Below, in pieces: positions 1 through 64,000 of a stretch of 64,000 nucleotides of DNA (its first letter is position 1; every line of letters begins with the position of its first letter). The position numbers and the translations under genes were made by a program. The notes beneath the pieces are model-generated. The model ran no database searches. It was not told the DNA's origin and saw only the letters and a list, made by a program, of their open reading frames with translations. The DNA is from Mobula hypostoma (lineage: Eukaryota). The stretch covers positions 49,292,001 through 49,356,000 of the forward strand of contig NC_086097.1 in assembly GCF_963921235.1 (NCBI RefSeq), written 5' to 3'.

Positions 1-315
1 GCCATCAGGTTGGAGGCTACCCAGACGGAATATAAGGTGTTGTCCCTCCAACCTGAGTGTGGCTTCATCTTTACAGTAGAGGAGGCCGTGGACAGACATG
101 TCAGAATGGGAATGGGATGTGGAATTAAAATGTGTGGCCACTGGGGGATCCTCCTTTCTCTGGCAGACAGAGCGTAGATGTTCAGCAAAGCGGCCTCCCA
201 GTCTGCGTCGGGGCTCGCCAATATATAAAAGGCTACATCGGGAGCACCGGACGCAGTATATCACCCCAGCCGACTCACAGGTGAAGTGTTGCCTCACCTG
301 GAAGGACTGTTTGGG
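1..315 (-). mobile_element. Penelope-like element fragment (GIY-YIG region), inverted arm running off the window start
   Basis: Near-identical reverse complement of ~844-1158; minus strand encodes the GIY-YIG region (VIYCVRCSRC..LYIGE, HLIFRLGSLQPDG). Confidence 0.9.
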
Positions 316-324
316 AAGGACTGT

Positions 325-1188
325 CTGACTCTCACAGCTATCTGGACTATTCCTCTTCTCACCCTGTCTCTTGCAAAAACGCCATCCCCTTCTCGCAATT
401 CCTCCGTCTCTGCCGCATCTGCTCTCAGGAGGAGGCTTTTCATTCTAGGACGAGGGAGATGTCTTCCTTTTTTAAAGAAAGGGGCTTCCCTTCCTCCACT
501 ATCAACTCTGCTCTTAAACGCATCTCCCCCATTTCATGTACATCTGCTCTCACTCCATCCTCCTGCCACCCCACTAGGAATAGGGTTCCCCTGGTCCTCA
601 CCTACCACCCCACCAGCCTCCGGGTCCAACATATTATTCTCCGTAACTTCCGCCACCTCCAACGGGATCCCACCACTAAGCACATCTTTCCCTCCCCCCC
701 TCTCTCTGCATTCCCTACGCAACTCCCTTGTCCATTCGTCCCCCCCATCCCTCCCCACTGATCTCCCTCCTGGCACTTATCCGTGTAAGCGGAACAAGTG
801 CTACACATGCCCTTACACTTCCTCCCTTACCACCATTCAGGGCCCCAAACAGTCCTTCCAGGTGAGGCAACACTTCACCTGTGAGTCGACTGGGGTGATA
901 TACTGCGTCCGGTGCTCCCGATGTGGCCTTTTATATATTGGCGAGACCCGACGCAGAATGGGAGACCGCTTTGCTGAACGTCTACGCTCTGTCCGCCAGA
1001 GAAAGCAGGATCTCCCAGTGGCCACACATTTTAATTCCACATCTCATTCCCACTCTGACATGTCTATCCACGGCCTCCTCTACTGTAGAGATGAAGCCAC
1101 ACTCAGGTTGGAGGAACAACACCTTATATTCCGTCTGGGTAGCCTCCAACCTGATGGCATGAACATTGACTTCTCTAACTTCCGCTAG
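325..1188 (+). pseudogene. Frameshifted Penelope ORF remnant with GIY-YIG endonuclease
   Basis: GVIYCVRCSRCGLLYIGET..RFAE, LEEQHLIFRLGSLQPDGMN in ORF 286..1188; upstream parts lie in other frames (e.g. 459..761). Confidence 0.88.
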
Positions 1189-1479
1189 GACCCACCTCCC
1201 CCTCGTACCCCAGCTGTTACTCCTTTTTATGCACACATTCTTTCTCTCACTCTCCTTTTTCTCCCTCTGTCCCTCTGAATATACCTCTTGCCCATCCTCT
1301 GGGTCACCCCCCCCCGTCTTTCTCCCTAGGCCTCCTGTCCCATGATCCTCTCGTATCCCCTTTTGCCTATCACCTGTCCAGCTCTCGGCTCTATCCCTCC
1401 CCCTCCTGTCTTCTCCTATCATTTTGCATCTCCCCCTCCCCCTCCAGCTTTCAAATCCCTTACTCACTCTTCCTTCAGT

Positions 1480-1517
1480 TAGTCCTGACGAAGGGTCTCG
1501 GCCTGAAACGTCGACTG
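1480..1517 (+). ncRNA. Minimal type I hammerhead ribozyme in Penelope 3' repeat
   Basis: UAGUC-CUGACGA-AGG(GUCUCGG)CCU-GAAA-CG-UC/GACUG: both core boxes present, stem I UAGUC/GACUG, stem II AGG/CCU, palindromic ACGU in place of stem III, predicted cleavage after C1512. Confidence 0.85.
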
Positions 1518-1814
1518 CGCCTCTTCCTATAGATGCTGCTTGGCCTGCTGCGTTCACCAGCAACTTTGATGTATGTTGCTAGAAGTGCATTCACAAGTTT
1601 TCATCCCACCTACACTATGTGTGAAACTTCTCCTCTGGACTTGTTATCCCAATGATTGGGCAATTCTCAGTTGTTCCTTACACATCTACAATCAAGGCAA
1701 GAATTGTTTTGAAAAAATGCACAGAAAGCAATCTCCCGTCAATAACACTGAAAGCACTATATTGCAGCAGAATCATATTGAAAGTCCACCTCTAAAATCA
1801 GGAGCAGAACACAA

Positions 1815-2008
1815 ACAAGAGAAAATCTGCAGATGCTGGAAATCCAAGCAACACACAGAAAATGCTGGAGGAACTCAGCAGGCCAGGCAGCATCAAAGTA
1901 CAGCTGACGTTTCGGCCCGAGACCTTTCTCAGTCCAAAACGTCGACTGTACTCTTTTTCCATAGATGCTGCCTGGCCTGCTGTGTTCCTCCAGCATTTTC
2001 TGTATGTT
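1815..2008. mobile_element. Penelope-derived fold-back mini-element
   Basis: 1848-1894 is nearly the reverse complement of 1964-2010; half-hammerheads in the centre; 11-bp TSD GCAGAACACAA at 1804-1814 and 2009-2019. Confidence 0.85.
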
Positions 2009-3083
2009 GCAGAACACAATACAGTACAATTAGCCCTAACGACCGGGAATTAACCTACACATAAAGACTGAGAAGTACAAAGGTGTTTTTTAAATAAATG
2101 AACACTATAAAACAGAGCCAATGGATTGTTAAAGTAAGACATTTTTCTGGACCATTAAAAGAGTAAACAGTAAATGTTTACATTTGAAAGAATGATAGCG
2201 GGATTTTCTAGCACATCAGTTGCCTGCAATGCAATCAGGTTTTCACTTTTGTTAAAGGAAAGCTTGTGCTAATGAACATAATATGCTCATGCAGTGCCTT
2301 CTTAGCTAAACACATAATGAAATCCTACTTCAAATGAGCCAGAAAAATTTAGAACATTTATAACGAACAATGACTGAATGCCACGGAATCTGTCAGTGAT
2401 GAATGCATAGCCACGTAAATTCCCTTTTGTTTCTTCATCTCAGGAGACCACAGTCCTATTTCTGCCTACTTGCTTTTCTAAGGCATTGGAGATGGAATGT
2501 ACCCACCCCAATCACTGCCACTACTGAAAAGCCAAGTTGTGGCTCTTGGCCCTCAAATAGTGGCTGAAGGTGAGAAAGTCCTGCTTTCAAAGTTCTTACC
2601 ATGCTGGGACTTTGGACTGATCCAGGTTGTATGCATGGTTTCCTGAGTAGCCTCAGGATTCTAATATACAGACCAGATTGGATAACTTGTGTTTTAGAAT
2701 ATTGCTCCCTATAGCCACAATTCAAATTTAGTGTACAGCACAGTACAGGCCCTTTGACCCACGTTGTTGTTTCAACATTTTAACCTGCTCTAAGATCAAT
2801 CTAACCCCGCCCTCCCACATAGTACTCCATTTTTCTTTCATGCTTGTGTCAATCTAAGATTCTCTTAAATGTCCTTGATGTAATAGCCTCCACCACCACC
2901 CCAACCAGCATGTTCCATGCATCCTTAAATCTCCGTGGGAAAAAACCCTACATCTAATATTCCCGACACTTTCGTCCAAACACCTTAAAATTATGCCCCG
3001 CGCCCACCATATTACCCATTTCTGCCTTGGGTAAGAGTCTCTGGCTGTCCTCTCTATCAATTACTTTTATATCTTATGCACCT

Positions 3084-3666
3084 CAGGTATATATATGCAG
3101 GTATGGCCGCAGCAGCCATTACTGGAGAGGATTTGCAGCCGGACTAAACCTTTCGTTCAGATTAAGTGGTGGGGCCCCGTCCCGAGAGCAGATAATGAAC
3201 CAATCTTTGGCTGAATTAAGCACCATCAGATTAAAAAGATTAGACGTCGAAGCCAAGAGCAGAGAACGATCTAGTGTTCAGCTCACTACTCCATGAGGCT
3301 TTACTCACATCAGTGCTGAACTGACTCAGCAGCTGTGGCCTGCAGCCATCAGCACTTGCCTCAGGACTCTATCTGGCTCCATGTCTGAGGCCTGCAACCG
3401 TTGGGCTGCAACCCTGAATCAGCTCAGTGGCTGTGTACTTACTTTCGGGGACCCTGCAGTTCATGTTCTGCGGGCTGCTTGCTTGCTTTTTTTTTTGTTG
3501 TTATTTGCATGATTTGATCTTCCTTTTTCGCACATTGGACTGTGTTTGTGGTGTGGGCTTTTCCTGAATTCTGTTGTGATTCTTTGTTTAGTGGCTGCCT
3601 ACAAGAAGATGAATCTTGAGCTTGTATATCGTCTTCTTATTTTGATAATAAATGTACTTTGAACCT
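3084..3666 (+). mobile_element. Non-autonomous retroposon with Rex1-like 3' tail
   Basis: Interrupts CR1; ends in GAAGATGAATCT...AATAAATGTACTTTGAAC, a tail also seen at ~37630-37698 and ~41115-41183. Confidence 0.6.
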
Positions 3667-4697
3667 TTATTCGATCACCTCTCTTCCTCCTTCATCCAAA
3701 GAGAAAAGCCCTAGCTCACTGAACCTATCTTCATACGACATGCTCTCTAATCCAGGCAGCATCCTGGTAAATCTGCTGTGCACCTTCTCTAAAGCCTCCA
3801 CATCCTTCCTATATGAGGTGACCAGAATTAAACTCAATACTCCAAGTGCGGTCTAACCAGAGTTTTAGGACTGTAATATTACCTCACAGCTTTTGAACTT
3901 GATCCCTCAACTAATGAAGACAAATACACCATATACCTTGTTAATAACACTATCAAGTTGAGTGGCAACTTTGAGGGATCTATGGATTAGACCCCAAGAT
4001 CCCTCTATTCCTCAACACTACCAAGAACTCTGCCATTAATTCTGTATTCTCCTTCAAATTCGACTTCCAAAGTGCATCACTTCACACTTTTTCCAGGTTG
4101 AACTTCATTCGTCTCTTCTCAGCCCAGCTCTGAGTCCTATCAATGTCATGTTGTAACCTACAGCATTTACAACACTACGAACCTTCAGGACATCTGCAAA
4201 ATTACTGATGCTCACATCCATTTCTTCATCCAAAAAGTCACACAGAGCAGGGATTCCGGAACAGATCCCTGTGGAACACCGCAGGTCACCGACCTCCAGG
4301 CAGAATACACTCCATCCATTACGACTTTCTGCCTTCTTTGAGCAAACCAATTCTGAATCCACACAGCCTAGTTTCCAGTACAAGATCCCGAATGCCTTCT
4401 CCCCTGGGTGGCTAGTCTACATATTGTATCAGGAATTCTCATGGGCACACCTAACAAATTCTACCCCATCTAAAATATTTGTACTAAGGAGGTGCCAATC
4501 AATATTAGGGAAGTTAAAATCAACCATGACAACAGCTCTGTTATTTTTGCACTTTTCAGAATCTGCCTCCTGATCTGCTCCTCAGTGTCTCTGTTGCTTT
4601 TTTTTGGATTGGGGGATGGTGGTGTCTACAGAATATTCCTAGCAGAGTAATTGCTCTTTCTGACATCCTCCCACACTGACTTTAAACAATCCCTTTT

Positions 4698-5558
4698 CAA
4701 ATCAAATCTAGTTTAATTATCATTTAAATCATACACACATACAGCTGAACGAAACAGCATTCCTCTGGGGCCAAGGTACAAAACCTTCAAAGTAGCAAGC
4801 ATTCAAAAACAGTGAGTAACATAATTCAAAATATCGAGCAAAGAAGCATATTCACTCGAAATAAAAACATATATAGTCCAAGATCCTGAGTGACAATGTC
4901 CAGCAATCGATGGTACAGTCTCCCAGCAGTGTACAGACACACGCAATGCAGCCTGTCATTTCACTGCTCAAACACAGGAGGGCAGCACCGGCTGGAGAGG
5001 CCAGGCCCCGGTTGGGCTCAACCATATTGTGGCACTTCCACATCTTCTCACCTGGTCTGCAGCAGCAGGAAAGCCCGAGGCTTGAAGTCTAGTTCTCGCT
5101 AATGTCCCTCCATCACACAAGGGTGTCAGGCCTGTGGTAACTTACATTGACACCGCGATCACAAGTGAAATGTCCGAGACAATCTCCCATGGTTATACTG
5201 CACCAACTTTGATGCTTCCATGTAGTGGGCAGCAATACAGTCTGCAGCCAGATCTCTTCTGTACCCAAACTGGCTCCTCCGATACATTGGCAGACTCCTC
5301 TGATATCCTGACCAGCTCCTACGATAAACCGACCAGCTCCTCCGACATACCGACCGGCTCCTTCAACATCTCGGCTAGCTCTGCCACCAACACCAGTCTG
5401 ACTACTCCGATCAACAAGCAGCTCTCCGATGGAGTAACCTTGCAGTACCTGATGTTCTTGGAGTAGAATTGTCTTTGGATCGTAAAAAACAAATTTTACA
5501 AAGAAAAAACAGCACCTTTGGTTGGTCGCTGTGTTCACACGTGTCACCATCTTATTGG
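4698..5558 (-). mobile_element. Non-autonomous retroposon (5' AAGATGG start, (TTTGA)n-type tail) with internal 21-bp tandem repeat
   Basis: Tail CAAATCAAATCTAGTTTAATT at 4698; minus-strand 5' end AATAAGATGGTGAC; CR1 sequence resumes on both sides. Confidence 0.6.
5270..5390. repeat. Degenerate 21-bp tandem repeat (about 5-6 units)
   Basis: Units like CCAGCTCCTCCGACATACCGA. Confidence 0.7.
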
Positions 5559-5829
5559 AAGATAACCTTCATGATGTCCTCTCTTTTTGCAGCTGTGATA
5601 CTAATCCCTGATTAACAGTGTCACTTCCCACCTCTTTTACCTCCGTCCCTGTCCCTTTTAAAATCTGAACACAAGAATAACTATCAGCCATTCCCGCCCC
5701 TGCGACAGACAATTCTCTGTAATACCCACAAATTCGTAGTTCCATGTATTGATGCATGCTCTAAGTTCATCACCCTTGTTCCTATGACTTCTTGCATTAA
5801 AGTAGACACATTTCAACCCAACTGTCTGA

Positions 5830-6704
5830 GGCTACGTCCACACTAAACCGGATAAGTCCGTAACCAAAGCTTTTTCTCTTCATTTTGACCCTCTGCCCAC
5901 GCCGAAACGGTGTTTTCCTCCCCCGAAAACCCAGATTTCCAGAAACGCTCTCCAGAGTGAATAAATCTGAAAATGCTTAATATCTGGCATAGTGTGTATG
6001 GGGTAACTGGCTGATTTTAAAACCGCTGTCATGATGTGCCAGAACAAATGGTGGCGTCAGCGTGGCATTTCATTGTTTTCTTGAACGCAACCTCCAACAC
6101 CATAACAATATCTGACAATAGATGTGTAACATCCTAATGTAACATTGTATGGAAATACAAGATAACACTGATGCAGACGTTTTATACATTTAACAAGGTG
6201 CTTTATTAATGTATTGCTTGTGCAAACATTCAATAGATGCAATTGTCACTTTTGCCCAGTAACTCATTTTATTGAACATGTTAAATACAGCAAAATAATA
6301 CACAAAGATATGGCAAAGGTAAAGGCAAACAAATGAGGTAACAGCAAATTTCACTTTTGCCCAGTAACAAGCCTTATTGCGTTTAGTTGTAGCTGTTGTC
6401 CCTTTCATCGATGAAGAGACTATGGCTGTAGGAAATGTTTCTAGACAAACGCGCACCAAGTCTTTCGTTTGGCAATTTCCTTTTAAGCTTTTCTAGTCTG
6501 CAACTGGACAAACGTGCACCAAGTATATCGTTTCCTCTTCGCTTGTTTTCTGTGTGTCCTGCGCATGCCCAGTAGGAGGAGATTCACCCAAATATCCGTT
6601 TTAATGTGGACAGAGGTATCTTTAAAAACGCCTAGTGTGGATGCCTGTCGTTTTTACGTGAAACCGGCGTTTTCAAAATTATACAGTCTAGTGTGGACGT
6701 AGCC
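5830..6704. mobile_element. PIF/Harbinger-type non-autonomous DNA transposon
   Basis: 16-bp perfect TIR GGCTACGTCCACACTA / TAGTGTGGACGTAGCC; 3-bp TSD TGA at 5827-5829 and 6705-6707; no recognisable transposase. Confidence 0.88.
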
Positions 6705-7477
6705 TGACTGTCACTATGTTCTATCCATTGCCTATCCTTCCTCACAGTCTCTCTACACTCTGCATCTACTTTTACACCTACTGTCCCATCCTCTGATCTA
6801 TCACTCTAGTTCCCAACCCCCTCCCCAACAGCTCTAGCAAACCTGCCCGCAAGGATATTCGTCCCCCTCTGTTATTAAACTGCTGATTCCATGTATGGAT
6901 TTACATGGTTATAAATTTTTAAACTGTGGTGTTTTATTGCCACACACAAAGTACCAAGTTTTGCCTGGACAAAGAAAGAATTTCATCATCATAACCTTAG
7001 TGTGCTCAGTTAACCAAGTTAAAACATAATTCATTAGAGCACGAACATGAATATTGGCCATAATTTAGCACTTTTACTGACAATCCTGTGTGAGGTGATA
7101 ATGTCTTTACATTATCATTCTCTGTAATGCATCCAGAGAAAAGCTTTATTACTGGCATATATTTAATCAATTTGATATTTCAGATATTAGATTCAATTCA
7201 AATACCATTCAGCATCAAGCTAAAAGAATCAATTAGCCCTAATGAATGTACTTTCTCATTTTATATTTGCTCATGGTTGGTGTTTTCTTCACAAAGCCAC
7301 TGATTTCCCTCTCAAGACAGACCATGTTTTTGCCAGTTCTACCACCATGCCTATGAATGTTTTCCAAATTTCCAGTGTCCTTCCAAAATAATCCATTATT
7401 TTCCTACATAAAGTATTTTGCACTGTAAAAAAAATTAAGCTGCAATTTTGATGTAAAGCAATATGTATACAGTTACA

Positions 7478-7625
7478 AACACAAAATACTCTGCAGATGC
7501 TGGGGTCAAAGCAACACGCACAACACGCTGGAGGAACTCAGCTGGTCGGGCAGCATCCGTGGAAACGTTGACTGTTCATTTCCACAGATGCTGCCCAACC
7601 TGCTGAGTTCCTCCAGCATATGGTG
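7478..7625. mobile_element. Penelope-derived fold-back mini-element
   Basis: Arms GCTGGAGGAACTCAGCTGGTCGGGCAGCATCCGTGGAAA / TTTCCACAGATGCTGCCCAACCTGCTGAGTTCCTCCAGC; 16-bp TSD with 2 mismatches at 7462-7477 and 7626-7641. Confidence 0.82.
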
Positions 7626-8635
7626 TATATATACAATTACATTTCTATTTATGGTTAGTATGAAAATTCAGCACAGAAATCCCAATCCCTTGAGCCTGGA
7701 TTTAAGATGTACTGTAAAATATAAATATTCAAAGGGCAGTCATAAAGACTGCCTTTTTTCCTCTTATGTTAAATGAAAGATTTTTAACTACATGGCTAGT
7801 TTTGTGTTGGCATCTTTTAACAATTGACAAACTAGCACCTGTATACTGTATATTAATATGCATAACTCCTTTCAAAGTCAGTGTTATTGTGGACTTGGAA
7901 AATCTCATCAATTCTTTGTTTTGAAGGCTATCTTGAGAAAACTAACTTGCAAATAAATGTCATAATATGAAATCAGCTAAATACTGAAGGTATTTTCAAC
8001 AGTTCAACAGTCTCTCATGGCAACTTTGCTATTGTGAGCTAAAACTCCTGAGCTATCATTTATCACAAGAGTCTCCCTGTTCCAGCTGTACATCATTCTC
8101 TCTAATGAACTAAACAACTGCACAAAAAGCATCATCAACATGAGAGGGAAATAAAAAAAAACACACTAGTCAATGAGCAGATATTTGTATTGGTGGGAAA
8201 TAGGCATTAAATTAAATCGAGTGGGTTCAATGAACATTTTTTACTTGAAAACATTTTATCTTTTAAATATTATAATATACCTTCTATATACACATTTTAA
8301 TTTTACGCTTCTTACAGTTTATCTTGAAAAAAATATTAACAGAACTTGAAGCCAGTCCAAAATTCTGAATTCCTGATCAGGACTCATCTTCCAATATTTC
8401 ATGTGTAACTCTGAAACATCTGTTAATTAAATGTTATGCAAAAGATTGTGACACTTAGTGGTTTTGAATGAAACTTCCAGCTGTTAGCTGTTTAAACAAC
8501 AGAGGTCCCAGATTCATATACTGAGACCATCAAGCAAGGTTAAACTTATCAAAGAATTGTCATTGTGAATCTCTTGCTTTGTTTAGGAAGCACACCGCAT
8601 ACAAAGCTCCCATTTCCACTGCGTTACATTGCAGA

Positions 8636-8801
8636 GTAAAAAATACAAACTGCCGGAGGGTCTTAACACGTCAGGCAGTATCTGGAAAGGCAAAAAATAC
8701 CCGTGCCTCCACAAATGCTACTTGACCACCCACCCCACCTGAGTTGTTCCAGCAATTGTTTTGTTTTGCTTCAGATCACAGCATCTGCAGTCTCTTCACA
8801 C
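8636..8801. mobile_element. Older Penelope-derived fold-back mini-element
   Basis: Degenerate arms ending CAGCATCTGCAG; 10-bp TSD ACATTGCAGA/ACGTTGCAGA at 8626-8635 and 8802-8811. Confidence 0.6.
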
Positions 8802-9637
8802 ACGTTGCAGAAATCTCCTCAGTTCCTATTTCTTCTCAGGCCTGACACATAATCTGATAGCGACACAGGTGGGCTAATGAACCCAGCAGATCCATATCAA
8901 CATCCGGTAAACTAATCCCATCCTTCCCAGTCCTCTTCTCCAAATTTTCCTGCATCCTTGTAAATTATTCTCTCCCACATGCTCATCTATGGCCACTTTT
9001 GATTCATTTGCCACTTTTCTACATAAGGAGGTCATTCACAACGGCCAATCAACCTAACAGCATGCCTTCTGAATGTGTGAAGAAGTCTCTACAGCCATGT
9101 GAAGCCCATGTAGTCACAGATCAAACATGAAAACATCACATGAACACAACTGAGATCAGGATCAACTTCTGCATTTCCATCAATAGCAATGGGAACTGTT
9201 GGGCGTTGAACCAAATACCAAACGTACTTTACTAAAAACTAATTCATTTTTTAAATAGTTTGCTTTAGTCGTTCTTGCTTTATTTCAAAATAATACAGTA
9301 TTTTGTTTTGAACTTCCACGACTTAAATGCATGTTTGTCAGAGATATCTTAAACTTATTAAAAAATACTCGCAGACAGCAAATCTGGGAATGTTTCAGCA
9401 GGAGACGTTTCCTCAGTACAACACCAGAAACTTTCCCACATGGTCGGTTTCCAAGGTATTTCAGGCCATCAGGATTGGTGCTCCAAATCTAAAGTAGACA
9501 AGGACAAGCACAGCAGAAAATTGGCTGAATTTCCAGGTGAGGAGACTGGTCCAGCAAGTTCTGGCCCAATGATCAATTGATAGTTTGGTTTGACAATCTT
9601 AAAATCAATCAATTAAATAATTCTTTATGAGGCCACC

Positions 9638-10711
9638 AGTCATGGTGAACATTGGCAACGACTGAACCCAGGTGTGGAGGAATGATAGACGCCCATGTAG
9701 TGCCAGACACAAGAGTTTATATGTAGGAATAGCAACAGAACATCAATGCCACAACCCGAGCAACACTGCAAAATGAATCATTATCAACACAAGGATCCTG
9801 CAATGAGTGCTAATTGGGAGTCCACTATAAATAATCACAAAACAACGAAAACTCATGCCCATCAAAATTAATTGACAAGATTAAACAGGAAACACAAGGG
9901 TTTAATGACTCTAGTTAAGACAACAATTAATAAGTACAGGAGACTGATAAACCTAGAAGCCCACTCTACAGGTCGCTGCAGAGGTCCACAGGACTCAGGA
10001 CAGTATATCCCTTGCTTAGGCTAGCACCGGATGGCCCAGGGAACCCTGGGGACCTTGAGATTGGGCTGGTAAACCCAAGACAGACCTGATGCTCTCAAGA
10101 CAGGCCTGGTAAACATGGGAACATTGCATGTATAACTCAGGAACGTAGAATACTATGGCAGACCTAACGAACCTTGGAAAAAGTCTTGAACGTAGACTGG
10201 AGAATCTCGGAACGTAGACTCAGGACATATGGAAAGTAGGCTCTAGGCGTGAAGTGAGTATAGAAGGCATCCTCACTTCCAGCTGACAGACGTCCAAGCC
10301 ACAGTTGTACCTCTTCTGGGTCCATGGTTCAGGGAGTCCTTCTGTCGGGGTAAACGCTGGCAATGGCTGAATTCAGGTGTGGAGGTATACCAGACTCCCA
10401 TGTTGAGATGGAACACAGGAGTTGATACATAGGAATACCAACAGAAAATTGATGGCACGACCAAGCGACAGCATGAAGTGAATCATTCTCAGCACAAGGA
10501 CCCCACACTGAGCACCAATCGGGAGCCTGCTATAAACAATCACAAGAAGCCGTAAACCCGTGCCAGTCACAATAAACTTGACAAGATTAAACAGAAAATA
10601 CAAGGGCTCAATGACTTAAGTTAAGGCAACAATTCATAAATACAGGTGCTGGAGAAACCTAGAAGCCCAATGCTCTACGGACTGCCACAGAGACCCACAG
10701 GGCTCAAGACA
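9638..10711 (-). mobile_element. TRIM-like miniature LTR element (LTRs 9638-10002 and 10343-10711)
   Basis: Two ~365-bp diverged direct repeats with TGTC...GACA termini; 340-bp interior; purine-rich tract next to the 3' LTR; degenerate 5-bp TSD CCACC/TCATC. Confidence 0.78.
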
Positions 10712-12004
10712 TCATCTACTTCTGTTACAGTCTTTGCTAGTCTCTAGCCTACAATATGTTACTTCTACTCAATGATTAATTACTTTATAAACCTTACTGA
10801 GCTATTCCCAGAGGTGTGCGAGCATGTGAGACTTAAAACAAAATGGATTTTGATATGGAATGCCATGGGAAACACCAAAAAATAAAAGTTGAAACTTTCT
10901 ACTCTAGGAATTCAGTTGAAGTGGTATGTCTGATAAATGGATATAAATCACACCAACAGGTACACAGACCAAAACATGATCAGAATTGAAACTACAATGT
11001 GTGACGATTTTTCTAATGAAGCTCAGTAATTAGGACCATTTTCATATATAATTTATTTCCTCCAAAAAAATGTTGTTAAGTGTACAAAATAAATACACCT
11101 CATATAGAAAATAATCGAGATGGACATTCTCATTCCATTGCTTAAATGACTTAATGCATTTTACTCTTGAAATAGCATTGAGGCTATGAGCTCTCACTTT
11201 CACTGAAGCCTAAATCAGACAGCACCTGCTGACTGAACAAGTTAAAAGTGGAAACCCAGACGCTGCTGTGCAGGCTGCCCAGCGCTGGATCAATATCCCT
11301 CCCAAAGGCTTGACACTGAAACATGCTGAATGCTGCAAAATTAGCAGCCAAGAGGCAGAATGGCACTTGCAGAGACACATGAATTATTAAAGTGGTGTGT
11401 AGCTGGTTGACAAAAGCTTTACTGGAGTTCTCATCTCTACAAAGGGGGCCTGAGGCCTGAGCCACAAGGCTCATTAACTATAGAACAGGCCCTCACACTC
11501 AGAAAGACACAAAAAGAAATGCGTGGGTTGTTGGTCCAGGTTGCAGGGGGTAGTGATGGCAATGGATGGAAAGAGAAAAGAAGTCAGTTCAGTTTTGAGG
11601 AGGAGCAGTGTGGCGGGGGGGGGGGGGTTGTTGGAGTTGCAAATCCCAAGGAATTCCAGCAGTAGGTCTCCAAGCTAGAGAGGAGTAATGGTCGGCCATA
11701 TTACTGACCTATGAATTGGGGCGGGGTGGAAATGAGCAGTTTGCTTTTCAGTCGTCTTCAATAATTGGTGCATTTGGAGGAGTTCTGGCTAGGGATCCAT
11801 GGTTGCTGGAGAGACTTGGGTTACAGATTGAGGTTGAGGGAGACCAGCATCACAGGTGAGATTCACAATTCTAGGAGTATTTTATGGCAGGAGATTCAGC
11901 TGACACAAGGGTCTGGTATTTTTCTTAGAGCTGACCTACCAGAGGGCAAGGTTGCCAATGCAAATCTCTGCAACCTGTTTACATTGTTTTCCTTTCTTTC
12001 CTTC

Positions 12005-13378
12005 TCCCTGCATACAAACAGAAGCTGAAACACAAGGATCCTGTACAAAAAGTCATACAGTGTTGGTTTGAGCAAACAGATAAACTTCTACAAGGTTACT
12101 TTGAGTTGGTAGAATGGTCCATGTTTAAAGACTCAGTAGCAAGCCTAGGTAAGTATGTCTCCACTGTCACGGACTTTATCAGCAGATGCATTGGGGGCTG
12201 TGTACCAAAGAGAACAAATTGGGTGTCCTCAATCTGGAAGTCATGGATGAACCAGGAGAGCCGCTCCCTACTGAAGTTTAGCGCTGCAGTGTTCAAATCA
12301 GGTCACCCTGTTCTTTACAAGATATTGAGAAATAATTTCTGTGAAGCTATCAAGGATGCCAAGAGACAATCCCAATCTAAAGTAGAACCTGAAACCAGGG
12401 CTTCCATGCTGCAGAGTGAAGTTAGACAGCAGCACTAACAAAAGCACATCCCTTCTAGATGAGCTTAACACTTTCTATGCACATTTTGAACAGAAGGAAT
12501 TTAGAATGTCACCACACACCCCAACAACCTCCAATGCACCCAAACTCACAGCCATCATTATGACATAAGATCATTTTTCCAGCGGGTGAACTTGCAAAAT
12601 CATCTGGCCCAGATAGTGTCTTGAGCCGTGTCCTTTGATCCTGCACAGATCAGCAGGTTGGAGTATCTGCAGCTATTTTTGTCCTCTTCCTGCTTTAACG
12701 AAATTCCCACCTGTTTTAGGAAGATCAGTATCTTCTTGATATCCAAGAAAAGCAAAATAACATACTGTACCAACTACCATCTGCTGTCTCTGACATCCAC
12801 TGTCATAAGGTGCTTCAACAGACTGGTCATGCCTCACATTAACTCCAGCCTCCCAGACAATCTTGCAATTCACCTCCTGGAAAAATATGTCTATGGCAGC
12901 TGACACCCCCCAGCCCCTGGCCCTACACACATCTCTGGAGCACCCAGACAGTAAAGACGTCTATGTTAGACTATTGATTATTGAATACAGCTCTGCCTTC
13001 AATACTATATTTGCAAGCAAACACCTCTGCAAACTCCTAGACCTGGGATTCAGCACCACACTTTGCAACTCACCGATGATGACAATCAATAAGGATGGAC
13101 AGCAACACCCAACCCATGATTATTCTCAATACTGGTAGCCCATGAGGCTGTGTCTTCAGCCCCTTTGTCTATTCCTTGTATACATATAACTGAGTGGTTA
13201 GATTTTGCTGTAAATACACCTACAAGTTTGCAGATGATGCCACTGTAGTGAAGATCGTATCCTGTATAACGACAAGCTGGTATACTGGAAGTAGATAACT
13301 GAGTGACATGGTGTCATGACAAAAACCACTCCCCCCAATGTCAATAAAACAAAAGAGCTGAATACTGATTTCAGGAAT
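12005..13378 (+). mobile_element. Degenerate Rex1/Babar-like LINE (RT region)
   Basis: EWSMFKDS..YVSTVTDFI..WMNQE, LLSLTSTVIRCFNRLV, YVRLLIIEYSSAFNTI, KFADD at ~13222-13236, NVNKTKEL..DFR; many stops. Confidence 0.8.
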
Positions 13379-16130
13379 TGTTATGATCTGGATCTTTCAA
13401 AACATAAAACCAATCGACAGAAAAACACGGAGCTGATCAAAGTTCATGTATGTATAGCTTTTACTTTACTGAGACACCAACATGGTGGCGTAATGATGTA
13501 CGACATTCACGTACTTTTACATTTAACACATAATGAGTTATATAAACAACAAAGAAAGCTTAATCAAACAATATTACATTACTCGAACATTACTAAACTA
13601 TTAACATACAACATTCCTCCCTGCTTAGCTATAAACTGCAACTCAGTAAAGAATGCCTTTCCACTATATGCACAGTATACTTACGATCTAATACAACTAC
13701 TATATAGACATCTACAGCATAGTAAATTTTAAATTGTCCCATTCAGGCCTGAAGATTTAATCACTATGGAAGATTTCTTACTCTTGTGGGATAATACCTT
13801 TCCTACAAGGGGATCACTCTGCTTGGCAGATAAGACTTATGCCTGTGAAGCAATCTCAGGTTCTGGGGCCTCCTCTGTGCTGTTGACTCTGGGACACTTC
13901 TGCCAGTTCTGGACACGGTTCTTTTGGGCATGTTGGCATCCCGAACAGTGCATGGCAAGTTGCTCGATCTGCTGATCTATTCCAGGCCACCAGACAAGGC
14001 TTCAAGCCAATGCTTTCATTTTGACTGCTCCCAGATGGCAGGCATCTAGTTCCTCCAACCCTTTAGCTCTCAGCTTGGATGGTACAACAGCTCTCAATCC
14101 CCACATATAGCAACCCCCTTCAAAGGCAAATTCATCCCAGTACTATTAAAAATGGGGGAACTGGAAATTCTTCTGCATATCCCAGCCATTTTGGGTGGCC
14201 ACGTAGACATGAGAACAGTGTGGGGGTCTTTACTGCTTACCCTTTGCGAAAACAGAGATTTTCATTAGGGAGAATACATCAAGAGCAATGTCCTCTTCCA
14301 TAAATTTTTCAGACATATCCATTTCCAAAGGCAAATGGGAGAATCCATCAGCATTTCCACCATTAGTTGTCCTCTTGAATTCAAAGTTTCAAAGTACTTT
14401 CATTAGCAAAGAATGTATAAATTAAACAACCTTGAGATTTGTTTGCTTACAGGCAGTCCTAAAGCAAGAAACTTGAAAGAACCCAATTTAAAAAAAAGAA
14501 AAGATCAACATTTGATATGCAGAGAAAAGGAAAAAAGATAGAAATCATGCAAACAATAGATTAGATTAGATTACGAGGACACGCAGTCCTCTTTTATTGT
14601 CATTTAGTAATGCATGCATTAAGAAATGATACAATGTTCCTCCAGTGTGATATCACAGAAACACAAGACAGACCAAGACTGAAAAACTGAAAAAAAACAC
14701 ATAATTATAACATATAGTTACAACAGTGCAAGCAATACCGTAACTTGATGAAGAGCAGGCCATGGCACGGTAAAAAAAAGTTCAAAGTCTCTCGAAAGCC
14801 CCATGATCTCACGCAGACGGTTGAAGGGAGAAACTCTCCCTGCTGTGAACCTCCAGCGCCGCAAACTTGCCGATGCAGCATCCTGGAAGCACCCAACCAC
14901 AGTCCGACTCTGAGTCGTCCGAAAACTTTGAGCCTCCAACCAGCCCTCCAACACCGAGTACCGAGCACCATCTCTGCCAAGCGCTTCGACCCCAACCCCG
15001 GCTGCCAGCAACAGGCAAAGCCAAGGATTTGGGGCCTACGCTCCAGAGACTCTCGATCACACAGTAGCAGCGGCAGCGAACCGGGCATTTCAGAAGTTTC
15101 TCCAGATGTTCCTCCGTGCTTCTCACGTCTGTCTCCATCAAATCAGAATTGTGCACAGCTCCCTATTTAACAAATACGATATCATTTCACTGGAGAGGCT
15201 GCGCACGCTTCCATCTTCTCCTCCCTCCTGGTTTTTAGAAGCGAGCAACAACATTCCGAACAAAAATGAATCCTTAGGTTCGAATTCCTGAGCAGCCTGG
15301 AGTAGGCCCAAAGCCTTGGTATCAGTTCATTATATTAGGAGGCACAGAGCACAGCAGCCAGGGCAGTCTTCATAGCCTCAGCGACATGGTGAGAGGAGGG
15401 AACATCGCGGGAGAGAAAGCGAAATTGGCTCTCACCTCCAATACACTGTGCCTTTCTAGTTTCTCTGCGCCAGCATTTAAATTTCCAGATCATATCATAC
15501 CTCACAGAAGAACCCAGGCACCACTGAAGTGAAAGGCTTTGGGCCTAGACCAGGCTTCCCGGCGACTTGCTCCAGACCCAGATTTCACTGCCCAGCCGAA
15601 GCTGCTCTCAATTTCTCCAAATTGGCTAGGTGCCCAGAGCGATCCAAATTCACACCCGAGCCAGTTGTACAGGCATTGAAACTCCGTTACCTCGACTTCA
15701 CCTCTCTGAATGGCTCACTCTATCTGTGTCGATTCTGCAATGTACTAGCACAGTTCATCCCTCAAATTCGCTTTACCTTCACTTGCCTCTTCATTATTTG
15801 CAGTGATAATTTATCCCAATTTACTTCAGAAAAAGGTATTAGTAGTAATATTTTTAGTTGAATTCCTTGCCTTTTAAACTACCAGCGAGTTGTCGCGCTC
15901 ATTCGGTAGCACCATCTAAAAATGGAATTTGATCTTGTAGTTGTGTCCTCCAAAAAATAGAGCCCATCTCTGCAATTGTGCTTCTGCTGTTAGTGAAACA
16001 CTCTTCTGATTATTGAAAATGGACATCTGTGGTTGATGATCAGTAATGAGGGTAAACTCTCTCTCATACAAGTACTGGTTGAAACATTTTATAGCTCAAA
16101 GACTCAGGGTCTATCTGTCAATCTGTGCAT
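13379..16130 (-). mobile_element. Ty3/Gypsy LTR retrotransposon remnant (3' LTR 13379-13613; RNase H/integrase remnants), interrupted
   Basis: LTR TGTT...AACA followed by PPT (minus GCAGGGAGGAA); integrase Zn region HLGAVKMKALA..WWPGIDQQIEQLAMHCSGC; RWALF..HNYKI; same family as 24108-37890. Confidence 0.82.
14382..15921 (-). mobile_element. Non-autonomous retroposon inserted in Gypsy, with a second one nested at ~14561-15228
   Basis: Tail CAAAGTTTCAAAG at 14382 and (ATTAG)n tail at ~14560; minus-strand 5' ends TTTAGATGGTGC (~15918) and GAGAAGATGG (~15220); Gypsy text resumes at ~15925. Confidence 0.62.
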
Positions 16131-16258
16131 TTTTTTATTCTTTGCAGCAGTAATACAGGCCCAGAGCCATCAGGCACTCTTCATACGACAAGCCATTCAA
16201 TCCTGGAATCGTTTTCATGAACCTCCTCTCCAGTTTCAGCACATCCTTTCCAAGATAA

Positions 16259-17292
16259 GAATGGGCAAAAAAGTGGCAGATGGAATACAGTATTGGGAAG
16301 TGTACGATCATGCATTTCGGTAAAAGGAACAATAGTGTAGACTATTATCTAAATGGGAAGAAAATTCAAACATCAGAGGTCCAAAGGGACTTAGAAATCC
16401 TCATGTAAGATTCCCAGAAGGTTAATTCACGGGTTGAGTCTGTGGGAAAGAAGGCAAATGCAAAGTTGGCATTTATTTCAAGGAGAATAGAACATAAAAA
16501 CAAAGAGATAATACTGAAGCTTCCTAAGACACTAGTCAGGCTGCACTTGGAGTATTGTCAACAGTTTTGGGCCCCTTAACTCAGAAAGGATGTATTGTCA
16601 TTGGAAAGAGTCCAGAGGAGGTTCACGAGGATGATTCTGGAAATCACAGGGTTAACATATGAGGAGGGTTCGGAGCTTTGAGCCTGTACCCACTGGAATT
16701 TAGAAGAATGTGTGGGAATCTCATTAAAACCTACTAAATGTTGGAAGGGCTGGAGGGAACTGCCTCAAAATTGAGGGGTGACCTTCTAGAACAGAAGTAA
16801 AGTGGAATTGTTTTAAGCCAAAGAGTGGTGAATTGGTGGTTCTGCAGTGGAAGCCATGTCCGTGGGTATATTTAAAGTGGAAGTTGACAGTTGTATTGGT
16901 GCATGGCCAAGTGGTTAAGGCGTCAGTCTAGTGATCTGAAGGTCGCTAGTTCAAGCCTCAGCTGAGGCAGGTTGTTGTGTCCTTGAGCAAGGCACTTAAC
17001 CACACATTGGTCTGCGACGACACCGGTGCCAAGCTGTATGGGTCCTAATGCCCTTCCCTTGGACAACATCAGTGGCGTGGAGAGGGGAGACTTGCAGCAT
17101 GGGCAACTGCCAGTCTTCCATACAGCCTTGCCCAGGCCTGCACCCTGGAAACCTTCCAAAGCACAAATCCATGGTCTCACAAGACTAACGGATGCCTATG
17201 AAATGACAGATCAGCTGTGATGAAATGGCGGAGCAGACTCGATGGGTTGAATGGCCTTACTCTGCTCCTATGTCTTATGGACTTATGGTCTT
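16259..17292 (+). mobile_element. 5'-truncated CR1 LINE inserted antisense into the older CR1
   Basis: EWAKKWQMEY, LYK/LVRLHLEYCQQFWAP-like remnant; 3' tail CTGCTCCTATGTCTTATGG(A/T)CTTAT; ATAAG repeated at both junctions. Confidence 0.8.
16898..17199 (+). mobile_element. tRNA-derived SINE with CORE-like central domain
   Basis: A box TGGCCAAGTGG (16904-16914), B box AGTTCAAGCC (16948-16957), then TGTGTCCTTGAGCAAGGCACTTAAC. Confidence 0.8.
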
Positions 17293-18490
17293 ATAAGGGC
17301 CCAAACTTGCTCACAGTCCTCCAAGTAAGGCTCACCTTTGCTTTATAAAGTTTCAACATTACATCCCTGCTTTTATATTCTAGTCCTCTTTAAATGAATT
17401 TGCCTTCCACACCACAGATTCAAACTGCAAATTAACCTTTAGGGAATCCTGCTCAAGGACTCCCAAGTCCATTTGCAACTCAGTTTTTTGTATTTTCTAT
17501 TTAGAAAATAGTTAACTCTTTCATTTCTTCTACCAAAGTGCATGACCATAAACAGCAACACTATATTCCATCTGCCATTTTTACGCCCATTCTCCTAATC
17601 CATCTAAGTCCTTCTGTAGTCTCTCTACTTCTCCAAAACTACCCACCCCTCTACTATCTTCATATCACCTGCAAACTTTGCAACAAAGCCATCAATTCCA
17701 TTATCCAAATCATTGATATATAACATAAAAAGGATTGGTCCCAACACAGACCCCGAAAGAACACCACTTGTCACTGACAGCCAGTCAGAAAAGCTTCCAT
17801 TTATTCACACTCTTGGACTCCTGCCTATCAGCCATGGCTTTATCCATGCTAGACTCCTTTCTGTTATACCATGGGTTCATAGCTTGTTAAGCAGCCTCAT
17901 GTGTGACACTTTGTCAAAGGCCTTCTGAAAATCCAAGTACACAATATGAACTGATTCTTCTTTGTCTTCCTGCATGTTACTTCTTCAAAAAACTCCAACA
18001 GATTTGTCAGGCAAGATTTTTCCTTTGAGGAAGCTATGCTGATTACATCCTATTTTATTATGTACATCCAAGTACCCTGAGATCTCATCCTTAATAATTG
18101 ACTCCAACATCTTCCCAACTACTGAGGTCAGACTAACTGGCCTATAGTTTCCTTTCTTCTGCCTCTCTCCCTCTTGAAGAGTGGTGTGACATTTGCAACT
18201 TTCCACTCTTCCAGAACCATTCCAGAATCCAGTTATTATTGAAAGGTCATTACTAATGCCTCCACAATCTCTTCAGCCACATCCTTCAGAACTCTGGGGT
18301 GTACATCTGGTCCGGGTGACCTTCAGACCTTTCAGTTTCCCAAGAACCTTCGTTCTAGTTATGGTAACTTCACCTGACCCCTGACACCTGGAATTTCCAC
18401 CATATTACTCGTGTCTTCCACAGTGAAGACTGATGCAAAATACTTATTTAGTTCAGCCTCTATTTCATTGTCCCCAATTACTACCTCTCC

Positions 18491-18904
18491 GTGGATTGTC
18501 ACCTTGTCGCGGTGGAGAAGCTTGTGTGGTCCTGAGATCCCCAGAGCAATGCTGTCTGGATCTATGCTCCTGGTAAGGTCACCCATAGCAGTAAGGTCGA
18601 GGGTGGGGTCCTTGACAAAGAACAATCCAACCAAGACCTCAACGGTAGAACAAGCGGACGGTTACTTTGAACTCAACGGCTGTGAAGGCGGTTGAAGGCT
18701 GCAACAAATCCATCAGCTCCAATCATCGTGGTTTCCATGCCATTGGAATCAGTTGGATGATTTGTGAAGCATCGTGTGCTTCTTGGAATGCAACATCAAG
18801 TACACGTTAAACAAACACACACACAGGCATCTTTGCTCTGTGGGCCACTTGATCAACAGAACGAAGACCATCATCCTCGACCTCGAGGGATAGCCACGAC
18901 GATG
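18491..18904 (+). mobile_element. Short non-autonomous element, probably RTE-derived
   Basis: 8-bp TSD ACCTCTCC at 18483-18490 and 18905-18912; 5' CACCTTGTCGCGGTGGAGAAGCTTG resembles RTE 5' UTRs; short (GAC/GAT)n tail. Confidence 0.68.
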
Positions 18905-19843
18905 ACCTCTCCAGCATCATTTTCTAGTGGTCCAATATCCACTCTCACCTTTCTTTTACACTTTATGTATCTGAAGAAACTTTTGGTACCCTCTTTAATA
19001 TTACTGGCTATCTTATTTTCATATTCCAACTTTACCTTCTTATTAACTTTTTTAGTTGCCTTCTGTTGGTTTTTAAAAGCTTCTTAATCCTCTAACTTCC
19101 TACTAATCTTTGCTCTATTGTATGCCCTCTCTTTAGCTTTTATGTTGGCTTTGACTTCTCTTGTTTGCCATGGATGTGTCATCTTTCCTTTAGAATACTT
19201 CTTCCTTTTTGGGCTGTATATATCCTCTGCCTTCCAAATTGCTTCCAGAAATTCCAGCCATCATCCCTGACAGTGTTGTTTTCCAATCAATTCTGGTCAA
19301 CACCTCTCTTAAACCTCTGTAATTCCCTTTAATCCACCGTAATACTTTTGTTAAGATAGCAAATATTTTTACATCTTTGCTCTTGTTCATCTCAAAACAC
19401 AACAGTGTGATGTGCAAAGTATAAGTGAGTGTAACAAACTTGCTCAAATACATTAAGAATTAATTACCACTTGAATGAATTACTATTTGATTTAGTCGAA
19501 CTTAGTATATTGTGCTCAACTGGCACAGAACATAAGTAATGGGTATCAACACAAAAAGCCATTCACTAAAGTTAATCCATTGCTTCTATTACTAATGAAA
19601 ATATCATATGCTCCTTAAAAATATTAAAAGTTTGTAGCACACAGAGTATTTACTAATCTCCTATGTCATGTCTCAGATTAAGGCATAAAGCCTTCCCAAT
19701 AATTTATATCTCCAACAGTTGGCAAAGCTGAATATTGTCAATCCAACAAATGGCATATCATCACCCACGACTTTGTTTATAGTGGGGATCAGCAGGCCAT
19801 CATCAATGCCACAGGCACTGTATTTTATAAAGCTATTTTTTTA

Positions 19844-21143
19844 CAGTGGCATGCAAAAGTTTGGGCACCCCTGGCCAAAATTTCTGTTACTGTGAATAGC
19901 TAAGCGAGTAAAAGATGACCTGATTACTAAAAGGCATAAAGTTAAAGATGACACATTTCTTTAACATTTTAAGCAAGATTACTTTTTTTATTTCCATCTT
20001 TTACAGTTTCAAAATAACAAAAAAGGAAAAGGGCCTGAAGCAAGGGCAACCTGCATGGTCATTACTGTTTTTTTTTTTACAGACGGTGTGATGTTTGCTT
20101 CCAGAATTTGCTGATATTTAATTGAATTTATTCTTCCCTTTACCAGTGAAATGTTCCCTATGCCACTGGCTGCAACACAAGCCCAAAGCATGATCGATCC
20201 ACCCCTGTGCTTAACAGTTGGAGAGGTATTCTTTTCATGAAATTCTGCACCCTTTTTTCTCCAAACATACCTTTGCTCATTGCAGCCAAAAAGTTTTATC
20301 TTAACTTAATCAGTCCACAGGATGTTTCCAAAATGCATCAGGCTTGTTTAGATGTTCCTTTGCAAACCTCTGATGCTGAATTTTGTGGTGAGGATGCAGA
20401 GAAGGTTTTCTTCTGATGACTCTTCCATGAAGGTCATATTTGTGCAGGTGTCACTGCACAGTAGAACAGTGCACTGCCACTCCAGGGTCTGCTAAATCTT
20501 CCTGAAGGTCGTTTGCATTCAAACAGGGCTTTTGATTTGCCTTTCTAGCAATCCTACAAGCAGTTCTCTCTGAAAGTTTTCTTAGTCTTCCAGACCTGAA
20601 CTTCACCTCCACCATTCCTGTTAACTGCCATTTCCTAATTACATTATGAACTGAGGAAACGGCTACCTGAAAACGCTTTGCTATCTTCTTATAGCCTTCT
20701 CCTGCTTTGTGGGCATCATTTATTTTAATTTTCAGAGTGCTAGGCAGCTGCTTAGAGGAGCTCATAGCTGCTGATTGTTGGGACAAGGTTTGAGGAGTCA
20801 GGGTATTTATAAAGCTTTGAAATTTGCATCACCTGGCCTTTCCTAACAATGACTGTGAACAAGCCATAGCCTTAACAAGCTATTTAAGGTCTGAGACCTT
20901 GGTAAAAGTTATCGAAGAGCTCAAATCCCTTGGGTGCCCAAACTTTTGCATGGTTCTCCTTTTCTTTCTTTCCACTCTAAAATTGTACAAAACAAATAAT
21001 ACACTAATCTTGCTTAAAGTGTTGAAAAGAATGTTTCATTTTTAACTTTATGACTTTTGGAGATCCGTTCATCTTCTACTCATTTAACTATTCACAGTGA
21101 CAGAAATTTTGACCAGGGGTGCCCAAACTTTTGCATGTCACTG
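19844..21143 (-). mobile_element. Tc1 transposon, internally deleted
   Basis: TIR CAGTGGCATGCAAAAGTTTGGGCACCCCTGG.. at both ends; TA TSD; N-terminal HTH in ORF 20451..20786 (GEGYKKIAKRFQV, RSGR) and MLWAC..YQQILE remnant. Confidence 0.92.
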
Positions 21144-21294
21144 TATTTAAATGGAAACAGTCACTGAATACACTGAAATCATTAAAATGTGTTAAATATA
21201 TACAATATGACAGGTGCCTCCTATATAAGTAGTCACTTGTAATAATAAATTTTGATATAGAAGGATACACAGAGAATAGCCAGCAATTCCTTTC

Positions 21295-21490
21295 TTAGAC
21301 ACAGTGATATAGCTATTAATACTGCTGCTTCACAGTTCAAGAGGCCCAGATTCAAAGTTTCAATCCATGCCTTGGATTCTGCCTGTGTAAAATTTACAAG
21401 TACTGTGAACACATGGGTTCCCTCTTACTGATCTGGTAAAATCACACATCCTAAAGATGCTTCATCTACTGTGTTACCCCTATTTGTATT
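21295..21490 (+). mobile_element. Highly degenerate tRNA/V-type SINE remnant
   Basis: CTGCTGCTTCACAG..CCAGATTCAA head and CATGGGTTCCCTC...CATCCTAAAGATG body. Confidence 0.4.
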
Positions 21491-21659
21491 TTAATGACAA
21501 ACAAGTTGCAGGAGCGGAGGGTAATAGAGAGAGTGAAAGGACAAATGGGATTGATCCCCGAAGGCTAACATGTTCCTCGTGGGCTGAATGCCCTCTTCCT
21601 GCATTGTTGCACAGCTTCCTTGCCCTTGAACTTTAAAAACAATGGAACCCATGTGATTA

Positions 21660-22316
21660 TGCAAACACGAGGAATTCTGCAGATGCTGGAAATTCAAGCA
21701 ACACACATCAAAGTTGCTGGTGAACGCAGCAGGCCAAGCAGCATCTCTAGGAAGAGGTACAGTTGATGTTTCGGGCCGAGACTCTTCGTCAGGACTAACT
21801 GAAGGAAGAGCTAGTAAGAGGTTTGAAAGTTGGAGGGAGAGTGGGAGATCCAAAATGATAGGAGAAGACAGGAGGGGGAGGGATGGAGCGAAGAGCTGGA
21901 CAGGTGATTAGCAAAGGGGATACGAGAGGATCATGGGACAGGAGGCCCTGGGAGAAAGAAAAGGGGGAGGGGCAAGGGGTATAGTCAGAGGGAAAGAGGG
22001 AGAAAAAGGAGAGAGAGAAAGAACGTGTGTATATAAATAAATAATGGATGGGGTACGAGGGGGAGGCAGTGCATTAGCGGAAGTTTGAGAAGTCAATGTT
22101 CATGCCATCAGGTTGGAGGCTACCCAGACGGAATATAAGGTGTTGTTCCTCCAACCTGAGTGTGGCTTCATCTTTACAGTAGAGGAGGCCGTGGATAGAC
22201 ATATCAGAATGGGAATGGGATGTGGAATTAAAATGTGTGGCTACTGGGAAATCCTGCTTTCTCTGGCGGACAGAGCGTAGGTGTTCAGCAAAACGATCTC
22301 CCAGTCTGCATCGGGT
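21660..22316 (-). mobile_element. 5'-truncated Penelope-like element with complete 3' terminus
   Basis: GIY-YIG C-terminus (RFAEHLRSV..LEEQHLIFRLG); decayed hammerhead at 21760-21797; perfect 14-bp TSD AACCCATGTGATTA at 21646-21659 and 22317-22330. Confidence 0.92.
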
Positions 22317-23754
22317 AACCCATGTGATTACCATCTCTCCCAATTTCAAAAAAGCCACTGCAAATATTGACCTGAAAACCTTAGAAGTTTTGGAAATGTT
22401 TTTAAAAAGAGCTAGTGAACAAAATAAATTCTGACTGACATCATCCTGGCACATTTCTCAAAATCAAAATACTATACCACTGATTTCAAAAATCTGGGGA
22501 AAAAAGTTAGACAAATAGTGTTGCACAGTAGCTTGAATTCAAACAAAAGATGCAAACAACTTCTGGACATACAGCCCTATACGAAGAAAGATAGATAATC
22601 TATTAGGAGATAATTATGCTTCAGATTTTACAGGTCAAATCTACAAAGAGTAGAATCTTTCTTCACACTGTTTAGTCATGATTTTGTGGGGCATTAGATG
22701 AAAATGATGCATAACTGCACAAGAATTATGCACATAATGAAATTCATTAATGGAAGTTTTAAAATTTAAATGTCATTCATTACTGCTCAGTCAAACTCAT
22801 AACTTACAAGCAATTTCATCCATTTATCAAGCAAAGTACCCAAATCGCAATTGATGAAATGAAAATGTTCCTAATCCATTAGGAAATGGGAGAGCACTAT
22901 TGGATTCAGAATTACAGCAGACAATATTATGTAGATTAGAAATCACCATCATTTTTGGTGCTCTCTTACAGAAATAATGGTTACACGCAATAGAATAATG
23001 TAAGACTATTAAAACTTCATCTAAAAGACAGGTAATAAAGCAAAAAGACTGCATATGACTGCACTCATTCAAAGCACACCATAAAAAAAGTCCACTGGAG
23101 AACATATATTTATTAAAAAACTGCTTTTGAGACAAGTCGTCCCATGATAATTAAACTGGCAAGTAACCTGAAGATAACATGTCATTGGTTAATGGCAGTA
23201 CAGCAGGAGCTACGTTAATAAATTCATAATAAATAGTGTTTCATATCTTTCCAAGAGAGCTTTTAGTGACTTTATTGAAGCCATTGTATAAACAAAAGTA
23301 ACCCCCCCCCCGGAGGACTGGGTCTGAGGGACAGAACTGAGGCTTATCTTTGTCCAGACTGTGCTAATGAAACCTTATTGTTCCAGGAATACCTGGCACA
23401 GCTGTTCCTCAGCACTTCCACAATGTCTCAAAGCTCTGCTTCTCTCTCTACCTCTCTCCACAGAAGCTGCTTGACCAGCTGTGTAATTTTAGCTTTTTCT
23501 GTTTTTCAAAATGAACCTGGCATGGGAAATGTACTATCCAATGCATGTTTGACAGAGAAAGCTTGCCAGATACATCAGTACCTTCCATGTACAAAACGTT
23601 CTTGTAATAGTCATTATTGCTATTCACTCTGGTAAACATTCACATTCAAGTGTGAGTGTCAAGGTAAAAACAAAACACCAGTAAAAACGCCATTTCTGGG
23701 CAAGTACTTTAATCATGGTAATACAATATTATAAATTAACTTGTTCAGGGAAAG

Positions 23755-24072
23755 AGAATAAGGTTTATTTGTCACATATACATCAAAATGTCAAAACATA
23801 CAGTGAAGGGCATCATTTTTGTCAACGACCAATACAGACCGAAGTTACACTCGGGACAGTCCACAATTGTTGCTATGATTCTAGCGCCAACAGAGCATGC
23901 CATGACTTACTGAACCGAACCATACGTCTCTGGAATGTGGAAGGTTACCGGTGCGCCCGCCCACGTGCTTACGAAGAGAACATACAAGCGCCTTACAAAC
24001 AGCAAGGGGGAATTGAACACAGGTTGCTGGTGCTGCAGAGCTTTACGCTAACTGCTCTCCTATTGTGTTGCC
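23755..24072 (-). mobile_element. SINE with tRNA-like head and Rex-type tail
   Basis: Minus-strand head GCAGTTAGCGTAAAGC..GTGTTCAA; tail TGTGACAAATAAAC; related 3' part at ~53930-54100 (+). Confidence 0.55.
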
Positions 24073-24396
24073 CTACTTGTTATGTTTTCCTGCCTCGCCT
24101 TGGCTTTTGTTGTGTTTTGTAACTCAGAAACATAAAACTACTCAATAGAAAAACACAGGGCGGCCAGGAGAACGTGTACACTTCATTTCTTTACTTTAGT
24201 GAGGTGTGAGCAAATGACACAGTGGACATTTACCATTCAGGTACATTTACCTATAACCAATAATGAAGTACTAAACAAACAAAGAATGCTCAATCAAACA
24301 ATATATTTACAATACAAATAATATTAAATACACAAGATTCCACCATGCCATGCTTAGCTATAAACTCCAACTCAATATAGAATGCATCTCAACTTA

Positions 24397-25812
24397 TATA
24401 TTCAGCCCCCATGACTATTTTCACATTTTACTATCTCATTTTTAAAATTTGAAGTAGGATATTTGAGCCAGTCTACAAAACATTGTGCATTGTGTCAAAT
24501 CAAAATAAAAATGCCAAAACCTGACAACGATTTACAAAAATTAAGAACCAAAATTGAGAAGCTGAAAAAGTATTCATCCCCTTTGTAATAACTATACTAA
24601 CTTTCCTCAGGTACAATACTGTATATTACCCAATTTGTTGATGTAGAAAATAGGAGGATCACCTGAATAAATACTCCCTCTCTCTGTAAGGTCCAACAGT
24701 ATGGGAGATTTTCAACAGAGCAAATCAAAATACAGACAAAAGAGCATTCAAGGCAGGTCGGGGAAATGATAATAGGGAAGCACAGATCTGGGGGAAGGAG
24801 ACAAGACCACCTCAAATGCAGTGGAAATACGTCAGAGCTCAGTGCAGTCCATCATGAAAAGGTGAGAAAAATATAAATACCGTCTAAGCTACCGGAGAAG
24901 AACTACATTTGTAAGAGAGGCTACTGTGATGCCAACGGTCACTCTGAGTGAGATGCAGAAATCAGTGGCTGCAACTGGAAATGAAGTTCATGGCTCCACA
25001 ATCTCTAAGGCCTTACTCAGAAAGGAAGAAGCCCTGACCAAGAAAAAAATATATCCTTGTTCGTAAAGACTTTGCAAAATGTCGCTTAGGAGATACCATA
25101 AAGATGTGGAAGAAGGTCTTGTGGTCAGATGAGATAAAGTAGAACATTTTGGCCTCAACACTAAGCAGTACATGTGGCATAAATCTAATACTGCGCATCA
25201 GTCAGTTAAGACCATCCCATTGTAAAGTATGGCGGAGGTAGCATCATGGTATAACATGCTTTTCAGCAGCAGGAACTGGAAATCTGGTCAGGGTTGACGA
25301 GAAAATGAATGCTGCTAAATACAAAGGGATCCTGGATAAAAACCTGCTAGCCTCTTGCCAGAAAGCTTAAACTGGGGAGGAAGTTTGTCTTTCAGCAGGA
25401 CAATGACCCAAAGCACCATGAGTCCTTGAGTGGCCCAGTCAGAGTCCTGACCTTAACCCGATAGAACATCTCTGGCAAAACCTCAAGATTGCTGTCCACT
25501 GCTCCACAACCCACCTGGCACAACATAAGCAATTTTGCAAGGGGGAATGGGCAAATCTCACTCCATCACATTGTACAAAGCTAATAGAGACTTATCCAAA
25601 AAGACAACCGGCTGCAATAGCTGTGAGAGGTGGTTCAACTAAATACTGAGCAAAGAGAGTTGAGGACTTTTGAACTGTTGATAATTCAGTTTTTGAATTT
25701 TCAGTTCTTCATACTTTGCAATTTTCCCTGTTTTGGGGCTGTACTATGAAAAAAGGAGCATGTGATTCATAAATAAAAATTCTCAGTTAAATTGATCAGA
25801 ATCCCTGGTTGT
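24397..25812 (+). mobile_element. Degenerate Tc1 transposon
   Basis: TKEHSRQV, VLWSDE, QDNDPKH, SPDLNPIEHLW, STKY* remnants at ~24730-25649; termini eroded. Confidence 0.82.
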
Positions 25813-26075
25813 ATACTCATTTTATATACAGTATATATACATACACATTTATTTTTATTATTTACAGTATCTATAAAAAGTATTTACCTGCCTTGGAAGT
25901 TTTTAGGTTTTTTTGTTTCATAACATTGAATAACAGTAGATTTAATTTGGCTTTTTTTGACACTGATCAACAGAAAAAGGCTCAAATTGAAAACAGATCT
26001 CTGAAAAGAGACCAAAACTAATTACAAATATAAAACACAAAATAATCGATTGCATAAGTATTCACTCCCTTCAAG

Positions 26076-27078
26076 TCAGTATTTAGTAGATGCACCTTTG
26101 GAGGTAATTACAGCTTGAGTCTGTGTGGATAGGTCTCTATCAGCTTTGCACATCTGGACACTGCAATTTTTTCCCCATTCTTCTTTACAAAACTGCTCCA
26201 GCTCTGTCAGATTGTATAGGGATTGTGAGTGAACAGCCCTTTTCGAGTCCATCCACAAATTCTCAATTGGATTGAGGTCTGGACTCTGGCTTGGCCACTC
26301 CAGGATATTAACTTTGTTTTTAAGCCATTCCTGTGTAGCTTTGGTTTTATGCTTGGGGTCATTGTCTTGCTGGAAAACAAGACACTGTTCTCTTGCAGAC
26401 TGCATCAGGTTTTCCTCCAAGATTTCCCTGTATATTGCTGCATTAATTTTACCCTCCACTTTCCCAAGCCTTCCGGGGCCTGCTGCAGTGAAGCATCTCC
26501 ACAGCATGATGCAACCACCATCATGCTTCACAGTAGGGATGGTGTGTTTTTGATAATGTGTAGTGTTTGGCTAACACCAAACATAGCCTTTAGTCTGATG
26601 GCCAAAAAGCTCAATTTTGATTTCATCCTACCCTAGAACCTTCTTCCGGCTGGCTTCAGAATCACCCAAATGCCTTCTGGCAAACTCAAGCCAAAATATC
26701 ATGTGAGATTCTTTTTTCCAACAGTGGCTTTCTCTTTGCCACTCTCCCATTAAGTTGCAACTGTTGAAACACCTGGGCAACAGTTGTTCTAAGTGCAGTC
26801 TCTCCCATCTCAGCTACTGAAACCTGTAACTCCTCCAGGATTATTATAAGTCCTTTAGGGCCTCCCTCACTAGTCATCTTGCACAGTCACTCAGTTTTTG
26901 AGGACAGCCTGCTCTAGGCAGATTTACAGCTGTGCCTTATTCTTTCCATTTCTTGATGATTGACTTAACTGTACTCCAAGGGATATTCAGTAACCTGGAA
27001 ATATTCTTCTATCCATCTCCTGACGTACTTTTCAATAACATTTTTTCAGAGTTACTTGAAGTGTTCTTTTGTCTTCAT
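26076..27078 (-). pseudogene. Tc1 DD34E transposase pseudogene
   Basis: MKTKEH start; KHDGGCIMLW, QQDNDPKH, WPSQSPDLNPIENLW, STKY* with frameshifts and stops. Confidence 0.88.
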
Positions 27079-27228
27079 GGTGTAGTTTTTGCCAGGATAC
27101 TGACTCACCAGCAGGTGGACCTGTCTGTCTGTCTGTATCTTGTTTTACGGCAGTTGGCATCCAGCTTAATGGTGCATTACCGCCACCCTCTGCTCCAGAA
27201 TGTGCACTAGACATACATTCTAAATCCC

Positions 27229-27229
<1 letters not shown>

Positions 27230-27264
<35 letters not shown>
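27230..27264. repeat. (CA)n microsatellite in the LINE 3' UTR
   Basis: Direct inspection. Confidence 0.95.
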
Positions 27265-27268
<4 letters not shown>

Positions 27269-27331
27269 CCTACACTTCACCCTCCCATCTTTGACCATCC
27301 TAGTATCCTATTCCTGTTTATTCGTCATATT

Positions 27332-30300
27332 CTATAAAAAAACCCCTGTACCCCTTAAAAACACTAAAAATACCCGGACTTGTGCTCTCTCACCCATGCC
27401 CAGCAACCCTTTTAATGTGAATTCCTGCATCCCCAACTCCCTTAATTTATTTCTCATCATCTCTCTCTGTATCCCATACTTCCTGCAACTCAGAACTACA
27501 TGTTCTACTGACTCCTCTTCCTGACATTCCTCACACAATCCTGTCTGGTGTTTCCCCATCATTTTCAATGTTTTGTTTAATGCACAGTGCCCCAGCTTTA
27601 ACCTAGTCCACACAATTCCCTCTCTTCTGTTTCCATTACCTACCCTAGTAACTGCAACACTCTTTTGTATTTGATATAAATGCCTCCCTTTCCCCCCCCG
27701 TCCCATCTTTCTTGCCACATTCGGTTGACTTTTTCCCAGATTACACACTTAACCTCTGCTTTACTGATACTAATGTGCATTTCCACATTTTCTTTCTTTA
27801 ACGCTCTCTTTGCCAACTCATCCACCCTCTCATTCCCCTTCACCCCTACATGTGCTGGAACCCATAGAAATTTTACCTGACCTCCCTGATTTGCAATTCT
27901 TGTAACTAACTGAAGGACTTCATAAAGTACATCTTGCCGACTGTTTGAGTGAAAAGACCTTAAACTTGCTAGAACTGAGGATGAATCTGAACATATCAAT
28001 GCTTTGGATGGTCTGGCTTTCTGCACCCATTGCAACGCAACCAACACTGCCAGCATCTCCACTGTAAACACCCCTAACTTATTAGATGTTCTTCTGCTGA
28101 TTCCAATTTCTTTTTCTGGTATTACCACCCCAAACCCTGTCACTCCTGTTTCAGGTTCCTTCGCACCATCTGTATAAATGTGAGTATAATCACTATACTT
28201 TTCCATCACATGACAGTTAAATGCATTTACCAAATCTGTTTTATATCTTTCTTTCCTTTTTACCTCTAACAAATGCCAGTCTATGTCAGGCCATACAAGC
28301 TTCCATGGAGCTACAACCGGATAAACTACTGAAGAACTTACCCTCAGATCAAACACTCCACATTCTTTCGCGATATCATTCCCTACCCGACTAAAGGTAT
28401 CCCTCTGAAACCTCCCATTTTCCCAGTACTCCTGCAACACTCCTTTAGTAGGGTGAGAATCATTGTGCCCCTGCAAGTTAGCCCAGTAGTTTGCCATCAG
28501 TTGCATCCTTCTTAGTTCCAAAGGCATTATTCCCATTTCTACCTGTAGGGCTGACACTGGTGACGTTTTAAAAGCCCCACTGCACACTCTCAAAGCCTGA
28601 GCCTGAATCACATCCAGTTTCCTTATAAGAGACCTAGCTGCTGATCCATATACTATATTTCCATAATCCAATACAGATCTTACTAAAGCCACATACATTC
28701 TCTTCAAAGCTGAACAACTTGCTCCCCATTCCCTACCAGTCAAACATCTCATCACATTTATTACTTTTTTACATTTCTCCTCAACTTTCCTGATATGGTC
28801 TGCCCATGTTAATCATGAATCAAATATAACTCCCAGAAATTTAAATGATGCAACCCTTTCTAATTCAACCCCATACATCCTTAACTTCTTCCCTACCTCA
28901 ACCCTTTTCCTGGTAAAAAATACAGTTTGAGTTTTATCTACTGAAAATCTACATCCCCAATCATAACCCCACTCCATCACTTCATCAATTGCTTCTTGTA
29001 GTTTCCTGATTATATAGTCCATGTTCCTGCCTCTTTTCCACAAGGCCCCATCATCCGCAAACAGTGACCTATCTATATCCACTGGTACCTTTGTGAAGAC
29101 ATCATTGATCATAATGATGAAAAGTAATGGGCTAATCACACTACCTTGAGGTGTGCCATTTTCCACTATGTACTGTTTTGATAATTCTGATCCAATCCGA
29201 ACTTGAATTTTTCTACCAAACAAAAAATCTTTAATCCAATTAAAAACTCTCCCACCAACCCCCATCTTGTGCAGTTTAATTAATAATCCTTCCTTCCACA
29301 TCATATCATAGGCTTTTTCAATGTCAAAGAACACTGCCACTACTGACTCTCTATTTGCCTGGGCCTTCCTTATTTCAGTCTCTAACATAATCACTGAGTC
29401 CATGGAATTCCTTCCCTTTCTAAAACCACTCTGATAACTTGCCAGCATTCCCCTTTTCTCAAGCTCATATGATAACCTTTCTGTTATCATCCTTTCCATT
29501 ATCTTACATATACTTGATGTTAATGCAATTGGTCTGTAGCTAGTGGGTTTTGACAGATCCTTGCCAGGCTTCCTTATTGGAATTACTACTGCTTCTTTCC
29601 ATGCACTTGGTAATCTTCCATCCTCCCACACTCTGTTATAAAAATGCAGCAACTTCAAGAGTGCTCCTTCTCCTAGATTTTTTAGCATCACAGAGCATAT
29701 CAGATCTTTCCCTGGGGAGGTTGGTCTCGATCTCTTTATTGCTCTCACCATTTCTGCTAATGTAAATGGATCATCAATTATATCATCTGTTCCTTCCCTC
29801 CTGCTTAACACACCTGGGTGTTGGCTCATTATTCTTTCCCTCCTCCTTCTCCCTTCTTCAGACAAATTTTCTGAACTGTGTATCAGTACAAATGACTTGG
29901 CCATGACCTCAGCCTTATCCCTACTGGAGACTGCAGTTTCCTCCTCAGATATCATTACTGGATATTCCCATTCCCTTCTATCTCCTCCCATCCTCTTAAT
30001 CATTCCCCATATCTCTCCCACAGGTGTTGTTCTTCCTACCTTGTCGCAAAAACTCCTCCAACTTGCCCTTTTAGCTTGACGTATAGTTCTTCTCACCACT
30101 GCCTGTGCTTTCTTATATTGAACCAAATGCTGCATATTATGGGTTCTTTTAACTAGCCTGAATGCTCTATTTCTGTTTTTTACAGCCTGACAACATTCCT
30201 CTGTCCACCATGGTACCAGTTTTCTATTCATCCTATTTTTACTCCTAGGTATAGACCCTTCTGCTGCCATGATAATTGCTGAAGTCACCTGACTGTTTAA

Positions 30301-31080
30301 TTCATCTACATTTCCAGAAATATCAATCTTTGTCAACCTTTCTTCACTCAACTTCTGGAACTTACCCCAATCAGCTTTTTCAAACACCCACTTTGGGGTT
30401 CCGCCACCTGGTCTTACTTCAACTCTTTCACCCACTGAACACAAAACTGGGTAGTGATCACTGCCTACTGTTGAAGCAGTCCAAACTCCCCAGTTACTAA
30501 TGCCAGCCAAGGTATTAGACACTAACGTAATATCTAACACTGACTCAGTTCCTGTTGTTATATCTATCCTTGTGCCGCTACCATCATTCATACACACCAA
30601 ATCCCTTTCTTCCATCAAATCTTCAATTACCTTTCCATTTGGATCTGTAATCTGATCCCCCCATATTGTGCTATGAGCATTGAAATCTGCACACCACACT
30701 ACTTTATGTCTATTTTGTCCTTGTATCTTTAATAGGCTGTCCAAATCCAACCTTTTACATGGATTGTAGTAGTTAATTATAACCACTCCCTCCCCTCTCT
30801 CCCACACTTCCACCACTATGTATTCCTGATCATCTCCTTTCTCCAGTACCCTATATGGTATACCTTGCTTGATTAACATAGCACAACCCCCTCCTCCCCC
30901 TAGATTTCTATCTTTCCTTATCATTGTATACCCATATACCACAAAGTCTAAAGTTGGTTTCAACCAAGTTTCCTGAATACACACTACATCCGGTTTTACA
31001 ACCATTTCTTTAATAAAGTGCTTGAATTCCTGGCTATTGGCCAGTAAGCTCCTTGCATTCCATTGTAAAAGAATCACCAT
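27332..31080 (-). pseudogene. LINE ORF2: APE endonuclease, RT, RNase H, CCHC (nonsense at 28813, frameshift near 27695)
   Basis: LQWNARS, IQETWL, DFNAH, SDHYP; YRPIALTS, FFDIEKAYD, GTPQGS, LFADD; IYTDG, ICSDS, WVPAHVGVKGNERVD; CEEC..HVVLSC. Confidence 0.93.
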
Positions 31081-31088
31081 AATTAGTA

Positions 31089-32317
31089 TTAACCAACACA
31101 TGACACTTCCTGGCTTGACTGATTACTGAGGTTCTCCCTCACTTCCTCCCATGTCAGTCCTACTAACCCTAAATGGTTTACTGCTGCTTTTACCACCAGC
31201 TGAATTTTGTCACTTTTTGACTTTACCTCAGCAGTACATTAATCACTCCTGCAATGAATGTTACTAGAGCCTTTTTGTCTACATAAATCCTGTCATTTGT
31301 TCTTTGTTGCATCTCTCGTATCCCTATTGCTCCCTGTTCATTAGGAGCATTTTTCTGTTCTCTTGACATTCTTACAGCTTCTGCATAAGTGATCTTTCTT
31401 TTCACTCTTATTTCTTGAATTTTAGTCTCCCGTCTCACAACCTCACACCCACTATATGCAACATTATGAGCTCCTCCACAATTGCAGCATTTTGGTTGAA
31501 CTCCTGTTCCGCACTTTCCATATTCATGATCACCCCCACATCTAGCACATCTCCTCTGCCTTTTACAGTTTTTAGCCACGTGTCCAAACCTTTGACAATT
31601 ATAGCACCTCAATGGCTTTGGCACATACACCCTTACTGGGTAACTCATGAAACCCAGGAACACCTTCCTTGGCACTCTTTCTTCTTCAAATTCAATCAAT
31701 ACTGATTCACTTTCTTTTTTCACTCCCTCCTTTGTTGTTTTCAGTCTTTGAACATTCATTACTTCCCCTCCTTTGATATTCCTCTTGATCTCCTCCATAT
31801 TTATACTCATTGGTATCCCCGTGATCACTCCTTTACAACCACTGTTTTGTGCTCCCACCCTCCCAGTGTATTCCATCTTGCATTTTCCTATCTCTTTTAG
31901 CTTGAGTGCTTTCTCAAGTTGTTCCTCATTCGCACATCTTACCAATAAGTTGCCATCATTAAGGACTTTTGCAAATACTATTTCCCCTATCTTATTTGTC
32001 AGAGTTGTTGTTAGCACAAACGGGTTAATTTTCTTCATATATCCCTGAGCCTTCTCATTAAACCTAATTATGACACCACCTCTCTGAGCTTGTTCATCTT
32101 CCTCACTTTCAGAGCTTTCTCCACTATCATTTCTTATTCTTTTATTCCCTTTGTCTTGGTTTTTATTCATCCGACCCCTCACTACCTCCTCATTCCCTTT
32201 ATTTCTCCCTTCACAATAATCCACCTCTCCCCAGCTGCCTACCTCTGGTCCCAAGTCTCTATCCCTCTCCTTCTCCACTTTCTTTCCCTCAACCCCGCCT
32301 CTTATCTTGTCCGCCAT
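31089..32317 (-). pseudogene. LINE ORF1, gag-like with CCHC zinc knuckles (one frameshift near 31238)
   Basis: CYNCQRFGHVAKNC, CARCGGDHEYGKC, CCNCGGAHNVAYSGC; the C-terminus TAEVKSKSDKIQ...VSCVG* continues in another frame to TAA at 31089; the start codon (32317 vs 32404) is uncertain. Confidence 0.85.
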
Positions 32318-32628
32318 TACCGGACCCACACAACCCCCTCCCAGCAATTTCCATTCCTTCTCCACTCTCTTTCCCTCAACAGGTTCCAAAACACACTCAC
32401 GCATCTGCCAGCAGGTGGACCTTCCAGGTACAGGTGTATTTTTACTACAATCAATTGAAACACCTTGACTGCACACAGGTGATCCCCACTTGACTAATTA
32501 TGTGACTTCCAAAACCAATTGGCTGCACCAGTGATGATTTGGTGTTTCATATTAAAGGGAGTGAATACGTATGCAATCAATTATTCTGTGTTTATATTTG
32601 TAACTACTTTAGATCACATTGTAGAGAT

Positions 32629-34865
32629 AACTGAGAGGCTAGTGTACCTCTTGGAAAGTAGAGGTATGGTGGCTACATATCAAAGTGGGTACAGGAAAGG
32701 AAGGAATACTATGGATCCAGTGTTGTGTCAAGAGGATGAAATAAGAAAAGTTCAAATAACTAAAGAGACAGTGGTTGCAGTTTTTTTTGACGTTGAGAAA
32801 GCTTATGATCTGTTATGGAATGAGGGGCTCCTAATCAAGCTATGTTTAATGGGAATGGGGGGGTGGTGTTCAATTGGGTTAAGGACTTTTTAAATGGGAG
32901 AACTATTCAGGTGAAGATAGGATCAGAGCTATTAAGTCAGTATATTGTAGAAAATGGGATGCCTCAGGGGAGTGTGGTGAGTCCAACTTTATTCTCCATT
33001 TTGATAAATGATATATTTGTAAATATTCCAATGGAAGTGGGGAGGTCATTGTTTGCAGATGATGGGGCTTTGTGGAAAAGAGGGAGAAATATTGAATGTA
33101 TAGTTATGAAAATGTGAGATGGAATTAATCAAGTTGAAGAGTGGGGAACAAAGTGGGGTGTTAAATTTTCAGTGAAGAAAACAAAAGCCATATTCTTTAC
33201 AAGGAAAAAGCTTGGGGGACTTAATTTGAATCTGTATGGAAGTAACCTGGAGAGAGTTGAAAGTTTTTGGTTTTTGGAAGTGCACTTTGACTTGAGATTA
33301 ACATGGAGAGAACATGTTAGATATGTAGTTACTAAATGTAAAAATGTGATAAATGTCATGAGGTGTCTTGCTGAATTGGGGTGCTGATTTTGCATCACTG
33401 AGGTATACTTATGTGGTGTTAGTAAGATCAAGATTAGACTATGGAAGTATTGTATACGGGTCAGTAGCAAAACCTGTACTAGCAGAACTGGATATCATGC
33501 AAGCTCGGGCTCTAAGGGTGTGCTTGGGAGCGGTTAGAATTTCCCCAGTGTGTGCACTCCAAGCTGAAGCAAATGAAATGTCATTGGGGCTGTGGAGTAA
33601 ACAGCTGGAGGCCAATTACTGGATTAACTTAAGGGGGCATGGCGATAGCCATCCTACAAAAAGGGTGTTGCAGACATGCTGGGAGAAGGAGAGGACACAA
33701 AAAGAAAGTTTTGGCTGGACAGGAGAGCAAACAGCAAAAGATATGGGTGTATACGATAAAGAGTTTTGTCCAAGTGTGGTGTGGCCTGTCAGACCTTTCT
33801 GGGTATTAGAAAATCCCTCTGTAGATTTGGAATTGCTTAAGATTAAACACAGTAATAAGATGGCTGATATACTCAGTGAATATCATAGTTATAGGAAATG
33901 TAATTATAAACACATACAGATTTTTACGGATGGATCAAAGGATCCAGAAACAGGTGCAACAGGGTCTGCAATTGTTGTAGCAAGTTATCAAGTGGAAATT
34001 AGCAAGAGAATGCTTGATTGCTTGAGTGTATATGCAGTTGAAATGTTTGCCATATTGTTAGCACTAGAATGGAGTGAGCAGGTTGATTGTAATAATATTG
34101 TGATATGTAGCGATTCTGTATCGGCCCTTGCAAGCATTAAGGTGGGTACAGCTAGAGGTCACCAGGATCTGCTTCATGAAATCCTGTTTGCAAATTCAAG
34201 ACTGGCTAGACAAGGCAAAAATATTGCATTCATGTGGGTTCCAGCACATTCAGGTATTACGGGAAATGAGACAGCAGATAGGCCGGCAAAAGCAGCAGTC
34301 AAAAAAGGATCTATAGAGGTCAATATTAAACTATCAAAATCAGAGGGGAAGAGCATAGTGTGGAGAAGGATAAATCAACAGTGGCAGCAGCATTGGGATA
34401 GAGCAATAAAAGGAAGATATTTACATTCAATTCAGAACAGAGTAGGTATGGGAAGAAGTAGGGGAGTAAAGCGGAAAGAGCAAGTAATTATAAGTAGACT
34501 GAGAATTGGGCACAGTAACCTTAATGGAACTCCAGCCATCATAAATAAACATCCAACAGGTTTTTGCGATCTATGTCAGGAGACTGAAACACTAGAGCAT
34601 ATCCTTATTTCATGCAGGAAATTTGCACAGGAAAGACAACAAATGTTACAACAACTACGCAAAATAGGACTGGTAGAGAACAGTGTTAAAGGTTTATTGG
34701 AACATGGGGAAAGTGATCAGGGGAGGAAATGGTTGATTAGTTTTTTAATGGTGACGGGACTGGAAAGATGGCTTTAAAATGAATGGACAATGAGGGACAA
34801 TAAATCCTGTAGATGGCAGTAATGCAACACAGTGGATGCCAACTGCCGTAAAAACTCAAGGAAGA
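32629..34865 (+). mobile_element. 5'-truncated I-group (Nimb-like) LINE (RT, RNase H, CCHC) inserted in the Tc1 TIR
   Basis: FFDVEKAYD, GMPQGS, LFADD, IFTDGSKD, WVPAHSGITGNETAD, CDLC..HILISC; 18-bp TSD with 3 mismatches at 32611-32628 and 34866-34883. Confidence 0.9.
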
Positions 34866-36747
34866 AGATTACTTTGAAGAGATTTGTTTTCACTTTGGCA
34901 CAAAAGAGTCTTTTTCTGTTGATTAGTGTCAAAAAAAGCCAAATTAAATCCACTGGGATTCAATGCTGTAAAACAATAAAACATGAAAACTTCTGGGGGC
35001 GGGGGTATGAATACTTTTTATAGGCATTGTATAAACAGTATTTTATAAATTGTATTTATTATAAACAGTATTTTACATGCAACTACTATATAGACATCCA
35101 CAGCATGGTAAATTTTAAATTGCCCTTTCAAGTCTAAAAATTTAATCGCTGTGGATGATTTCTTACTCTTGTGGGATAATGTCTTTCCTGACAACCAGAG
35201 TCATCTGCTTGGCAGGTGAGACTTGTGGCTATGAAACAATCTCAGGCCCAGGGGCCTTCCCCATGATGGTTATAGGAGTTGACTCTTGGACTGCAGGAAG
35301 TGATACTGACAGATCTGGACACCTTTCTTCTGGACATGTTGGCATCCTGAACAGTGCATGGCAAGCTGTGTGATCTACTGATCTAACCCCAGTCACCAGA
35401 CAAAGCTTTGAACCAACGCTTTCATTTTGACCACACTAGATGACTAACATTTTAGTTCTCAAGTTGGATGTTACAAAAATTCTCAATCCTCAGATAAGGC
35501 AACCTCCATCAAGGGCAAGTTCATTGCCCTTGGGAGAACTGGAATTTCTGATGCACATTCCAGCCATCTGGGGTGAACATAGAACAGAGAGAAATTTACA
35601 GCACATTACAGGCCCTTCGGCCCACAAAGTAGTGCCCACAATGTAACCTATGTGGTCATGTAGACCTAAGATAATGTGGAGTCTTTTCTGACTATCATCT
35701 CTGCCCTTCCAGGGAGACTTTTGAATTGTATTAAGGAGAATATGTCCAGAAGACTGTCCTCTTTTGTAAATTTTTCAGGTATTTTCTTCTCCGAGGGTAA
35801 ACAGGACAACCCATCAGCATTTCCATGATTAGTTGTCCTCTTGAATTTGACCTTGTAATTGTGTCCTTCAGGAAACAGAGCCCATCTCTGCGTTCATCCC
35901 ACTGTTGCTAGTGGAACACCTTCTGCGGGTTGAAAATGGACACCAGTGACTGATGATCAGTAATGAGGTTAAATTGGTTCAAATGTTTTATGCCCCAAAC
36001 TAACCTCAAGGCCTCTCTATTAATCTGAGTATAGTTTTTCTCTGCAGTGGTAAGGGAACGCGATGCAAAGGCTGTGGGGCGTTCACTTCCAACAATCATA
36101 ATATGTGACTTGACTGCACCTATAACATAAGGCGAGATGACACAGGCAAGCTTCACTTGACAATGTGGATCATAATGTGTGTGTACGGTGTCTGATGTCA
36201 TCATTTTCTTTACCTTTTGGAAAGCCACCTCACACTATTTAGTCAGTTGCTATTTCTTCCTGATCTGTAGTAATGAGTTCACAGTAGCCAGGATTGGCAG
36301 GAACCTGTTATAGTAATTGACAAATCCTAAAAATGACTGCACCTGTGACATGTCCTTTGGCCTTGGGACATCCACCACTGCTTGAATTTTCACAGCACAC
36401 ATGTGTAACGCTTGTGTGTCAATGATATGCCCACAGTAAGCAAATTAGAATTTGATCTTGCACCTATGTGCTTGAAGCATCAGGGCCCATTTCTGCATTT
36501 GTGCTGCTACTGTATGGATCTACTTTTGGTACTGGGTCAATGGTGATCTTAAGATCACCTGAGATCCCGACAGACCCATTCTTCATGGCTACTGGGAGCA
36601 CTGGTGTTGCCCATGGGCTCCATTCAACCTTGGAAAGTATTCCTTCAGCCTCCATGCGATCTAGCTCACTGGCTACTTTATCAGAAGTGGTAAGGAACTG
36701 GGTGGGCTTCATAAAAATGGTATTACATTTTTGTTTAACACCGGTAA

Positions 36748-37698
36748 ACCCTCTCCAGCATTGAGCACATCTGCACTGAGAGTGTTGTCGCAGGAAAGCA
36801 GCATCCATCATCAGGGACCTGCACCACACAGGCTATGCTCACTTCACTGTGCTGCCATCGGGAAGATGGTACAGGAACCTCAGGACTCACACCACTAGGT
36901 TCAGGAACAGTTACTATCCCTCCCCCATCGGGCTCCTGAACCAAAGGGGATAACTACACTCAACTTCACTTGCCCCACCAGTGAAATATTTCCACAGCCA
37001 ATAGACTCACTTTCAAGGACTCTTCATCTCGTGTTCTCAATACTTATTGCTTATTTATTTATCATTATTATTATTTCTTCGTTTTGTACTTGAAGTTTGA
37101 TGTCTTCTACACACTGGTTGAATGTCCCATTTGGGTGGTCTTTCATTGATTCAAAGGTTTCAAAGGTACGTTGAATGTCAGCGAAATGTATACAATACAC
37201 ATCCTGAAATACTTTTTCTTTGCAAGCATCCATGAAAACAGAGGAGTGCCGCAAGAATGAATGACAGTTAAATGTTAGAACCCGAAAGCTACCCCCCAAC
37301 TCCCCTCCCTCTCGTGCCTAAGTGGCAGCAAGCAACGATCCTCCCTCTCCCACCAGCAAAAAGAAGCATCAGCACCCATCACCGAGCACTCAAGCGTGCA
37401 GCAAAAGCAACAGCAAAGACACAGGCTTGCAGTACCCAAAGACTACGTGTTCACCTGGTATTCGACGTACCACAGGTTCTCTCTTTCCTTAATAAGGGAG
37501 AAAAAGATATCTCTATTTCACAGCGAGAGGGGAGACATAACAAACAACTCGCTGGTTTATGATGTTAAAAGTCCGTAATGGTTTCTGTTATGGTTATTTT
37601 TCTATAGATTTATTGAGAATGCCCACAAGAAAATGAACCAGGGGGTTGCATACAGTGATATATATGTAGCTTGAATAATAAAATGTACTTTGAACTTT
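36748..37698 (+). mobile_element. Rex1-like 3' fragment with a nested antisense retroposon at ~37151-37577
   Basis: GTCGCAGGAAAGCAGCATCCATCATC..TTCAGGAACAGTTA..GACTCACTTTCAAGGACTCT..AATAAAATGTACTTTGAAC. Confidence 0.7.
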
Positions 37699-38859
37699 AA
37701 TCAAAAGTAAAACATGGGAGACCGGGAGAACGTGTACATTTAGTTTCCTTACTTTAGTGAGGTGTGCTCATATGATGTGGTGGCATAATGACACATGCCA
37801 TTTACATACTTTTATATAAAACCCATAATGAATTATTTAAATAAACAAACCATATATTTACAATATCACTGCAATATTAAATACTCAACAGTTTATACCT
37901 CAACATTCTATTTCTATCTAATTGGTCTTGACATAATAATTGAATATTGAGGACTCCCTTGATCAATATTTTATGGTTTCTATAGATGTTGTTCCATTGA
38001 TCAGAAAACTATACAGCAATTACCCCATTCAGAAGATGTTAAGTGTAGGCCTTCCAGTTGGATTTCCCCAGAGCAGGATAGGACTTGAACAGGCTCTTAT
38101 CTTGGAGCCTTCATTCAGAATATCAAGCCCTGGAATATGGAGCTGGTAAATCGGTGTTGACAAGCTCTTATGGGCCGCTTATATACAAATTTGATCAATG
38201 TCTCAGCATATCATGAATCCCAATGTAAGGATGAAGAACAAATCTCCCTCAATAAGATAAATAATCAACAGCTTTGTGACCAACATTTGCAACCCAAAAT
38301 ACAACTTGGAAATTTCCATGAAGAATGAGATAGCCAACTAAACAAAACTGTCATCCCCTGAAAGACAGCACCCATCAAATTTCATAAATTGGCAATTATT
38401 AATATTCATACTACACCCAATTAATCACTTTGTAGAACTCTATCAAGCCTTGAATTGCCATTCTACATGTTGGAGAGTTCAACCTTCATCACATGGAATA
38501 GGCAAATGACATCTGTGTATCACACCAATTCAATTGATACCATGATGAAACCACAGAGGGATTTATGCACAAAGGCAAACCCAACTCTTCCCACCTAGTG
38601 AAACTTAAAATAATTCTTTTTTTTAATGTGAGGACTCCAAGAAAACTTGTGGAAATAGATATAGTTCTTGTAAGGTAAAACATTGCATCAGCTTGGATGA
38701 AAGTTGGAATTAACATTTAATTTCTGACCCCAAAATGCAGTCTCCACATTTTGACCATTTGTGAAAAACAGATTCAGGAGCAGTTCAGAAACAGGTATAT
38801 CTGTTCCAATACATACTGCAGGAATAGTATTTTAGGAATTCTGCAAAATGTAATAGTTT

Positions 38860-39325
38860 AAAGTTCAAAACTGCGAAGTAAATTTATTATCGAAGTACAT
38901 ATATGTCACCATATGCACTTCAATGAAAGACCGCACCAACTTTGATGTTCAAGCAGTGTGCAAAGTACAATAAACTGTGCAAACACAAAAAGAAAGAAAG
39001 AATAATAATAAATAAATAAGTGATAAATATCGAGAACATGAGATGAAGAGTCCTTGGAAGTGAGTCCATAGATTGTCGGAACAGTTCAGTGGTGCGGTAG
39101 GTGAAGTTGAGTGAAGTTAACCCCTTTGGTTCAAGAGCCTGATGATTGAAGGGTAATATCTGTCCCTGAACCTGGTGGTGTGAATCCTGAGGCTCTTTCA
39201 CCTTCATCCAGATTGCAGTAGTGAGAACAGAGCATGCCCTGGGTGGCGGGGGTCCCTGAGGATGGATGCTGCTTTCCTGCGACAGCGTTTCCTGTAGATG
39301 TGCTCCAAGACAATTGATGTGGTCC
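38860..39325 (-). mobile_element. Rex1-like LINE 3' fragment
   Basis: Reverse complement of the 36748 and 40650 family. Confidence 0.75.
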
Positions 39326-40644
39326 ATACCGTTTCCTTCTTCACAAATTTGACTGACATTGCAGTGATATATTCCTTTTCCCCATCAGCATTTGACTGGT
39401 TATCTAACCCCGATTATATTTGTTGATTCAAGCCATCTAAATGAAAGCTTTCCTTTTGCAAAAAGAAAAATGCAGCGGATTAACTGACAATTTTCATTGC
39501 ACTTGTAAATTCCATTTTGAACATGTTCATACATCTGTGTACCTTGCAGTTTTTAACAGAGTCTTTGAAATGACCTCATGATATCTTAGGCTTTGTGTTG
39601 GTCTTTACTTCCCATGTAAACAATGTTGTACTCAAACAAATTTCACTCTAAAATAATGAATTAAACAGGTTGATATTGGAAAAAAAAACTGCCTATAAAG
39701 AAAGAGTTGCAGTACTTTTCACTGAAGTCAAATCAAAATGTTCCTCGTTTTACACAAGTATATATATTTTGAATGCTATCTTGTAAAAGAACATGTTATT
39801 TGTAACTCAGATAAAGCTAGTGTGAAAAATGCACTCTCTGTGAAGGGACAAAGGTTTTATAATTGCAGAGTTCCCACTGAGCAGCCTGCAGACGGCAGAT
39901 TGCCGCATTCCTCAGCATTAAACAAACCAATCTGTACCCCTGGAATCTGGTAGAGCTTCGTGCAGACATGCAGTCCTTGTTAACGTTATTTCTCTTTGCT
40001 CCATGCTGGTACCCTCTCAGACACAGTGGTGCATTTTCAGCCTATCATATTAGTACAAATGAGCATAATGGGAGAACATGGTTCTGATTTTCTTGTAAAA
40101 TGCTAGCAATGTCATGCGGAACAGTGGGTATTTCTCTACACTCGCTGGACAGCTCTGGACTTTTGCATCAGAACGTGATTGTGTTTATCTTGGGTTTCCT
40201 GAGTGGTTTCTGCAGGCTCTTTCCTGACATTCCTCTGAGACTGGAGTCCAATGTCACACTCAAAATTCACACAATTCCCAGCCATTATGTATGGAAATTG
40301 TAGCCCCCAGAGATGTTGTGAGGTGATAACCTAATCAAACTATGCACTACATAACACACTGTCTTAAATATTTGATCGAAATTTTGGAAAAATAAATTTG
40401 CTTTCATGAAGTGCATTAGACAGGTTAACTAACCTTAATCTGGATTTATGTTGTTATTCCTTTTCAGCAGTATGAAATAATTATGGCAGTTTAGACTTGG
40501 CACAGGAACAAAGAAGAGGCACGGTTGGGAGGCAGCCAGGCAACTTTCAAGGTAATTTATATCTTTTTTACTGAATTAAATAATCTTCCCCTCCCCCCCC
40601 CTTTGTATTTCTGTATGGAAATACCAATGCCCTTGAACAGAAAA

Positions 40645-41183
40645 TCCTACAAAAAACAGATACAGCCCAGTCCATCACAGGCAGACCCCTCCCCTCCACT
40701 GAGCACATCAATACAGAACACTGTCGCAGGAAAGCAGTATCCTTCATCAGGGACCTCCACCACCAATGTTATGTTATGTTCTCACGGCTGCCATCAGGAT
40801 GAAGGTACAGAACCCTCAGGATTCACACTATCAGATTCAGGAACAGTAATTACCCCTCAACCATCAGGCTCTTGAACTAGTGGGGATAATTTCACTTGTC
40901 CCATCACTGAACTGCTCCCACAACCTATGGACTCACTTTCAAGGACTCTTCATCTCATGTTCTCGATATTTATTGCTTATTTATTATTATTATCTTCTCT
41001 TTGGAATTTGCACAGTTTGTTGTCTTCTGCACATTGGTTGTTTATCTGTCCTGTTGGGTGCGGTCTTTTATTGATTCTATTATGGTTCATAGATTTACTG
41101 AGTATACCCACAAGAAAATGAATCTCAGGATTGTATATGGTGATATACATGTACTTTGATAATAAATTTACTCTGAACTTTGA
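40645..41183 (+). mobile_element. Rex1-like LINE 3' fragment
   Basis: Same family; tail AATAAATTTACTCTGAACTTTGA. Confidence 0.78.
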
Positions 41184-43174
41184 ATTGGCTTAACTTTTCC
41201 TGTTAACTTCATTTTAGTTAGATGATTTGTAAAAAGCTGCTTGTGAATGAGGTGTTTGTAAATGTCAGAGTCCTTATTAAGACTGAGAGCATGATTTTTC
41301 TGCCGGACAAATGTTTCTATCCAAGGTCTTGTCAGCCACATTAGAGCCAGTTCCTTCATTTAGCCCTGTCAGATTACCTGTTCCAGGTAGAAACAGACCT
41401 GATGGGCAACGGGGAGCAATGAATAACCATGCCTCACTGCTTGCAGGAAGTTCAGAGAAAATGAAAAATTCATGATAATCCTGATAATGATCATCCTGTC
41501 AACCAGATTTATCTCTTAGAGTTTACCTGCTTTAATAAATTAACCGAATTAGTCAGAGATCATATTATATTGTGACTAACAAAATTAAAAAGGACTTTTA
41601 AAATTATTTTAGTTTCAGGATATATTTTTGAACCTGAAAAATCACCCATCATTAAAATTGAACCAAATATGTTAATTTTGATATATCTTTGAAAATATGA
41701 TGACAAAATTATTCTATTCAGATCTGCTAAGTAAAAGAGACAAGCGTTTTTTGAGAAGTTTTATCTCAAGAGTGCTGCTAGTTTACAAACCCAGATGTGG
41801 GCTGAAGACACTGCCACGTGTTCTGCACCAGAAGCCTTCACAACTTGTGCACGATCTCCATCTACTGCCTGGCAAGCAGCATTGTTCTTAAGCAATCATT
41901 TTGTTCTTAAATGGTTCAAAATAAATTTATTATCAAAGTATATATATATGTCACCATATATAACCCCAAGTTTCATGTCTTTCTGGGCATACTCAATAAA
42001 TATATGGAATAATAACCATAACAGAATCAACTTGGGCATTCAACCAGGGCTGATGTCAAACAATATTATCCCAAATTAGTTTTTTTTAATGCCCAAAGAG
42101 ACTGAGGCATTCAGACATTGATCTTTATCTGTGCAATTAAAGTATCAACATCATGAAGATAATCCATATTGCACTAAAGTTTTCTTAAACTATAACATTA
42201 AACAACAAAAAACAGCAATCTCACCAAAAAAGACCAATCTATTTAACCACAGTTGTTATGTTGGAACTTAACGCTAGCAAGTATGCAACAAAATACAGGA
42301 GAACCACAAGTTATAGAAGTCCTGACATTCGAAAGAGTTTTTCAAGATAGTAATAATAAAATGTTTCCTGATACAACTGGATATTGTATACATTTCTTAG
42401 GTTAAATTATGGGTAGTGTTAGGTTCAGTACTTCAATGGAGTTAAGGTGTTGTGGCAAGCATATGGAGAGAGATGCATTAAGGGCTTCAAGAGAAAAAGC
42501 ATGTTCCTAACACAGACAATTCTCAGGAAGAGAACTATTATGTAACCTTCAACTGCTCATTTCCTTTTGAATAAAATTATAGCAGCAGAAAATTCTATTC
42601 TTCAAAATACGCAGTTCTCTCAAATCACATTGACTTCAACAAAAATTCCTTTGTTGATTTGAGGTGAGGGCCTTGTGATATCAAATAGCATGTTTGAGAA
42701 CACACAAGATAATGGAATCTCCATTCCGCACATCAATTTCCATCGGACAGATGTTCCTTATTCAATATGGCTGTACCCAACTCTTAATAATTTACCTCTA
42801 GCCGTACAATTTATTGTGCCTCAAACAAATAGTAAATTTCAATTTTAAAAAAACTTTATAAGTTCATTTAAGTCAGTAATAAGAAAAATGAAACGCCAAG
42901 GCTTCAGTACAGAAGACTATGGGGGAACTACTTGTCACATTCACCAATTATAACCAATTAGTTCTATCACCCAGCTGTCTAAGAACTGATGCCATAAGGT
43001 TTGCTCCATTTGAAGAACTATTATTTTTGGTTACGTTCTAACATGCAGAACTTTATTGAACAGCATTTAGAGATCCACATAAACAGAATCATTTAAACAC
43101 TCCCTCTTCCACATACAGTATTATCAAGTTCAATTGAACGCACTTCAATAATGACCAAAACTGTTGCACATATT

Positions 43175-43520
43175 CAGTAGGTCAGGCAGCATCTATCAAG
43201 GTAGAAAAAGAGAGAGGGTGTAGCGAACAAAGGGAATGGTCAATAGGGTGGAGATCAAAGAAGACTAACTGACCCTGCCAGCTAGGGTGCCCCCTAGAGG
43301 GTAATGAGTGCTTGTTCAGCCTAAATAATCTGCCTGCAGGAAATAAATTCAAGCAATGGAAGAGAAAGAAATAGAAAAGGAAATAAAAACACTGCTGGAA
43401 CTGCAACACACACATCAAAGAACTCAAACACTGCAAATGATGAAAATCTGAAACAAAAACAGTGAATACCAGAAATGGTCACCAGGCTCAGGCAGCATCT
43501 ATGGAAAGAGAAGCAACAGC
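43175..43520 (-). mobile_element. Two very degenerate Penelope 3'-terminus remnants
   Basis: CAGGCAGCATCTAT at ~43183 and ~43489; CTGCAAATGATGAAAATCTGAAACAAAAACAG at ~43431. Confidence 0.5.
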
Positions 43521-44204
43521 GAGAATTAATCAGGGATAAGTCTTATCATTAGAGAACTTCGTCTTTAGGAGTGGACATCTGAAGTTCTAAAATGAGATTG
43601 TGTCATGCATGTCATCTGCAACACCGGTAATGCCTAAGATACATTTTCCCAAGGTACTTCATAATCTAGGTTGGAACTTGTAAGATCGTTTCTAGTAAGA
43701 AACACCACTGATGAAGCAAACAACTAAACCTTCTTCTTTCTCATTGTGCTCTGGATATTCAAATATGGCAAAACACAAATCTAGACCCTTTATAATTACT
43801 TCTGCTGAGGACTGAGCTAAACATATTTCCACTTTTTGTATCAGAGTGTTTATTGCATGCAATCACCTGTGGAGAAGAAGAACCATTCATAATTAAATAT
43901 TTAAAGGTGGTCTGTTGCCCTGAAGATTATGAGGTGTCAAGTGTATCTCATACATAATACACCCAATTGCATTTAACAAACATTGGCACAATTTCACTGT
44001 GTAAGGGAGGATATTTGAAATACTTTGTAACATTATTTCCAGAATATTTTTTGTAATCTCTTAAAATGCCCCTGACTCTTGTTTGATTTTATGTGCTTAC
44101 TGTAACCTAACAATAAAAGACTTGGGGACTTAAAGTATTAACTGAAATGAACAGTCTGCATAAACATGCCTTGAATTTGATTGAACCTTCAAGTTCGAAG
44201 CATT

Positions 44205-44472
44205 AGTGAAAGAAATTGAAAGCTTCTTTTCACACAAGGTGAAGCAGAAATGGGGAATTCTATCCCTTAAAAAGCCTATGAGTGTCAAGTGAATTGAAAT
44301 TTTCAGGACTGAGATGGATAGATTTTCTAAACTGAGATGGATTGGTTTTTATTAGGATATCAAGGGATATGGAGCAAAGTCTTGCATGGCATTGATGTAC
44401 AGATCAGCCATGATCTAATTGAATTACAGAACAGGCTCAAGGGGATGGATAGCGTACATCTGTTCCTGTGTA
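44205..44472 (+). mobile_element. CR1 3' fragment
   Basis: TTCTTTTCACACAAGGT..TTCAGGACTGAGATGGATAGATT..GATCAGCCATGATCT..CCTGT. Confidence 0.7.
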
Positions 44473-47400
44473 ACCAACATCCCATTTTGCTGCCTGTTTC
44501 AATGCGGGAAAGGTGCAAGCCTTTAATGTAAACTGTTGTTATTGTAGGAGAAATTCACCAGAGAAAGCCATTATTACTGATTTTAACTTAGATCTGAAAT
44601 GTATGAAGTTGTGCAAACCATTCCCTTGCACCAAGACTAGAACACAATCCACAAAACTAGTTGACAAAATTCTCCAAAGATGATAAGACAATTCCTTCTC
44701 CCATACTGATTCATGTGTCAACCAGCCAAATCAGGGGACCACAGCGGCATTGCAAAGTAACTCAGTAAAAGAAAAGTAAGAGAAATGACTTCACACCATC
44801 CAAGTCTTTTCAAAATCTGTGAATATTCAAACAGCAACATTTCTAAAGTTTAGAAATGACCACCATCATAACATCCAAACTCTGTCAGTTAGAAGCAGGA
44901 AATTATAATGGAGTGTGACTTGATTAAGTGAATGGGGAACAATTGATAGACAGGATTAAAAGATGCAAGATGATATTCGCTCAGATTTCTGAGAGGCACA
45001 ACAACCCGGCCTCTTTGCATGTGGCACCTTCTCATCAAACAGAAGATGAAATTGAAGAGAAAATGTGTTTTATTGCATTAAAAAGAAATGATTTTTTTAT
45101 CACTGGAAAAAGGTGAAGATTGTGGAGTAGTCTCTCATCCAGGGAGTTACCTTTCTCATGTACATATCTGCAATTTCAGAAAGTTATCTAATCATGATTA
45201 GCAATTAATGATCAGAAATGAGTCACTAGCAGCTGTAATTTGTAGCTGCCCTCAAACAAAATCAATTAATTTTGCATAATTGTAGTTCAAACTTGAAATC
45301 CACACAGTTCAGAGCTATTTGTTTAATTTTAGTGCTAAATCATTAGAAGCAATTTAGTTTTAATAATGCAACTGAAGACACCAGCTGCAGTATAAACCGA
45401 AACTGAACACCGCTCTTATGTCTTAAATCTTTGCATTGTCAGCAAGTGCTAAACTTACGGCATCTCCAAGGCAGAAATCAAGCAGACCCTAAATATACTT
45501 AACATCAAACCCAAAGCTTTTGTTATTTCACTGATTAAAAATCAATAATATATCAAATTTAAAACATTTTAACAAATAAGTAAGACATCCAGGGCAATAG
45601 TGGCTGTGCAATTAAATACCTGAAAGTCCCGACTGCAAAACAAGTGAACAAGTTGCTCAGTCTTGACATTTGTTGAAGGATTAAGGTGAATCTGATTTAT
45701 CCATTGTACATTCAACGTTTCACACATTCCTACGACATGAATATGAAATAGTGGTGTAAAAAGCAGTCAATTTGCAATGGCTGTAAACTCACAATAAAAG
45801 AATTGACACTTCAACAGAGAAGCTAGCATTTGCAGCTCTAGCTTCCAAGGCTATATTTCACTTTCATTTTATTTCAAAAATTCTGCTGACTTTTACAAAT
45901 ACAATTATCAAACAATAGAATTTCCAAGGTCATAAATGTTTCGGGAAAGGTTATGGTGCTCCTTCATGGAAAAATCAGCACAAAAATCTCAACTTAATTT
46001 GCATATCTTCTCTACATTTTAATGGCATTGGTTGCATCACTGGGTTTATTTTTCTCATGAGTATCTTGGAATTTACTGCAACACTCAGAAATCATGGGCT
46101 TTCTCCCGGAGTTCTGAATTAAATATGCCTGCTTTGTAACTTCGTACGGTATAAAGAAGTTAAAATTTTAGCATCGGACTCAGAGTAATGCACTTATGAG
46201 CATGGAAATTCCTTTACTAACACAGCAGCAGGTAAAAACGAAATAGAAGAAGCTGAATTTCCTGAAAGCTTCCCCTGTAACTAGATTTGTACTGCACCAC
46301 TGAGGAGAGTACACAGTGAAGTTCAGCAAGGATTAATCACGGTTGATAGAGAGCTATGGAGATATAGGCTTTGGAATGCTTTACCTGGCACAAATATTGT
46401 GTACTTCTGTTCTGCAATATTTCATACTTCTTGATGGATGAATGTTAACCAAAACACTGGCAGAATTCCCAAAATGCAAGATCAAAATTCAAGTGCCGTG
46501 CAACTCATTTTATGAATAGAGTAAAAACAGTGAAATTGCAATTTTTAATACAAAAGATTTAAAACATTTAAAGCAACTATTGCGTTATTAGATACAATTA
46601 ATAAACACATTTGATTATTATATTACAGTTAGGTAACTCTCAATGAAACAGTTCTCTCTATTGTTGGTCATTCTAATGTCATAATAATAAAGTTGCATTT
46701 TTGACATTTGTAATTTAAACTCCTTTTACACATATTGAGAATAACCTCAGAGGTGGCATTAATTTCCATTAATTGAGATCCATTTTAAGGAGCAGTTTAC
46801 AGCTTTGCACAAATTTTTATTCACCAACAGGGTCTTAGACCCAAATTAAATCACTTTGATCTTGGTGTGTAGCAGACTTTCCTTGAGGTTAATGTGTAAA
46901 TATCATTAACAAAATTATATTAGCAGAATCTGCAAAGGTTTTGCCCTTTCTCTATAATCAAATCTGACTCAGTTTCAATTCTGAAGTAATATGACAGACA
47001 ATGATCTGGTAATAACATTTTTCAAAAGTAGAGTTAATCTTTCATATTGATAGGCTTTAGGATTGAAGTTTAATATACTGTTACATATTAATTAAAAACT
47101 TGGAAGGTTACATGGTAGCTTAATTTTAAGAAGAGTAAGCACACAGTACTATATATAAAGCCATCAATGTTCTCAGCACGGATTGATACTCTGCACCAGC
47201 TAGAGTTTACTGCTGTGCGATTATTGCTTTCCTGTTGAGCAAAATCTGTTTTACAAACATTTCCTTTGTTTAAATTTTTTTTAAACCTAAATGACCATGA
47301 GGTGACAAAATATTGATGGCTATGTGTATTATTTAAAATCAAAGGGAAAAGGTGTTATCCCACATGACTATTCTGTATGAAATAACTAGGTTAAATAGTC

Positions 47401-47635
47401 ATCAGTCATCGCATTGAGATGTTACTTGTACAAGAGTGCCACTTAAAATGTCACAAAGTGACAATTCCCTTAAGAAATCATCTGCCAGCAAATTTTCTAA
47501 TCCTGCTCGATACATGACTGCCCTCGTGTGGCTATCTACAGTATATTAGCATGAGGTCTTCCAGTGATTAAAATGATCATTGGGTAGCAAAAAGAACATT
47601 ATTAGTAGGATAAAGTAATTAAAGAAATAAATATT

Positions 47636-47638
47636 ATT

Positions 47639-47669
<31 letters not shown>

Positions 47670-47670
47670 A
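47636..47670. repeat. (TA)n microsatellite
   Basis: Direct inspection. Confidence 0.9.
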
Positions 47671-47879
47671 AAAACTGAAAAACTTCCCCAAACTGAATTA
47701 AAAATAAATCTAAGATAGCCTTATTTTAAGCATGCAATGCAACAACAGCTGCAATTTCCCAAAATTTGGCTGCAATGAAGTTAATTTCAGAAATGAATTG
47801 GTCACTCTGTGGACATGGTGCAAGTATCTGGAGGAATTTGTACTTCAGCTTTTTTAAGTGATGTTAATCAGCAAAGTTC

Positions 47880-48970
47880 CCTGTTACAATTATCCTCAAT
47901 ATCTGCACCCCACTAGGCTGTATCCTTAACCCCTTATTTTATTTCTTATACACTCATGACTATGTGGCCAAATTCTGCTCCAACTTCTTTTACAAGTATG
48001 CAAATGATACCACCATACTGGGCAGCATCTCAAAATGATAACATGGACTACAGGAAGGAGGGAGCCCTCATGAGAAACGCCAAAATGTCTTTCCCTCAAA
48101 AATCAGGAAAATGAAACAGTGGGTCATTGACTTCAGGAAGCAGAGCATCCACACATGTTTCTTCACCATCTGTGGAGATGATTGGTACTTTGTAAGTGTA
48201 AGATAATCACCTGTATGGACTCTATGGCCAAGAAAGATCACCAGCACCTCTATTTCCTCAGAAGACTAAGGAATTTCTGCATGCCCCCAAAGACTGTAAA
48301 CATTTTTACAATGCACCATAGAAATCATGCTATATGAATGCACCACAACTTGGTATAGCAACTGCTCTGTCAAGACTGTAAGAAATTGCAGAGTTGTGAA
48401 CGCAACCAGACCATCATGCAAACCAGCTCTCCTCCAATAACTCATTCTATACTTGCTACCTTGGAAAGCAGCCAGCATAATCAAGGACCTTTCCTATCCT
48501 GATCATTGTCCCTTCTACACCTTCAAAACCCTACAAAAAGTAGTGCATACAGACCAGTTCAACATGAGTAAAGCCTTCCCCACCTTTGAGCACACTGAAA
48601 CAAATTTCACCTAATATGCTGGTGATATTAAACCTGCTCCAGATTTACAAGCCCTGCTGCAGGAAAGTGGCATCCGTTATCATGAACCCCCAACGTCCAG
48701 GCTATGCTCTTTTCTCACTGCTGCCATCAGTCCCCAGGAGCCTCAAGTCCCCATCACCAGGTTCAGTAGCAGTTATTACCCCCACGCCATCAGGGGATAA
48801 CTTCACTCAGCCCAACACTAAATTGATTCCACAACCTATGGAGTCACTTTTAAGAACTCTACAACTCGCTTTCTTGATAGTTATTGCTGATTCATCTGTT
48901 TTCTTTTTTTGTGTTTGCACAGCTTGCCCTTTGCAAATAGACTGCTTTTCCACCTTTGTCATGTGCTGTT
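47880..48970 (+). mobile_element. Degenerate Rex1-like LINE fragments (RT to 3' end)
   Basis: GCILNP.LFLIHS-like and KYAND (KFADD) remnants at 47915-48010; CAGCACCTCTATTTCCTCAGAAGACT; second 3' fragment from ~48530. Confidence 0.68.
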
Positions 48971-49005
48971 TCGTCATTGAAAAAGAATCCAGGGAACTGT
49001 GAGTA

Positions 49006-50500
49006 CAGTGGATTCCAGTTAATTTGGGACACACTGGGATCAGTACATTTTGGCCTAATTAAGCAGCTATCCCAATTAGCTGAAGTTTCATGGGAATAAT
49101 TAAAAAGGTATAAAAAACACAAACTGAGCAACAAATTATGTATTTAAATAAAATACAGAACAAATTACAACACTACCAATACTAATACAGTATTATAAAA
49201 CTGTATTATTTCCTAATACCTATCGACAGGGCAATTCATCTGAGTCACTGTGTAGCCCTTAAGGCATTTATTTGACTTTGTTGGGTCTACGCTTTAAATG
49301 ATTTGTTTGTAACTATTTTCTAGTTAAAGTTAAAGGTGGATAATTAAGTTACAGTATAACGAAGGTAAATCCATTGTCTATGGTATATCGTGGCATGTGA
49401 TGACGTCACCTCTGGTTTCGCCGCGTCTTATGTGTAACCTCCAGTTCGGAGAAGGTGTGAGGGTGGGTGCCATGCGTGCAGCATGATCGTGAAGAGCTCC
49501 GTTTCTACCCACAAAGAAACGTTATAGAAGCAACGCCATAAGTTCCTATGAAAGTATTTGAAGTAAAAATATTAACACTGTTTCTGTTAAGGAAGCAACG
49601 GTTGGGGCAGCACGCATGCCGGGTTTTCAATTTCAAACACGGGGTCGGCTCGAGCCCGGTGGCGGTTTGACGCGACCCCCTCACCCGCTATTCGGGGCAG
49701 CTGGAGACACTCGCTAAAAGAAGAGAGTGTGCACGGTCTCCAGAATGAAACAGACGCTGTATATGTCTGTATTTTTTTTATCAACAGTTTTCACCATACG
49801 ATGTTAATGTGGAAGAGTGAACAGTAAATGGTTAAACTTACAATGACTCTGTCTTCATTGGCTCCAGTTTAACTTGGTGTTTAGTCAGAGTTTCAACACA
49901 CTGCACAAGAACACTACAGTCACATACTTTTGACCGTAAATGAACAACACCAACACAGACATATAGGGCAGATAATGGGCTGCCTTCATACAATGTTATC
50001 AATGATTGCATCCTTCAAATTTTCATTTGTATTGTAACATTCAAGATCACTGTTGATGCCTTCAAGTTCTTTGTAGTTCATATCTTGTTGAAGTAGTGAA
50101 ATTGTTTCGTTTTTACTCCCTGCTATTTCTGACATCTCCAAGCCGCCATGTTTGAAACCGCAGTGAGCAAAACAGTTCAGAATTTTCTTTCTGCTTATTT
50201 CTCACCAACTATCAGTAACAAAAATTGCTGCTTTAAGAACGCAAACACATGCAATTGTCACTACTTAAAAATTGTTCACTCGAACCATGGTGTAGTGTCA
50301 AATGGCCATGCAAGTGCACTCAACTGACACTAGTTAGAAACTGTTTGGCAACCGTTTCCTGTTCTTATTAAGCAGAATAGTGTTCCAAATAAATAAAGGG
50401 AATCCCGGCTATTTTCTCAATTAGTTTTTGTTCATTAAGAATTGTCCCAAATAAGTGGCTGCCCCAAGTAAATGATGGCCCAAATAACTGGAATCCACTG
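49006..50500. mobile_element. Tigger/pogo-like non-autonomous DNA transposon
   Basis: TIR CAGTGGATTCCAGTTA.. / ..TAACTGGAATCCACTG; TA TSD; subterminal CCCAATTA/CCCAAATAA repeats. Confidence 0.85.
49249..49918. mobile_element. Solo LTR nested in the MITE
   Basis: TG..TAG...CTACA termini; 5-bp TSD GTCAC at 49244-49248 and 49919-49923; CpG-rich core. Confidence 0.75.
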
Positions 50501-50647
50501 TATTCATTTCTTGGGGTTTAAAATTCAGTAAGTTGAGGACAAAGGGTGATGAGGATCAGAAGAAGCCAAAAGTCATTGAAGTGAAATGAAGGGGGAATGA
50601 AGATAAGGCAAAGACGAAGCTCATCTTGCTCTTTTCATCCTGTATGG

Positions 50648-51825
50648 CAGCGGTCCCCAACCGCCGGGCCGCAAAGCATGTGCTATCAGGCCGCGAGGAA
50701 ACGATATGATTTGGCGATATGAGTCAGCTACACCTTTCCTCATTCCCTGTCACGCACTGTTGAGCTTGAACGCATGCGAAGTCATTACACAAGCGTCACT
50801 CATGTCAGCGCGGGAAGAAGATCAACTCCTCGAGCTTGCAAATGACGGTGGGCTGAAAAGTATGTTTGACATAACATCTCTGCCGGCATTCTGGATCAAA
50901 GTCAAGGCTAAATATTCTGAGATAGCCACGAAAGCACTGAAAACATTGCTTCCATTTCCAACATATCTCTGCAATGAATGCAACGAAAACTAAATTGCGG
51001 AATAGACTGGACTTAAGGAATCCCCTTCGAGTATCGCTGTCTCCCATCACCCCTCGATGGCACCATCTTGCTGCAGGGAAACAAGCCCAGGGCTCCCACT
51101 GATTCAGCGATATTGGTGCGTTGCAATGATTATATATGCTCATACGGGGAAAATATGTGCTGTGTGTTTAATACCCAAACGTTACTTAAAATGTGATGAT
51201 GCTACTGACTTATAAGTATCTTTTATAACCATGTAACAATTACAGCACGGAAACAGGCCATCTCGGCCCTTCTAATCCGTGTCAACCACTACTCTCACCT
51301 AGTCCGACCAACCTGCACTCAGCCCATAACCCTCCATTCCTTTCCTGTCCATATACCTATCCAATTTGTCTTTAAATGATAATATCGAATCTACCTCTAC
51401 CACTTCTGCTGGAAGTTCATTCAACACTTACTTCAAGCTCCCCTGTTCCCCCCTGATAATTGACTTATCACTATATTCATGCGAGGAAAATATGCGATGT
51501 GTGTTTAATATTAAATTCGTTAGATAAGCCCTTTTAGAAACAAAATTGAGTGTATTAGCCACTTATCACCTATATTCCGGTCGAGATTAACACTCCCCCC
51601 CCCGAACAGAATCGCCAAAAACGATTTGTAGAAAAAAATCGGCACGTACACGCATGCGCACACAGGTGCCCATGCAAGGCTTCATGGTCAGGGTAGTCTT
51701 TCTCGGGGTAAACACAACATATTTGACTGCTCCTCTTGTCCGTTGGCAACCCTAACACCGCGCCCCCCCCCCGCCCCCGGTCGGCCGGTCCACAAGAATA
51801 TTGTCGATAATAAACCAGTCCCCTG
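50648..51825 (+). mobile_element. hAT/Charlie non-autonomous element (copy 1; right TIR mostly deleted)
   Basis: Left TIR CAGCGGTCCCCAACC; 8-bp TSD CTGTATGG/CTGTGTGG; transposase C-terminal remnant FWIKVKAKYSEIATKALKTLLPFPTYLC. Confidence 0.88.
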
Positions 51826-51879
51826 CTGTGTGGTATCCAAATTGAAGAATCATCAACTTAACATTTTCCAATTTGTAAA

Positions 51880-52420
51880 TTAACAAATTGGTTTATTATT
51901 GTCAGCTGTATCAAAGTACAGTGAAAATCTTCATTTTATGTGCTATCTATACAAGTCATTTCATTACAGCAGTGCATTGAGATAGTTCAAGGGTAAAAAT
52001 ACAGAATAAGATGCTACAGTTACAGATAAAGTGCGGTTCAGATAAACAATGAGATACAAGGTCAACTGGGTGGGAAAAATTCCATTTTGTCACACTAAGG
52101 GACTGTTGAATAGTCTTATGACAGTGGGATAGAAGCTGTCCTTGGGCATGGTAGTATGTGTTTTCAGGTTTATGTATCTTCTGCCTTATGGAAGAGGAGA
52201 AAAGAGGAAATGTTAGAGATGGGTGGGGTCTTTCATCATCTTTACTGTTTTACTGAGATAGGGAGAAGTGTAGACAGAATCCTTGGAAGAGAGGCTGGTT
52301 TCCATGATGTGCAGAACTGTGTCGACAGTTCTCTGCAATCTCTGCCTGTGACCACACCAAGCCATGAAGTATCCAGATTGGATGCTTTCAACTGAGCACA
52401 CACCATTTTTCTTCAGCCTG
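51880..52420 (-). mobile_element. Rex1-like 3' fragment
   Basis: Tail TTGGTTTATTATTGTC; minus-strand ORF remnant VESIQSGYFMAWCG..LQRTVDT. Confidence 0.62.
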
Positions 52421-53051
52421 AATACGCCCATTGCGGTGAATTAAATTACTCAAAGCTGCACATTCGTGAAGTACTGTCGACAAATATTCTCAGCAGAATT
52501 GTTGCTTCGTGAAGCCACTATAAAGAACTACCTGAATGTTAAGCACAAAGATCAGCAAAATGTTGCCTTGAAAAGCATCCTCTCAATTAACAGACCAGAA
52601 TGACCCCATGCTCCTTTCACAATCAGTTGAGAAAGGGCGGGGGGGGGGTAAAATGTTTTGGAAGGAATGGGAAGGAGTCATGGATCAGAACTGATGGAAA
52701 TATTCTACCAAGAGTCAGATTGTCCTTGATGGATCAAATGGCTTTCTTCTGTACCAAGGTTTGTAAAGGAGAGCAAAACTGCTCTGACATCAAGTCAGTA
52801 TTGACAATGCAACAGGTCCACTCAACCAAACTCCAGAGCATACAGGTTTCTCTCTGCTCACATCCACAGAACTGTTCCTCATCATGCATTTACCCAAGGC
52901 ACACAATGATTATTTGCAAGTCTGATACACACTTAGGAAAGTATTACCTCAACGTTTTAACTACCTTAACTCACTTATTACATTGTCTATACTTCTGTTT
53001 AAAGGTCAAATTAACTAAATACTCTCAATTATAATGAATTTATGTAAAACT

Positions 53052-53700
53052 CAGTTCAAAGGTTCATTTGTGATCAAAGTATGTATCCATATACAACTCT
53101 GAGATTCATCTTCTCCAGATAACCACAAAACAAAGAAAGAACATAAAAGGCATTCAGAGAGAAACATCAAACCTACCCTGCACACAAAAAAGAATGACAT
53201 CCCGATCATCAACCTCCAAACCCCCCTTCCCCCACACAAAACAGAACAAGAACATTGACCCCCAAACCCCCTTCCCCCACACAAAACAGAACAAGAACAT
53301 TGACCCCCAAACCCCCCTTCCCCACACAAAATGGAACAAGAGCATCAACCCCCAAAATCCCCTTCCCCTCTCAACAAAACAGAGAGAAATGGGTGAAAAA
53401 CACAGAATATAAAAACCCTATGTCTGAGAAAGTCCACAGTCCATAAAAGCAATAGTCCAATCCATAACGCATAACCACAGCAACATCTTCCTTCGTCAAT
53501 GAAGACAGAGACAGCACACGAGCGCAGAGGCCTACCTGCCTGCCATAGCAAGCCACACAGTGATAGGCCACTCACAGACTCCTCCTCAGCAGGGATCAAA
53601 AGGAAGGCAGTCGGTGCTGAACTCTCACTCACCTTGGCATTGGCCTTGATGCTTTAATTGGCGCTTAATGGGTGCTTTAATCGGCTCACGCTCCGTCTCG
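53052..53700 (-). mobile_element. Non-autonomous retroposon with internal 45-bp tandem repeat
   Basis: Tail GTTCAAAGGTTCATTTGTGATCAAAGTATG at ~53054. Confidence 0.6.
53216..53380. repeat. 45-bp minisatellite (about 3.5 units)
   Basis: Unit CCAAACCCCCTTCCCCCACACAAAACAGAACAAGAACATTGACCC. Confidence 0.85.
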
Positions 53701-56054
53701 GTTTCTGCACCTCGACCACATCTGAGGACAGACTTTCAAATTAAAATCAACTGAGCACGTGCAAAATGGGGCTCAGAACAAGGTGGCAGAAGTGGTACAA
53801 GTCAACTAAATTGGAAAAAAGATGAGATAATAGTAAAGCACAAAAAGCATTTAGTTAAAGCAAAAAATGAAACTCTTTATACTAAGACCAAGATGAAGAA
53901 AAGGTAAACCAGCAGAAGGAACCTGCTTTGTTGTCTACTGTGTTTTTCTGCTGGAGATTGTAGGCATGCTACATTGATGCCAGAATGTGTGGTGTCACTT
54001 GTGGGCTGCCCCCCAGCACACCCTCGGTTGTGTTGCCTGTTAATGAAAATGACACATTTTACTGTACACTTCGATGTGTATGTGACAAATAAACTTGAAT
54101 CTTTAAGGTTGTCCACTGGTTTTTATCATCAGTGAGATGAGAAAAGGAGGTGAGCACACGTGCAGAATCCCATTCGGGATTCATGAGCTCATTAGTAAGT
54201 TGTCCATCAGCACTGTACAGGCCTGCAAATCAGAGAAAACTGATATGCTTCTCAAGTATAGCAGCCAACTGAAATCAATAGAGTAGAGAAATCCTGGCAG
54301 ATTTGATGGCAGTTGAACAGTGATGGCAAGTATTATTAAAACAGCTGACTCCAAAGTAGTACTCACCGTGCAGAAGGGTTGGTCACCTACACAAGTCTAC
54401 TGCTTTTGGATCTTATGAATGGAGCAAACCAAGTGCAGCTACATCTGAATGAGTTGCAGGAAGAGTGTTTGGTATCTTTGAAACAACTTCAGAATGCCAA
54501 GCCAGTGTTGGATCCCCTTTTCTGATAATGCTGAGTGCCACTATTGTGGCTGGAGCTAGACTGTGGACTGTCATCTCTGAAGTGAAGGAAGGAATAGAAA
54601 TCCAGATGAGAAAGCTGAAGTGAGGGGGTGAGTGTGCAGCAAGGATCCATGAAAGGATGTAGAGGAGGGGAAATGAACACACATGGAGTGACAAATAGAC
54701 AATGAAGTACAATGCAGCACCGAGACAGATGTGGAACATCTGGAATCTCATGAGTGCAAAAAAATGAAAATTTCGTCAAAGAAGATTCCAAAGAAAGTAA
54801 GTGACTGGGTTTGACTTTACACATTTTACAATGTTATCATTGTCTGCCTACTGTGGTTTTCTTGGAGATATGATCATGCTTTCACTAAATCAGAATCAAG
54901 TTTATTATCACTGACTAATGTCATGAAATTTGATGTTTTGCTTCAGCAGTACAGTGCAAGATATAAAATTAGCTATGTTACAAAAATAAATAATGCAAAA
55001 GATGAATAACAAGGTAGTGTTCATGGGGTCATGGACCATACAGCAATCCAATGGCAGAGGGGAATAGCTGCTCCTAAAATCACTTTTATATTGCTCCAGT
55101 TTACACAGACTGTAAACAAATTTGATCTTTGTTTAAAGAAAAACTACTTAAGTTTTGGATTCTCTCCAATTCAATAGTTGGCACTGTGACTACCAGTACA
55201 TTCCCTCTTCCCCATGTTCCGTTGGACAGTAGATTGTGCGCAATATTCCACCAATAATTTGAAACTGACATCTCCCATATCAATTCAAACCCTCTCCCTC
55301 ACCAAGTCTTCAAAATCTATTCTGGTCCTCTAAAATTCTCAAGTCTATCAACAAATCCAATATCTCGTTTCTATCTGTTATAGTTATTACCACTAATAGC
55401 AACACAACATCAAAAAAAAATCAATATATTTGGATATCTACTGCATAGAATAGAAGTATTCTAACATCGCCAAAGAGTGAATGTGCACCCATTTAATAAC
55501 ATGAAAAAATTAAGAGGACTACCTTTTAAGAGTCAGATTCCTATATATAAAGGCAATCAAAATAGAATGAAGATTTAAGTCAAACTTCAAAGTTGTGTGT
55601 GCCTAATACTTTTTTTTAAATCAAAACAGTAAATTACAGAGGATTTTTGTTTTTAAAAAAGAAATAGCTTGATGAGATGCCTAGCATATCATTCCTCATT
55701 CTGAAATATGTAACTCAGTGAAGTAATTACTCTAAGTATGGGACACAGTGATTTAAAATACAAGCAGAAGAAAAATGAATTCTGAACTTTGTCCTTCATC
55801 TCAAGTATAGCTTGCATGTTGATAAATAAATGGTGCCATTACAAATTGCTTCTCCTATCCCATTTTACAGTATTATATATAAAACAGCATTTACAATCAA
55901 GTCCAAAAATAATAAAATTACACTGCAACACACAGTGCCTTTTATTGGTTATAAATTAATAATGCAATTTTATAACCTAATTTTATAGCAGCCAAATCTA
56001 ATGTAAACAGAAGAAAGATATATACAGTACATTATATATATATATATAACCAGT

Positions 56055-59000
56055 ATGCTGCGGGAAAAGCTGTGTAAACTCCGGAGGGCGGAACATCTAC
56101 GACAGCAAAGAAGGAAGAAAGAGAAAAGGCGAGCACAGTTTGTGAGAGATCCATTCAGCTTCACCAGGACTCTTCTCGGCCAACAAAAATCTGGTATACT
56201 ATCCAGCTCAAAGCCAGAGGTAGAGGAGTTCCTGCGGGAGGCACACAGTGACCCACGGAGGGGTCAGGGACTAGGAACCAATCGGGCTGTGCGTAGACCG
56301 GAAAATCCATCAATTGAGCTGAATGTGAAGGAGCCTACATGGCAGGAAATCCAGGACATCAACCGGAAAGCTAAAGCATCAGCTGCCCCAGGCCCAAGCA
56401 GCATACCTTATAAGGTGTATAAGAAATGCCCAAAACTTCCTCGGAGGCTGTGGAAGGTCATGATCTGGGCCAAAGGTACTATTCCATCAAGTTGGAAATT
56501 GACAGAGGGATGTTTTATTCCAAAGGAAGAGGATTCTTCCACAATTGCCCAGTTTAGGACAATTTCTCTCCTGGATGTGGAATGTAAGATTTTCTTTTCT
56601 GTGCTCGAAAGAAGGCTGACTTCTTACATCAGCGGTCCCCAACCACCGGGCCATGGACCGGTACCGGGCCGCAAAGCATACACTACCGGGCCGCGAGGAA
56701 GTGATATGATTTGGCGATATGAGTCAGCTGCACCTTTCCTCATTCTCTGTCACGGCCACTGTTGAGCCATTACGCATGCGAGGTCATTACCACAGCGTCA
56801 TCCATTTCAGCGCAGGAAGGAGATCAACTCCGCGAGCTTGCAAATGACGGCGGGCTGGAAAGTATGTTTGACATAACATCTCTACCGGCATTCCGGATCA
56901 AAGTCAAGGCTAAAAATCCTGAGATAGCCACGAAAGCACTGAAAACATTGCTTCCATTTCCAACATATCTCCGCAATGAATGCAATGAAAACTAAATTGC
57001 GGAATAGACTGGACATAAGAAACCCCCTTCGAGTATCGCTGTCTCCCGTCACCCCTCGATAGGACCGTCTTGTTGCAGGAAAACAAGCCCAGGGCTCCCA
57101 CTGATTCAGTGATATTGGTGTGTTGCAATGATTTTATATGTTCATACGGGGAAAATATGTGCTGCGTGTTTAATATCCAAACGTTACTTAAAATGTTATG
57201 ATGCTATTGTCTTATAAAACCATATAACAATTACAGCACGGAAACAGGCCATCTCGGCCCTTCTAGTCCATGCCGAACGCTGCTCTCACCTAGTCCCACT
57301 GACCTGCACTCAGCCCATAACCCTCCATTCCTTTCCTGTCCATATACCTATCCAATTTTTCTTTAAATGATTAATATCGAACCTGCCTCTACCACTTCTA
57401 CTGGAAGTTTGTTCAACACTTACTTCAAGCTCCCCTGTCCTCCCCTGATAGTTGACTTATCACTATATTCATGCGAGGAAAATATGCGCTGTGTGTATAA
57501 TATTAAATTTGTTAGATAATCCCTTTTAGAAAGGAAATTGAGTGCATTAGCCACTTATCACCGATATTCCGGTAGTGATTAACAACCCCCACCCCCCCCC
57601 GAAAAGAATCGCCAAAAATTATTTTGGGGGGTGGGGGGGGGAATCGTACACGCATGCGCACTGGTGCCCGCGCACGGCCTCATGGTAATCGTAGTCTTTC
57701 TCGGGGTAAACCCAGCGTATTTGACTGCACTGCTAGTCTTGTCCATTGGCAACCCTACCACCTCCCACCCCCAGTTGGCCGGTCCACAAGAATATTGTCA
57801 ATATGAAACCGGTCCGCAGTGCAAAAAAGGTTGGGGACCCCTATCTTACATGACGCAGAACCACTATATCAATACATCCATCCAGAAAGGCAGTATTCCA
57901 GGCTTTTCAGGGTGTCTGGAACACACCTCAATGATTAGCCATTTGATTCGTGAGGCCAAGCAGAAAAAGAGTGACCTAACAGTTGTCTGGTTAGACCTCA
58001 CAAACGCCTATAGGTCTATTCTACATGACCCCATGCTAGAAGGACTTGACCACTACTACATCCCAGTGGCTATTCGAGACATGATCACCAGCTACCTAGG
58101 AGGATTCAAACTCAGATTTACATCAGCCCATTTCACAACTAGTTGGCAGGTCCTCCAGAAAGGGATTCCAACAGGGTGCACCATCTCCCCCATTCTATTT
58201 ATTATGGGAATGAATTATCAGCAGCAGAAAATGTAACCCGCGGCCCCATGCTGGAGTCGGGTATTGTTCAGCCGGCTCTACGAGGGTTCATGGACGACAT
58301 CACTATAACAACTGTGTCATATGTCCAAGCAAGATGGGTATTGGAAACCCTGGACAATGTAGCCACTTGGGCGAGGATGTCCTTCAAGGCCAAGAAGTCC
58401 ATGTGTATGGTGATCGGAAAGGGTAAAGTTATAGCAAGTTTAGCCTCCAAGTTCAGGGTGAGGTCATCCCTTCCATCGAAAATAACCTGAAAATGCTTGG
58501 GGAAGTGGTTTAATGTGTCACTGACAGATGGGGACAATGTCACCAATGCTGTGAAGCAGACAGACGAATGGTTGAAGAAGATCGACAAATCCAGACTTCC
58601 CGGTAAATTCAAGACCTGGCTGTACCAATACGGCATTCTGCCCAGGCTTCTCTGGCTCTTCACACTTTATGAGTTCCCCATGACTGCCATAGAGGGCATC
58701 CAGAGGAGAACCAACAAGCACCCGCAGAGATGGTTGGGAGTTCCCCCAAGCTTCTCTTCAGTGGGCCTCTATATTCGATTTGGGCAACTGCATCTTCCCC
58801 TTTCATCTGTTGTGGAGGAATTCAAGGTGGCAAAATGCAGAGCCTTATTAAGCTTGAGAGATTCCAATGACGTCTTGGTAAAGCATACAGGCGTTACAAC
58901 CAGATCTGGGCACAAGTGGGCAGCCAACGCAGCTGTGGAGCAGGTGGTGTGTTCTCTGAAGCTGCGAGATATCATTGGCAACCTCTGTGTCAGGCGGCAA

Positions 59001-59945
59001 GGCCTCGGCTCGGTTCACTTCCAGCAGTGGGGAAATGCAAGCATAAGGAACAGGCGAGACATGGTACAGGCAGAAGTACAGATCCATGAGGAAGAGAAGT
59101 GGATGTCAAAGGCAATAGAACAAGGGTCCCAGGGTCCCTGGACAAAATGGGATCTGCCCAAGTGCAAGATCTCATGGGCAGAGTTATGGAGACGGGAGCC
59201 CTTCCATATTTCCTTCCTCTTGCGAACCGTGTATGACACCCTTCCTTCACCATTACATCTGTACACATGGAAGATGAGAGAGGACCTGAACTGTAAGCTC
59301 TGTGATCAAAAGGGGACACTGGCTCATATACTGTCCGGGTGAAAAACAGCTCTAACTCAAGGACGGTATAGGTGGCACCATGATAAGATGCTTCTGGCTC
59401 TTGCTGACACACTAGAGCGGGAGAGATGCAAGAAGAGGACGGCTGGCACAGATCTGAGGAAGGCCATCACCTTCATCAAAGAGGGAGCCAGGCCTTTCGT
59501 AACCAATCAACCAAAGCCCTAACGGCTTAGCCCTAACCAAAGCCCTGCTGCTAACGGCCAGGTCCTGGGAGATGAGGATCGATGTGGGAAGGAGGTTGCA
59601 GTTCCCGGATGTGGTGAACACAACCCTATGCCTGGACATTGTACTGTGGTCAATGGAAGACAAGAAAATAATTCTGGTTGAGCTGACTGTGCCGTGGGAG
59701 GAGGGAGAAGCCAGAACGAGCCTCTTGTTGGAGTTGCAGTAGGCGAGAGGAGGGAAGCTGGAAGCCAGGAGCAGATGGGCAGTGATTTGGCCACCACTGC
59801 CAGCCCACCAACTGGAGAATGTCGTGGTTAAGGGTTGAAACACTCGGTGAAGGTTGGGAACCACCTGATGACATCTGCTCCTGGCTGAAGTCTACAGTTA
59901 CCTAAAAAGGTATCTGAAGAATGCACCCTAACAGGTGTATGTAAC
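56055..59945 (+). mobile_element. Hero/NeSL-type non-LTR retrotransposon (RT plus restriction-like endonuclease), 5'-truncated, interrupted by hAT
   Basis: APGP, FRTISLL, QKGSIPGFSGCLEH, WLDLTNAY, GIPTGCTISPILF, FMDD, CKLC..HILSG, PDIVLWS..ELTVPWEE; several frameshifts and stops. Confidence 0.9.
56630..57843 (+). mobile_element. hAT/Charlie non-autonomous element (copy 2)
   Basis: TIRs CAGCGGTCCCCAACC / GGTTGGGGACCCCTA; perfect 8-bp TSD TCTTACAT at 56622-56629 and 57844-57851. Confidence 0.93.
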
Positions 59946-60024
59946 AAGATCCAGTCAGATTTTGAAAACCCTATGCCTGAATATTTCATAAAGTAGGACT
60001 TGCATAATCAACAAGTAATAGCAC

Positions 60025-60380
60025 TTTCCCCTTCTCCTTCCCTTTCTCCACGATCCGCTCTCCTCTCCTATCAGATTCCTTATTCTTCAGCCCTTTGCCT
60101 TTTCCACCTATCACCTCCCAGCTTCTTACTTCAACCTTTCCCCCATCCACCTACCTTTCCTCTCACACGGCTTCACTTACCCCCTTCTAGCATGCGTTTC
60201 TACCGCTCCCCCCCCACCCCACCCTCTTCTCACCCCATTCTTTCTAGTCCTGATAAAGGGTCTCGGCCAGAAATGTTGATACTTTGTTCCTTTCTATAGA
60301 TGCTGCCTGACCTGCTGAGTTCCTCCATCATTTTGTATGTGTTATTCTGGAATCCAGGACCTGCAGAATTTCTTGTGTTT
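60025..60380 (+). mobile_element. Penelope 3' repeat fragment with decayed hammerhead (60245-60280)
   Basis: Pyrimidine-rich tract, TAGTCCTGATAAAGGGTCTCGGCCAGAAATG, AGATGCTGCCTGACCTGCTGAGTTCCTCC. Confidence 0.8.
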
Positions 60381-60569
60381 ATCTGCTGAAATGCCTTGGA
60401 ACTAAAGGTATTCAGCAAGTGCAAAAATGCAGTTAAGATAACTGCAACTGAGCTTTAATCTATTAATACTTAAAGAAGTAAAACTCCCGAAGTAAGGTTT
60501 CATTTAAAGTAACATTTCTCAATGTTCAGTTCTTTTCTCATGTCCTTAGCAAATGAACAAGACCACATC

Positions 60570-61665
60570 ACCATACAGCAAAACCTAGACAACATTCAGA
60601 CATGGGCTAATAAGTGGCAGGTAATGTTTGTACCATGAAAATGTTAGACAATGACCATCTGCAACAAGGGAGAGTCTAAGTACCAGTTCTTGACTTTCAT
60701 TTACATGAGCATGGTTGGAACTCTCACCATGAATATCTCGAAGGTCATTGTTAACTAGAAACTCATTAAACCAAACACAAAAATATCGTGGCTACTAAAG
60801 CAAGTGAGACGCTGGGTGCCCTATGGAGTCCCCAACCTGATAACCTGATGCCATTCCCCGATCTAAAAGGCACAAGTCAGGAATGTGATGGAAGTCTCTC
60901 CACTTAGCTGTACAAATACAGCTCCAACAACTTTAAAAGATGCTTTATACCATTCAAGACAAAGTAACCCACCTGAATTACACCAGCATCCAGCATCAGC
61001 ACTTACTGGCTGTTACCTTCAATAAAATGCATTCCAGTTACTTGTCTGGACTACTCTAAAAGCATCCTCAAACCTAGGGTCTCTGCCACCATGAACGAAC
61101 AAGGCAGTAGTTCCACAAGAACCTCACCACCTGCAGATTCGCCTTCAAATTATACACTATCCTGATTTAGAAGTACAGTATATCATTGGTTCTTCTTTGT
61201 TACTGGATAGAAATCCTGGAACACCCTTTCCAACACTCCTGTGGGCACATCTTCATCAAATGGATGGATTTAATCCAAGCTGGTTGCTCACCACTATAGT
61301 CCCAAGTGAAAGATGTTGCTGAAGTTTCACATGGGAAGATTAAGTCACTTCACATTCAGGATGAACTAATCAACTGGATTCAACATTGGGTTGGCATTCT
61401 CCTGCCAGAGAGTGGTAGTAGATGGTGGTCTCTCTGACTGGATTCCTGTGACTAGTGGTGTGCCACTGGGATTGTTGTTTATCATCTATATTAATGATTT
61501 AGATGATAATGTGGTGAACTGAATCAGCAAATTTGTCATGACACTAAGACTGAGTGCATAGAGGACAGCAAGGAAGGCTATCAAAGCTTGCAAGATAATC
61601 TGGACCAGCTGGGAACATGGAATGAAAAATGACAGATAGAATTTAATGAAGACAAGTGTGAAGTG
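60570..61665 (+). mobile_element. Old CR1-group LINE fragments
   Basis: QQNLDNIQTWANKWQVMF remnant at ~60577; GGVPLG..IYINDLDD and LQDNLDQL remnants at 61450-61620. Confidence 0.65.
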
Positions 61666-61669
61666 TTAA

Positions 61670-63292
61670 AAACACAGGAAATCCAAGACAAAACACACAA
61701 ATGCAGGAGGAACTCAGCAGGTCAGGCAGCGTCGATGGAAATGAATAAACAGTTAACATTTCGGGCCTAGACTCTTCATTGGGACTAGAAAAAAGATGAG
61801 AAGTTGGGGGAAGGGGAGGAAGCAGCACAGGATTGCAGGGGAAAGGTGAAACAGGGAAAGGGGGTGGGGGTGAAGTCAAGAGCTGGAAAGGTGATTGTTG
61901 AAAGAGACAAAGGGCTGGGGAAGGGAGGATATGACAGGAGAGAGTAGAATATCATGGAAGAAAGGGAAGGAGGAGAAACACCAGAGGGAGGTGATGGGCA
62001 GGTAAGGAGATAAGAGAGAGGGAAAAGGAAATGGGAAATGCTGAGGGGGGGGCGCGCGGGGGAAGCATTGCCGGAAGTTCAAGAAATCATGCCTTCAGGT
62101 TGGAGGCTACCCAGATGGAACATAAAGTGTTGCTCCTCCACCCCAAGTGTGGCCTCATTATGGGAGCAGAGGGGGCCATGGACTGACATGTCAGAGTGGG
62201 AATGGGCAGTGGAATTAAAATGGGTGGCCATCAGAAGATCCTGCTTTTTCTGGCAGATGGAGATAGGTGCTCTGTGAAGCAGTCTCCCAATCTACATTGG
62301 GTCTCGCCAATATATAGGAGGCTACACCAGGAGCACTGGACACAGTATATGACCCCAACAGACTCACAGGTGAAGTGTCACCTCATCTGGAAGGACTGTT
62401 TGGGCCCTGAATGGTAGTGAGGAAGGAGGTGTAGGGGCAGGTATAGCACTGGTTCTGCTTGCAAGGAAAAGTGCCAGGAGGGCACGAGTGGACAAGGAAG
62501 TCGCTTAGGGAGTGATCCCTGCGGGAAGCAAAAAGAGGGGGTGAGGGAAAGATGTGCTTAGTGTTGTGGCGTGAATGAAATCACCCAGAGAGAGAGTTGC
62601 TGGTAGATACAAAGCAGCTTCTTTATTCAGCAAAGAAGGTACAGCAGGCATCGAGACCTTTTTGGTGGAAAAGGTCTGCTAGCCCAATGTGGGCTCAATA
62701 TTTATTTGCTAAACACAAAGGGCAATCTATATTTACAAAGTATAGATGATGCTTTCTTTTGAAGCTACATGCAAACCATCACACTTTCTGACTTCATCCA
62801 TTCCTCCCAACGCCAGCATGTCTGGGCTGGTATTCACAGCCTTTGGAAATGCAAGTTAAATCCACAATACATATATTTGGTATCTTATGTGCTAACATAG
62901 TGGACAAATCATATTTACAAAGTATAGATAATGCTGTCTTCGAAACTACCTGTAAACTTCACACTCCCATCCCAGAGGCACCACCAGCATCTGGGTTAGT
63001 ATTTCTGTATTCACAGCTTTTAGGAACAGCATTGTTACAAATGAACTGGGTTCACGGCTTTTAGGAAATGCATTGTTATGAACTCAATCCACAGTACTTT
63101 GTCAAAGGGCAGAGGACTGGTGGCCAAAGTCATTTAAGTGTAAATGAATCATCTACCCAAAAACTCACTCTAACACTTAGTGGTGGGATCCCATTGGAGT
63201 TGGCAGAAATTATGGACAATTATGTGCTGGATACAAAGGCTAGTGGGGTGGTAGATGAGGACAAGAGGAACCCTATCCCTGGTGTGGCAGAC
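61670..63292 (-). mobile_element. Penelope-like element (GIY-YIG and 3' repeat), interrupted by a solo LTR
   Basis: Homologous to ~580-1570 in reverse; decayed hammerhead at 61750-61787. Confidence 0.87.
62562..63175 (-). mobile_element. Solo LTR inserted in Penelope
   Basis: TGTT...AACA termini; perfect 5-bp TSD CTTAG at 62557-62561 and 63176-63180; minus-strand AATAAA at ~62622-62627; internal ~180-bp duplication. Confidence 0.85.
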
Positions 63293-64000
63293 TGTCATAA
63301 GGTGGTGGCTGGACAGACAAGACACAGACACTGAAGTACTAGGGACAGGACTAGGATACAGGGCGATGGCAAGGACATGGACAGGAAAACCAGGAACCTG
63401 GAACAGGACTGGACAAGAGAGCTAGGAGCCCAGGCTTGGACTCCGAGCCAGAGACTGGACAAGGACCCAGTACCTGGGTCTTGCCACTGGCTCAGACCCC
63501 AGAATTAGGCAAGGACAAGGCTCGGCAGGCAGGCAGGACAAAGCTGGGATCTTGAGGCTTGAGGCTAGAGGCTAGAGACTTGGCTTGGCTTGGCAAGAGG
63601 CTAGGCACGAGGCTAGAGGCGCGAGGCTGGAGGCAGGAGACGCGAGGCAAGGTGAGGCTCCTCCTGGGCAGGGCGCAGATCACCACCCGACAGAGACAAG
63701 GGACAGGAAAGGACAGAACCAACCGCAGGTAACAGCAAGACGGCCTGGCTTACCTGGACAGAGGCAAGGAACAGAAAGGGAGCTAGGTACAGGGTGGCTC
63801 CAGGACAAGGCTGCAGGCGAGACAAGGCAGTACAAGAACTACAGGTGAGGCAAGAGTTACCAGCAAGACAAGTCAGGGCTTCAGGCAAGGAAACAGAAGG
63901 CAGAGTAAGGACAAGAACAATCCAGCAGCCACAGCCTGGTCTCTGGAGGTATTTATGCAGCCAGCCCCAACAGGCATCACCTGCCTTAATTAGTGCTTAA
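63293..64000 (-). mobile_element. Probable LTR running off the window end
   Basis: Penelope homology stops abruptly at TGTCA; short GGACAAG/GGCTAG reiterations; TTTAT..CACCTG promoter-side motif near the end; second boundary not visible. Confidence 0.55.

Follow-up and report, generated by a model that had tools for sequence, protein, structure and literature searches.

A minimal hammerhead ribozyme motif in the 3′ repeat of a truncated Penelope-like element of the ray Mobula hypostoma

The Penelope-like element and its surroundings

The window, that is, the whole stretch of 64,000 bases of Mobula hypostoma DNA that was analyzed, carries on its plus strand a 5′-truncated and frameshifted Penelope-like element (approximately 327–1584) with an adjoining inverted copy. 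The 5′ truncation lies at about 327. The element starts with an open reading frame fragment (327–719, plus strand) that is probably derived from the C-terminal side of the reverse transcriptase region; it was assigned by its position, because Pfam gives no match for it. Behind a frameshift near 720–760, the C-terminal part of the reading frame (754–1188, plus strand) encodes a CX4CxxC linker (CKRNKCYTC) followed by a GIY-YIG endonuclease (GVIY...YIG), the stop codon of which is at 1186–1188. The Pfam match of the endonuclease to GIY-YIG is weak (E 0.027, below the cut-off), and Atlas puts it among GIY-YIG clusters at 0.96. Residue 76 of the endonuclease is R, where the sister copies have H. 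Rays supply the closest proteins, and among the longer ones those of Mobula (94%), Hypanus (76–88%) and Rhincodon (67%) are nearest. The longer homologues P0006 and P0013 contain RVT_1, which scores below the curated cut-off, followed by GIY-YIG. The ray models P0003, P0004, P0014 and P0017 (mucin-2, divergent protein kinase domain 1C, chitinase domain-containing 1, NYAP1-like) also contain the endonuclease; its presence within host-named models is the result of either exonisation or annotation error. The CX4CxxC linker is likely to mark the Neptune or Nematis clade, the reverse transcriptase core being missing from this copy.

The reading frame is followed by untranslated 3′ repeat sequence with 79% pyrimidines (1189–1479, plus strand), the hammerhead motif (1480–1517, plus strand) and the 3′ end of the element past the predicted cut site (1518–1584, plus strand). 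The ribozyme begins 292 bases after the GIY-YIG stop codon, and 72 bases lie between the cut site and the end of the copy at about 1584. The copy does not have the further tail of 35–40 bases that is carried by three other copies (C, B- and F-). The inverted, likewise 5′-truncated partner (1–315, minus strand) is the reverse complement of 844–1158 with 95.6% identity. It continues beyond the start of the window, so that its hammerhead, if kept, would lie beyond the window, on the opposite strand. Two tandem pLTRs around a whole reading frame are absent: the element is truncated and frameshifted and has one same-strand repeat, which makes an active element less likely and leaves its membership of the family untouched. 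No tandem array was found at the locus and the window contains a single complete motif, so the locus does not qualify as a retrozyme.

A search of the window with nhmmer gave seven matches at E < 0.001, including the copy at 1480. Five copies span the core (A, which is the copy at 1480, and B-, C, D and E); the hammerhead descriptor described below is passed by A alone, the other four of the five being broken. The sister copy C (21655–22316, minus strand) is 88% identical over 640 bases, has its own inverted partner (22104–22315) and carries a damaged hammerhead (21760–21797) in the same place relative to the GIY-YIG stop codon. The damaged hammerhead D (60245–60282, plus strand) has G8 and position 11.1 changed to A and stems III and I broken, while in E (61750–61787, minus strand) U4 and G5 are changed and stem III is broken. 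A separate mini-insertion at 1805–2014, assigned to neither strand, is composed of two inverted element ends that form a hairpin of 78% identity. Its minus-strand copy (1805–1932) is missing one core base, and its plus-strand copy, from about 1936, has neither core nor stem II. In both mini-insertions, at 1805–2014 and at 7475–7628, two inverted element ends meet, and the junction lies within the ribozyme or immediately behind it. No second complete same-strand core within the insertion was found inside the window. A heterodimer of the core at 1480 with the half-site at 1936–1948 was rejected; its predicted probability is 0.0, and the half-site is predicted to lie buried in the 1848–2010 hairpin.

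Other mobile elements are also present in the window. Minus-strand frames for a zinc knuckle, AP endonuclease, reverse transcriptase and RNase H at 27643–34774 make up a long LINE-type element, which abuts a plus-strand partial copy with reverse transcriptase and RNase H, apparently in an inverted arrangement. Fragments of Tc1/Sleeping Beauty-type transposase, LTR-type RNase H and reverse transcriptase are located at 20454–20828, 25422–26570, 35911–36234 and 57583–58233. A borderline tRNA match at 16902–16964 (29.5 bits, cut-off 29) is probably the head of a tRNA-derived repeat. Among 150 scanned of the 173 stop-to-stop frames of at least 75 amino acids, 12 gave matches, all of them to mobile-element domains, and no host gene was found at this scale, which shorter exons and introns would escape.

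The hammerhead motif and its predicted fold

The motif at 1480–1517 is 38 bases long. It matches a type I descriptor that asks for the core boxes, at least two pairs in stem II, at least four pairs in stem I and a palindromic or hairpin stem III. The descriptor has this one match on both strands of the 64,000 bases, and a match with palindromic stem III was obtained in none of 200 windows simulated with a first-order Markov model. Stem I is formed by TAGTC (1480–1484) and GACTG (1513–1517). The core boxes are CUGACGA (1485–1491) and GAA (1505–1507, or GAAA at 1505–1508), and they conform to CUGANGA and GAAA with a UH cleavage site. Stem III is the palindrome ACGU (1508–1511), and the GTC triplet (1510–1512) sets the predicted cut after C1512. 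All of these parts had been correctly located by the sequence-only reading, and its assignment of the motif as a minimal type I hammerhead in a Penelope-like 3′ repeat is borne out by the descriptor match and by the distance of 292 bases from the GIY-YIG stop codon.

The same reading had proposed AGG/CCU as stem II. This register has a predicted pair probability of 0.02 in the 38-mer and has to be replaced by 1493–1496/1501–1504 with a CUCG loop. The pairs G1493·U1504, G1494-C1503, G1495-C1502 and U1496·G1501 are predicted there with probabilities of 0.87–0.97. The stem I pairs reach 0.55–0.98 in the fold of the isolated 38-mer. Among the six aligned motifs the A1492-U1504 pair is kept in one and G1493-Y1504 in five. 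With A1492 unpaired, this base is the extra one between positions 9 and 10.1, and the pair 10.1–11.1 is G·U in this copy. A purine–pyrimidine pair is wanted at 10.1–11.1 of hammerheads. The description of the motif as intact thus holds for the catalytic positions, all of which are preserved in the copy at 1480–1517; it needs qualifying for the 10.1–11.1 pair, which is a wobble, and Rfam at its gathering threshold reported no hammerhead family for the motif. The folding z-score of the motif is −1.24.

Position 11.1 is U1504 here and C in copies C, E and B- and in two outside motifs, L001 and L006. In four public runs (X1, X5, X9 and X13), C at 1504 accounts for 20, 31, 19 and 72% of the depth, in contrast to position 1540, where the other letter makes up 71–97%. 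Private CpG decay as the origin of U1504 was rejected, as C is found in just 20, 31 and 19% in X1, X5 and X9, and in 72% in X13. The G·U pair at 10.1–11.1 is a common variant of the family, in which both letters are frequent. A search of the literature on the effect of G·U at this pair returned nothing useful. In X13, A at 1516 makes up 67% of the depth; for stem I to be kept, position 1481 would have to be U, as it is in L001 and L006.

The outside motifs were obtained with related-motif patterns, which matched once in metagenome, three times in viral and twice in genome sequences. Four of the matches (L002–L005) were dropped by eye as they do not have stems I and II. The remaining L001 and L006 keep both stems by two-sided changes and retain all catalytic residues. 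L006 (297–337), also a minimal hammerhead, comes from a Wolbachia assembly, in which its contig is short (363 bases) and of low coverage; it is likely to be host DNA. No Penelope-like protein was found on the L001 and L006 contigs, and the protein search of the viral contigs gave no match. Covariation was assessed on six sequences, copy B- being excluded from the alignment for its core deletion. Two pairs show two-sided change, a result equalled by 39 of 500 shuffles; the changes come from L001 and L006, which were found with patterns that fix part of the stems. The region 1480–1517 is a real minimal hammerhead motif of a Penelope-like element.

The predicted fold changes when the flanking sequence is included. 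In context, 1466–1478 is predicted to pair with the core at 1485–1496 (mean 0.84), and the stem I probability falls to 0.01. This pairing was equalled by 5 of 500 shuffles of the 40 upstream bases (5 of 200 in another set), the region having been picked after the fold was seen. The dimer that forms a double hammerhead has a predicted energy of −11.5 kcal/mol versus −30.3 kcal/mol for the best dimer of the 38-mer; these energies omit the tertiary contacts of the core. The upstream stretch 1461–1483 contains a pyrimidine tract, TACTCAC, which we take to be branch-point-like, and an AG directly before T1483. In copies C, D and E, as in A, pyrimidines and then AG precede TCC.

Abundance and decay of the family in public runs

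The contigs that could be placed on the 301 bases at 1410–1710 number 70,827 in X1, 47,695 in X5, 3,123 in X9 and 18,361 in X13. X1 and X5 are DNA runs, X9 consists of contigs guessed to be RNA and X13 is from organism C. The placement favors copies similar to the query, and some differences in X1 were left out of the counts. The depth is 1.4e7 on the motif versus 12.7 on the unique flank, a ratio that is not a copy number, and it drops to single-copy level after about 1600. The hammerhead-bearing ray family is very abundant, as the sequence-only reading had supposed, with 70,827 contigs in X1.

Loose ends of the placed contigs pile up at 1481–1483 and at 1515–1518 in all four runs, among the best 24 of 696 rows. 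These pile-ups at both edges imply that subfamilies with different flanks share the ribozyme block, bounded on both sides by stem I. This sharing suggests that the motif is conserved among the putative master elements. Among the same best 24 of 696 rows, none has loose ends at 1512/1513, the position of the cut. The ends at 1482–1483 are long, AT-rich and of low agreement (218 contigs in X1, 185 and 137 in X5, 213 in X13), which suggests that the outer edge of stem I, and not the cut site, is the starting point of many insertions. At the 3′ side two classes of ends occur in the copies, one at about 1580 and one with the tail beyond 1584. A few contigs jump back from 1509–1519 to 1456–1492, for example from 1515 to 1481 in three contigs of X1 and two of X13. 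These would be tiny ribozyme-only tandem repeats, that is, natural cis dimers, and they are rare.

At thirteen positions of the motif, a second letter reaches at least 3% in one run or another. Ten of the changes are CpG-type transitions, two are in loop II and one is at 1516. In the core, CpG changes in X1/X5 reach 5.9/6.5% of the depth at G8, 3.6/5.9% at G12 and 6.9/9.2% at C17; elsewhere they amount to 7–11% in stem III, 9–11% in the loop and 6–10% in the tail. As the core rates are about those of loop and tail, the inserted copies appear to decay without clear protection of the core, and many are still intact. The core rates are somewhat below the loop rates, which leaves room for weak selection on the core CpGs; non-CpG variants at 1489 and 1504 could account for the lower values at G8 and G12. 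The depth ratio across the cut site is 0.77 in X9, compared with 0.72 and 0.61 in DNA, so the fall is no larger, and core-broken letters are rarer in X9 than in the DNA runs. Both observations argue weakly against efficient cutting, X9 being made up of contigs guessed to be RNA.

Fate of the motif and comparison with known systems

Minimal hammerheads in the pLTRs of metazoan Penelope-like elements were described by Cervera and De la Peña in 2014 (PMC4209133). The passages of this source list as class traits type I topology, an extra nucleotide between 9 and 10.1, a palindromic 15.2–16.2, no loop III and a highly conserved G10.1-C11.1 pair. They name Xena, Poseidon and Neptune of fishes and report the class in fish, coelacanth, frog and reptile; cartilaginous fishes are not named in them. 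All five traits are present or nearly so at 1480–1517. The motif shares with the published ones the type I topology, the 5-bp stem I, the extra 9/10.1 base, the palindrome and the lack of loop III, as well as the setting, namely a repeat that flanks an RT/GIY-YIG element, with dispersed copies that are mostly solo and with close opposite-strand pairs. It differs from them in its stem II (4 bp here, 7–8 bp in the schistosome families) and in the pair 10.1–11.1, where this copy and much of the ray family have G·U and the class has G-C, as far as those passages go. The same passages describe the class as dimer-type, which agrees with the sequence-only reading, and report that a solo schistosome motif was inactive and that dimers cut weakly. 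The literature search yielded no paper on this ray family or on Penelope hammerheads of cartilaginous fishes, and no Penelope paper was among the 15 of 542 records listed for rays; subscription papers and the supplements of PMC4209133 may list some.

The element itself resembles those of the Neptune and Nematis clades. According to passages of 10.1101/2021.04.23.441226, a CX2-5CxxC Zn-finger in the RT-EN linker marks these clades, and EN+ Penelope-like elements show 5′ truncation, an adjoining inverted copy and an optional tail of 30–40 bases. The C-terminal GIY-YIG domain, the upstream linker, truncation, inverted copy, tail and pLTR hammerhead are shared with the ray element, whereas the ray copy has no RT core and one endonuclease His is R. 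Passages of 10.64898/2026.07.22.740005 describe non-LTR retrozymes, the hammerhead of which is derived from Penelope-like pLTRs and which are reported in the one chondrichthyan sampled. The type I hammerhead of Penelope-like pLTR origin is common to both; retrozymes, however, consist of units in tandem that lack coding sequence and have at least two ribozymes, whereas the ray copy is a single motif with coding sequence.

The Poseidon element PAc of the lizard Anolis carolinensis (Frangieh et al. 2024, PMC11167929) is a point of comparison for function. In the portions of this work used here, its hammerhead cut only with the protein of the element, cleavage depended on C3 and G8 with rescue, catalytic mutants still inserted in vitro, insertion started from the uncut RNA, and the cut site had no read ends. 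The ray family is similar to PAc, as described there, in that the hammerhead lies shortly upstream of the 3′ ends of the copies, the ends fall into two classes separated by the tail, and insertions would derive from uncut RNA. It differs in that PAc is a Poseidon element whose start codon overlaps stem II, while the ray element carries the CX4CxxC linker and its core lacks an ATG. Protein-assisted cleavage was demonstrated for PAc.

We propose that the motif at 1480–1517 is a terminal-repeat motif of a Penelope-like element that is carried passively in a truncated and frameshifted copy, and that this lone copy probably cuts little or no RNA. Stem III cannot be closed within one motif, as loop III is missing. 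In active tandem elements, by analogy with the published systems, two motifs in one transcript would pair ACGU with ACGU and swap their stem I strands, and each core of the dimer would cut the C17 of the other, weakly or with the help of the element's protein. Since 72 bases of the copy lie beyond the cut site, its RNA template was uncut there; in the copy and its sisters, 70–110 bases lie past C17. Reverse transcription would start 70–110 bases downstream of the ribozyme on RNA uncut at this site, each new copy would inherit the motif from the uncut template, and after insertion the copies would lose CpGs with no visible protection of the core. Against passive carriage, the catalytic positions are intact and such an abundant family could supply a partner in trans.

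The latter possibility leads to a different explanation, in which the dispersed copies are active as trans dimers or with protein help and cut sense read-through transcripts of host genes. We regard this as unlikely. The intact catalytic positions and the abundance of the family (3,123 contigs even in X9, which is guessed to be RNA) speak for it, as do the protein assistance demonstrated in the passages on the lizard element (PMC11167929) and the host-gene-named ray isoform models P0003, P0004 and P0014, which show that read-through models exist. The tandem retrozymes of Xenopus are reported to be excluded from introns and exons. On the other side, folding predictions put the double hammerhead well short of the best dimer and leave the core, once its flanks are included, tied up in other pairs; no host gene is seen in the 150 frames scanned, and, weakly given the nature of X9, the depth there falls at the cut site no more than in DNA and broken letters are rarer. 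The suggestion of the sequence-only reading that the motif could cut any sense transcript running through it is unsupported: inside the window this insertion has no second complete core on the same strand, the core is predicted to be shut, and solo motifs are inactive and dimers weak in the published account (passages of PMC4209133).

It is likewise improbable, though conceivable, that the 5′ edge of the ribozyme is a working boundary, at which 1466–1478 shuts the core in read-through RNA and from which, in place of the cut site, many short insertions start. The combination of this boundary with removal of 1466–1478 by the element's protein or by splicing at the AG before T1483 is held to be equally doubtful. 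A related explanation, which we consider slightly less probable again, is that the motif owes its retention to a non-catalytic function and not to cleavage, serving either as a fold that binds or stops the reverse transcriptase or as a splice or transcript boundary. The loose ends at 1482–1483 resemble 5′ ends of insertions at the outer edge of stem I and not the cut site, and copies A, C, D and E have a pyrimidine tract with AG ahead of T1483. In the Drosophila virilis Penelope, the 5′ side of helix I is where an intron ends (passages of PMC4209133), and catalytic mutants were without effect on insertion in vitro in passages of PMC11167929. This explanation has to face the retention of all catalytic residues across distant motifs, the C3/G8-dependent cleavage with rescue of the lizard motif (passages of PMC11167929) and, in X9, the lack of a spliced joint among the rows listed; catalytic and non-catalytic roles are moreover not exclusive. 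A chance look-alike within a repeat, for which the shortness of the motif, the lack of an Rfam match and the folding z-score of only −1.24 could be cited, is refuted by the 0 of 200 simulations and the subfamily-shared block that coincides with the motif, with the expected position in a Penelope-like repeat and the class traits also against it, and can almost certainly be dismissed.

As it stands, the finding is of little significance in itself, since it adds one ray family to a kind already described in 2014. In the passages of 10.1101/2021.04.23.441226, the role of the hammerhead in endonuclease-bearing Penelope-like elements is still regarded as open. If the 5′ edge of the ribozyme were indeed a working boundary, this would explain the tolerance of the genome for very many intact hammerhead motifs and would provide a switch for the role of Penelope hammerheads. 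The use of the family is as material: it is young and very abundant and is split between G-C and G·U at 10.1–11.1. It allows a strong test of selection against intact intronic copies and of the ends of insertions relative to the ribozyme.

What the first reader, a model, noticed from the sequence alone, without database searches (positions are those of the whole stretch)
1804..2019. TSD-flanked palindromic mini-element made of two head-to-head Penelope termini fused inside the ribozyme
Seen: a 194-bp insertion with a perfect 11-bp TSD. Its arms are inverted copies of the Penelope 3' end joined at hammerhead stem II: minus arm GGTCTCGGGCCGAAACGTCAGCTG, plus arm TCTCAGTCCAAAACGTCGACTG. Both lack the CUGANGA half. 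One arm has the extra ~35-nt terminus and the other stops at TGTTGC, where the long copy at 325-1570 also stops. Inference: MITE-looking hairpins made by retrotransposition, either as a self-propagating non-autonomous family or as recurrent short products of ribozyme-trimmed templates. They are a possible genome-wide source of dsRNA hairpins or small RNAs.
Basis: partly seen in the sequence, partly recalled or inferred. Interest (0 to 1): 0.7.

Follow-up and report, generated by a model that had tools for sequence, protein, structure and literature searches.

The report
Two-armed Penelope insertion, not a MITE
This 216-base DNA hairpin is one old, one-off insertion of two short ends of a Penelope-like jumping gene joined head to head; such ends pile up at the first base of the element's ribozyme rather than at its predicted cut site, likely because the copying enzyme starts on both cut strands of the target and runs off the front end of an uncut RNA.

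Summary
The anatomy is real: an exact 11-bp TSD and two inverted ends of a Neptune-type Penelope-like element (PLE), one with the 38-nt tail and one without, joined in hammerhead helix II. It is not a self-propagating family: its junction occurs once in 3.48 Gb, and 66 of 66 such hairpins have different junctions (roughly 80,000 genome-wide, estimated). It is not ribozyme-trimmed: both arms run 17-23 nt past the predicted cut. In a young subfamily, arm 5' ends pile up 14-fold at -35..-16 with a sharp edge at -31, the first base of helix I, also in single-arm copies; the cut site is at most a minor peak. All 20 inverted pairs carry exactly one tail, and paired arms share variants (93% against 61% shuffled). 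Best reading: twin priming on both target strands from one source RNA, run-off at an RNA 5' end at -31, microhomology joining. The RNA end is inferred; no RNA data. The architecture is published; I did not find the -31 hotspot in print. The scan reached the same reading before on other DNA of this genome. Small RNA and editing are untested.

The parts
1804..1814 (.). Left copy of the 11-bp TSD; its last 5 bases (CACAA) are also the end of the element's tail
1810..1928 (-). Left arm: tailed PLE end, from helix II (about -22) through the predicted cut (1906/1905) to the tail end; carries a deletion of about 9 nt after 1894
1810..1847 (-). 38-nt optional tail, the stretch between the two reverse-transcription start sites described for PLEs
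   Evidence: PMC11167929
1927..1928 (.). Head-to-head junction with a likely 2-nt microhomology (TC), read by eye and assuming one substitution in the left arm; unique in the genome
1927..2010 (+). Right arm: tail-less PLE end, from helix II (-16) through the predicted cut (1943/1944) to TGTTGC
1858..1858 (+). Rare variant shared by both arms (partner position 2000); about 92% of laid depth in four relatives reads the other base
   Evidence: (table 3)
2009..2019 (.). Right copy of the TSD; its first 2 bases (GC) are also the element's tail-less end
1..315 (-). Part of the inverted, tailed arm of the neighbouring long copy (young subfamily); continues about 390 bases before the window
325..1579 (+). 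Tail-less arm of the long copy: broken RT C-terminal part, Cys-rich linker, GIY-YIG (stop 1186-1188), 3' UTR and ribozyme; separate insertion, same architecture
1481..1517 (+). Intact minimal type I hammerhead of the long copy; 1481 = position -31 (first base of helix I, the genome-wide 5' end hotspot); predicted cut 1512/1513
   Evidence: motif as in PMC4209133

Best explanation
The hairpin is a single, old, non-propagating insertion of two ends of a Neptune-type Penelope-like element, likely made when the element's enzyme cut the target with a stagger, primed reverse transcription from both free ends (one at the tail end, one 36 nt further in), likely ran off the 5' end of an uncut RNA at the first base of the hammerhead's helix I, and the two short cDNAs were likely trimmed and joined through microhomology. 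Shown by sequence and counts: parent type, TSD, one tail per pair, shared variants between arms, unique junctions, the -31 edge. Inferred: two priming events on one source RNA, trimming and joining. Least certain: that -31 is an RNA 5' end (a transcription start at an initiator-like YYAGTCC) and not a block to the enzyme. Long arms and partial tandems would come from circular or read-through RNA, which has no end there.
For: Parent: an 862-aa frame (L193) with RT, a CxxxxCxxC linker and GIY-YIG. One tail per pair: 20 of 20 young pairs; 32 of 37 sampled hairpins, none with two tails, 5 incomplete. Two priming events, not fold-back copying: the tail-less arm reaches further upstream than the tailed arm in 8 of 20 pairs. 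One source: paired arms agree at 110 of 118 polymorphic calls against 61% +/- 5% in 5000 shuffles, none reaching it; arm lengths are coupled (14 both short, 5 both long, 1 mixed; p=4e-4). TSDs of 12-16 bp in 17 of 20 pairs; TSD edges match the element's next bases at 21 of 34 ends (p=1e-4). Hotspot: 34 of 94 arms end at -35..-16, 2.6 per 100 nt against 0.18 upstream, 14-fold. Genome-wide exact counts: 3256 stop at -30, 3193 at -31, 1085 at -32, 33,375 pass; the -32 class is 25% of the -31 plus -32 total, as chance extension would give. Single-arm copies with abutting TSDs start at the same place. In vitro, a lizard PLE cuts and extends both strands, starts at two internal sites that bound the tail, and uses uncut RNA (PMC11167929). 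Drosophila Penelope has an internal promoter in the pLTR (PMC2377424).
Against: No RNA 5' end was seen. No extra G from a cap: the base before -31 is G 31, A 35, C 34 in the first 100 listed of 3193 (counted by eye). Of 10 near-full-length loci that reach the upstream ribozyme only 1 stops at -32; 9 run on (p=0.08 against first-round arms), so a second kind of template has to be assumed. In D. virilis an intron ends at the start of helix I and the start site lies 121 nt upstream (PMC4209133, PMC2377424); here too a pyrimidine tract plus AG precedes the ribozyme in every subfamily. The -35..-16 bin was chosen after seeing the data. Shared variants could partly come from later gene conversion between arms. 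This copy's own arms stop at about -22 and -16, short of the edge.
Confidence: 0.6

Rival explanations
1. Same twin priming, but -31 is a block on a longer, intron-retaining RNA: splicing factors bound at the pyrimidine tract and AG, or helix I paired in a dimeric ribozyme, stop the enzyme there.
For: Pyrimidine tract plus AG directly before TCCTGA in all subfamilies seen; the intron ends at the 5' end of helix I in D. virilis (PMC4209133); no cap G; many long cDNAs pass the site (33,375 of 40,909).
Against: The stop is after the AG is copied and at the same A in subfamilies whose pyrimidine tract and helix I differ in reach; a helix would be expected to stop the enzyme at its 3' edge (inference); no shared first exon is seen, TSDs abut the arm.
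Confidence: 0.25
2. The arms stop at random, and the ribozyme's own inverted repeats and palindromes select where two cDNAs join, or where a longer palindrome later collapses.
For: Several junctions use 1-4 nt overlaps in helix I or II; long palindromes are unstable (general knowledge).
Against: Single-arm copies, joined to host DNA, show the same edge; long inverted pairs persist; junctions do not converge on one joint.
Confidence: 0.07
3. Templates were trimmed by ribozyme self-cleavage, so cDNAs end at the cut.
For: 1172 copies have a purine in place of the C before the cut, about 1.3% of an estimated 88,000 (41 hits in the sample, scaled), above the 0.45% transversion rate: a minor peak of about 1-2% of arms is possible.
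Against: Both arms here include 17-23 nt upstream of the cut; 0 of 94 arms end at 0..+4 and 2 at -2..+3; -30 and -31 take about 8% each. Helix I overlap joints would mimic such a peak.
Confidence: 0.04
4. A self-propagating MITE-like or SINE-like hairpin family.
For: Palindromic shape, TSD, tens of thousands of look-alikes.
Against: Junction found once in the genome with up to 2 mismatches; best other locus 85% identical with another junction; 66 of 66 junction types differ; hairpins come from several subfamilies and grade into long two-armed copies; TSD length varies.
Confidence: 0.03

Closest known systems
Inverted-pLTR insertions of endonuclease-bearing Penelope-like elements (PMC3846280, parts 1-3 of 5 read; PMC8557442, passages read)
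   Same: Inverted 5'-truncated copy next to a direct one, 30-40 bp tail at one end only, TSD around the whole unit (8-10 bp in Adineta), Cys-rich linker of the Neptune group.
   Different: Here both arms are reduced to about 85-120 nt with no coding DNA; such units are estimated at 56,000-109,000; the 5' ends have a single-base edge at helix I, which those texts do not describe.
Poseidon of Anolis carolinensis in vitro (PMC11167929, main text read, parts 1-2 of 4)
   Same: Both strands cut and extended, two internal start sites bounding the tail, uncut RNA as template.
   Different: That paper saw no difference in start site between strands and a primer site not homologous to the RNA; here every pair uses one site per strand and TSD edges show short microhomology. 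There the ORF starts in helix II; here it appears to start about 140 nt after the cut.
Minimal hammerheads of PLEs (PMC4209133, parts 1-2 of 4 read)
   Same: Same minimal type I motif; the paper already notes pairs of motifs 100-700 bp apart on opposite strands in Schistosoma and proposes circular templates.
   Different: This copy holds no complete ribozyme; the paper does not map breakpoints.
Non-LTR (animal) retrozymes (bioRxiv 10.64898/2026.07.22.740005, part 1 of 5 read)
   Same: Short, non-coding, PLE-derived, hammerhead-related.
   Different: Retrozymes are head-to-tail tandem units with complete ribozymes; this is head-to-head, lacks CUGANGA and has no sister copies.
L1 twin priming (recalled, not read here)
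   Same: Both target ends prime reverse transcription; an inversion joined by microhomology within one TSD.
   Different: L1 arms cover different parts of the RNA; here both arms copy the same part, giving a palindrome.
MITEs (definition recalled)
   Same: Short, palindromic ends, TSD, high apparent copy number.
   Different: No homogeneous family, no fixed TSD length, unequal ends, parent is a retroelement.

Membership tests
EN+ Penelope-like element (Neptune type) insertion | Parent ORF with RT and C-terminal GIY-YIG | tested here: met
   L193 frame of 862 aa; Pfam RVT_1 E=5e-5 and GIY-YIG E=6e-4, both below Pfam's curated cut-offs. This is the young sister subfamily; the ORF of this copy's own subfamily was not retrieved.
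EN+ Penelope-like element (Neptune type) insertion | Cys-rich linker between RT and EN | tested here: met
   CKRNKCYTC before the GIY-YIG motif; criterion from PMC3846280. No tree was built.
EN+ Penelope-like element (Neptune type) insertion | Minimal hammerhead in the pLTR | tested here: met
   Read by eye at 1481-1517; Rfam at gathering score did not report it; cleavage not tested.
EN+ Penelope-like element (Neptune type) insertion | Inverted truncated copy, one-sided tail, TSD around the unit | tested here: met
EN+ Penelope-like element (Neptune type) insertion | Partial tandem: tail continues into the ORF of the next unit | tested here: met
   9 of 30 loci with the ORF's 5' part show it contiguously
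EN+ Penelope-like element (Neptune type) insertion | TSD present once at an empty orthologous site | tested here: inconclusive
   No empty site among 4 related organisms
MITE / self-propagating non-autonomous family | Many copies with the same internal junction | tested here: not met
MITE / self-propagating non-autonomous family | Matching terminal inverted repeats and a fixed TSD length | tested here: not met
   One end has 38 extra bases; TSDs of 5-16 bp in sister insertions
Non-LTR retrozyme | Tandem units, each with a complete type I hammerhead | tested here: not met
   Head-to-head, no CUGANGA; definition
Ribozyme-trimmed retrocopy | 5' end at the cleavage site | tested here: not met
   Arms extend 17 and about 23 nt past it
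Endogenous hairpin / small-RNA source | Transcription, editing or small RNAs from the hairpin | not testable with these tools
   Only contigs were offered; the fold is stable, -121.2 kcal/mol, z -16

The most novel reading that the evidence does not exclude
PLE transposition is two-ended by rule: one particle uses the tail and tail-less start sites for opposite target strands, and the mRNA begins at the first base of the hammerhead, so priming near its 5' end yields a strong-stop-like cDNA. The roughly 80,000 hairpins are fossil strong-stop products, while ribozyme-made circles give the long and tandem copies. The genome then records start site, cut stagger and template form for a mechanism not yet solved.
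Probability: 0.45. Interest if true: 0.65.

Novelty: new variant of a known kind. Interest (0 to 1): 0.42.

Why it matters
How PLEs form their tandem and inverted structures is called an open question in PMC8557442. A base-exact 5' hotspot, one tail per pair and coupled arm lengths give direct predictions for the existing in vitro system and for CAGE data. Practically, these hairpins would be mis-annotated as MITEs. The single locus is dead and ordinary; the value lies in the population. If transcribed within introns they could act like inverted Alu pairs as dsRNA, which is untested.

Tried and rejected
Rfam at gathering score found no hammerhead in the window, only a weak tRNA-like hit. Pfam found nothing in two short pieces of the window's long copy; the longer frame in L193 was needed. 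A 62-base DNA search for the terminus returned nothing because its words are too common; exact patterns were used instead. Empty-site search in four relatives found none. Contig loose ends in run X1 peak at 1481-1483 (274, 118, 135 contigs), which agrees with the hotspot but mixes in other subfamilies, so it is not counted as evidence; summed contig depth is not usable. A possible exon at 2444-2567 has stops in all three frames and only a weak hit (E=0.2), so no host gene is shown. A first substitution control matched nothing through a wrong spacer and was redone. Fold-back copying of one cDNA was rejected (8 of 20 pairs). A cap-derived G was looked for and not seen. A spliced-on first exon was looked for and not seen. 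The automatic split alignment placed this copy's junction at -27/-9 against -22/-16 by eye, so breakpoints of old copies are uncertain by several bases. Literature searches found no paper on the -31 hotspot or on PLE twin priming; subscription journals are not covered and no supplements were opened, including those of PMC11167929 and PMC4209133, which may bear on this.

Full report
Observation. The repeat GCAGAACACAA is exact at 1804-1814 and 2009-2019. Between them lie two inverted copies of a PLE end. I number from the predicted hammerhead cut (GUC/GAC; last base before the cut = 0). The left arm (minus strand, 1810-1928) runs from about -22 to the tail end; the right arm (1927-2010) from -16 to TGTTGC. 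The overlap is a likely 2-nt TC, read by eye. Both arms lack CUGANGA but include 17 and about 23 nt upstream of the cut. Seven TSD bases double as element sequence. Both arms share a rare base (1858/2000): the variant is 3 of 66 motif hits, two of them this copy's own arms. As RNA it would fold at -121.2 kcal/mol, z -16. Four related organisms, whose flanks differ by about 1-9%, carry the insertion; no empty site appeared. It is old and fixed in that group.

Parent. The long copy beside it (325-1579) is a younger subfamily, 81% identical at the terminus, and has its own inverted tailed arm. A relative, L193, has an 862-aa frame with RT, a Cys-rich linker and GIY-YIG (both Pfam hits below curated cut-offs), the Neptune layout per PMC3846280. 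Near-full-length loci show the tail running on into the next unit's 5' region. One exact 30-mer of the young terminus occurs 64,745 times and one 31-mer of this copy's subfamily 13,440 times.

Family or recurrent product. The 216-base query's 29 best other loci are 80-85% identical, each with another junction; that set is biased to the query's shape. For an unbiased view I took 1.624 Mb: 16 blocks from 14 contigs at arbitrary places, including the window. A terminus profile gave 288 hits, 259 at E<=1e-5, among them 37 head-to-head hairpins, a few with incomplete arms or 60-80 nt gaps. Scaled, that is about 79,000 (95% interval 56,000-109,000); the sample predicts the exact 30-mer count well (64,206 against 64,745). 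All 66 junctions (37 + 29) differ in breakpoints or gap. This copy's junction has one match in the genome at up to 2 mismatches. There is no family.

Where arms stop. I mapped 94 young-subfamily arms (identity >=88%, 3' end at +55 or beyond; from the sample and from 26 of 30 pattern loci, 4 dropped as overlaps; one arm split by an indel merged by hand). Thirty-four end at -35..-16 (2.6 per 100 nt), against 0.15-0.23 in all bins upstream of -60 and 0.18 at +5..+60; ratio 14, p=3e-22, bin chosen after the fact. The mode is -31 (8 arms). None ends at 0..+4. Genome-wide exact counts give 3256 at -30, 3193 at -31, 1085 at -32 and 33,375 passing to -33: 8.0%, 8.5% and 3.1%, the last as expected from chance extension. 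These counts include point mutations and some copies of other subfamilies. At the cut, 1172 copies have a purine for the C, about 1.3% of an estimated 88,000, against 0.45% transversions per site (11 of 2436): a minor peak is possible, not a main one. Single-arm copies with abutting TSDs start at the same place, so palindrome joining does not make the edge. Position -31 is the first base of helix I, the A of an initiator-like YYAGTCC (consensus recalled), and also the AG after a pyrimidine tract.

How the two arms relate. In 20 of 20 automatically paired young insertions exactly one arm has the tail; in 8 the tail-less arm reaches further upstream, which fold-back copying of one cDNA cannot give. 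Three more pairs with a very short or cut second arm escaped pairing. Arms agree at 110 of 118 calls over 8 polymorphic sites, against 61% when shuffled (0 of 5000). Short pairs with short and long with long (p=4e-4). TSDs are 12-16 bp in 17 of 20; at their edges 21 of 34 ends match the element's next base and 12 of 34 match two or more (p=1e-4 and 2e-5 at assumed chance rates 0.3 and 0.09).

Mechanism. The enzyme likely cuts with a stagger leaving 3' overhangs, each end pairs briefly with the RNA at one of the two start sites, both cDNAs head for the RNA's 5' end, and their ends are trimmed and joined. This fits the in vitro data for the Anolis element (PMC11167929). I give about 0.9 to this being a one-off PLE by-product with two priming events and about 0.6 to the whole account, since the meaning of -31 is open. 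Against a plain start site: no cap G; 9 of 10 near-full-length loci read through the upstream ribozyme; and in D. virilis this position is an intron end with the start site further upstream. A block at a splice site or helix I is the main rival (0.25).

Known work. Inverted pLTRs, the one-sided tail and TSDs are described (PMC3846280, parts 1-3 of 5; PMC8557442 and PMC8969392, passages). Opposed minimal hammerheads 100-700 bp apart were noted in Schistosoma (PMC4209133, parts 1-2 of 4). PMC2377424 was read as passages and part 2 of 4; the retrozyme preprint as part 1 of 5. Eight searches gave no paper on the hotspot or on twin priming in PLEs; the library lacks most subscription papers and I opened no supplements. 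My reading was set before the look-up of earlier findings, which showed that the scan had reached it on other DNA of this genome; those notes are not independent support. Two of them led me to measure the background at the cut site.

Verdict. A real feature, a new variant of a known kind: not a MITE, not a retrozyme, not ribozyme-trimmed. The locus is ordinary; the population statistics are a testable clue to an unsolved mechanism. Interest 0.42.

Noticed in passing
window 7473-7628: A second, shorter head-to-head hairpin of another PLE subfamily (arms from about +20 and -7).
   Followed up: partly
window 21659-22316: Single-arm young copy, tailed, with a 14-bp TSD.
   Followed up: yes
G000 C9 30,029,373-30,030,319 (sample block C9): TSD-flanked two-armed copy whose second arm ends at -34, right after the pyrimidine tract and CAG, so priming occurred upstream of the ribozyme; L234 has a similar end at -39.
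   Followed up: partly
window 1470-1519 (tables 5 and 5c): Contig joints going from about +3..+7 back to -31/-30: tandem duplications of the ribozyme core, as a template jump after run-off would give. Few contigs.
   Followed up: no
L243:731-963: Near-full-length copy that begins at -32 beside an inverted arm beginning at -33: the form expected from a complete linear mRNA.
   Followed up: partly
loci L217, L222 and sample block C1b: Apparently single-arm copies carry a tiny inverted second arm of 9-49 nt, so two-ended priming may be commoner than pair counts show.
   Followed up: partly
window 27640-32497 (minus) and 33362-34777 (plus): Long open frames of a non-LTR retrotransposon (gag-like zinc knuckles, endonuclease, RT, RNase H-like), nearly intact; labels from recall.
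   Followed up: no
window 26076-26570 (minus): Tc1/mariner-like transposase fragment; label from recall.
   Followed up: no
window 56007-59342: Broken frames of an R2/R4-like non-LTR element; label from recall.
   Followed up: no
window 16902-16964: Weak tRNA-like match, probably a SINE head.
   Followed up: no
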